DNA of 63,838 bases, counting the filler, from Collodictyon triciliatum (lineage: Eukaryota), in NCBI GenBank assembly GCA_043381765.1. It is 15 parts of 15 records of this genome, joined end to end, with 100 filler letters (N's around TTAATTAATTAA, not from the genome) between each part and the next. Parts side by side here need not be neighbours in the genome. Positions count along the whole stretch, not along the records: positions 58,147 to 62,512 come from JBHJMP010006182.1; 14 more parts are not named here. One strand, 5' to 3'. The translations under genes and the position numbers were made by a program. This document shows positions 1 through 63,838 of this stretch, piece by piece (the first letter of the stretch is position 1; every line of letters begins with the position of its first letter). Under the pieces are notes generated by a model that worked only from the letters and a program-made list of their open reading frames with translations, did not search any database and was not told where the DNA came from.

Positions 1-212
1 GGACGAGTGGAGGATAACAGGGGGTGGGCTTTGGTACTGAAAATAAATGCCATAAAACATATGGAAAAGAGACCCTTGTATTATCCTTGTGATTTCGTTC
101 ATTTTCCAGTATCACATCTATATCAAGAGCGTGAATTTTACCGCAGATGCATGTCCAAATAAAGATGTAACAAATTGCATCATTATACTATATTTACATT
201 GAGTAAAGTGAC

Positions 213-2386
213 CTTCTAGTTGCGCTATTTTCAACCTAGATGCATCACGTTCTCGATTTAGCACCGCACATAACTCTGTGTTTTGTTTAACGACAGCCAG
301 ACGCTCCTTCTCTGCTTCCCTCAACTTTGTTTCTAGCAAGGCAAGGTCTCTTCCATGGGTCTGCATCTGAACAAGGCTGTTTTCTTCGGCGCGGTGTGAT
401 ATCAGCAGGGAAAACATAATTCAAGAAACATTCTGCTATTAAATGTGGAAATGCATTCCTTCGGAACGGATTGTATTAAAACGAGCATGCAATCACACAT
501 AGGTTTTTATTTCATTCCACCTTGTCATTTAATATATTTGTGAGGTTGTAAAACAAAATAAGAAACATTTATTCCTTTAATGAATTTTTTCCATTGGTAC
601 TCATTTCATTTTGTTCAAGATGTAGATGTTTCCTTTATCTCTACTTACGGATTTGTATTGTAATATATCTTTTTCCAAAAGTGAAATATGTGCTGCAGCG
701 CCTTTCTTTTCCTTCTCAAGCTCCAGCTCAAGGTCTTGAACTCTTAATTCTTGAAGATTTCTCAGCCGTATTTCCTTAAATTGAACCAAGGAGATTGTAC
801 AGAAGATTATATCAATTAATGAGATATGGGAAGAACCGAAGGAATGTTAAAGCTATTACAGGTTAAGACTTTTTGAAAATAACTAAAATAGGTGACAGTT
901 TAACAAAATAAGCTACCTGGCTAAGTTTTGTTTGCAAATCGATAACTACTTCTTGCTCAGTGGACACTCGCCTTCGTTCCTCATTTACCTGGATATATGT
1001 ATTGAGGTGAGTCTTAAAAGAGGCCTAAAGAGATAGAAAAAAATTATCCTGACTGGGTTTTGTGCTTCTTGATTAAATATATTACAATAGTTGCAAATTC
1101 ATTCCTTTGCTTTTCAAGCACGCGTAGTTGGTCGGATTGTGAGCGCTTAAGGAGCTCAAGTTCGTTCTGAAGCATGACAGCCTTAGCTTGTTCGCGACTT
1201 TTTGCCGATTGTGCCTCTCTGTTACGAACCAAGGCGATATCCACTGCATGAATAGCCTCTTCATTGATATCATTTCCACCAAGTTCCAAGTCAATCAAAG
1301 AATAATTCCATTTCATAGCATCAGATATGTCCCGCCCTCCGAGTATACCAAGATTATTCCATCTCAGGTCTGTAAGTGTATTCACATAACAAAACAGTGT
1401 AAATTGTTGTGTTAATAGTCAACATTGATTGTCGGCGCTTAAATATGACCGGATATGGTATTAATTAACTAAATTAAATCCTTTAAATTTTGATAAAAAC
1501 TGAATACAAACCAATCTTTCGTAGAGTTTCGTTTACTTTCAGGCATGCAGCAACAGAAGACCCCGATGTAGGTCCGATTCGGTTATTTCGCAAATCGAGA
1601 TTCATCAGTGTCTTGTTCGATGCAGCTGCTTCCATAAAAGAGCGAAATCCTGCTTCACAAAGGCCGAGGCAGTTCCATTCAAGAGATAACCTTGTATAAT
1701 TATATCAAATATGAAATACCTCTGCTTCATTGACACTTTGAATCGAATAAAGGAAAAAATCTGCTTGATTGAGGGTTTTTAAAAAGTAAGTATTCCAATC
1801 ATTCGGCATTATCAGAGGAAATTCTGAAACGGCCACAAAATGTCTTGGTTTTCTATTCATTACGCTATCGATATGAATGTTCAATAATTTTTTGGAACTC
1901 TTGATTATTATTTTTTTTAAAAAAAAAACCTACGTTTGCAAGATTTTGTTTGCTCGAAGCATCTTTGCTAGGGCCGTAGCTCCTTCGGCCCGTATGTTGT
2001 TTCCACGAAGATCCAAATGCGCAATTGTTGTATTTGTCAACATTGCATCACAGATATAAGAACAACCTTAAGTTTTAATAGTTTTGATTTCGTGTGGGCA
2101 TTAAAGTACAAGAATATATGTTTTAAATAGACAAATATCGATGGGCTATGCATTTACGGTGATTTCAGGGAGACATAAAAGGAGAGAGAAGAAAAAAAAA
2201 GTAAACTTGCATGTATGAAAAAATTGGGTGATGTGTCATCACTGAGAAAAATATCGAAAACTTAAAAGTCTGCGCGAATATGGAATATTTTTAATTCTTA
2301 CCAGTGTCCCCAAGATATGTATCACTTAAATCCAGCACGGTTATATACTGATCTTCTTTCAAAGCGGCAGCCAACGCCATTGAAGC
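213..2386 (-). CDS. LRRC45: LRRC45-like protein (RNI-type LRRs plus coiled coil), partial; exons approx. 2386-2302, 2066-1934, 1690-1512, 1369-1086, 988-917, 774-649, 402-213
   Basis: Spliced translation includes LDLSDTYLGDTG, HLDLRGNNIRAEGATALAKML, LSLEWNCLG, LDLRNNRIG, DLRWNNLGILGGR, LELGGNDI and then heptad coiled coil. This follows the LRRC45 LRR series as I recall it (LDLKGNNL/LEWN/LDLRNN/LDLRWNN.GLLGGR). Intron phases are consistent. Confidence 0.8.
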
Positions 2387-3624
2387 CTATATCGGAAGGA
2401 ATGTAGTTATAATTAGATTTCCAGTTTATAATCAATTACAAATGTAAGCGTCTTGATTATTTTGACTAAAAAATTTTTTTTTGAACTTGTGCCGTGGCTG
2501 TGAGGCTGAATAGGCTTATTGCTAGTTTTTCTCATAAAANNNNNNNNNNNNNNNNNNNNNNNNNNNNNNNNNNNNNNNNNNNNNNNNNNNNNNNNNNNNN
2601 NNNNNNNNNNNNNNNNNNNNNNNNNNNNNNNNNNNNNNNNNNNNNNNNNNNNNNNNNNNNNNNNNNNNNNNNNNNNNNNNNNNNNNNNNNNNNNNNNNNN
2701 NNNNNNNNNNNNNNNNNNNNNNNNNNNNNNNNNNNNNNNNNNNNNNNNNNNNNNNNNNNNNNNNNNNNNNNNNNNNNNNNNNNNNNNNNNNNNNNNNNNN
2801 NNNNNNNNNNNNNNNNNNNNNNNNNNNNNNNNNNNNNNNNNNNNNNNNNNNNNNNNNNNNNNNNNNNNNNNNNNNNNNNNNNNNNNNNNNNNNNNNNNNN
2901 NNNNNNNNNNNNNNNNNNNNNNNNNNNNNNNNNNNNNNNNNNNNNNNNNNNNNNNNNNNNNNNNNNNNNNNNNNNNNNNNNNNNNNNNNNNNNNNNNNNN
3001 NNNNNNNNNNNNNNNNNNNNNNNNNNNNNNNNNNNNNNNNNNNNNNNNNNNNNNNNNNNNNNNNNNNNNNNNNNNNNNNNNNNNNNNNNNNNNNNNNNNN
3101 NNNNNNNNNNNNNNNNNNNNNNNNNNNNNNNNNNNNNNNNNNNNNNNNNNNNNNNNNNNNNNNNNNNNNNNNNNNNNNNNNNNNNNNNNNNNNNNNNNNN
3201 NNNNNNNNNNNNNNNNNNNNNNNNNNNNNNNNNNNNNNNNNNNNNNNNNNNNNNNNNNNNTCTGATTATCCAGAAGTGAAGTTTAAGGATTTAAATATCT
3301 GTTGTAATTATATGCAGTTTTTATATTTTTTTGTCCTTCCATGGAAAAAAAAAGAGTCCCTAAAAAAAAGTTAAGAAATCATATTATACCAAACCTGCTC
3401 TGATTTTAATTTATTAGCCTCCATGATTGTGATTCGTTCATTGTACATCTTAAACCGCTCTTCGTTCTCTGTTGTTAATTTTTGGACATATTGTTCGTGC
3501 GTAGACCCCAATTCCTTTAAACAAGAGAATGAGTTTATTGTTCACCTCTTGTGATTTAATTAATTTTTTTCCATGGCTCACTTCTTTTCCCCATCTACCG
3601 AGAGAAAAGAAGTATTTTTTATTC

Positions 3625-4377
3625 TACTGAAAATAAATGCCACATAACATATGGAAAAGAGACCCTTGTATTATCCTTGTGATTTCGTTCATTTTCCAGT
3701 ATCACATCTATATCAAGAGCGTGAATTATACCGCAGATGCATGTCTAAATAAAGATGTAATAAATTGTATCATTATACTAGATTTATATTGAATAAAGTG
3801 ACCTTCTAGTTGCGCTATTTTCAACCTAGACGCATCACGTTCTCGATTTAGCACCGCACATAACTCTGTGTTTTCTTTAACCACAGCCAGACGCTCCTTC
3901 TCTGCTTCCCTCAATTTTGTTTCTAGCAAGGCAAGGTCTCTTCCATGGGTCTGCATCTGAACAAGGCTGTTTTCTTCGGCGCGGTGTGATATCTGCAGGG
4001 AAAACATAATTCAAGAAACATTCTGCTATTAAATATGGAAATGCATTCCTTCGGAACGGATTGTATTAAAACGAGCATGCAATCACACATAGGTTTTTAT
4101 TTAATTCCGCCTTGTCATTTAATATATTTGTGAGGTTGTAAAACAAAATAAGAAACATTTATTCCTTTAATGATTTTTTCCATTGGTACTCATTTCATTT
4201 TGTTCAAGATGTAGATGTTTTCTTTATCTCTACTTACGGATTTGTATTGTAATATCTCTTTTTCCAAAAGTGAAATATGTGCTGCAGCGCCTTTCTTTTC
4301 CTTCTCAAGCTCCAGCTCAAGGTCTTGAACTCTTAATTCTTGAAGATTTCTCAGCCGTATTTCCTTAAATTGAACCA
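3625..4377 (-). repeat. Near-identical second copy of 35-788 (LRRC45-like coiled-coil exons), followed by a further exon at about 3395-3515
   Basis: Aligns by eye at offset 3590/3589 with scattered substitutions and one 1-bp indel. ORFs 118-417 vs 3726-4007 and 594-779 vs 4183-4368 are almost identical. Confidence 0.92.
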
Positions 4378-4485
4378 NNNNNNNNNNNNNNNNNNNNNNN
4401 NNNNNNNNNNNNNNNNNNNNNTTAATTAATTAANNNNNNNNNNNNNNNNNNNNNNNNNNNNNNNNNNNNNNNNNNNNAAAAAAAG

Positions 4486-4545
<60 letters not shown>

Positions 4546-4751
4546 AAAAAAAACAAAAAAAAAACAAAAAAAAAGACACCTTTTTATTTTTTAATTTTAG
4601 AAAAATAACCCTTCGAATAAGAGTCAGTTCGTATGTCAAACACTCATATTTACAAAAGTAATCAAACACATCACCCAAACTCTCCCTTCTTTAAGCGCTT
4701 ATTATTGAAACTTTTTCTATTCCGAATGCAATTAAATATTTTCCACCAAGG

Positions 4752-7457
4752 ATGGCTGCGATTGGAGGGGAATCGAGACTAAGCCAAAAGAGAGAATCAG
4801 AGTTGACAGGCGCATCAAAAGTTAACGCAGACAGACAGGAAGCCACTCTTCAAAAGCTGTCAAACTCGCCGACTCTTCCGCCAGAGGCTCAACTCCATTC
4901 TCAAATCCATCCATGTGATTGCAAACACTCCAGCTCACATGATTGCCCTTCCCCCTCTGAAATCCAAAATGATAGCCAAAGTGACAATCAAAACCAAGAC
5001 GAAAGCTTTCATCGGGATTATACCGAGCCTGTTATTCTTTCCCAGTCACACGACTTGCTCCTCTCCTCTCACACACTCCTTGGCTGTGGCCCGTTCGGTC
5101 CTCTTTACTCCACCCAATTCCAAAGTTTCCGTGTTACCCTCAAGACTCTTCACCATCTTCCAAAACACTTGGACACGCAGTCATTGAAGCCAATCATCAG
5201 CAGGTAGGCAAAACCGCGAATAATCGTCACCATGCTCATTATCAACATCGCCATGAATCCCAATTACAAGGATTCATATTCAATCAGACTCATGACTTGA
5301 TATCCATAGGCTCAAGCACCCAAATCTGACGTCTCTTGTTGCCATTATCGGACCCAGTGAGCGAAACATTTGGTACGTTGCGGAGCAGTATATTGATGGA
5401 TCTGACGTCTCTTTAGAGTCTGTGCTCATACGGTCCAGTCATCTCTTATCACCTATGGCCAGAATCAGAATCCTGCTTGACGTGGCATCCGCTCTTAGTC
5501 ACTTACACCAATCTTCGCCGCCAATTGTCCATAGACATGTGACCCCTGGAAATATACTATTGCAACCGTGTATTACAGCGACAGATTCAAATAGACTTTT
5601 CCACGCTCGCGTGTCTCACTCTATCGTGGGCTCTCTTCTCAACTTAGCTAATAACCACCCTGAACTTCTGCACTCTGATTACTCCGAGGCGAATAAATCC
5701 AGAAAAGACCATAAAATCATCGGTTCTGTTGGATACATCTGCCCTGACTATGCAATAACAGGGTTGGTGCATCCATCAGTGGACCTGTATGGATTTGGAG
5801 CTTTGACAATGCAGGTTATACTATATTTCACATAGCTTTTTATTATCTTATTTTGTTTACTCTAAGATGTTTTTGCTACCTCTATATTTTGAAAAATTAC
5901 ACTTGTGATCGAGTAGCGTATTCATTCATTCTTTTTTATATTTATCTATTAATCATCCCTTACCCTTTCCTAAAAAAAATAAAAAATAAAAAAAAATTCA
6001 CGCTACATATTATTAACCATATATTTGATGCTAGTTGGTGACAAGAAAGTCTCAGCCTCCAGAAAGTATCAATGTAGATTTTGCAAGGCCAGATAGGAAT
6101 CATAAGGCCATAGATGAGATTTGTATTCATGCAGATATCGTTGGAGGGGAGTGGAAGAAACAGGATTTGCACCGACTATTGGAATTATCATTGCGATTAT
6201 TGACTCCAATATCCCGAAAAAGACCCTCTATCGAATATGTCTCGCAATACCTCCGTGAGACACTAGGATTAGAAGGACACGGGTACGATGTCTCGGACAC
6301 AGCTTATTCTTCTTTGAAATACGGGCCATATTCTATAGGAAATGAAGAAAAATCAGATTCTCTCGTTTGTCATGGTTCAACACACATGGATGAATACCCT
6401 CTCATGAGTGCACCGAGAAGGTATATATTACGTTCAGTTCTTAATAAACACACACATAATTGTTGACTTTCACTTTCAGTCCTTCATTAAAAGTAACTAT
6501 CCCTTTTTCCTCCATCTTGCTATTGTTGTTATACAGAAGCAGTATTCTTTTTTCTTTTCGAATAAAAAGATAATTTATATTTCCTGGGCGAAACGTTTAA
6601 AAGTATCGATATTATTTCCTAGTGTATACCATGTAGATATATATATATTCACTCATGCAATAACACAAGCAGCTCCGTATTCCAAGAACGGATTGAAGCG
6701 GCTTCCGTTTACCTAGAAAAAGTAAATGAAAATAATATATGATATCTTTATCAAGATTCTGAGGATAACAAAATCCATCTTCTATGTATTTGATATAATT
6801 ACATCCATTGCGTACCAGGTGAAATCAAGATTTTCAAATCAGCCAGAGGTGTATTTTGAGTTTCTACAGACGATGAGAGATTACAAAAATGGCTTGTACG
6901 CATTTATTAAATTTCTATTTCCATATATATGTGTTTTAAGTGGCAGGTTTGTACTGTTGTATTAATTTTAGTACGACGCCTATACTAATAAAAAAAATGC
7001 ACTTACTACCTATTTATTCAATTTATAACATAACCAACTCATATAAAACGCCAGAATACATTCTCCAAACCTAATTGAAAGAATCAGAAACCTGTTCGAC
7101 GCTGCGCCATCCCTCAACGAGGAATTTAAGCATTTTCTCTTTGATGAAACCGAATCTTTGATTGAGTGTGATGGGAATGCTTATTTGCATTCTTCCTCGG
7201 ACAATCATCCCAACCAACAGCCAAACTCGCATTCACCACCCGAAAACACAGCTGAAGACGGAATGGGTAATAATGACAACCAAAGCCACCAGCAAATCGA
7301 AGAAATCGAAGAGATTGACCAAAGCCATGTAAAAGATGCTTCGAAGCTTCACAGCGCACATGCCGAGGTGTTGCAAATGAACGAAGTCTCAAAGGATGAA
7401 TCTGATAGTTCAAGAAACAGCTTTACTCGGGCCCTTTCATTTGTACATGCGGTCAAG
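4752..7457 (+). CDS. Pelle/IRAK/RLK-like pseudokinase fused to PAH (paired amphipathic helix) domains; exons 4752-5203, 5310-5814, 6035-6420, ~6670-6721, 6819-6895, 7055-7457; 3' end lies in the gap
   Basis: Kinase subdomains LGCGPFG, VTLK, LKHPNL, RIRILLDVASALSHLH, IVHRHVTPGNILL, IGSVGYICPDY, DLYGFG, KRPS. Then IEAASVYLEK|VKSRFSNQPEVYFEFLQTMRDYKNGL|IHSPNLIERIRNLFDAAPSLNEEFKHFL (PAH) and FTRALSFVHAVK| (start of a second PAH). All junctions are GT-AG and in phase. Confidence 0.8.
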
Positions 7458-8566
7458 GTTACTGAATACATAATTTTACATATAAATTCCATAGCAGACA
7501 TAATTGGATATTTGTGTATATTCTGCTTATCTATAAAAACACCTTCCATGGATAACTCATCGAGCCTCATCGCTTGAAACTTGAAAAAAAATGCGCAGGG
7601 GGTTATAACCTTAACTGGGCTTTTTTTTTTTTTTTTTNNNNNNNNNNNNNNNNNNNNNNNNNNNNNNNNNNNNNNNNNNNNNNNNNNNNNNNNNNNNNNN
7701 NNNNNNNNNNNNNNNNNNNNNNNNNNNNNNNNNNNNNNNNNNNNNNNNNNNNNNNNNNNNNNNNNNNNNNNNNNNNNNNNNNNNNNNNNNNNNNNNNNNN
7801 NNNNNNNNNNNNNNNNNNNNNNNNNNNNNNNNNNNNNNNNNNNNNNNNNNNNNNNNNNNNNNNNNNNNNNNNNNNNNNNNNNNNNNNNNNNNNNNNNNNN
7901 NNNNNNNNNNNNNNNNNNNNNNNNNNNNNNNNNNNNNNNNNNNNNNNNNNNNNNNNNNNNNNNNNNNNNNNNNNNNNNNNNNNNNNNNNNNNNNNNNNNN
8001 NNNNNNNNNNNNNNNNNNNNNNNNNNNNNNNNNNNNNNNNNNNNNNNNNNNNNNNNNNNNNNNNNNNNNNNNNNNNNNNNNNNNNNNNNNNNNNNNNNNN
8101 NNNNNNNNNNNNNNNNNNNNNNNNNNNNNNNNNNNNNNNNNNNNNNNNNNNNNNNNNNNNNNNNNNNNNNNNNNNNNNNNNNNNNNNNNNNNNNNNNNNN
8201 NNNNNNNNNNNNNNNNNNNNTTTTTTTTATTTCTTCCCTTTACTATTTAAACAAGGACTAGTAACTATTACGAATAAATCCTCCGTCGACATGTCTCGTC
8301 TTTATTAAATAATAGTTTTTTAATTACAAAAACAGAAATCAGAAGTAACTCCCTACCCACAACTACTTAACACGGCTGGATTCGTTTCGATATTTGATTA
8401 TAATCCACCATTCGCGCTTTATTCCTTTTAGACTGTTCACGAAGCTCTGTTTGACAGATACATTCAGTTTTATTCTCTCTTCCTCTCCCTCCTACTTCTT
8501 TTGCTTTACCCCTATTTCATTCATGTTTTTGTTCTCTAGCCGTCGAATTCCAATTCCTGCCCTAAT

Positions 8567-8671
8567 TCAAGAAAGGTCTTCGCGGTTGGCTCCTCTAGGT
8601 TCTAGCATAAGCGACATATCATAAAGCTTGCCCTCGTCTTCGTGCGGTAGATATCTCAGCAGCCCAGAAGA
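8567..8671 (-). CDS. Terminal exon of a probable RasGEF (CDC25-domain) protein
   Basis: After a CAG acceptor: SSGLLRYLPHEDEGKLYDMSLMLEPRGANREDLS*. LYxxSLxxEPR is the typical end of the RasGEF catalytic domain. Confidence 0.6.
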   Translation of the reverse strand, partial: SSGLLRYLPHEDEGKLYDMSLMLEPRGANREDLS

Positions 8672-8762
8672 CTGCGTAGTGGATGGTTATTATTTTCTTT
8701 CTGTTAGTGAGAAAAACAAAAACAAACAAAAACAAACAAAAACAAACAAAAACAAACAAAAA

Positions 8763-8854
<92 letters not shown>

Positions 8855-8954
8855 NNNNNNNNNNNNNNNNNNNNNNNNNNNNNNNNNNNNNNNNNNNNTT
8901 AATTAATTAANNNNNNNNNNNNNNNNNNNNNNNNNNNNNNNNNNNNNNNNNNNN

Positions 8955-11900
8955 CCCAAGTGACCGGTTCATAAACGCAACCGAGCGAGTAGTTATGCTA
9001 CTGTCTCCATACTTTGGTTGGTACTTGAGAGGCCACGCTCCAGCTGCTCTCGCGCTGGCAATGAGTGTGTTCAGGTCCTGTCTCGAAACACCCCCAGAAT
9101 AAAATGCGGTTACAATATCTTCAAGATAGCTGGTGTCGCTTGTCAAATCAACTGCTTCAATGCCATAAGTCGCCATAGCATTCAAAAATGTAGCATAAGA
9201 ATTAAAAGCGAATGTGGTATTATTGGTACCTGGGGCAGCTGTTTCAAAGAACCGTGACACTTTCTGAGCAAATCTGCTAGCGTTGGATGTGTCTCGGGAA
9301 TCTCTCACTTGCGGTCTGTTTGGTGCGAATACTGGTGTCATACTTGGTGTAGCTCCAACAAACGAAGGTGTAACTGGATTGATACCTGCGCCGCGTTGGG
9401 AAGCAGTAAATGATTGTTGCGAACGTGATCCCATACCAGTACCGAGAGTATTATTTTGCGGCTGTCTTGGGGTTGTGGTTCCCTCTCTGGGTGTAGCCCT
9501 GCCTGCTCTCTTTTCTGCTTTATATCTATCTAAATTTGCTCGTAGGTCAATATTTTCCTGGACGAGTCTTTGAATTTCTTGTTCTCGTTCGTTACTTTCT
9601 CCGGTTTGGAATAGAATTGTGTCACCCTGTGCCCGTGTTTGCGCAATTAGGGCTTGTATGGTCTGAGCATCTGCGTCCCTGTCTGCTTGTAATCTTGCAA
9701 GTGCCTCGTCTGATTGACGCACAAGGTCAAGATTACTTTGTTCTAATCGAGCTATTGTTTCCTGATAAGCTATCTCTTGTTCAGCAAGTCTACCTTCTAG
9801 CGTTCTTATTCGTTCTGCACGTTTTTCATCATTTGATCGTTTTGCCTCTGGAGTCTTACCTGGATTAGGTTTGTTAGCTTGCTTTTGTCTTTCTTCTTCA
9901 AGTTTTTTTTCTGCTTCTTGTCTTGCTCTACCTACTTCTTCAATCTGTTGTCGAAGCTCTTGGTTTCTGGTTTGCTCCTCGTTAGCGCGGTTGATTGCTT
10001 GTTTCAGTCTTTTGGGTGTGGCCTTGGGTGCGGCAGCAGCAACATTTGCTGCATCAAGTTCAGCTTGTTTTGCGTCGAGTCGCCTTCTAAGTTCTGCTAT
10101 TTCCTCGGCTAACTGCTCATTTTGTTGTTGGTCTGCTTCTGGCTGTTGTTGTTGCGCTTGAAGCGCAGCCATTTGTTGTTGTAAGTTGGCCATTTCTTGT
10201 CGCAGCTCTTGATTCTTAGCCTGCTCTTGATTCGCACGATTAATTGCTTTCTTTAGCCCACCGCTTTCCTTTGCTTTTTTTAGTTCTTCGATTTGCTCTT
10301 GTCGCTCTTGATCGAGAGACATATAGAACTCCAATTGTTGTAGTCTCAGCTTCTCAAGTTTTACCAGGTCGTTGGCTGCTATTTTCAATGCATTTTGCAT
10401 TATATCGAGGTCTCGATTGCCTTGAGGAGTTAATTCTTTTCGTCTTGCAACGAGGGCTAATTGTGTGCTCTGTACTGTATTTAGTAAGGCCCCAGCTCTA
10501 TCAGCATCATTACCTTGAAGGACCGAGAAATCTCTATTGAATTGCGCGATAATACCCTGTTTTTCAGGTCTGTCAATGTCTCGAATGGCTAGTTGTTTAT
10601 TCAATTGTCCTCTTAATTGTCTCAATTCATTTTGTAGTTGTTCAATGTACAGCTGCTGGGCTCCCAAGAAATCATTTTGTGTGGTCGTTAAGGCTGTACT
10701 GGGGCTCATTCCTTTGGCCACTGCTAGATTTCTGGTCGTCTTAGCTATTCTGACAGTCAAGGCTTTTGAATTGTTTATAAATTCTTGGGCCGCTGGACTT
10801 CTTGGTGGTTGTGAAAACACAGGTGGGTCAGGAGCAGGTAACGCAAGTGGGGGTCTGATTGGTGTAAACGATCGCTGTGTGGCAGCTGTTTGTTGTGACG
10901 CGCCTGATTCGATTCGTCCTTTCGGTCTATCGGGTGTCTTGTCGGATGTCCATGCAATGACCCCTCCACTTTTCTTGGGTGTCACAGGATCTTCTCGATA
11001 TCTGATTTCATGAAGCGGAGTCCAGGTTTGAGTAGCAGCCTGAGTTTGCGCAACCGAAGCAGGTTTTTTGGGTCGGCGAGGTGTCAACTCTGACATTTTA
11101 TTTCGTAAGTTGGCGATATCCTCGGCGTCCTCTAACATTTTCTTTCGTAACTTGGCAATATACTCGGCGTCCATTTTGCGGGCCGTTTCGTTGACGTCTT
11201 GTATTCTCAACATACCATAGAATAAGTTGTCATACAGTTGTTGAGCTTCACTTGCTACTCCTTGCAGCCGTGCTAATTCTTTATTTAGTTCATCATTTTC
11301 TTTTTGTAGTTTTCTGATTATCTCATCTTTTGAAGTGTCCCCTGGCTCATCAAAAGTTAATTGTCTTCTAGTAACTTCTCCGGAATCACCGATTCTTTTA
11401 GTTCCAAACTTAGATACATCTTCAGTATATGATTTTGCTCTTTGTAAAAATTCTACCCGTGTGGCTGCCGGTGTGGCTAAAGCTGAGTCTGCTTCTTGTG
11501 CTTGCTCCAAGTCTGTAAAAGTAATATCAATGTCATCTGGTGACGTTGGCACTGTTACTTTTACATTCGCCAGTCTCATATTATCGTTCAGGGCTTGTTT
11601 GGTGTTCGGCTGAAGTTGTTCGGCTTGCTTTTGTGCGGCTAAAAACAGTGTCCTGATGTCACTCAAGAAATCGTCGTCGGTGGGGAGATCCCGTTCAATT
11701 AAACCGTCTATCTCTGCCAATTGTTGGGCGATATTTGCCTCGTCATCCTCACCAAAGTACAAATTCGCTTCGGTTTGTGCTAAATATGTTTGTTGTAAGG
11801 CCTCGCGTCTGATACGTTGTGCTCTGATTATACTTGTTAACATCTCGTTTACAGCTGTATCATATGCGATATTTCTTACTTGAGCCTCAGGTTCAAGAGT

Positions 11901-13244
11901 TTCGACCTCTGCTTCTTTGTATTGTTTTACTTGCTGCATATAAATTAACATCATTCTGGCTCTGAAAGACGGGTCGAGTGTGCTAGGCAATTGTGGCCCT
12001 AATGTCGGCAATTGATCGAGCAATGTGTCTCTTTCTTGTCGCAGTTGTTGAATTTGTTCTTTGATAGTTGGTCCCAATTCTTGTACGGCTGTTTTTGCTG
12101 CTTTTTTCCCTGCTTGTCGAGCTGCTCTTATCATTTCGTCCCTTTCAGCTTGTTTGGCTTTTCTTGCGTCTCTTTCTGCGGCTCTTTCAGCTCGCTCTTT
12201 ATTCAGTCTGCGCTCTAAGAGGGTTTCAGCAATCAACTCTTCTTCGGCCAGTCGTTCGAGTAGAATTAATCTGGCATCTCTTAGTTCTTCTTTGGTCTCC
12301 TCATCAACCCATATATTGTAAAGTGTTTGTGTTACTTCTGCTGTAAGGTACTCGTTCAATACTGCTTCGGCATCGTCCCATTCTGTATCATTATAATCTC
12401 CTGAGGGTACGAACTTTGGAAAGTCTGTGTATTGTAGAACTCCTCGTCCACGCAGCAACTGTAAAATGCGATTAGCGAGAGCGTGGATGTGTGTCGGGAC
12501 TGGTATCCCCCTTTTGCGTTTTTGTAGGTACTCTAAAACGAAAATCTCTCTGGTGGTGGACGAAAAGGTGTTTCGAAGCAGGCCGTAACGAGCACTGATC
12601 TGGTCAGCGTCTAATAAAACTGTATTTTCGTCTTCTTTTATTTCTTCTTCTTTTTGTTCTCCTTGTGGCATTTGTCTGTCTGCATCAAATATGTTTGGGT
12701 CTATATCTCGAAATTCTTGTGGTGTACCAGGTGGTGATCCTGCTCTTGAAGGTGCTGCTGTACTCGGTTCACTACCGATATTTTCTTGAAGTATAGGTTG
12801 TGGTGGTCCCATAGCTCCTTTTGATAAGGGTCTGTCAGGACTAATAGGTCTTTTAGATTCTTCATAAGCTTTTTTTAACGCTGGCCATTGATAAGCTATG
12901 TTCCAATCTCCACCTTTGCCACCTTTTTCTTTTGTTTTTTCTGTTGGATTTACATTAGCAAATCCCCACGTTTCTTTGAAATACCTTATTTTATCTTCTT
13001 CATCATATAAATCCAATACCTCATCTATACTATCGTTGGCTGCCTCAATAGATCCATATGTCATTTCTGCTATACGATTCCACGCCTCATTCATTTTTGA
13101 TGGTCTTTTTGGATCAGGGTTTTTCATCTTTTCAAATAAACCAAATGCTTTCTCTAGCGACGTAACAAGCAAAGGCCTTGTATCTATTTCTCCCCTCCAA
13201 TGTTTTTTAATTTGTTCTAACGTTATTTTGGGTGGTGAGCTCAT
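8955..13244 (-). CDS. Intronless large coiled-coil protein (>1430 aa, open at the 3' scaffold end), function unknown; possible viral or mobile-element origin
   Basis: A single uninterrupted ORF fills the scaffold. First ATG at 13244 (MSSPPKITLEQ). Long E/Q/K/R/A-rich helical stretches, no motif I recognise, no introns or microsatellites. Confidence 0.85.
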
Positions 13245-14880
13245 GCTATACCCTAGATTTTTATCTGTGCCCCAGTATGATTGTAAATTACGCACAACGA
13301 GGAGCACGAGGGGTAGGGCGGTTTCTTACNNNNNNNNNNNNNNNNNNNNNNNNNNNNNNNNNNNNNNNNNNNNTTAATTAATTAANNNNNNNNNNNNNNN
13401 NNNNNNNNNNNNNNNNNNNNNNNNNNNNNAAAAAAAAACAAAAACAAAAACAAAAACAAAAACAAAAACAAAAACAAAAACAAAAACAAAAACAAAAACA
13501 AAAACAAAAACAAAAACAAAAACAAAAAAAAAACACAGACTATACCAACTGAATATATTCATGGGATAGGGATGGCACAAATCGTATTGCACGAAGAAAA
13601 CACATCGTGGAGAATCAGAAACACCAGCAGCACATATACCATTTGTACAAACATGAAAACATTGAATATATTAAAATACAATGAAATATAATAAGGAAAT
13701 AAAATAATGAAATATACTAATGAAATACAACAATGAAATATAAAAACTATTTAAGTTCGGGTATTGACACGCTGGCCGCCTTGATGGTCAGAGACTTATC
13801 GTCTGCGATATGCGTTGAGATAAAGACGATTTTGTTGAACGATTTTATTTCATACCTCATTTTGTACCGAAATATCATCTTATCGAACATCCTCTCATAT
13901 TTCGGGCACATGTCTCAGCTCCACTCCCCTGATGCATAAATTAGTCACAAAAAGAAAAGGGTTTAAAATGTCTAATGCATGTGATGCTATTAATGGTATA
14001 CTCTGAATAGTGTAGATATGACTACCTCATTCCTGCATTAACAAAGAGCAATACGACCATATTCATTCATCTCTGATGAACTAGTGCCAATGCTTCAAAA
14101 ATAAAATTAATCAGAAATAGAACTGGGTATTTTTTTCAACTAGGTAAATAAATGGGGTGTATATGATGCAGCCCAACCTGTGCAACTTTCCTTGCAGAAC
14201 AGGCCTGGAGATATACGAGGAACCCTAACCTTCTTTTCTTCATTTTGCGATTTGAACCTTCTCGGCCACGTATGGTCGCGACTCGCCCATTTGCTACCGC
14301 ATCATGTCACGGTCATATATTCCAGAAATGAGGAACAATATTCTAGAAGTATCTGGAATCATCTAGAAGTGTCACATCCGTATTCGAAGCAAGAATCCAT
14401 TCACCGAATCATCCAATCAGAAGGTCTTATTCCGAATCCAGATAGAATCTTCTACACACTTTATGACAGGTTGCCCTGTTGAAGAAATTATCTGTGGCTT
14501 TATTCCAGAAGTGGTAACATACAAATACTGGGTTTGTTGCCAAGCAAGAGCAATATAAGCCGCAAGGGGTTTTTTCCAGGATGCAAGGATAATAAAAAAA
14601 AAAAAGCCGCCAGGCTATATAAACAATGCCAGTCATACCTCTTGGCCTAAAGAAAAAAAACATTATCCACAAGCGCAGACTGGCTTAAATTACGGCAAGA
14701 CGAAACGACCATGTTCAAAGCGAGTTGTTCAACATCCGTTCACGAAAAAACTAACAAAATTTTTGAGGACGCTGCCAGAACAACTCTCTAATAGTAACAG
14801 TATTATCTACATAACCTCTAACATTATCTTTCTTACCAAAGAACACCACTACAGAAACACCAGCCCAAAGCCCGAACCAA

Positions 14881-16399
14881 ATGGCCGTCGACACAAGCGT
14901 CTCGTTCCGCTCCTACGCCGCACTGAGTGCCGGAGCCACACTCGAGCCGTGGACCTACCATCCCCGCGTCCTCGGCCCCCGCGACATTGAGATCAAGATA
15001 TCCCACTGCGGAATCTGCGGCACTGGTTTGCTTCCGTTTCATATAAACTTTCTCGTCCAGCCCATCATTTGCCAATATAATAACTCGGCTTTGTGTCCCC
15101 GATAAAAGACCTTCACATCATCGAGAACGGCTTTAAAAACTCCATCTATCCCGTGGTTGCTGGACATGAAATTGTCGGTGAGGTTGTCGCTGCCGGGCCT
15201 GAGGTGACCAACGTCAAGGTAAGTCTCGTACATGATGACTGAAACGCAAAAGTTTATCTTATTGAAGCTAACTATTGTATACCTGACTCATTTGTCGTTG
15301 AAAATTAACCTAGATTGGTGACCGCGTCGGCGTCGGTGCCCAGTGCTACGCCTGCCTAAGGTCAGACTGTACTGACTGCAGTAACAAGGACGACAACTGC
15401 TGTCCCAAGAGTCTCCTCACATATTCCGCTGTGTATGAAGACGGAGAGGTCTCCAAGGGTGGCTACGCCGACCGTGTCCGTCTCTTGTCTGACTACGCTT
15501 TTGTAATCCCAGAAAGCATCCCATCCGATATTGCTGCTCCTCTTATGTGCGCTGGTGTTACGGTCTTTGCTCCTTTGAAGCGGTAAGTCCTTTGACCTTA
15601 AGCGCGGCATTCACTTCCTACTCGTTACGTAAGACCAATCAACATAACCCGTATTTAACTGATTCCCTATAGCCACGGAGTCAAGCCCGGTGTTAAAGTA
15701 GGAATCATCGGTATTGGAGGTCTCGGCCATCTCGGAATCCAGTTTGCCAGGGTAAATTTCTGACCTTCTCTTTATCCTTCAAAGAATCACGCTGTTTCAA
15801 ACTTGATGAACAACCACCACATTTCATAGTATTAATTTGCAATCCAAAACCACCAGGCTCTCGGTGGTGAGGTCACTGCCATCTCCCACTCGGAGAAAAA
15901 GAAGGAGGAGGCCACCAAGCTCGGAGCTCAGCACTTTATCAACAGCAGTAACCCTGCCGAACTCACTGCAGCTGCAAAGAGTGTAAGGGAAGCACACCTA
16001 CTCTAACTTTTGGTTCGAGTTAGTGGTGTCTTATCAACCTTGACTCACATTTAACCACACATCTAGTTGGATGTCATCCTCGTGACGGCAAACAGCAACG
16101 ACATGAACTGGGGCGGATACATGTCGCTGCTCCGTACACACGGCAAAATTATTGTCAATGGCATCCCAGAGGAGCCCATCAAGGTCGCCCCCTTCAACCT
16201 CATCATGAGTCAAATTGGTCTTTATGGAAGCTTCATCGGCTCCATAGAGGAAATCAAAGACATGCTGCACTTCGCCGCCGAGCATAACGTCCGCCCGTGG
16301 ATCGAAGTTCTGCCCATCCAGAAAGTCAACGCGGCTGTTGAGCACATGCGCGCTGGTAAGGCTCGCTATCGCATCGTCCTCGAAAACAAGTTTGACTAA
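14881..16399 (+). CDS. Zinc-dependent NADP alcohol/aldehyde dehydrogenase (CAD/Ahr-like MDR family), complete; exons 14881-15025, 15109-15218, 15314-15582, 15673-15751, 15857-15982, 16067-16399
   Basis: Motifs CGICGTDLH, GHEIVG, GDRVGVG, structural-Zn cysteines C-x4-C-x2-C-x7-C, APLMCAGVT, GIGGLGHLG, GSFIGS and KARYRIVL. All five introns are GT-AG and in phase. Confidence 0.95.
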
Positions 16400-17487
16400 G
16401 GCGCAGTACCACCGCGCACGGCCCTGAAGGCCAAACTGGTGCCCTTGTCTGTCGGCCTCTCAATTTAGCCGAAAACGCATGTCACTTTCGAACCGCGTCA
16501 ATATCTTCTTTCTTGGCTTGGCTCTAGCAACGCTACAGTCACTATTTTCATGAATCATCCCTATTGCCTATTTTCTACAAAAAAGTTCCAACCCTATCTT
16601 TTGTTACCACTATCTTACCATGATGAACGCCACTTCATGTGAGCAGAGAAGTACTAAGTTTTCCGTGATTTGAATAAAGCATCAATCCCTCACCAAATAC
16701 CCGTAAAATGCGCGCCGTATTCTAAATTCTGTGAAGAATACGCTGCGCAATTCACTTGTGGATTACAAGAAATCGTGTGACTAACTACTGATTTATTTGG
16801 CCACCGCAGCATGTTTTGATTCATTCTGGGTTATTTGGTGTGACCCAAATAAAAAAAAGGAAAAAGAAAGACACTCACGACTCAAGGCCCTCTGCTCCTT
16901 GACATCGAACTGCACCCCAGCCATGCGTGTGTAGTACGAACGATGGTATAGACGTGAATACATGATTCGGCCACGAGGCCGTTTGGATTGCATGACTGCA
17001 TGTCACAAAGCCAGAAAAAAAGAAAAAGAAAAAGAAAAAGAAAAAGAAAAAGAAAAAGAAAAAGAAAAAGAAAAAGAAAAAGAAAAAGAAAAAGGAAAAT
17101 AGAATGAAGAAAAGAGAGAAAAAAAGAAAAAGAAAAAAGAAAAAAGAAAAAAGAAAAAGAGAAAAAGAGAGAAAAGAGAGAAAAAGAGAGAAAAAGAGAG
17201 AAAAGAGAAAAAAAAGAGAGAAAAAGAGAGAAAAGAGAAAAAAGAGAAAAAAGAGAAAAAAGAGAAAAAAGAGAAAAAAGAGAAAAAAGAGAAAAAAGAG
17301 AAAAAAGAGAAAAAAGAGAAAAAAGNNNNNNNNNNAGAGAAAAAAGAGAAAAAAGAGAAAAAAGAGAAAAAAGAGAAAAAAGAGAAAAAAAGAGAAAAAA
17401 GAGAAAAAAAGAGAAAAAGAAAACATTAAAAACATAGAAACGGATTACATCAGCAGAACAATAAGTATAGGGCACTATATTCATAAT

Positions 17488-17917
17488 ACTTTTACTGCCT
17501 GCACCTCGACTCACTGGAGAGTATATGTTGCACCTTCATTACAACAAAGAGACACCAATACAAAATCAAAACACTGATTAAGCTACCCACAGAGGGAGGC
17601 GTCGGACTCATCACACCCAAAACCGCATGGATATCACTGACCATGAAGTGGTGGACGGACATGTCCATGCAGCCGAAAGGGTTTTGGCAAACTGTGGTGT
17701 AGAAACTCATCACCAAACTGTGTGCAGACTTCAAAACACAGTTGCAACAAAGAACAATCCCACGACCACCTCCAAACACACCCGAGCCTTTACTCTCGCG
17801 TTGGCAGATTCTGTATACTCACTGCGAAATGACAATACCCCTGAACGAGCCATTGGCAGCAGGACAAATATGCTGGGACAACCAGAAAGGCTTCTGCATC
17901 ACCAAACAGGTTCACGA
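17488..17917 (+). mobile_element. Degenerate non-LTR retrotransposon fragment (L1/Tx1-like ORF2, region C-terminal to RT)
   Basis: Frame reads YFYCLHLDSLESICCTFITTKRHQYKIKTLIKLPTEGGVGLITPKTAWISLTMKWW...VV*KL. The GGxGL motif after a proline is characteristic of L1-clade ORF2 downstream of RT. One in-frame TAG; A/C-rich sense strand. Confidence 0.7.
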
Positions 17918-18017
17918 NNNNNNNNNNNNNNNNNNNNNNNNNNNNNNNNNNNNNNNNNNNNTTAATTAATTAANNNNNNNNNNNNNNNNNNNNNNNNNNN
18001 NNNNNNNNNNNNNNNNN

Positions 18018-18091
<74 letters not shown>

Positions 18092-18104
18092 TTTACCTTC
18101 GTAG

Positions 18105-21994
<3,890 letters not shown>

Positions 21995-22915
21995 GTAAGT
22001 CAAAGTCATCATCTATTCAACTATTTATTTCATAATATCTCTTAAATTAATCTTAGTTTTAAGAGATAAAAACATGAAAGAAAGGAAAGTGAACCTGTGT
22101 AAAAAAGGGCTTACCGTGTGTGTACACATAATTTAGGATACAAACCTTATCAGAAGAAGTATGTCCTTTAGATGCAACTTACAAATACCCTCTCGTAAGA
22201 TTCTTAAAATATTAATATATTTGAAAGAAGCTGAAGTCCTATAAACGAGAAAAGAACAAGAAAGTAGAAAAGAGAAAAGAAAACAGAAGACGAAAAGAAA
22301 AAGGAAAAGGAAAAGGAAAAGGAAAAGGAAAAGGAAAAGGAAAAGGAAAAGGAAAAGGAAAAGGAAAAGGAAAAGAGAATATGAAAAGGAAAAGGAAANN
22401 NNNNNNNNNNNNNNNNNNNNNNNNNNNNNNNNNNNNNNNNNNTTAATTAATTAANNNNNNNNNNNNNNNNNNNNNNNNNNNNNNNNNNNNNNNNNNNNAA
22501 AGAAAAATAGAAAAAAAGAAAAAAAGAAAAAAAGAAAAAAAGAAAAAAAGAAAAAAGAAAAAAAGAAAAAAAGAAAAAAAGAAAAAAAGAAAAAAAGAAA
22601 AAAGAAAAAAAGAAAAAAAGAAAAAAAGAAAAAAAAAGAAAAACAAAAAAGGGAAGGAAAGGAAAATGAATCGAACACCCCAACGCCACCCAAAAATACA
22701 TACCCAACTACGGATAAAGCACGTATAAAACAGATAAAACACTCGCAGACACAAGATGCAGTCATTTTCAGGGTGCAATGGGTTTGCAATTTTCGACTTT
22801 TATTGATTTCTGTCTTGTTTCTCTCTTTCTTTTTTCTTCTTTCTTTTATTCGATTCAAAGATTTCCGTTTAGTTTCTAACCTCTCTCTGTGCGAGTCCCT
22901 CTCTTGGTGTTGATG

Positions 22916-25900
22916 TCATTTGGTAGCGGGTTGGCGTGGGGATATATGCATCAAAGGACCGAATATTTTTTTCTGGATGCGCTTGTGGTTTGTATTGAGT
23001 TCGAATATCACGCTCGCTTTGTTTTTGAACACCAGCCGAAGATTCTGAGACAACCACGTCCGATTGACCGGAGCCCCTTCCACCCATACAGCGGGATTCC
23101 TCAGGGGAGATACCTACACCGATAGAAGAAAAAAAAAACACAGTTACATTGACTTCCTGTTCATTTTGTGCTTTTCTTCATATGTATATTTCAGATGAAG
23201 TTATACATGTGATAAATCGAGCAACTTTATGTTTGTGAAACTCTTAACAAAATCAAATTATTATTATTATTATTTTAAAAAGGAACATATATTGAATTTG
23301 GGCAGGAACTAAAAGCAAACAAGTACTTCGATATAGCCAATTCCGTAATACTTGCAAATCTCCAAGGCTTCGCTATCGCCTGTGACCACTTTTCTTACCC
23401 ACTAGTATAAAAGAGACAAATGATAAAACTATTCGCATTATTCTATGAGACAACATCATCCTTTTAATTCCAAAGAATAACCAAAGAAAAAATGGTTCCA
23501 CACAGAGGATAAAGAGAAAAAAGAAAAAAAGAAAAAAGAAAAAAAGAAAAAAAGAAAAAAAGGAAAAAAGGAGAAAAGAAAAAGAAAAAAGAAAAAGAAA
23601 GAAAAAAAGAAAAAGGAAAAAAGAAAAAGGAAAAAAGAAAAAAGAAAGAAAAAAGAAAGAAAAAAGAAAGAAAAAAGAAAGAAAAAGGAAAGAAAAAAGA
23701 AAGAAAAAAGAGAGAAAAGGAAAAAAAGGAAAAAGAAGTGAACGACGGCGAACCCTCTCTTGCAGCTCGTAGGAAAGACCTCGGTTTTGAAGCCAGACTT
23801 TATAACCCATGATGACATTTCTCCCAGCCCAAGCCGTGATTGGGTGGTTATAATGCGGCGGTGGAGATGCTACGTTTTCATAGTATTAATCAGTTTTTAC
23901 AGTACAGTTTTTTTCTATGGACGCTTAAGGAAGGACACATATTTGCATAGTTTTAGACATAACACATAGGATTATTATGATTATTTTTTTTTAAAAGAAA
24001 AGACACCTAGCATGAACAACGAATCATGCGGCGTCTTTTCCCTTACCCAATTACCGACTTCAATTTGATCTTTATCTAACAGAGTGACGGTCTTTTCGTA
24101 TGTGTACATAAATTGCCCCATTTAGACCAATATTACATATAATCAAAGTAAATTTACATAAGGCATGGTTTTATACATACATTCGTGAGTTCATTTGTTA
24201 TTGTGTTGAATCCATCCCATGTCAAAAGGGTTGTAATGAAAATAGCGATCAGACGATACTGAGCTCGATAAATTATGTTATTTTTAAATTAATGTATAAT
24301 AAATCATTCAAAAATAGGAGTATATATATTAATTGCTATGACTTTCATTGTTGCACTAACGCGTCAATCACATAAAATCATACATTCTGATTTTTTGACA
24401 TTAGACTTGCCAAGTAGCTTCCTATGGCAATAGCGAATCCAAAGAATCCCATATAAAGAAACTGTTCATTACAATTAATATTATCATTTTTTTTAAAAAA
24501 AAACCATTCGAGATTAAGAAGAGATGCCTATATGTGGATATCATTTGTTGATGCGATGATTACTAGGGCTCACCTTAACGTTTTCTAGATGTGATACTTG
24601 AAATTTCAAGAAAGAGCCAACGAAAAATAAAACAAAAAAGGGGATGATGAGCTTTTTTTGATGTGTAGACATAGTCCTCCATGAAAAAGCCAGAATGACG
24701 ACATGGAAACCAATACAATTCCATAGCCAGGATATGAATTTCCCGTCCTATTATTTGTTAATGGAATTTTAACAGATGGGATATGACATGACTGTGAAAA
24801 TGAACGAAAAAGAAAAGAGAATATTCTACATCAAAGTATTTTGTGATAAATTTGTGTTGAAAAAGTGAAATATTGAGGTGATATATATATATATCCAATC
24901 GAAGGAAGTTTGAATAAAACATAAAATACCTTTACTGTAGCCCACATTGGTGTAAATGATACAAAATCAGCATCTGATGACCCATCGATAAAAGATGCCA
25001 GCTTAAAAAAATACCGGTAAAAAGAAAATTTAAAGTCAAGCGACACTAATAAAGCTCTAGCGACTAAAGGAGTTTTGTACGTGAATTAGGGGTGTCATCT
25101 CTTGATAGCATAAATCAGGTGCTTACTTGAGGAAGTCCCATGAGCAAAGCTGGACCTGTAGTAAAGATCACGTCTTGGATAAAGGTCATATTGAAAGGGT
25201 CGCTATGATTCATAGTTAATTATATATATTTTAAAAAAACAGCTTATTTCCTGCAAAATAACAATATAAATACCAACAAACGATTAATTGAGAATTAAAT
25301 CAGTTAAATGCGTATTCATATGACTGCAGCTTATTCTCTCTCTTTCTCTTTGTTTCTTTGTTTCTTTGTTTCTTTGTTTCTTTGTTTTTCTCCCTTTCGC
25401 TTAAATGGTTAGTCTTCTTTTTCTTTTTCACCAAAATCAGTTCATGAATTCAAAAGTTTTTTTTACATAGTGTGTCGTTCATAATCGGAAACAGACTTAC
25501 CTGATTTGCAGGAAATGCAACAGCAGGTAGACAGATGCATACACCATATATGCCAAAAAAGCAAAAGGGTTTAAATATGGAGACAGTCCCGCAAGGAGAC
25601 TAGCCAGCTGCATCAACCGCCAGCGAATCTGTATCTTTGTCGCTGTAATAGCAGACCACAAGGCAGACAAAGACCCCAAAAACAACACATACGCATAAAC
25701 CAGACGGGAATCCGGGAGGACGACATCTGTAGTGAAGGACGTCCAGAATGCGGGGGCTGGACTAAGCAACAGAGGCTGATTCGGAGGGAAATACGGAGCC
25801 GAGGCGGCAAAGACGGTCAGAAACAAAGGCAGGGTCGTGAGGACAGATAATGGAGGAGGATGGAAGAAAGAATTGGTTCCCTCGGCCATGTTGCCGATAA

Positions 25901-26690
25901 TCACAGTTCCTGGGTTGTGATTGTATCTGACAGTCAGGCCCACAAACAGGATGCAGAAAGCGACTATTGCTGCGGCATGCAAAAGAGTCAGGGCGGTGTC
26001 CAAGGCCAGCCCGGAGCGTGCAAGGACAACCGAGTAGGCATCCATGATGTGAGTTGTGAGGAGGCGATCGTTGAAGAGCAAAGGGTTCGTGGTTTTAAAG
26101 AGATTCAGATCCTTCGAGTTGGCGCCGTACATGAAGCTGTGAATCAGAGTCAGGCGATGGGCCATGGGGACGGCGGAAGTGCGGCCCACAGTGACCTTGG
26201 CAATCCTTGCACCGTGAGCCTGCAGGACAAAGGCGGGCGTGTGGAACAAAGCCCCGGTCCAAAGCACACCCAGGCACGCGAGAAAAAGAAGGATGCCGCA
26301 CCGCTCCAGTCCACTGCGGGGCAGCTTCATTGCCAGACTCGGCTTCGGGCTGCTTGCCAGCAGATTCCTTTGAGAAAAGGCCCAAGCAAAAGCCCAGTGC
26401 ACTAGCAGGCACACAAGCAACTCGTGGCGGGAAAGACTGAACGGCTCCGACCCGCCAAAGAGGGTGACGTTCCAGAGACACAGCCAAGCAGCACTCGCAA
26501 TGCCTGCTGCCAGTCCGATGCTCGCGCACTCGTAAAGCTTCAGAGAGGCCCACAAATCGCACAGGCCGAGCAGGAGCGTCCAGGCTGCTGTTGTGCCTGC
26601 CAGGGCAAGTGCGGCGGCGAACATCGGGAGGCGGTTTCCTGCTTGGGGTTGGGCTGAGTTGCCTTCTTGTGGTTGTTGATCCGCTCCAAA
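22916..26690 (-). CDS. Polytopic membrane protein resembling uncharacterised GT-C-like glycosyltransferases; 5'-truncated, about 10 exons
   Basis: A ~1.2-kb hydrophobic exon (HSFMYGAN...NPLLFNDRL), further TM exons, then soluble C-terminal exons QIEVGNWVREKTPHDSLFML|ASPPPHYNHPITAWAGRNVIMGYKVWLQNRGLSY and VNRTWLSQNLRLVFKNKASVIFEL...TK*. Confidence 0.6.
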
Positions 26691-27477
26691 CTAGTGCCGT
26701 CTCTTCCTCTGGGTTTTCTCAGTTTCTTCATTTTCTTTCTTTTTCTTTTTCTCTTTTTCTCTTTTTCTCTTTTTCTTTTCTCTTTTTCTTTTCTCTTTTT
26801 CTTTTCTCTTTTTCTTTTCTCTTTTTCTTTTCTCTTTTTCTTTTCTCTTTTTCTTTTCTCTTTTTCTTTTCNNNNNNNNNNNNNNNNNNNNNNNNNNNNN
26901 NNNNNNNNNNNNNNNTTAATTAATTAANNNNNNNNNNNNNNNNNNNNNNNNNNNNNNNNNNNNNNNNNNNNAAAAAAAGAAAAAAAAGAAAAATTGAAAA
27001 AAAAGAAAAAAAGAAAAAAAGAAAAAAAGAAAAAAAGAAAAAAAGAAAAAAAGAAAAAAAGAAAAAGAAAAAAGAAAAAAAGAAAAAAGAAAAAAAGAAA
27101 AAAAGAAAAAAACGAAAAAAAGAAAAAAACGAAAAAAAGAAAAAAACGAAAAAAACGAAAAAAAGAAAAAAGAACAAAATAGAGAGAATTCAAGAGAAAG
27201 TGGGGCATGAATGCATCAAGAAGAAAAAGGAAAAGTGAAAATTGTGTTTCCCCCATTAATTAACCGTATTACACACAGAGCGATCAATAATCAGGGTTGA
27301 AAAAAAATTTTTTTTTGTCATAGTTGTTGGTTATTTAATATTTTTAATCAGTATTAATACTTTCAGAACTAGTATAAAAACATGCGGCCAATATAAAATA
27401 ATATCAAAATATTGTCGCATCATGAGGAATGGTACATGAATAAAAAAATTTATCGAAACATTCGAGAAAGAAATAAC

Positions 27478-29230
27478 CGATTTTCATCCTTCTCGATTCA
27501 CTCATAGCATCATCTATCCCAGTATTTAGATATCTCATTTCATCTTCAACAATCCTACTGTACGTAACCCATATCTTGGACAGGACTTTGCCCCGTTCTA
27601 CACAATGAATTCCAACCTAAATTTGTATCGAATTTTAATCGATGATGTATCTTACATTTTCCATTTGTTAATGATTTATTTAATATCTCTCTCAAAATGA
27701 ACTATTCAGGACCTGGCGAATAACCTCGTTCATACAATTTTGGCATGCAGTTAGGGATGCTTGAAATTGGCCTGATTGATATGTATGTAATAAAAAAAAT
27801 TATTAAAAATTTTGGACACGAATGAAATAAAACCAAATATTCACGAATTTTATAAAGGATTCATATATATATTCAAAACCTGCTGAATCCCCTATCATTT
27901 TATCGAAAGATTTTTCGAGTAGAAGAGCTTCGGATCGATTGCTTGGGTCTGTTGAAGGGAAAATTTTGACCTTCTTTCCTGTAGCTAAGGTGTCATCGTA
28001 TTTGTTATTTAAAAAAAACTCTGTCGATATCCAAAAAAATATATGAAAAAAAGCGACAACTAAATGATTGAGCTCAATATCAAAAACGAAAGGTTTTTTT
28101 TTTGACATTGCAATGTATATTTCGTAATTTATTTCGAAGTGAATATATAAAATCATGAGGATAAACTCACATTTTCCAGTGATTCCATCCGCAAGGTCTT
28201 CGAAAACATGATATCTTTCTGGGATAGTGGAGTCGGGTATGATAAAGTCCACATCAGAGCTTTTTGCAGAAATTCCGTGCCCATGGCGATCAGATATCGA
28301 TGATATTTCCTGGAATGTTAAAGTATTGAACTAATGTATCATAAAAAGAAAATCACGTGCTCATGGCATTGATCGATACAAATTGATCATGGCCACATCG
28401 ACCTTCTTGGGGTGCTCTTCTAGAGCCTTTGCGATCTTTTTCGTGTAATTATTTGTTGGTGGACGGGCAACCAGCGATGAGACCTTTCCGAGGCGAGAAA
28501 AGTCAGGAAAGGCGACTGCAAACTTTGGTGGGACATCAATTTGAAGTCCGGTCGAAGATGCATCTTGTTTGGACAGTTTCACACTTTTGCTGGAGTGACC
28601 TTGCGATGGAGAAGGCGATGGCGACACTAATGATGATTGTGTTTGTGCTGTCTGGACGGCCTTCTGCTTATAAAATAAAGAATACACAGCGATGAATAGT
28701 ACACAGTCACAGTTGACACATATATAGCAACCAAGAAAAATGAAGCATTAAGATAGCGTCCGATAGCTTTGAATTGAATTAAGGGGAAAAAAAGATTATT
28801 TTTTTTTAAGGGGAAAAAAAAGATAGCGTCCGATAGATTAGAGATGATGCCGCTTCCTTATGCATCAATCATAGGTTTGATTACCTTTGGTGTGATTTCC
28901 GGCGCTTTTTTACTTGGGAAGGAGTCGACATAAGGATTGTAATCTGAAGTGCGGTGTCCCTGATGGTTTATCGCATATTTAGAGACATTATATGGTAAAA
29001 GAAAAAGAAAAAGAAAAAGAAAAAGAAAAAGAAAAAGAAAAAGAAAAAGAAAAAGAAAAAGTAAAGGAAAGGAGAGGATAAGAACAAGAAAAGAGAGGAC
29101 TTGAAGGTACCGATGATTTTTGGCTATTGTCCTGGACTTGGGGAACTGCATTCCGTGCAATTGGTTTTGGCTGGGAAGTGGGTCGGGGACTTTTATTCGT
29201 TCCCAACGACTTAGAAGAGGTTGAAAGCAT
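27478..29230 (-). CDS. Axonemal dynein light chain domain-containing protein (AXDND1-like), 3'-truncated
   Basis: Spliced IPERYHVF...NNKYDDTLATGKKVKIFPSTDPSNRSEALLLEKSFDKMI and CMNEVIRQ|VGIHCVERGKVLSKIW. The latter matches the p28/DNALI1-family motif ELIRQVxxxCxERG. The N-terminus is low complexity. Confidence 0.7.
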
Positions 29231-29629
29231 CGCCTCAAGGCAACTTAAACTATATGTGGTTTTTTTTTTTTTTTTTTTTTTTGCCAGATACACGTACCAA
29301 GTTGGGAAGGAAAGAAGATGCTTTCCATTTAGATAGTTTCTATCTTCCTCTCTTTTCTCTCACTTTTTTCTTTTTCCCTTTCTCCCTTTTCCCTTTTTTT
29401 TTTTTTTCCTTTTTTCCTTTTTTCCTTTTTTCCTTTTTTCCTTTTTTTCCTTTTTTCCTTTTTTCCTTTTTTCCTTCGCTTCTTCTGTTTTCCTGTATTT
29501 TCCTGTATTTTCTTCTTTTTTTCTTCTCACGATTATTGCTTTGTCTTTCCCGTCGTAACTGCGCCACTTCGCGGATCGAGCAGAAGGCCAAAAGCAACTA
29601 TTCTACCCAAAACCCTTTTTCTTTTTTTA

Positions 29630-30430
29630 CCATCCATCGCTGACAAACTCATATCCAAAGAGCAGATTGGCTTCATGAACGGAAGGAACATCGACACAAA
29701 CATCTGGGTTGTCAAAAACGAGGAGTACATGAAATATCAAGTAAGCGGGACACCCCGCGCTATGATTTTCTACGACCTCAAGAAAGCATACGACCATGTG
29801 AACCACGAAGCACTGGAAACCATCCTACACAAAAGAGGCTTCTGTACCGGATTCACAGGTCTTATCCATAAGTTACAACAGAGAGCTGTGGATAGGTGCG
29901 CGTGTAGTCCATGCAGCAACGACCTCTCCAGAATGCATCATGTGCCAAAGTGGAGATGACTCTATCGAACACACATTTATCAAGTGCTCTCTTGCTCAAA
30001 AAGTGACAGAGTCTACCCACAAGATGCTCTCTGAGTTTGATTATACTCCCAACCGACTCAGCGCGTCTGACATCCTGTTTGGCCCACAATACCAAATGAC
30101 CCACGACTCTAGAATACTCTGGACAGTCACAAGGGGACATATGCTGTGGGCCTTATGGAGTGTACGCGCATTCTCTCGCTCCAATGATTCACCCGAACGA
30201 GAAATCAATGAATTCATACTTGAAAGCCTCGTGCAATACAGCTTCCTGAACAGCCTGCTGAAACACGCTCGCATTCTTCGCTACTCTGACCGCAAGCGAA
30301 GAGAGATGTGGGAATGTGTCGTAAGATATCTCCCACAGCATAATCAACCCCTGCTGCCCACGCAACCAATCAACCAGTTGGGACGCCAACCTGACCAACT
30401 CGCTATCACTGACTTCTTTCCAGTGATAGT
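29630..30430 (+). mobile_element. Internally deleted L1/Tx1-like LINE: start of RT joined directly to the C-terminal CCHC (zf-RVT) region
   Basis: LISKEQIGFMNGRNIDTN...IFYDLKKAYDHVNHEALETILHKRGF (early RT motifs). After ~29880, in a different frame: ECIMCQSGDDSIEHTFIKC (C-x2-C-x8-H-x4-C)...LWTVTRGHMLWALW...QLAITDFF. Confidence 0.88.
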
Positions 30431-30572
30431 TTCTTCACAGAAACTTCTATTCTTGTGTTTATTCTCTACCACGCGCACCTATTTCGCCCGTTGTATGCGA
30501 AACCCTAGAACACTTTGAATGAAATAAAGAAAACATATGGCTTTATTGATTCTTTTGGAGCGTGTTGCCAAG

Positions 30573-31237
30573 CTACAATGACTCAAAAGTCTGTGCAAGT
30601 TGTGTTAAATTGGGTGTTCCCGATTGCACCTTCTTGATGCAATCGACCATTTGGCCCCATACAGCAAGGCTATACTGGATAATGACTTTGGCGGTTTTTT
30701 CATAAGAAGAGTTTGCATTCACCTGAGTAGAAAAGCGGAAGGAGACACGGTTGTCACTCACGTCCATAGTAAACGAGTTGCCCATCTGTATCTTCATGTT
30801 GGTACGAAACAGGAGCTCCATCACCTGAGGAAGCGAGACGGATCAAAGCCCATAATATCAGCGTTTTAACATAGACATTGTAGTGGATTGGTAGTTGGGA
30901 GTGTTCTATCGCAATTACATAGAAGTTGGGTGAAATAATGAGATCTAGCAGCCAGTTTCAGATTTTAAAGAAAAGAAAGAAATGAAAGAAAAGAAAAAAG
31001 AAAAGAGGATTTGGAAGAGGAAAGAGAGCCACACGCATAATCATACCCTTGGGACATCATTGGGTGAAACAGGCTGAATGAGCTCGATCATCAACCGAAA
31101 GAAACTTGGCCGGCATGTGATGATCATTCTGGAGCTGTCGCTAGCCTGCAAAACAACGCTCTGCAGACGAATCTCTTCATTCTCGTTGCGCAGGGTGGCG
31201 GAAATGCCGCTCAGAGAAAGACATTGCTGGCAGGCAT
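30573..31237 (-). CDS. Last two exons of an uncharacterised protein (31237-~31047 and ~30824-30573)
   Basis: Open frames ACQQCLSLSGISATLRNENEEIRLQ...NDVPR|gt and ag|VMELLFRTNMK...QTFESL* with canonical splice sites. No family recognised. Confidence 0.55.
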
Positions 31238-32385
31238 NNNNNNNNNNNNNNNNNNNNNNNNNNNNNNNNNNNNNNNNNNNNTTAATTAATTAANNNNNNN
31301 NNNNNNNNNNNNNNNNNNNNNNNNNNNNNNNNNNNNNGCAAGGAAAGTGACCCGTTGTCCCCTCAAAAGACTCATCCAGTGGAATGAAATAGGATGTAAA
31401 CCTTGCTTGAGATAGACGGTTGAAAGGACTCGTCGGAATCAATTTGAGAAGTAACTGTCATGCGTATACTTTCATCGACCCGACAACTTTATCCGCTCTT
31501 CTGTCAGCCTCGAATACAACCAGAAATCGCGTTGGATTTGAATCACCTCGGGTAGAATAGTTTGCGTGTGAGAACACTTTCTCTCCTTTCTATTTTTTTC
31601 TTTTTCTTTCCTTTTTCTCTTTCTTTCCAAAACACAAAAACCATAACCACACAATCCGGGGGTTTTCTACTGCCTTATCAACAGCTCATTCTTGTCCAAG
31701 AGGCGAAGGCGGATTCCTCGACTTTGCTTTCTCCCAATAAACTGTTGAAAAGAAACAAATGCAGTACATTGAAATAATAACACATCACCGAGCACAAGAC
31801 TAATCGATGCGATATGAGTCTACTATCTATTCAATTGCTCAAATATAGTTGGTGATTTAATGTCTGTTACAAAAGGTAACACCATGAAAGATTAGTAAAA
31901 GCGAGCCTATAAAAATATAAAATACACTCTTTAAAATGTAACATTTACGATTTGAAATAATGAAGCACAATGACGAGAAAGAATTAAGGAAGAAACATAA
32001 GGAGAAATACTGCCAATTGAGAATGCCAAGTTTATTTATGGAGCCAAGCCCCATTAAACATTTTGACGGCCCTAGAAAGAGCCAGCGGCTGCGAGAGACT
32101 TGGCGGTATTTGGAGCGGAACCGTCGCTGAGTGTCTTGCAAATAAGGTGTTTTTTTTTTCCAGCAAGAGGAAAGTTAGAGGGAACACATTTATTAAAGAA
32201 TAATTGAGGAAAATAAGTAATAACAAAGAAAAGGAAGAAGAGTTACTGCGGAATTATTGCATTTTAATAGCTATCAGATAGTTCAAAAAATGTAAAAGTA
32301 GACGATGTAACCGGCGATGCATTAAGCGGAGTAAAGTTGGTGTGGCACCCGTATTTGATAGAGTTTGACATTTGGCGACTACATG

Positions 32386-34840
32386 TTAATAGCTAATGAG
32401 AGGACTTACTGTCTTGGTGGCAGCAACAGCTGTTGCAGTAGCTATAGAAGTTATTCCGAGGCGATTCACATTACGGGTGACCTCTACCAAATCGGTGGTG
32501 AGTGAAAAGACTTCTTTGCTTGTTTCGCCTGCTTCCTTTCCGTATCTATGTTTAAACATAGCTGGTTTGTTATTTTTAAAAGAAAAATATTGTTTATTCT
32601 CATATTTCACTCCATGACAGATGGAGAACGATGAATACAACCATCTGAGATTGAAATTTGGTGGTCAAGATATTTTTGAATTTTTTTTTTAAAAGAAATG
32701 AAAAAAAAAAGCAAGCAGATCCATATGCAAATGCTTTCATATTCATTCTATTAAGTAATATATACAAATGAACAATTATATTACTTATGGTCGACTATTT
32801 CTGTTGTTGCTTCACCCAAGTCTTTCAAGATAATGTTGCTGGCCTCGAACGCAGCAAGAAGAACATTCTCTACATGGAAATATAAATATATCATGGTGTG
32901 CTTTGTTTTACCTTGTAATATATGATTAAATCTATTTTAAAAAAAAGTCATCCTTTTTGCAATTTTAGCTAATGTAAAAAATATTACCAACGGCTGATAT
33001 TGTAGTAACAGCAGCAGATTTCGCAGCGTTTGCCGCTGGTGTATTAGCGCTCGCAAGCTATATGAAAAAATTAAGTTCAATAGGCTAGCACAGCTAACGC
33101 ATATGATAATATACCTTTTTCCCGTATTCCGTATCAGCAAATGACTTAGCCAATGCTGATGCTAGATTGGAGGACATGGCTACAACACCAGTGACGAGAG
33201 CAGAGGAGACTAGGAAATAATGTAGTAATCTTTAAAGTTTTATTTTGAGCATATACAAAAGAACATACTGTTGTGGTCGTGTTATATCATAAGGCGTTTC
33301 CTTCAACATGCCAACTTGAAAATAGTTATACTCACCACTAATAGCTGTGACTGATGCCATTTTAGCTGAACGAATAGCCGACTTCGTTGATTCGGAAACT
33401 TTCATGGGAGTTTCAGCCGGTGTAACTTTTGAGATGACAAACTTTCCTCCTCTAATTTTTTTTTTATGGATAAATGGGTATAAGGTTAATATCGAATCAA
33501 ACTTTTTCCTTGAATCGAATAATAGGAAGAAAAACTAACACAATTATTGAATCGTAGGCAAGGTTTAAATCAAGAAAGTAATATATATACATAATATAAA
33601 GCCAGTACAGACAACGTGTTTATGACGTGTATATATATATATATCATAATATATATTTATTTCGACTTTTTTTTTATAGAGCGGAGGAAGGTCGGAGGGG
33701 TTGGATATACATCTGTACTAATGGTATAAATTGGAAAAAAAAGGAGCAAAAACCAAAATTGAAGTAAAAGACAAATGTTGATCTCGGATGGAAGATGATG
33801 TTTACTTTTTCATTCCACTCCCAACGATAGCAGCACCAGTGATTAAACCTTGAGCAGCCATTCGCGAACATATTTCAATCCCAGTCTCAACTTTGGATAT
33901 GGCAACTGCGGTGTCTGCAGAGGGAACTGACGGAGCGGATGAGGATGCAACAACCATCGCTGATGAAGTTGGAGGAGGAGAACTTGCCTGGACAACGGGC
34001 GGGTCTATGGAATGAAAGCTAAGTACAGGCAGATTGACTTGCAAGGCGATATATGATGGAAAAGTAATTAACCATCATCAATAGCGAAATATATGAAAGG
34101 AATGGTGCCATGATTACTGAAAATGAGTAAATATGTAAAAAAAAAAAAAACAGAGTGATGAAGAGGATATATAAATGCATACAAGATACTTCTTCATCCT
34201 CCTCTTCAGTGTTGTGAAGGTCTGCTTCACTTCCGAGAATGCTTTCAAATGCTGCCACTTGTTCTTGTGGCACGGACTCGGGGATAACAATACCATAAAA
34301 GAGTTGACCCGGAAACGTGAATACGTATGTACGAGGGGCGGCTTTGAGAACAGGAATGTCTCCACGCAAGGGATACTGGAAGTTTTGAACCATCACAAAA
34401 ATCACACCATGACCTATTAGAAGTTTTAGGTGTGAAATAATACAGCATATCTAAACAAATACACGATAGATCAACCTTCTGTTCCATGACGGAGAACCTT
34501 CAGTGCTCCCCGAGCAAAGAACTCGCGTCTAGAAACGCAGCAAGCGATAAAAATAATCAAGCATTTCATTTAAATGTCTCCTTAAAAATCAATATAAATA
34601 AAACGTTGAATAAATAAATATTGACAAAGATATAATATTGAACATGGGGGGTTTTTCTCCCTCTTTATTCAAAAATATTACATGTAGATATTACCTATTA
34701 GTATTTTATTAATATGTTCAAAAAATGCATGATTGAATGATATATATAGATAAAAAAATTTTTTTAAACCTTCCTCCTACTACTTTAAAGCACGCGGCAT
34801 CCTTCGCCTCGAAGATCATATCGACGCTTTGGGAGGCCAT
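32386..34840 (-). CDS. Senescence/spartin-associated domain protein (SPG20/ERD7-like), apparently complete, multi-exon
   Basis: MASQSVDMIFEAKDAACFKV...FQYPLRGDIPVLKAAPRTYVF...YGIVIPESVPQEQVAAFESIL, then GLITGAAIVGSGMKK, PMKVSESTKSAIRSAK and TTEIVDHK|YGKEAGE (senescence-domain V.HKYG.EAG motif). Confidence 0.85.
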
Positions 34841-35831
34841 CGTCTTCCTTCCTTATCTCTCTTTGTTTCTCTAATTTTACCACAAGTAAACAAAACAGTG
34901 AAAAGCCAACATAAAGCTACTGAAGACGAAACAACAATTCCGAGGACTGCTGAATGGCGCATGAACAAAAATGAGGAGCATCATAATTCCTTGGCATGCG
35001 TAGTCTCTTTCTCTTTTCAACCCTCTGCTTTCCACCGCCTTGTACTTTGCCTTTTGCCATGGTTGGCTATTGTCGACCAAAAGCCAAACCGCCCGCTCTC
35101 CTTAAGTACACAACGCCGCAGCATAAAAAATAATGGATAAGAAAAAAGTAGAAAAAATAGGAAAAAACTGACTCAGCGTTCACGTAACTTGCTAAGCTGC
35201 TCTGTGTGCTAAGTTGCGTTATGATCAGATAAGAAAATGTGCCTTGCCCGATTCCTTCCTGCGTTGAGCGCGATCAAAAAGGTGATTTGTCTTTCGAAAC
35301 ACCGCGCGGTCTGCAAATCTGGAAACGAGCAGTGCCCTTCCACCCTTTGGCACTCATTCCAGATATGTACCATTACATCGCTTGCCCGATTTTTCTTTCC
35401 AGAATAGTATTTTGCTTTTCATCCCTTGGCACAAGCCTTTTTGGTTGATCTGCTTACTAAGGGTGCGCCAATCTTTCACCAATACTGTTTGGCTTGAACA
35501 ACGATTCTGCTTGGATCCTCGGGGCTCTGTGCTCATTCCTTTTTTTTTTTTTTGTACTATTCCATTGTCATTATCATTATAATTTTCATTTTCCCTTTAA
35601 TTTCTTTTCTCTTTTTTCTCTTTTCTCTTTTTTTTTCTCTTTTTTCTCTTTTTTCTCTTTTTTCTCTTTTTTCTCTTTTTTTCTCTTTTTTCTCTTTTTT
35701 TCTCTTTNNNNNNNNNNNNNNNNNNNNNNNNNNNNNNNNNNNNNNNNNNNNTTAATTAATTAANNNNNNNNNNNNNNNNNNNNNNNNNNNNNNNNNNNNN
35801 NNNNNNNTAGCTGAGAAAAATAGTATTTTAC

Positions 35832-39111
<3,280 letters not shown>

Positions 39112-40045
39112 CTTGAGATAGATATTCGGATTCACATTTAAGACGAGATAACTTCAATGGTATATTTCTTGTAATTGCATTCAAATAGTAGAAAAAAGGA
39201 TGAGTAAGAGTGAAATACTGAGATTAGAGAGAAAAAAAAGAAAAGACAAAAGAGAAAAAAAAGAGAAAAAAAGAGAAAAAAAGAGAAAAAAGAGAAAAAA
39301 GAGAAAAAAGAGAAAAAAAGAGAAAAAAAAGAGAAAAAAAGAGAAAAAAGAGAGAAAAAAAGAAAAAGAAAAATATTGGACTTGAGAAAAAGAGCTCTCA
39401 GAATCCCAGCAGCCTGAGTATGTTTCGAGGGAAGCCAATGCGTTTCGCTGTGGCGCAGCGCCCAAAAATCACGGCAGATCGCAAAACAGTGACGCAAAGT
39501 CGAATTGAAGCGCGCAAACCATTTTATACATACCTGGAATTTATAATTTCTTGTCGTAGCAATGAACCAGGAGCCTATTTCAAACGGATATTATAATTTA
39601 ACATGCGTCGCATAGGTTTTGAGTGATTGAGTACAAAATTACCCAACCAGTTCAGTTGCATTAAATATGATTGCAACCACCTCGGACTGTTATCTTGTAT
39701 TTCCTCACTCTGCTATTGATTAAACAGGCTATCTGAGGCGTGCGTAAAGAGTGGTGGCAGACGGAAAAAAAAACGATAGATTCTATTATTGTTGCCATTC
39801 TCTTTATTATACCCTCTCTCACTTGGTGCAGATGAGAGGTTTGCCATGAATATATTAATTTCTCTTTTGTAATGTGGATTATTCGAAAAACATGAGATGA
39901 GGTTTTTTTTTTCGCCCATTTTTTTTTTTTTTTTTAAAAAAAAAGACACACGACGCTCCCAGTCATGGTTTGTTTCTTCGTAGAAAGAAAAAAGCAATCG
40001 AATTATAATGGAACATCCCTTTGGTTTTGCACAAAAACTACACGT

Positions 40046-40176
40046 ATGGCAACCAAGCCTCACTTTGACGACGAGAATGTGGTCTACGAGCACTACCGGA
40101 CGCGACGGGTGGAGCGAGCAGCGGGGCTGCAGGAGAAGGGACTCTACCCGGCCGGCTGCGTGGTGCGCCTTGTGGG
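40046..40176 (+). CDS. Probable first exon of an unidentified gene, truncated by the scaffold end
   Basis: GC-rich ATG-initiated frame MATKPHFDDENVVYEHYRTRRVERAAGLQEKGLYPAGCVVRLV, transcribed divergently from the lipase. Confidence 0.45.
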
Positions 40177-41646
40177 NNNNNNNNNNNNNNNNNNNNNNNN
40201 NNNNNNNNNNNNNNNNNNNNTTAATTAATTAANNNNNNNNNNNNNNNNNNNNNNNNNNNNNNNNNNNNNNNNNNNNAATACAATGAAACACCAGTAATGT
40301 AAAATCATGTTGTCATTTAGTCTTGTCTTTCCCCGTTTGAATCGAATAAATAGAAAGAAATCTCGTTTTCACCATTTGCCAATGTCATTTTTTATGTAGT
40401 TTGATATATTTTACATAAAACAAACTTTGTATCCGATGCCGTGTTGTCAGGCGATTCTAAAGCGCCCATGCCTCTACGCAAAGTATTATTTATGTGAGTG
40501 ATTACACCAGTGAAGTCGTATTTATAGTGAGGCTGGTGGTAGCTTGACAATTAATTGGCAATCAACACATTTGTACATAATACATATGATAGGATTCCAA
40601 AGTCGTATCTGCAATCTATTTGAACGGCACGTTCTTGCTTCAAAGAGTTGATGTGTTTCTGAAGTTATTTATATGCCAAATAGTTTAAAAAAGAGGGAAA
40701 ACTTGTTTTATTCACTCCAATACCTTGTGTGCTCCACGTTTATTCGGGGGACAACTTTGCGAGTCATCACATTCATCAGCGTTTATTCTATGTATTTGCA
40801 ACTAACAACACATATGGTGTAATAGAAAAGTAAGGTGAAATCCTCTTTGATAATAAGAGTAAACCTATGAGAATAGAGGTTCATCAATGGTAAACGCGAG
40901 AAAACTATGTTATTCTCCTTTTTTTTTTTAAAAAAAAAAGTAGACGTTTGGCAAAGTAGACTCTTGTGGGATTACACGAGAAAGTGAAGATGAAGTCAAA
41001 GAATGATAAAGAAAGCCTGGAAACAAGTATGGTTACTTAATAAAAAGAAAAGTAAACAAAGAAGAAGTTAACGAAGAAAGGAAAAGGAAAAGACGAAAAG
41101 GTAAGATTCAACAGACAATTATACCATCAGTCAAGAAAATGGGCAGGCTTCAAGTCAGTCGATGAATAAAATATAATACATAATAAAGGCACACAGAGCG
41201 GTGCATGTAGCGTTACAGCCTACTATCATCATCATGGGCGCAAAAAGAAAAAGAAAAATATTGCGTCCATGAAGCTGACATTGCGACTTGTAGCCAAGCG
41301 AATATAAAAACAAGTAATCAAATGAAAAATCAGACAAAAGCATAGAATAACAGCAGCACAATGATAACCAGCACACAATCATTATATTAGCCTGTGATAC
41401 ATACTCAAGGTCGATTATCAAACAGGAGATGTGTCACGTTTATCGGCAACTGCTGGAAAGGTTGGTTAAGTTGATTTTTTTTTATTCTCTTCCTTTCATC
41501 CAGCCTCTGCAAACAAGCTGGCAATACTATACATTCATTCGATTTGGTGAACATCGCGATAGTGCTCAATTGTATTGTTTTTGTGGAAAGGGTGGTGTAT
41601 GAGGATGGATGAATGGGTTGTTTAGATGGAGTGGGTATCAGATGAG

Positions 41647-44644
41647 TCACTGGATTGAGCATCTTGAATTCATCTGCGCACTTATCACTCGCATTCCTGC
41701 GTCTTTGGTCTCCGAATGGTCTGCACCATACACACGCTCATACAACTTCTTGGCTTTTTGGAACATGTCCATAGCCTCTTGGTATTTCTTCTGTTTCATA
41801 AGTAGATTACCAATATTGTAGTATGTATTCCCAACACTAGGGTGCATTTCCCCATACACTTTTAGTCGAATTTCAAGTGACTTTTGATAGTACTCCAGAG
41901 CCTTGTCATTTCTGTTGAAAAAAAATAAGTTAATGAAGGATAAAAATCGATAGATAGTCATATAAATGATACTTTCCGAGGTCATAGTAAACCACTCCCA
42001 TATTATTGTATGAAGTGGCAACACTAGGGTGGATTTCTCCATATACTTTCAACTTAATTTCCAATGACTTGTGGTAGTACTCCAGAGCCTTGTCATTTCT
42101 ATGAAACAATATGTTAATGAAGGATAAATATAAATACATAATCAAATAAAAAAATACTTTCTGAGCTTCTTGTAAACCACTCCAATGTTATTATATGAGT
42201 TTGCAACATCAGGGTGAATCTCTCCGAACACTTTCAGTAGGAATTCAAGTGACTTGTAATAGTACTCCAGAGCTTTTTCATATCTGTTAAATAATAAGTC
42301 AATCAAGAAATAACGATAAATACACAATTAAATAAAACATACTTTCCAAGATTCCTATAAACGACTCCAATATTATTAAATGATGTGGCAACGTCAGGGT
42401 GATTCTCTCCAAACTCTTTCAGTCGTATTTTCAGGGACTTGTGATAGTAATTCAGGGCTTCGTCATGTCTATTCAATAATAGTTTATCAAATGATGAAGA
42501 TAAATACATAGTCGAATAAATCATACTTTCCGAGTTGATAGTAAACATTCCCTAGGAAATGCATATTTTTGCTATTCGAACCTAATAAAGATGAACCTAA
42601 ATCAGCAACACTCACAAAAATCCAAATCAACTGACCAAACCCTCATCCGTCTCAACAGAAATGCGGTGCTCAAGAATCGGAATCAAAAAGGCATTCTCTT
42701 GAATTTCTTGAAAGTAATCAACCAACGCAGAGCCAACAGGATTCAGTTGCTGTTGTAAATGACCATTAAAATAAATTCACTATTGATATATGCAATTGAT
42801 TTTATCACCTTGGCTAACTCATAATACACAGCTTTATGGTCATATCCGTTCTTATTCAGCGCTCTCCAGCATTCATAAAATTCGAAGCGATAGCTGCCAT
42901 TCAGCGTGCTTACAACGACCTAAAAAATCGCGTTACAACATAGGTCATAATAATAAAAATAAAATCCCTAATCTAACCATTTCATTCTTTAAAAAGTCCG
43001 CCAATTTATCATATTCGCTGGAAATCCTCAGATTGTGGCATATTTCGGCAACAACACTTTTTTCTTCAGTGTCAGAGCCGTATTCACCCAGCAGCCACAA
43101 TCCATATTCACGTGCTTCACTTTTTGTGTATGCTTCATCCTCAAAGTATCGCTCTTTGATGGATTGTGTGAGCAGCTGATGAGAGAATGCATATCTAAGA
43201 TAAGACATCGAGATTAGCAATTACGACCTTTGAGACATATGAATATCTGTATCACCTCCCGTTTCTCACAAAGAGCGAATCCAGCAAGACAAAAAGAAAT
43301 GATTTCCTAAAATAAAAAATCACAATTTATCAAAAGTAACACATGTATGAATCATATGACAGGAATCGATATACCATGTTGCATGGTTGATTTGCATATG
43401 AATTTGGTGAAGTCGATGCTCCATGTATTTGTCCAGCTCGTTTTCATCAAGACCAATGCGCGACACATAAAGGACACTGATGGACAGACGAACAATATCT
43501 TTGCCTAAAATTATATATAAATCAAAAAATTATGCTAAAAGAACACTTTCAGATTTATCACAATACCATATTTCTTTTCCCAGCGAGTCATCACAAGGTC
43601 GAACAAATTGACAACTCCCTTTGTCTCCAGCATTTCATGAAGCTCGGAGTCTACTTTTTCGTACACTCCAAACACACGAAGCTCATCCAGCACAATGCGC
43701 AGGTAGAGTGGATGACCTGTTCTCGTACTCACAATTAGAATATCTATTCTAAAAAATAAAATATAATTAGAATTAGAATAATTATTAGATATAATCACCA
43801 GTATCGTCACGGTCACTCAGTATCATTTCCATCTGTTTCTCGTTCAAGGTCTTGTTGTAGCTATTGAAGAAAGAGATGACTGCTTGTCTGATTCCGACAT
43901 CATCAAGCTTCGATACAGGAATTACATCTAACCCTGCTGACCTGGCAACCTATTCAAAAGCGATTGGATTAATTCAAATACATCTAAAGGCTCAAAAATT
44001 AACAACAAACATCGCATGATTCGTGGGTGTCAAATGTGGATGCGACGATGGAGATGTTCTTTGGTGTCTTTTTGGGAAGCCATTCAAGGCGGTGGACGTG
44101 CTTGTTATGCTCTGAATTGACCAACTGGTTGAATGCATCGATAACCAAGACAACCTGCTTTTTTCTGTATTGATAGGCTTGTCAGATAGTATATTTATTG
44201 GTTAATTAAAAATGAGATTATTGAAATCGACTCATTTTTCGATGCAAGCTTGAGTATGTGGTCTAGTCCCTTCTTCAAAGCTTCCTTCCCTACAGCATGG
44301 CATAAAAACAAAATGAGTGCTTATGTGACACATTGAATGAAAAATATTCTAAAAATAACCAATTAATTATCATTTGACATGTGAACCTTCTTCGGATTCA
44401 AGTTTGAGCTCGATTGCTTCATTTTCAACAAGAATGCGAGCTACACGCTCCACCAAACTATAACGAATGGTGATTAATACTTATATGACCAATTAACATA
44501 TTTTACCCAACTATTTTATTCGAGTATTCTTACATTTCTACATAGTTACTCAGGTTTGAGCATCCGACAAAGTGGTAGATGACTACTAGATTTGACTTTT
44601 TGCCCGCATTCAGGTCACGAACCAATCCGCTCATAATAGTCGAT
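41647..44644 (-). CDS. NACHT/STAND-type ATPase with C-terminal 42-aa TPR repeats (NPHP3/NWD-like architecture), 5'-truncated
   Basis: VVIYHFVG, Walker B VVLVIDAFNQL, LEWLP, GHPLYLRIVLDELRVFG, FSHQLL..SIKERYF, followed by TPR repeats of the form ALEYYxKSLEIxLKVxGExHPxVAxSYNNIG. Confidence 0.9.
41912..42526 (-). repeat. Tandem ~185-bp exon+intron units, each exon encoding one TPR (126-nt exons 42468-42343, 42283-42158, 42098-41973; introns 58-61 nt)
   Basis: Exons are exactly 126 nt with the same phase at both ends. The four introns are visibly homologous (gtat...tttat...tatgtatttat...ttatt...ag). Confidence 0.9.
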
Positions 44645-44856
44645 NNNNNNNNNNNNNNNNNNNNNNNNNNNNNNNNNNNNNNNNNNNNTTAATTAATTAA
44701 NNNNNNNNNNNNNNNNNNNNNNNNNNNNNNNNNNNNNNNNNNNNAATAACAAGAATAACAAGAATAACAAGAATAACAAGAATAACAAGAATAACAAGAA
44801 TAACAAGAATAACAAGAATAACAAGAATAACAAGAATAACAAGAATAACAAATTAC

Positions 44857-46565
44857 TTGGAAGCTGCACGCAGGGCATATGTGGTTATGTGGACTTAAGT
44901 CTCCTTTTCGTGGCAGACCGTGTGCTTTGCTGCAACCTTGGCAGCTCAAAAAGCGCTCCTTTATATATATATTTATGACAAAACTTAAATGTCATACATA
45001 TACTTATTTCATAAACAAAAACCTCTCCAGAGCTTCTTAGATCCATGAGCCCTTTACACACGCCACAAGTTGAAAAGTCCAAGGCAACAACAACAGATGA
45101 TAAACCTTTATGGCTGAAGTGATTTGCAATTGACTGTCCATTTTCGGTTAGTATGACGTAATCAATCATAATATGTTCTTTAGCTTCTATTGGCTCCCTA
45201 TTTCATTCATTCATTTTTTTTTTTAAAAAAATAAATAGAAAAGAACAATTTGCAATATCAATATAGTATACTTCCCAAATCGGCTATTTTTGCAGGGGTT
45301 TTCTCTACCTGGTCTAGTTTAGATGCTTCTGTTTGTACTTTGGAAAACAACTGGGACATTGTCTGGACCCATTCCCGAACCACATCAACTTTTTGTCTTG
45401 AGCCTTGTGATATTTTCTTCATATCATCCTCCATCTATACAATAAGATTTGTTTCATTTTTATTTTTGTTGTAAAGACTAGCATAATAATTCGTTTTTGA
45501 AACAATACTCACCCTTCTTCGCAAGTTTGGTTTGGTCATGTCCAAATTCATCTGCTCGTACGCTTCATATAGAGCTAATCCAAATTTTGTAGGAGAGAAA
45601 TAGTTATTCTGCTTCACAGCATAACCGCGCTCTTGTATATTTGAAATATGCTGCGCCATTGTTGCATCCGTTCCTTTTTATCATTTTCTTCTTTTTTAAA
45701 TAATGTCATAAAATACTGATGAAATATTGCTATTGACATACTGCATCTCATCATACTCTAATATATCTAATCATGCATCTAAAATTTATGACTTATTTTC
45801 CTAATCTCTGAATATACCGATTCCATTCTTATCCATGAGCGTGAGTAGCTCTGATTCAGTCAAAAGCTGTGGTGCTGTAGTTTTCCCTTCAGTCATTATC
45901 AAAGAAAATGGTTCGATTATTTCCCCGAGAATAAAGTCTGGTATATTGTTTCCAACCCATTTTTCATACGGGTAAACATCTAGGAAATTTTTCTCTTTGA
46001 CCACCAGACCTATTTACAACATAATTTTTGTAAACTGGTTACTTATTAACTTTTTTTTTTTTTTTTGTTAAATTAAATAGTAGAAAATTTACTGTTAGGC
46101 TTTCTTGCGAGTTACGATGCAAAGAGAAGTGGTTATTGATTTCATGCACCACATCTTTATCAAAGTTCATAAATTCAGTTTACCTGTGGTCCGAAAAGTT
46201 TGTCCAGAAATGTCCATTTCGGCAGTTGTCTCATAGCCGTGGGCATCGTCTGAGCAGCACGCAAGAAAGTGTCTAGCAACGAGTTCATACAAGGACTAAA
46301 TAATTAACTCGATTAGGAGTGACGATATTGGCTATTCCTTACATCAGGTGCCGTTCTATTTTATTTGGACATAACAGACCCTAAAATTGAATGAAGGAAT
46401 TTTTTTTGGCATAAAAGAAAAGACAGTTATCCAATTTTTAAGCAAATTTGATAAACCTTCGCATCTCCAGACAAATTATCAACGAAGCGAGTTGGGTGAA
46501 TGGGTGGATGGGAATTATCATCATGTTTTCCAGGTCTGGGATCTCGATATTTTCCTTGTAAAAGC
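44857..46565 (-). CDS. TOP3A: DNA topoisomerase III alpha, central-to-C-terminal fragment
   Basis: [84 protein letters not shown], and zinc-ribbon cysteines (CGVC, CQGC, CPAC). Confidence 0.92.
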
Positions 46566-49213
46566 CTGTAATGTAAGGACATGTGCAATTATAGTTTAAT
46601 ACTAGAACTAATCATCATCATCNNNNNNNNNNNNNNNNNNNNNNNNNNNNNNNNNNNNNNNNNNNNNNNNNNNNNNNNNNNNNNNNNNNNNNNNNNNNNN
46701 NNNNNNNNNNNNNNNNNNNNNNNNNNNNNNNNNNNNNNNNNNNNNNNNNNNNNNNNNNNNNNNNNNNNNNNNNNNNNNNNNNNNNNNNNNNNNNNNNNNN
46801 NNNNNNNNNNNNNNNNNNNNNNNNNNNNNNNNNNNNNNNNNNNNNNNNNNNNNNNNNNNNNNNNNNNNNNNNNNNNNNNNNNNNNNNNNNNNNNNNNNNN
46901 NNNNNNNNNNNNNNNNNNNNNNNNNNNNNNNNNNNNNNNNNTACCGGAGTACAACGAATGCTGCTAAAAACTTAATAGAATGAAAGGGTGCTCTTTCATT
47001 GTGGCAAAGAAAGAAAGCTACACCCACCCTGCGAACAAGACAGGCAACCATCCCACCGATAGAAGAACTCACCAACAACAAACACATCAAACGCAGCATA
47101 AAAAACAAAACACAGGCGCAAACAACCAAAACCATACTAGAAGAGGAAAAGAAGTAATTTATATTCCGTATTAATATCATTATAATTTTTCCAATATTTG
47201 GAATTTATTGAATCGCTGCTTTAGATAGACGCAGTATCAATATGCCATTAGTTTTTTTTTCGATTTTTAGCAGTTGCAATAGTCGTGCATTGCTGAAAGA
47301 TACCACACGTGATGGAGCCCGAAATACTTTCAGCCAAGCCAGTCTCCACCCCGTATAAATCATATTTATATTGGGAAAGTTAATCACATTTGAGCGGAAA
47401 ATACGCCAGCCTTTGCGGGTTGTCTCAGCATCTTTGAGACAGAGTTGCCCTCTCTCATGCGAGCACAAGACCCAGGCTACGGGTGAAATGACAGGATGCA
47501 ATTCCATACGCGAACGGCCACACTAGTATCACTCGACCACGCTCGCCCTGTGTGATTTGTCGAATGCTTTCATAAAACAAGGATAAACATCATGCAACTC
47601 CATAACTCGCAACGCAACCCACCCGCCCGCACAATCCCCACGAGCCCGCCCAGAATGTCGCCAACTCAATCACGCCGCGATGGCTGACGAAACTGTGGTG
47701 TTGAAGACGCTAGTAATTATCACCAGGATTGCCGAAATCGCTTCCTTGGAAATCTATGCAAGATTCAGTCTCCGAAGCAAATGACTGGCAGCTGTCCCAT
47801 GCGGTGGTTTCCTTATTGACTTTTCTTAATGAACTTAATGTTTGGAGCAATCGGCTGTCATTGCTGTCATCAGGATTGCTAATTTTAACGGGGTTTGTAC
47901 GGTTGGATATTTATGATAATCCTGTCTGTTCAATATATGCTGCCTGAAAGCCCATACACTCAATTACACTTTTTTTTTTTTTTTTTGTATTCTTGCATAT
48001 TGTAAAGATTCATGATAAAATAATATCCCTGAATGCTCTCAGTTGCTTGCATATCCAGAGCAGAGAATCTTGATTATAAACTCATTCGAAAACTGGATCC
48101 TTACAACCACATAAGAGATTAGGGTTTATTGCTCATTTGCACACTGCCTGAATTTAATACATACAAATTTTCATATACTAGAATAACCCATCAGGACTTG
48201 ATCCTTCGTTTAACAAAAGGACTGTCAATAAAAATAAAAAAACTGGATTTCCTTATCTGCTTGGAGCTAGTCAAAGTGGTACAGCGGCTGCATGTATTAA
48301 ATCTTGCATTATATAAAAATTAATACATTTATTTTCACCCCTTCTTGAATGCTCATAGTTGGCATTTAGGTTATCACAAAGTTGGCAAGTAAAGGCAGCA
48401 ATCCGTACGTTTAAGCACTTTTCGGTTTGATCAGCCCCACCGGCAATTTAATGCTTATCCTTTTAAATTATCTCCTTTCTCCTTTCTCATATCTAAACTT
48501 TTTTGGGTTTTTTTAGCACAGCTTTTCCCCAATATCACAATCAGCCATCCACAAACATCCCAACCAAACCCATGAGTCAACAAAAGGGTGATAAAAATAA
48601 GGGTAGTCAGTTCATTGATGCAATGTATTTGGATGCCAGACAAGGAAATGATAAATAGAGGAGAAAGGAAACTAAAAGAAGTCAAACCGAGCCCCTACTG
48701 ATAATCCTTGATGCTTTGGTTTTGCGAGATATGTACAAAGAGAAATAGAAATTCGCTTTCTAAGAGTTCCACTAGGATTTTCGGTTAGATGAGTTGTGAC
48801 TACGTATTATACGATTTTCTAATATCTATATATATATGTATGAAAAGAAAAAGAGATAAATGAATGAAAAGGAAAATGAATTTCGTGACATTTTGTCATA
48901 TTTTTTTGCTTCTGATTAAATTGCTATTCAACAAATCAACACTATTGATTGGGATATCTAGAACTTATGATATTTCGTACATCATACATACATACATACA
49001 TCATACATACATACATACATACATACATACATACATACATACATACATACATACATACATACATACATACATACATACATACATACATACATACATACAT
49101 ACATACATACATANNNNNNNNNNNNNNNNNNNNNNNNNNNNNNNNNNNNNNNNNNNNTTAATTAATTAANNNNNNNNNNNNNNNNNNNNNNNNNNNNNNN
49201 NNNNNNNNNNNNN

Positions 49214-49285
<72 letters not shown>

Positions 49286-49355
49286 CTTTTTTTTTTCTTT
49301 TTTGAATAGTATCGAATGAACTACAAGAAAGGTTCCGATTATAAGGGGAGAATAC

Positions 49356-49530
49356 CTGGATTTTTGTCAGGGTGATACTTTAGAGAAAGCTTCTTGAAGG
49401 CAGATCGTATTTGCGAAGGTTGTGCATCACGAGCAACGCCCAGGATGCGGTAATAGTCTTTCCCACACACCACAATCCCAGCCAGCAGGATGCAAACCAA
49501 CACCAGCAGGATAGGGACGGAGAACCGCAT
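49356..49530 (-). CDS. First exon of an ER-targeted DnaJ/Hsp40 protein (ERdj3-like)
   Basis: Signal peptide [23 protein letters not shown], then J-domain KDYYRILGV...[18 protein letters not shown], then a GT donor. Confidence 0.9.
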
Positions 49531-49993
49531 ATCTGATATACTCTATCATCCAACTCTTATCAGCTCTTCCTCTTTCTCTTCTTTCTCTTCTTTCTCTTCT
49601 TTCTCTTCTTTCTCTTCTTTCTCTTCTTTCTCTTCTTTCTCTTCTTTCTCTTCTTTCTCGTTTCTCGTTTCTGCTGCCACCGCAACTCCAGCCCGGCGCT
49701 GTGTGATCCTGTATTTCCTTCTCTTTTTCTTGGTTTTCTCTAAATTCCATTTCTAGTAACAATCTAGATTAACATCATTTCTGGATAATAAATGTAAAAT
49801 ATATAATGACATTATATAATCCATTGATATTAATTAGATATATAAAAAATGCCCATGCATATATTCTATATAGTAATATAAATATTGTAGTGGCAACCAA
49901 GCAGCATTTCCCAACCACCCAGTGAATCAGTTACACAGCAAAACCGCCTTACCTGCTAGCAAAAGAGCACCGACGCAGAAGAGCAGAACAACA

Positions 49994-50710
49994 ATGACGG
50001 GTTCACAAAGTTCCACGAGGACTGCAGCAATCCGGCGACTCCACGTTCCAGTCGACACGGGAGCCATTCGTATCCGCAGACACGTGCGGCCCACGCAGCA
50101 GCCGTATGCGCGTCCTTCAACATCAAACGCAGCAGCAACCGAGCCAAAGGGGCCAAAGAGAACAGCGCCTCAGGGCACAACGTCAACCCAGACAAAGCCT
50201 CAACTCAGCGGGACGGGTTTCTTCCACACAATTTTCCAGAGTGCTGCTTCGTTTGTGGCTTCGCTGTGGGATTTCCTCCCGTTTGCTCGTCCAGGCGAGT
50301 CCCAAAACACAGAGTCTGAGGGGGTGTCTGAGGATGCTGTGTGGAGTGAATCAGTCCCACAGACACACCCGCCTGGAAAGAGAGCGCGACTCGACTACAC
50401 TTTGCGCTCTGTGCGGCCTGCAGAGTCTCGTCCAGCCGTGCCACATGCGATTCTTCCGCCTTTGAAAGAGTTTTATGCAGCTTCTCAAGTGGAGGCAAAT
50501 GCCGTGATGTCTTCGCCAATGCTTCCTGCGCTTCCCCTGGTTCCTTTGATGCCTCCGAGCCCGATACCTTTGGTCTCTCAAGAGCATCGCACGCCTAGCG
50601 CCCATCACAAACGGCCGAGGAAGAGGCATCATGATGTTGATCAAGATGTCGGCACTCCGGTCGTGGAGCTTAATTTGATAACTACCGATCTAGCTGCGCC
50701 TGTCCCAGAG
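49994..50710 (+). CDS. First exon of a disordered protein, possibly the N-terminus of a Nup153/NUP1-like basket nucleoporin
   Basis: GAIRIRRHVRPTQQPYARP followed by the amphipathic segment GFFHTIFQSAASFVASLWDFLPF and basic NLS-like patches (KRAR, KRPRKR). Ends at gag|gtatgt. Confidence 0.45.
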
Positions 50711-51013
50711 GTATGTTCTCTTGTCTACTTGACACGGTTTCTCTTCTGTTTTTATGTCTTTTTTTATGTCTTTTTTTTATGTCTTTTTTTTTATGTCTTT
50801 TTTTTTATGTCTTTTTTTNNNNNNNNNNNNNNNNNNNNNNNNNNNNNNNNNNNNNNNNNNNNNNNNNNNNNNNNNNNNNNNNNNNNTTATGTCTTTTTTT
50901 ATGTCTTTTTTATGTCTTTTTTTATGTCTTTTTGTTAAATCTTTTTATCTCTGTGAGCAACAACACCATACTATGTCGTTTATTACTTGATCATCTCACA
51001 ATCGTGTATTTAG

Positions 51014-52974
51014 AGACTCTACCAGCAAACTCTGGGTTCCCATGGGGGCAACAGTGAATGACACAGGTGAGGGTGATGCCATGTTTTTTCTATTTACTAT
51101 TTTTCATTACATGATATTAAGGGACACGAATTATATGCAACAGTTCAAGAGTCTATAAAAGATGCAGGACTTTAAAGCCTTACCAGACAACTGCGTCTGA
51201 TTTATATTTACTCGACATTTGTGATTAGATAATCGGATATGTGGGGTGATAAACATTCCAGAGCTGTCAGGAAGCGAGGATGCAAAAACAGTATTTGCAG
51301 TCTATATTGACCCGAACTGGAACGTTGATGATGTTTGTATATTTTTCAACAGTTCATTTATTTATTATATATCAGAAATGCTAGAGCCTGATTCTTCCGT
51401 GAAATATACTATTAACTTTGATTACAAGCATATACATGACTTTTTATGTCTGAACATACGGTGAAAATTTTTTGCATAGGGAAGTAAATTGTTTGTTGCT
51501 TTCCTTTGCGCATTGGATAGCTTATTAGCTTTCTCCAGCTTCATTCTTATCATTCACCATGCTATGAAAACGAAGCATATTTTCCACTTAACAATCCCAA
51601 AGTTGATGTTCGTTTGTTTGGCCACATTCCTTACGCGTAAATTTTTGTCATTACATATAAAACCTCTTTGCGAAGCCCGATATCTTTATTTTGTTTTCAT
51701 TTTCATCGATTTGCAGTTAGAACCGTTTATCTTGCGATGGCTTACGAAGACTTAATATTGGACGGAAGTATCACACAACTCATGTTATATGATTTCCCTG
51801 TCACACTTTACTATGCTGCATACTCGATTTTGGTATTTTACTGGTAAGTCACTATTTATGAAACGACCTTTAAATTAATTACGCGATTTCAACGAACGCT
51901 TTATTTTTCTTACGTATTTTTTTTTATTTTAGGGCTGAGATCTCCTCAAGTAGATCAACGGGCCATAAGAGTTTTATCAAAAATCTTCGATGGCCTTTCA
52001 TCTTGAGCAATGTGATTGTTTTTGCCAACTTCTTCTCGGTGGCCATCATCGATACCTATGGCTCATCCGACTTGACTAACGTAATCATTTCTATCCCAAT
52101 TTATCTATTATTTTTTTTGGGTTGTTGCCCTGATTTTTTCTTTCGCATTTCCCCCATGTTTGAAATCCACGTACTGAATATTGAGAAGCGAATTATAGTT
52201 AGAAAAAATAAAAGGAACAAAATCGCTTTCGTTCATTTCCCCCCAAAGTATTGCCATATCGATGATTTTATTGGTACCAACTTTTTATATTAGGCCTTGA
52301 AAATAACGTATTATGTCATCTTGTCTGCAATATCCTGTGTGCTGTGCTTCTCGATGATATTTTTTGGAGGAAAGCTTGTGCGGAGATTGTTCAAGTTCCA
52401 GCTGAACCAGCTGACTGAAAGGCATAAGAATCGATCAAATAAGGTTTTTTTTATTTTATTTGATGCAGTTTAGTTTCTTCTCTCTCGATTTTCGTGCTAT
52501 CCTCGCAGCAATATAGAATCACTGAGAGTTCTACTTGCCCAGATTCATATTATAGTAGTTGTTTGCGGTCTGGGATTTCTTTTCAACAGCATCTGGTTGC
52601 TAGCGACTTTATACATGGATGTTGTGAATATCAACGTTGCATGTGCTAGAATTTTAATTGGAGAGGTGTTTTCATTTTAATGACTCTTTTATAGATATAA
52701 AACATATCCTATGATGAATAACCAGACGCAACATGCTATTCACCCTTTCTTGTAATTTACCGGCCAGAGATAATTCTTTTAGTGTAATTTTGTTGCATCT
52801 TGCGACTTAACTATTTTTTTTTATGTAATAAATTATTCATACATCATACACAATTAGACGATACCGTGCTTTATCGTAATCTTTGTGATGGGCGTTTTAC
52901 CAAAGGATTCTCCATTTTCCAAACTACCGGCTGTCAGAGCGATTCAGATCAAGTATTTATCAGTGCCCGTCTAG
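51014..52974 (+). CDS. 7TM protein of the THH1/TOM1/TOM3 (GPR137-like) type with an extracellular N-terminal region, 5'-truncated
   Basis: Spliced TM segments LRTVYLAM, LYDFPVTLYYAAYSILVFYW|AEI, FILSNVIVF, MIFFGGKLVRRL, KIHIIVVVCGLGFLF and ILIGE|TIPCFIVIFVM; stop at 52974. Confidence 0.75.
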
Positions 52975-53154
52975 ATTTTAACATTTTCATCACATAAACA
53001 ACTTTTTTTTCATATATTGCTACTGATGCATTTTATTTAATTTCATGTCTTTTTTTTTTTTATGTCATTTGTTTGTTGGGGAGATAAATCACCTCTTTTT
53101 TCTATTTTTTTTTTTTTTGGTCAAAGGTCCAGTTTAAGTTTCGCTTTATAGAAC

Positions 53155-53194
<40 letters not shown>

Positions 53195-53205
53195 GATTTT
53201 ATTTT

Positions 53206-53238
<33 letters not shown>

Positions 53239-53334
53239 GTCAAAGGCAACGTTTAAGTTTCGATTTATAGCACGTTGTTTTTCTTTTTCTTTTTATATTT
53301 TCTTTTCTTTTCTTTCTTTTTATTTTATTTTTAA

Positions 53335-53516
53335 TTGGTCGAGTAAAGATGCGCTTTGGCTTCAGAATGCAGGTTTTCACCCCGTCTTCGTCGACACCAA
53401 AGTCAGGGACGTCCAGCTCGGCCATGAGTGACGTCTGATGCTGGAGAGTCTGCGCATCAAGGAAAAAGAAGGACACATCGCCGTCGGCCGATACTGCGCA
53501 CACATCAAGTCGCATA
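53335..53516 (-). CDS. Possible terminal exon of an unidentified gene (weak resemblance to the tRNA-splicing endonuclease Sen54 C-terminus)
   Basis: GC-rich island after a TAG acceptor: RLDVCAVSADGDVSFFFLDAQTL...KPKRIFTRP. Confidence 0.3.
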
Positions 53517-53828
53517 CTAAAAAAAAAAAAAAGGAAAGGGGGGGAAAAAAAAGGGGGAGGAGACCACAAAAAGAGGCAAANNNNNNNNNNNNNNNNNNNN
53601 NNNNNNNNNNNNNNNNNNNNNNNNTTAATTAATTAANNNNNNNNNNNNNNNNNNNNNNNNNNNNNNNNNNNNNNNNNNNNTTTCTTTTTTTCTTTCTTTT
53701 TTTCTTTCTTTTTTTCTTTCTTTTTTTCTTTCTTTTTTTCTTTCTTTTTTTCTTTCTTTTTTTCTTTCTTTTTTTCTTTGGGTACCAGCGTAGACTAAAC
53801 CCCAAGGAAGAAAACAGAAGCAGAAGAG

Positions 53829-54755
53829 ATGCTGCGAGCAAAAGTTCTTCCCAAACTTCTGGAGCAACTCAACACATCCGGCGTTCAGACCTCGATGTAT
53901 GGGCCTTCCTTGAACTCTGCGTTTTAATCCTTTGAGAGGGATCAAAGAGAACATTTAATACACCCTCACAAGTACAATAGAAAATAGGAAAATAAAAAAA
54001 ATCAACACTTTTATGAATATGCAAATAAAATAAAACAAAACAAAACAAAAAAAAAACAGACTTTTGACCGAGGAAGGATCTCTGCTGGGTTGCGCTGGAG
54101 ACAAGAAGCAGGGCATTTTGATTGCGGCTATAGCTGCAAACATCTTCAAGACCTACGAGACTGTCACGCCAAAGACCGCCGATGGCAAAGCGCCCATTAT
54201 TCTAATCGACTGCGAGGTTTTTACTCATAAGCCATCGACACACACATACTACCTTGCCGCTCGCATAAGTTGCCAGGGCTATATCCGCTTCACAGTTGCT
54301 GAAATGAGGGGGAAAACATATACATACTCATTAACATATACATATACTTATACATATACATACACGCTGTAGAAAGGGAAACTGGCTGTGACCCGCACAA
54401 GCAAAATGATCCTCTGCATCCACGCAGATTCCAGCGTGGAGTTCGGTTTGCTCCGACAGAAGGTTTTCCTATTAATCTCCTTTAAAAAAAAAAAGAAAGA
54501 AAAAAAACCCTCGTGCTTCGTGCTAGTTGTGCGTCTATCATTTATTTTTTAATTCCCTATTTTTTTTATCATCATTTTATTATTTTTGCTTTATGACTGA
54601 ATACTGCTGTTGCTGCTATAAATTGAAGAATCATATCTGCGTGTATACATGCGCAGCACTAAACCGAGTCTTTTTGTTAACATGGCCACCAACAGGCGGA
54701 AACCATGCGCGATTATCTCCATCCACAGCTGTCGTCGATGCTCGCCACTAACTAA
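53829..54755 (+). CDS. LAMTOR2: Ragulator complex subunit LAMTOR2 (p14), complete; exons 53829-53896, 54060-54216, 54373-54462, 54696-54755
   Basis: MLRAKVLPKLLEQLNTSGVQTSI|LLTEEGSLLGCAG...AAIAANIFKTY...ILIDCE|KGKLAVTRTSKMILCIHADSSVEFGLLRQK|AETMRDYLHPQLSSMLATN* aligns end to end with LAMTOR2. Confidence 0.92.
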
Positions 54756-55006
54756 TTGCGCAAATACCAGCTCACCCTTCTGCATATCCCTTTTGAAGTC
54801 CGCACGCAGAAATCAATCGTATTTTTTTTCTTCGCGAAATGAAGAGGAAGAAAAATGAATAAACATATGATAAATGTGACAAAGGATTGCCTTCATAACA
54901 TCACGTCTGTCTGCATCTAACCATTGATTTCAATTGGGTTCGTTATATGTTGGTTTAAGGATAAGAAGGGAAAAAGATTTCTTTGTTTGCTGGGCGAATG
55001 TGATTT

Positions 55007-57898
55007 TTATCCCACACGAGAGACGTACGAGCTGGACGATGTGATGTAGCGAACCCACCGATGCGGGAAACTCTGTCTGTTGAAGTCGACCAGACGCAGG
55101 TAGCGGATTTGGATGTTACTGCACGGATACATCGGCAGCTCAAACTCCATGCTGCAGGGTGATGCATCCATATGTTTGGTTACGATGAGAATTGGAGTAG
55201 TTTGAATGATTAATGTACTTCTATTTTTCTATTTTTCTTTTTCTATTTTTCTATATTTCTATTTCTCTATTTTTCTATTTTTCTATTTTTCTATTTTTCT
55301 ATTTCTATTTTTCTATTTCTATTTTTCTATTTCTATTTTTCTATTTCTATTTTTCTATTTCTATTTTTCTATTTCTATTTTTCTATTTCTATTTTTATTT
55401 CTATCTCTATCTCTATCTCTATCTCTATCTCTATCTCTATCTCTATCTCTATCTCTATCTCTATCTCTATCTCTATATTTCTATTTCTATTTCTATTTCT
55501 CTTTCTTTTTCTATTTTTCTTTCTTTTTCTTTTTCTTTTTCTTTTTTTATTTTTCTATTTTTCTATTTCTTGCTAAATCCAAGCTAGTGGGTTACTTGAC
55601 AGGGCCGATTTCCTTTCGGACAGCCTCGGTGGCAGAATTAGTTAAGAATATCTGCGCGTAGAAATCAAGGTACGCATACATTAGCAAACGTTCATTGACG
55701 AATATGCGAAACACCAAACATATCATGAATGATGCAAATGCGAATGATTAAAAAAAAACTTTAGCGCGAAGGATGTGTTCGAGTCCGCCCTGGAATCTCT
55801 TAATGTTCCACTGAATAAACTTTTCTGAGAGCTTAGACAAAAAAAAAAAAAAAATTAAACAAAATAGCTTTAGCCAAATGTCTCAAGAATATATGATTAA
55901 CGATTAGTCATTCATCGCTCTATCTACTCTTCCGAATAATTGAATAAAAATTATGGCCCTTCTCTCTCATTTATAATGCTTTTACATATACCGAATTCAT
56001 AATCCCATTTAGAAAACGATCGCAGCATCAAAGAATATGATAAATAGAAGAAATTAGCTTAATGATTATATCAGGTACTTTGACTTCGGCTGTTTGTCCA
56101 GTCACGCCCGGGGGCAGTGTGGTTGACGCACTTGTGGTAGACTTTGGGATTGGAAATCGAATGCTCACATTGTTTCCAAAGTGGGTTTCGGGAATATCTG
56201 AGCGCACTTTGACAGAGACTTCAAGCGTGGTTGAGTTTGCTCCTTCCACAATCGTGAAGATGCGAAATGGGAGCTTAAAATCTCCGTTCACTCGATAATT
56301 CATGACGCAAAATTCGCCTGTGTATGCACAAAGAAAAAACAAAAGAAGGGAAAAAAGAAGGGGAAAAGAGGAAGATGAAAATGAAGAAAAGAAGGAAGAA
56401 AAAGGTACGATGAAGTTTCGTTAGATGAGAAGCATACGAATCTTCAACGAGTCTTGAATATTACTGGGTAAAAATGGAATTGGTAGTAGTGTCTATTAAA
56501 TTGATTGATAGTAATTACCGTCTGGTGGGTGAATTATCAGAGTTCGATCATTTTCAAACTCGGATGTGTTTACTGATTCATGGAAGTTGCAGTCATCAAT
56601 CACTGTTGCGGTGTATCCTGTACACCACAAGTAATATAATAACTTTAAGAAGAAAAGCGGATTGAGCAGACAGACAAGATGATATAGATAAAACGAACCA
56701 GATCTCGAATGCTTCCCAATCACAAGGTCTTCGTTCAATCCCAGGCGCAATTCAGGATTTCCAAGGAGGTATGTTTTCATTTGAATACTTCCGTGTATTT
56801 CTTGGTTTAAAACGCTTCCCTGTTATTTATTGTAATATAAAAAAATCAAAAGTCTTCGAGCCAACGAGTAATAATTGTGAATTCCCTTCATATAGCAGCA
56901 GAATTATGATAAGCGGTATGTACATTTCCACTGAAGATAACAGAAAGCTTCTCGAATATATCGATGAAAATTTCTTCTTTCATATTCCTTCTCCCTCCTC
57001 TATTAACCGCAATTGGCTTGTTTGCGGAGGTACTCGGGGTAGTTTTTCGGTCAATCTGAATCAAAATAGAATTTTACATAATCGCGTATACCATACGCAG
57101 AGTTTTGCAAGGGTATTCTTTTTTTTTTTTTTTTGGAAAAAATAAAGTGTCATTGTGTAATGTGTAACATATAGAAATGAAAATAATACATGGGTGCGTA
57201 TAAAAGTAAAGATGGAACTATACCAACAAGCTGGGAATGTTTGATGATTCTGGAATTATAGGCTCGTTGAGGACAAATGTCTTGAGAGTATCGCTAGAAG
57301 TGCCTTGAGGATATCCATAGTCCTTAAAATTGCGATTGAATCATGTTGGCCCGTTAAAAGTATATGCGTACGTATTCAAGAGCAAGTAAACGGGATTGAT
57401 ACCTTTGGGAAACACATGAGAATTGAGAATAAAATTTATAGATGAACTGTTCTACGGACTTACGAGTATTTCGTCCAATAATTCATAGATAAGAACAAAG
57501 TTTGTGCGGATGGACTCCTCCGTCAGAATCCCACAATAGTCTTTGAACACGCGGGTGACACGAGAAAGGAGCTCGAGGATAAGTGAGGGTGACACATTCA
57601 GGCGAGTCGTACAGACAAAGTAGAGCCCATTCTTCTTTGTAAAGAGATAGTTGATTCCATCCAAATGCTATATAGATTGAATAAATTTAAACGTGATGTG
57701 CGGGGATTGCTAGACGCTGATTTTATTATTATTATTTTAAAAAAAAAAAAGGCCATCGCTTTCCATCGTCTTATTATCAAATACAGATCGAGATGCATTC
57801 TTGTGAAAATCATACAAAAACTGGAGGCGCGTCTCCTTTCCACAGCTTAACCTTTCGAAAGAATATTTCCACAGCCTCTCTGGGAACATCTCCTCTGA
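55007..57898 (-). CDS. AP4M1: AP-4 complex subunit mu, lacking the first exon
   Basis: RGDVP..EIFFRKVK, NVSPSLILELLSRVTRVFKDYCGILTEESIRTNFVLIYELLDE, DYGYPQ, MKTYLLGNPELRLGLNEDLVIG, DDCNFHESV, PPDGEFCVMNYR, RKEIGPV|SMEFELPMY, HRWVRYITSSSSYVSR. Confidence 0.93.
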
Positions 57899-57953
57899 CT
57901 TTGTGCAAATTGAATAAATAAATAAATAAAAATATTGGGTGGATGAGTGGGTG

Positions 57954-58046
<93 letters not shown>

Positions 58047-58146
58047 NNNNNNNNNNNNNNNNNNNNNNNNNNNNNNNNNNNNNNNNNNNNTTAATTAATT
58101 AANNNNNNNNNNNNNNNNNNNNNNNNNNNNNNNNNNNNNNNNNNNN

Positions 58147-58768
58147 TTTAATATGTTTTTTTAATATGTTTTTTAATATGTTTTTTTAATATGTTTTTTT
58201 AATATGTTTTTTTAATATGTTTTTTAATATGTTTTTTAATATGTTTTTTTAATATGTTTTTTTAATATGTTTTTAATATGTTTTTAATATGTTTTTTAAT
58301 ATGTTTTTTAATATGTTTTTTAATATGTTTTTTAATATGTTTTTTAATATGTTTTTTAATATGTTTTTAATATGTTTTTTAATATGTTTTTTAATATGTT
58401 TTTTAATATGTTTTTTTAATATGTTTTTTTAATATGTTTTTTAATATGTTTTTTAATATGTTTTTTAATATGTTTTTTAATATGTTTTTTAATATGTTTT
58501 TTTTATTTTTTTTTTTTATATGTTTTTTTAATATTTTTTTTTAATATGTTTTTTAATATGTTTTTTAATATGTTTTTTTAATATGTTTTTTTAATATGTT
58601 TTTTTAATATGTTTTTTTAATATGTTTTTTTAATATGTTTTTTTAATATGTTTTTTTAATATGTTTTTTAATATGTTTTTTACTATGTTTTTTTAATATG
58701 TTTTTTTAATATGTTTTTTTAATATGTTTTTTTAATATGTTTTTTAATATGTTTTTTTAATATGTTTT
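58147..58768. repeat. AT-rich minisatellite, unit T(5-7)AATATG (~12-13 bp)
   Basis: Directly visible tandem array with a variable T-run. Confidence 0.95.
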
Positions 58769-59399
58769 TGACAGCTTCTTGCACAGTTTTTCGCCTCACT
58801 AAAGGTGAAAGCCACGATCACTGCCCTTTCCTTTCCCTCTTGTATTCTGACGCCCCGCGGTTCGCGTTTCTTCGGTAGATCAATGTCAAGAAAGGCAATT
58901 TGCCACTTTTCAACTTTTTTTTTTCGACGGGCGGCTGAGGAGAAGGCACCGCAGGCACAATCACAGACAACCGCGCAGGCTAAAACGCCGCTTTTGGTAT
59001 TCGCACCAAAAGAAAAAAAAAACAACCAATAGGCCAAAGGGCTGTCCAGGGCCAGGAACGAAATCCAACCCAATCCTTTCAGAATAAATCGCCTGGTAGC
59101 CAATAGATGTAGATAAGGATGTCCATATAATCTGCTTTATATTGCTTGTTTTCTGGATTTGCGCGTGCCCGTGAAATGAGATGTATCGGTTGGTTCGTGA
59201 AAATAATATGACTTTCAAAGCTACCTTGTATCGCACATTCGAAAATATTGTTATGTTTGTTATTGCACATGTTTTTGTATATAATAGTCGAGAGTGTATC
59301 TTGGGGAAAAGGATTGTCACTAGCAAACTGAAAAGAAAAGTATGAATGGGAATATGTGCTTGGTTAACCAGCGTTCCATGATATGGATTTTTTATTCTT

Positions 59400-59992
59400 C
59401 CTTTCAATTTTGAGCAGGATGGTGGAGATGTTGGATTTGGTTCGCTAGCCATCGTTTACATGGACGCTACTTGTTGGCCGGGTGGCAGAGAAGTAGTCAG
59501 TAATCAGGAATTGCATCCTGCGGTTTGGCCTGTAGCCTGGGCCTTGTGCTTGCATGAGGGAGACAAGGCGAGGTTTAATATCTTTCTCAGCCTCTTTCCA
59601 CATGTCTCTTCTCACAGGGTCTGAGTAGTAGAGAACGTGCTGGTGGCGAAGGAAACTGTTGAGGAAAGAAATTTGTATGATGTCATCCAGCCTATAATCG
59701 GGAATGGGTGGCTGGTTGTTGAGTCTTGCTTTGCGTGAGTATATGTCCGCTATCCACATAGTCCATAGCAAATGGCCTCGCGTCACTTCCCAGAATCTTT
59801 TTTCGCATCTGAACGCAGTTGTTGCAGATACTCAAATATCGCCTGGAATGGGCCAACAGCTGCAGCCATCTTGAGTGTCAGTCGGAGAATCTCGCTGGCT
59901 GTTTCGCGCAGGGTTTGAGCGTATAATCATCGCACATATGTGCGCTCGATGGATTCATCACCGTTGCTGCAAAGTGTGCATTATTGGTCCAT
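59400..59992 (-). mobile_element. 5'-truncated, degenerate L1/Tx1-like LINE 3' end, a family related to 29630-30430
   Basis: DQ*CTLCSNGDESIERTYVR* (decayed CCHC), one frameshift, then FWEVTRGHLLWTMW...SFLNSFLRH..LYYSD..RRDMW...QFLITDYF, matching the other element block by block. AATAAAAAA lies ~50 nt after the stop. Confidence 0.85.
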
Positions 59993-60672
59993 GGATTTAT
60001 GTGTCCTATAATTAAGTTGTATCTAATTCGTGTGATTAATCAATATCATGTCTCGTCTCACAATGGATAATAAATCATGGTTGGTTACAGGAATTTTTAT
60101 AAGCTAAATACAGAAAACTCTGCTCAAAAGAAAATAAAAGAATAATTCAATATTAGCTCAGCGGCTTTGGAGAAAATAATACGTGCTGTATTACGCCAAT
60201 CTGCAAGACCTCGCTCAATCCTCTCTAATTATGTATATTCCATAAACTAGCGCCATCATTCTGCATTTATTTCGCTCATAGTTTTCTATTTTATTTCATT
60301 TTATATTTTTCTTTGAATCGAGTAAAAGGAAAAATTACCGGCAGAGCGGGGNNNNNNNNNNNNNNNNNNNNNNNNNNNNNNNNNNNNNNNNNNNNNNNNN
60401 NNNNNNNNNNNNNNNNNNNNNNNNNNNNNNNNNNNNNNNNNNNNNNNNNNNNNNNNNNNNNNNNNNNNNNNNNNNNNNNNNNNNNNNNNNNNNNNNNNNN
60501 NNNNNNNNNNNNNNNNNNNNNNNNNNNNNNGTATTGTATTCTATTGTATTGCAGCTTAATGTAATGCTTAATACCATTATGCACTGTTTTGCCTATACTG
60601 TTCAGTCTAATGCAAAATATGTCACAATTACGTAGCGTTTCAGATTTACTAACACAATTAAACTGTGCACAA

Positions 60673-62085
60673 TTATTTTTTATTGGCTCTAGAGAGATTT
60701 TCTACTTCATTTGATATTCTGCTGAGTGTTTCCATCATTTGCACAATTTTTGCATTCTGCTGGTCCAACCGCAAAAGCAGTTGATATCCAAGATTTGGGG
60801 AAATGGTATCAGGATGTGAGGCGGGGTATGTTAGAGGCACAGTATTTGAGGATTGTTTCAGTCCATGGTTCATCGACTCGCCTTTCAAGTTTGTTGGTTC
60901 GAGAATGTGAGCTATGTGCATATGTGTAGAATGTAAAACTGTTTGTTCAACATACATACATACATACATACATACATACATACATACATACATACATACA
61001 TACATACATACATACATACATACATACATACATACATACATACATACATACATGATTATTAAGGGTACCTATCTGCATGGTTTGCCATTCCTGCTCGCGA
61101 TGTCCGGTATGGGATGATAACACCAGAGCCTTTTTAGCAGTAACTTGGGGATCTGCGTGTTCTTTCAAACCCGACAACTTTTCTTGTAATTCTGCTGTAT
61201 ATGACTCTGGTAGCATGTCATCGTCCACTGCGTGGACAAAGGCATTGAATAAGTCGTATTCCTTCTGATTCAGGGTGTGTTTCCTTTTTGCCTAAATAAT
61301 ATCATAGAATCCGTTCTCAAAGGCAGCTAGGTGAGCGATGGTATGCCGATTGTTTTTATGGCATTTTTGTTGATAGGAAAGAAAATAACTGCTGTTGATT
61401 CTATTGGGTTATGTATTCAAAGAATTGCATTATATTCATCACATTTCAGTGATGTAGATACTTTTAGAGCACTTACAGATTTCATGTTCTTTATCTTTAT
61501 CCTAACACTCTCAATTGAAGTGTGAAGCATAGGGGAGATGAAGTTTGCTATACGAGCCAGTCCATCAGCAGAATCCTCTTTGTATGCGTGCCGGTGAAAA
61601 ACGCAGGCCAGCAGCAATGTATGTACCTCTCCAGGACTCCATCTCTTTCGGTTGAACTTTTCTTGCTTTCTCGTAAGTGCATCATCGTCTCCGGCTTCAA
61701 CATCGCCTTCATCAGCACTTTTTCTTCTCCTTTTGACCATCTTTGGGGTTTTGGCTGTTTTGTCCTCTGCTTGCAAGTAGGATCCTATCGCCCCGCTGCT
61801 GGATATTCGGCCCTCGTCCAGCCTGTGGAGTTCTTGGACTCTGTCCTCCTCCACAGAACCATTGCCCGAATCGTAGTTGCTGTCTCCTCCTTCGCCAAAG
61901 TACTCGTGCGAGTTGCCGGCCACCTTGACGGCAGCCGTCTTGGACACGAATCGGTCGAAGGCACCCGATTCTGCTTGCGCTGTGCTGCTCTGATCTGTGC
62001 TGGCGCTTTTGTGGCTTTTGCTTCTCTTCAGGGCGGCTCGATCGGGCTCTGCAGAGAGGCTCGAAGGCTGTCGGGCTCCAGACAT
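60673..62085 (-). CDS. Myb/SANT-like (trihelix-type) DNA-binding domain protein, about 3 exons
   Basis: Acidic/basic disordered N-terminus, then RKRWSPGEVHTLL...GLARIANFI...SIESVRIKIKNMK (W..EE...LL / IA / V..K..N.K pattern). Later exons are at ~61290-61070 and ~60950-60673, the latter coiled coil. Confidence 0.55.
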
Positions 62086-62822
62086 CGGGTCTTGTTTTCT
62101 CTTGGGTCGGTCACACGCCAAACACTGCCAGTTGGTTGGATATGCAGAAACTGTTTCCTGTGTCTGGCTGCTTGGGCTTGATTGCTGGGTGGCGAAGTCC
62201 TTTTTTAAAGATCAGAGCATGAAAGGGAATATGCAAAAACGCGGATCTCTTCTGCTGAAGGTTTTCTGTTATGTGTCATTGTCATTTAGATATGAAGATA
62301 TTTTGTGGTTTCTTTGTTCCTCCATACTGTTTTTCATTCGTTACTTTGGGTGAATGAAAGAGTGAAAGGGTTGCTTGGCTATTATTTCTTTTTGAGATTG
62401 TTTTTGATGGTTTTTTTATTATTGTTTTTTATTATTGTTTTTTATTATTGTTTTTTATTATTGTTTTTTATTATTGTTTTTTATTATTGTTTTTTATTAT
62501 TGTTTTTTATTANNNNNNNNNNNNNNNNNNNNNNNNNNNNNNNNNNNNNNNNNNNNTTAATTAATTAANNNNNNNNNNNNNNNNNNNNNNNNNNNNNNNN
62601 NNNNNNNNNNNNTATGTTTTTATTATGTTTTTATTATGTTTTTATTATGTTTTTATTATGTTTTTATTATGTTTTTATTATGTTTTTATTATGTTTTTAT
62701 TATGTTTTTATTATGTGTTCATTATCATTTTCATTTTTTCATAATTTTTAAGAAAAAAATCAACTTTCTCTCATTTGTGGCTCGTTTTTGCTTTTTGTAG
62801 CTTACCTATGTAATTTCAAAAG

Positions 62823-63838
62823 GAAATACTGAGACTATAGCTAGGAAGCAAAGGGATGGGAGTTATAAACTTTACGGACTCAAGTACTTTACATCTGCGG
62901 CAACATCAGAAGTGGCGGTGACTCTGGCGCGAATTGAAGATGAAAATGGGAGGGCAATACCAGTTAGTATATATTAAAAAATACGAAAAGGATATCTTGG
63001 AATCAGCACAATCCTAAATTATGAAACAAAATATTATAATATTCAGTTTATTTTAACCTTGGATTTGAATTATAGCGCGTCGACTTTAATTTTCATGAAA
63101 TAATGTACTGATTCTATTATATCCTCTGTATTTCAAACTGTAGGGCAGCAAAGGCCTTTCATGTTTCTATCTATTTACACACAAAGAAAACGCATCAAGA
63201 TTGAATGAAATCCAAATTCGCCGCCTGAAGAACAAGCTTGGTACTCGCTCACTGCCCACCGCCGAATTGGAACTGCTTGGAACACCAGCTGTCTTGCTGG
63301 GAGATGTTGGGCGCGGTGTACGGACAATATCTGTTTTATTCAACATTACGCGAATCTACAACGCAGCTTGTGCTGTTTCTACTATGCGCCGCGGCTTTGC
63401 TCTTGCACAAGATTACGCGACAAAACGGAGAGTCTTTGGCTGCCTGCTGATTGAGCAGCCGCTTCATGCGCGCACACTTGCCTCCATGCAAATGGAGATA
63501 CAGGCAGGCTTATTGCTTGTATTGGATATCGCACACCTACTCGGCCGTGTTGAGACGAAGCTTGTTGCAAATAAGGGAACTCGTGATACAAATGAGCTTG
63601 ATAGACCCGGTAACGAAGATGAAGACTCTGTTCTGTTACGAATATTGACTCCCCTTGCCAAGCTCTATACAGCCAAGCAGGCCGTTTCTCAGGCCTCAGA
63701 GGTGCTTGAGTGTTTTGGTGGTGCTGGCTATATGGAAGATACCGGACTTCCTCGTCTACTGAAGGAGGCACAAGTTCTACCCATCTGGGAAGGAACTACC
63801 AACGTCCTGTCCCTAGATGTGTTTCGTGCTCTTGCCAC
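62823..63838 (+). CDS. Acyl-CoA dehydrogenase, AidB-like subfamily, partial; exons 62823-62962 and 63144->63838
   Basis: [105 protein letters not shown]. Confidence 0.93.

What the first reader, a model, noticed from the sequence alone, without database searches (positions are those of the whole stretch)
59478..59513. LINE ORF2 ends in a complete PCNA-dependent PIP-degron (QFLITDYFSATR)
Seen: the last ~25 residues of this L1/Tx1-like ORF2 contain Q-F-L-I-T-D-Y-F-S-A-T-R. Established: the PIP box is Q-x-x-[ILM]-x-x-[FY]-[FY]. The CRL4-Cdt2 PIP-degron (p21, Cdt1, Set8) adds T-D at positions 5-6 and a basic residue at +4, and all of these are present. Human L1 ORF2p binds PCNA through a PIP box between the endonuclease and RT domains, not at the C-terminus. 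Inference: this LINE lineage docks on chromatin-loaded PCNA through a C-terminal tail and may be destroyed there, coupling insertion to replication or repair and limiting its own activity. I know of no description of this arrangement.
Basis: partly seen in the sequence, partly recalled or inferred. Interest (0 to 1): 0.8.

Follow-up and report, generated by a model that had tools for sequence, protein, structure and literature searches.

The report
PCNA-docking tail on a LINE protein
A family of jumping genes (LINE retrotransposons) from an unidentified freshwater eukaryote keeps a short, textbook PCNA-clamp-binding motif at the very end of its reverse-transcriptase protein, which suggests it hooks onto the host's DNA-replication clamp, but the extra feature that would make it a self-destruct signal is not conserved.

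Summary
On the minus strand, window 59478-59513 encodes QFLITDYFSATR, 10 residues before the stop of a 128-aa open frame. The copy is a dead, 5'-truncated (about 600 bp), frameshifted LINE fragment.

The motif is not chance. The box with T-D occurs twice in the six-frame window, against 0.01 expected, both times at the tail of a LINE ORF2 fragment. Across 15 tails from four or five subfamilies that are 32-54% identical, 11 keep Q-x-x-I-T-[DN]-[FY]-F at a fixed distance from the folded domain. The flanking linker is unconserved (5 of 8 invariant columns against 1 of 35, p = 3e-4). Codons differ synonymously between copies, and the tail is predicted to be disordered.

The core ITD[YF]F equals that of the Pogo transposase and of optimised p21 peptides, which bind PCNA at nanomolar affinity.

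The degron reading is not supported as a family trait. The +4 K/R is present in 4 of 11 tails.

PCNA binding itself was not tested. No full-length element, host genome or host identity was available.

Verdict: a probable conserved C-terminal PIP box in a LINE ORF2, a new variant of a known kind. I found no description of it in the papers searched.

The parts
59389..59987 (-). LINE copy 1: a 5'-truncated, decayed 3' fragment of about 600 bp
   Evidence: In two metagenome runs, contigs of other copies continue past 59987 with a shared sequence unlike the window. Past about 59389 they diverge or become T-rich on the plus strand (table 7). A possible imperfect target-site duplication, AAATCCAT..GGA, flanks both ends.
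59448..59831 (-). Open 128-aa frame: the C-terminal domain and tail of ORF2 (stop codon at 59445-59447)
   Evidence: It is 83-94% identical to metagenome proteins P0008, P0002 and P0001.
59490..59513 (-). PIP-box core QFLITDYF
   Evidence: The homologous position is conserved in 11 of 15 family tails.
59478..59489 (-). Positions +1 to +4 (S-A-T-R); R is the putative degron residue
   Evidence: The +4 residue varies across the family: K/R in 4 of 11.
59389..59444 (-). Short 3' UTR ending in an A-rich run
   Evidence: element end taken from the loose ends.
59927..59980 (-). Decayed CCHC zinc knuckle (zf-RVT region) in another frame, ending in an in-frame stop
   Evidence: Read and compared with the intact knuckle of P0008. 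zf-RVT scores above its cut-off in P0008, P0004 and P0009.
59803..59807 (-). Frameshifting indel relative to other copies
   Evidence: table 4: two of the X1 contigs leave out 2 letters at 59803. The frame changes between the knuckle region and the 128-aa frame.
29627..30515 (+). LINE copy 2 (another subfamily, on another contig): RT fragment, zf-RVT, C-terminal domain and tail
   Evidence: RVT_1 scores 29.1 bits (cut-off 29.6) and zf-RVT 24.9 bits (cut-off 27.5), both just under their cut-offs. It is 36.5% identical to copy 1 by tblastn.
30396..30431 (+). Copy 2 motif QLAITDFF followed by PVIV (+4 = V)
47450..47505 (+). A 56-bp remnant of the copy-1 subfamily; similarity ends inside the motif
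   Evidence: 84% nucleotide identity. The translation stops matching after 'RMQF'.
58047..58146 (.). Artificial contig linker N44-TTAATTAATTAA-N44. The contig that holds copy 1 is 58147-62512.
   Evidence: 14 such linkers, spaced about 4.47 kb apart.

Best explanation
The motif is a conserved short linear motif: a canonical, high-affinity-type PIP box (Q-x-x-I-T-[DN]-[FY]-F). It sits in a flexible tail 7-14 residues before the C-terminus of the ORF2 protein of a zf-RVT-bearing LINE family.

Inferred mechanism: the exposed tail inserts Q into the Q-pocket, and I plus the two aromatic residues into the hydrophobic pocket, of DNA-loaded host PCNA. This tethers the endonuclease/reverse-transcriptase RNP to replication or repair intermediates during target-primed reverse transcription. 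That is the role assigned to PCNA binding in human L1.

The basic residue at +4 in the window copy is a subfamily feature, not a conserved degron.

Shown here: the motif, its conservation, its position and the predicted disorder of the tail. Inferred only: PCNA binding and its role.
For: 1. Sequence as reported.
2. The T-D-containing box occurs twice in the window, against 0.01 expected, both times at LINE ORF2 tails.
3. A phmmer scan of 1.84 billion representatives, a profile search and one metagenome scan gave 13 further tails, so 15 in all with the two window copies. Of these, 11 carry the canonical box. It starts exactly 40 residues after the L[RY]Y.D anchor of the folded domain (43 in P0003).
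4. Among representatives of subfamilies A, C and D (36-52% identical to one another), 5 of 8 motif columns are invariant, against 1 of 35 linker and post-motif columns (Fisher p = 3e-4). When subfamily B is added, Q, I, T and the last F stay invariant and no linker column does.
5. The three available DNA copies differ synonymously in the Q, I, D and F codons, which points to a constraint on the protein rather than on the nucleotides.
6. In the AlphaFold2 model of P0004 the core (residues 80-228) has block pLDDT mostly 70-89. The tail (229-253), which holds the motif at 237-244, is below 50.
7. In contigs of two freshwater metagenome runs (25 and 114 pieces laid), the only listed difference within the 36 nt is a synonymous Leu change at 59505. 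Twelve further variant places were not shown.
8. The core ITDYF equals the Pogo PIP core QKKITDYF. ITDFF equals the optimised p21-08 peptide. A p21 peptide carrying the Pogo box binds human PCNA at 8.8 nM (PMC8191301 and PMC4615156, passages). The T-D pair confers high-affinity binding (PMC3973308, passages).
9. PCNA binding is required for human L1 retrotransposition, and in a split-ORF2 assay it can be supplied from a separate fragment, so its position is flexible (PMC4889948, passages).
Against: - No binding test of any kind was possible. The one complex job was not folded.
- Four of 15 tails lack the canonical box. P0001 has a one-residue deletion. P0005 and P0009 diverge before or at the box. 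P0015, the most divergent member, has Q-Y-F-N-T-P-F-F with N at the hydrophobic position.
- The sample is small and partly redundant: four or five subfamilies, all from short contigs of at most about 1.8 kb.
- No full-length ORF2 was found, so an intact, active element carrying the tail has not been seen.
- PIP-like motifs can also bind other partners (PMC6881253, passage on overlapping RIR and MIP motifs).
- Within the copy-1 subfamily, the lower variant density in the motif (1 of 40 listed places, about 3.6 expected) is not significant (my own Poisson estimate is about 0.13).
Confidence: 0.6

Rival explanations
1. One reading: the tail is a PIP degron. ORF2p docked on chromatin-bound PCNA is ubiquitylated by CRL4-Cdt2 and destroyed, which limits the element's own activity. 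On the present data this could hold only for the subfamilies that carry K/R at +4.
For: - The window copy has all the defining positions: Q, I, T-D, Y-F and R at +4. The definition is taken from PMC3973308 and PMC6881253 (passages).
- R at +4 is also present in P0008, P0011 and P0014.
- No listed variant falls in the R codon (59478-59480) in the metagenome contigs.
- T-D inside PIP boxes is described as rare and typical of CRL4-Cdt2 substrates (PMC3973308).
Against: - The +4 residue is K/R in only 4 of 11 canonical tails. It is L in the close relative P0002, P in P0003, H in P0004 and P0010, and T, V or A in subfamily D.
- Full T-D plus K/R is present in 3 of 11.
- T-D alone does not cause degradation (PMC6881253).
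- Pogo also has T-D, and I saw no report that it is a degron.
- Selection on a parasite for its own destruction needs a special argument.
- It is unknown whether the host has Cdt2, because no genome is held.
Confidence: 0.1
2. The conserved tail motif serves something other than PCNA. It could bind another partner that recognises PIP-like motifs (for example Rev1 or Mlh1-type pockets), pack back onto ORF2p itself, or reflect a constraint on the RNA 3' end, which lies only about 70-125 nt away.
For: - PIP-like motifs overlap RIR and MIP motifs (PMC6881253).
- In human ORF2p the sequence-canonical PIP box is a helix packed against the palm and fingers (PMC10830420), and a different PCNA site is now proposed (PMC7617806). 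A canonical pattern therefore does not guarantee PCNA binding.
- The motif lies near the element's 3' end.
Against: - The full eight-position signature, including Q1 and T5, matches the tightest known PCNA binders.
- The tail is predicted to be disordered, not packed.
- Synonymous differences between copies argue against an RNA-level constraint (three DNA sequences only).
Confidence: 0.2
3. The motif has no function. It is shared by descent among decayed copies, and its resemblance to a PIP box is coincidental.
For: - Every copy seen is a fragment, and several are frameshifted.
- The generic PIP pattern is common: 13 in the window against about 7 expected.
Against: - The subfamilies are only 32-54% identical, yet they keep the box at a fixed position while the linker around it has diverged completely.
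- The T-D version is expected 0.01 times per window and is seen twice, both at homologous sites.
Confidence: 0.1

Closest known systems
Drosophila Pogo transposase C-terminal PIP box (core QKKITDYF; basis of the 'PL' Pogo-Ligase peptide)
   Same: - It is a transposable-element enzyme with a canonical PIP box at its C-terminal end.
- The core I-T-D-Y-F is identical to the window copy.
- Binding to PCNA is shown for Pogo (PMC4231638, PMC5371812, PMC4615156 and PMC8191301, passages).
   Different: - Pogo is a DDE cut-and-paste DNA transposase, not a reverse transcriptase.
- The functional relevance of its PIP box is described as unclear (PMC5371812).
- Binding is not shown for the LINE tail.
Human LINE-1 ORF2p-PCNA interaction (PIP box at 407-415, or the 'PUB' motif in the wrist domain)
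   Same: - It is a LINE ORF2 protein that needs PCNA for retrotransposition (PMC10830420, PMC4889948 and PMC7617806).
- The presumed role in target-primed reverse transcription is the same.
   Different: - The human site is internal. The PIP-pattern helix is packed on the RT, and the 2025 work proposes a non-canonical wrist interface instead.
- Here the motif is a canonical box with T-D in a disordered C-terminal tail, after the zinc knuckle and C-terminal domain.
- No significant sequence or fold match to human ORF2p was obtained. The PDB profile search gave 0 hits. In Foldseek the best E-value was 0.39, and 9hdo_A ranked 9th at E 0.68 and probability 0.77.
PIP degrons of CRL4-Cdt2 substrates (p21, Cdt1, Set8)
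   Same: The window copy matches Q-x-x-hydrophobic-T-D-aromatic-aromatic-x-x-x-K/R exactly.
   Different: - The +4 basic residue is not conserved in the family (4 of 11).
- There is no cluster of basic residues downstream as in p21 or Cdt1.
- No degradation data exist, and the host's Cdt2 status is unknown.

Membership tests
Canonical PIP box (PCNA-interacting SLiM) | Sequence pattern Q-x-x-[ILMV]-x-x-[FY]-[FY] | tested here: met
   The window copy has QFLITDYF. The pattern holds in 11 of 15 family tails. The definition comes from PMC3973308 and PMC6881253.
Canonical PIP box (PCNA-interacting SLiM) | Lies in an exposed, disordered region, often at a protein terminus | tested here: met
   The box lies 7-14 residues before the stop in tails with an intact stop. 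In the AlphaFold2 model of P0004 the tail (229-253) has pLDDT below 50, while the core is mostly 70-89. This is a prediction, from a 16-sequence alignment.
Canonical PIP box (PCNA-interacting SLiM) | Conserved as an island relative to its flanks | tested here: met
   5 of 8 motif columns are invariant against 1 of 35 flank columns, p = 3e-4. The test used three subfamily representatives; a fourth keeps Q, I, T and F.
Canonical PIP box (PCNA-interacting SLiM) | Physically binds PCNA through the Q-pocket and hydrophobic pocket | not testable with these tools
   The complex job with an archaeal PCNA stand-in was not folded. No host PCNA sequence is available.
PIP degron (CRL4-Cdt2) | T-D at positions 5-6 | tested here: met
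   T-D is present in the window copy and in 9 of 11 canonical tails. The other 2 have T-N.
PIP degron (CRL4-Cdt2) | K/R at +4, conserved | tested here: not met
   The window copy has R. Across the family, K/R is present in only 4 of 11; the rest are H (2), L, P, T, V and A.
PIP degron (CRL4-Cdt2) | Host encodes Cdt2/DTL, and the protein is degraded in a PCNA- and Cdt2-dependent way | not testable with these tools
   No genome is held for the window. The host was not identified.
Non-LTR (LINE) retrotransposon ORF2 | Reverse-transcriptase domain | tested here: inconclusive
   Only a fragment is present, in copy 2: RVT_1 at E = 9.8e-07 and 29.1 bits, just under the 29.6 cut-off. The PDB match to R2 RT is weak (E = 0.4). 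No full-length ORF2 was found.
Non-LTR (LINE) retrotransposon ORF2 | C-terminal CCHC zinc knuckle (Pfam zf-RVT, PF13966) | tested here: met
   P0004 scores 36.4, P0009 34.1 and P0008 31.2 bits, against a cut-off of 27.5. The nearest ESM Atlas clusters are eukaryotic zf-RVT clusters.
Non-LTR (LINE) retrotransposon ORF2 | Insertion hallmarks: 5' truncation, A-rich 3' end, target-site duplication, many copies | tested here: met
   The 5' truncation at 59987 and the 3' end near 59389 come from contigs of other copies. The element ends in an A-rich run, and an imperfect 11-bp duplication is possible. 114 contig pieces were laid in run X2. The duplication is only suggestive.
L1 / Tx1 clade specifically | APE-type endonuclease, ORF1, and RT phylogeny within the L1 clade | not tested
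No 5' part of any element was recovered.

The most novel reading that the evidence does not exclude
In the subfamilies that carry R at +4 (the window's own subfamily and part of subfamily C), the tail is a genuine PIP degron. ORF2p would then be ubiquitylated by CRL4-Cdt2 once docked on DNA-loaded PCNA. A retrotransposon would carry a built-in, replication-coupled self-destruct signal. The sister subfamilies without the basic residue would be natural 'stabilised' variants, giving a ready-made comparison.
Probability: 0.1. Interest if true: 0.8.

Novelty: new variant of a known kind. Interest (0 to 1): 0.55.

Why it matters
PCNA is required for human L1 retrotransposition, but where and how ORF2p contacts it is disputed. 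One view is the internal PIP-pattern helix, which is packed on the RT. The other is the newly proposed wrist 'PUB' site.

A distant LINE lineage appears to have independently placed an exposed, Pogo/p21-grade canonical PIP box on its C-terminal tail. That would be comparative evidence that clamp recruitment is a general requirement of target-primed reverse transcription, met by different interfaces in different lineages.

It would also give a simple peptide-level system (tail plus PCNA) to test this. It adds a retroelement to the recurring theme of transposon proteins that bind sliding clamps. The natural variation at +4 among subfamilies makes the degron question directly testable.

Tried and rejected
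- **Full-length ORF2.** Two 'longer' searches found nothing. The tool itself says this is weak evidence.
- **Pfam on the 128-aa frame alone.** 0 families.
- **Metagenome DNA scan.** Only 1 locus, L001.
- **Complex prediction** of the tail with an archaeal PCNA reference. The first call failed on an argument range. It was corrected, but the job was not folded, because a eukaryote chain may not be paired with a microbe chain.
- **Fold search of the C-terminal domain model against the PDB.** No significant match (best E = 0.39; human ORF2p 9hdo_A at rank 9).
- **PDB sequence searches.** 0 hits with the profile, and only non-significant hits with the RT fragment.
- **Sequencing runs.** 14 rows hold small shares (at most 0.13) of the words, and no RNA holder is listed. 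Runs X8 ('organism A') and X15 (raw reads, about 3% of the run read) laid nothing.
- **Host identification.** The Atlas look-up of an acyl-CoA dehydrogenase-like frame gave only bacterial clusters. Rfam gave 0 matches. The host remains unknown.
- **Earlier findings of this scan.** Nothing.
- **Warbrick 1998 (PMC147798).** Not held. Pogo facts are taken from later papers that cite it.
- **Literature on a C-terminal PIP box in a LINE ORF2.**
  - Searches listed 14 and 15 papers, judged from titles and abstract starts plus passages of six of them. None describes it.
  - Searches gave 0 papers.
  - (PIP degron with 'transpos') gave 11 unrelated papers.
  - Taylor et al. 2013 was not read. Supplements are closed and may hold ORF2 alignments that bear on this.
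- **Within-subfamily variant density in the motif, from laid contigs.** Not significant, so I do not rely on it.

Full report
**1. What is at the coordinates**

Read on the minus strand, window 59478-59513 encodes Q-F-L-I-T-D-Y-F-S-A-T-R. These are residues 107-118 of a 128-aa stop-to-stop frame (59448-59831, stop at 59445-59447).

The frame is not an intact ORF2.
- Upstream, in another frame, lies a decayed CCHC knuckle that ends in a stop (59927-59980).
- Contigs of other copies laid on the stretch show a 2-letter indel at 59803, which explains the frame change (table 4).
- Those contigs continue past 59987 with a shared sequence that the window lacks. Past about 59389 they diverge (table 7).
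- The window copy is therefore a 5'-truncated fragment of about 600 bp. It ends in a roughly 56-nt 3' UTR with an A-rich run and has a possible imperfect target-site duplication.

The window itself is a chain of contigs of about 4.4 kb joined by N44-TTAATTAATTAA-N44 linkers. The real context of the copy is only 58147-62512.

**2. Is it more than chance?**

In the six-frame translation of the window:
- The generic PIP pattern occurs 13 times, against a mean of 7.0 in 200 shuffles. This is unremarkable.
- The version with T-D occurs twice, against 0.01 expected.
- The full 12-mer occurs once, and in 0 of 200 shuffles.

The two T-D hits are the tails of two different LINE ORF2 fragments. Copy 1 is the finding. 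Copy 2 lies at 29627-30515 (+), is 36.5% identical by tblastn, and ends in QLAITDFF-PVIV. A 56-bp remnant at 47450-47505 breaks off inside the motif.

**3. What the protein is**

- The 128-aa frame alone hits no Pfam family.
- Longer relatives carry zf-RVT (PF13966) above its cut-off: P0004 36.4, P0009 34.1 and P0008 31.2 bits, against 27.5.
- Copy 2 has an RVT_1 fragment just upstream, at 29.1 bits against a cut-off of 29.6.
- The nearest ESM Atlas clusters are eukaryotic zf-RVT clusters.
- The element is high-copy in two freshwater metagenome runs: 25 and 114 contig pieces at 80% likeness or more.

This establishes a LINE-type ORF2 C-terminus. The L1/Tx1 clade assignment could not be tested.
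- No full-length ORF2 was found.
- No PDB sequence match was found.
- The fold search gave no significant hit. Human ORF2p 9hdo_A ranked 9th at E = 0.68.

**4. Family survey**

There is no genome for the window, so I used the protein collections.
- phmmer against 1.84 billion representatives gave 5 true relatives among 7 hits.
- Cluster members added 3.
- A profile search added 9.
- One metagenome scan added locus L001.

Five sequences (P0012, P0013, P0016, P0017, P0019) end before the tail and were dropped. That leaves 15 tails, including the two window copies.

| Feature | Count |
|---|---|
| Canonical box Q-x-x-I-x-x-[FY]-F | 11 of 15 |
| T-D at positions 5-6 (T-N in the other 2) | 9 of 11 |
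| K/R at +4 (copy 1, P0008, P0011, P0014) | 4 of 11 |
| Other residues at +4 | H (2), L, P, T, V, A |
| T-D plus K/R at +4 | 3 of 11 |

The four tails without the box are:
- P0001, which has a one-residue deletion;
- P0005 and P0009, which diverge at or before the box;
- P0015, the most divergent member, which has Q-Y-F-N-T-P-F-F.

**5. Conservation pattern**

- The box starts exactly 40 residues after the L[RY]Y.D anchor of the folded domain in 10 of the 11 canonical tails where the anchor is present or inferable, and 43 residues after it in P0003.
- Among one representative each of subfamilies A, C and D, 5 of 8 motif columns are invariant, against 1 of 35 linker and post-motif columns (Fisher p = 3e-4).
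- With subfamily B added, Q, I, T and the last F remain invariant and no linker column does.
- The three DNA copies available differ synonymously in the Q (CAA/CAG), I (ATT/ATC), D (GAC/GAT) and F (TTC/TTT) codons. This argues for a constraint on the protein rather than on the RNA 3' end.
- In laid contigs, the only listed difference within the 36 nt is a synonymous Leu change at 59505. Twelve further places were not shown, and the lower density is not significant.

**6. Structure**

AlphaFold2 on a 16-sequence alignment (P0004 first) gives a helical core at residues 80-228, with block pLDDT mostly 70-89. The tail (229-253) is below 50 and holds the motif at 237-244. A conserved island in a disordered C-terminal tail is the typical setting of a PIP box.

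**7. Comparison with what is known**

- T-D gives high affinity but does not cause degradation without the +4 basic residue.
- The core ITDYF is that of the Drosophila Pogo transposase box, and ITDFF is that of the optimised p21-08 peptide. A p21 peptide carrying the Pogo box binds human PCNA at 8.8 nM (PMC4615156 and PMC8191301, passages).
- Pogo's box is at its C-terminal end, and related boxes are noted in Tigger and Lemi1 (PMC4231638 and PMC5371812, passages).
- For human L1, PCNA binding is required and was assigned to residues 407-415 (PMC10830420 and PMC4889948). A 2025 study instead proposes a non-canonical 'PUB' site in the wrist domain (PMC7617806).
- I found no description of a C-terminal PIP box in a LINE ORF2. 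Searches gave listings, and I read passages of six of the papers. Searches gave 0 papers. One search gave unrelated papers. Supplements and Taylor et al. 2013 were not seen.

**8. Verdict**

- The motif is real, conserved and positioned like a functional PIP box.
- The most likely mechanism is tethering of ORF2p to DNA-loaded PCNA during insertion (inferred; confidence 0.6).
It stays possible for the R-bearing subfamilies (about 0.1).
- Binding was not tested, because the complex job was not folded.
- The host is an unidentified eukaryote seen in freshwater metagenomes. Its Cdt2 status is unknown.

Noticed in passing
window 4378-4477, 8855-8954... 62513-62612 (14 places): The window is not one contiguous piece of genome. 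It is a chain of contigs of about 4.37-4.59 kb joined by 100-bp linkers N44-TTAATTAATTAA-N44, which carry a stop in all six frames. Neighbourhood across linkers is artificial. The near-equal contig lengths suggest contigs sorted by size, perhaps a binned metagenome assembly.
   Followed up: partly
window 29627-30515 (+): The second LINE fragment, of another subfamily, has an RT fragment joined almost directly to the zinc knuckle (an internal deletion). Its stop codon is lost: L001 stops 7 residues after the box, whereas this copy reads on for 32 residues.
   Followed up: partly
P0015 (Logan-derived protein): The most divergent family member keeps Q, T and F-F at the homologous place but has N and P where I and D stand (Q-Y-F-N-T-P-F-F). 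It is either a decayed copy or a lineage in which the box is changing.
   Followed up: no
window 16878-17574, 23376-23885, 29215-29640, 39141-39593, 55206-55661: Many long CTT/TTC-type and related microsatellites give spurious long F/L/S- or K/E/R-rich open frames on both strands.
   Followed up: no
window 56031-56420 (-), 63144-63836 (+), 16067-16396 (+): Host-gene-like exons are present: by eye an adaptor-complex mu-subunit-like frame and an alcohol-dehydrogenase-like frame. An acyl-CoA dehydrogenase-like frame has nearest Atlas clusters that are all bacterial. If the assembly is a metagenome bin, some contigs may not belong to the eukaryote.
   Followed up: partly
window 59380-60000 in runs X1 and X2: The element is abundant in contigs of two freshwater metagenome runs (summed word depth up to about 700 in X2). 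Nothing was laid from 'organism A' (X8), the only run labelled with a named organism.
   Followed up: partly
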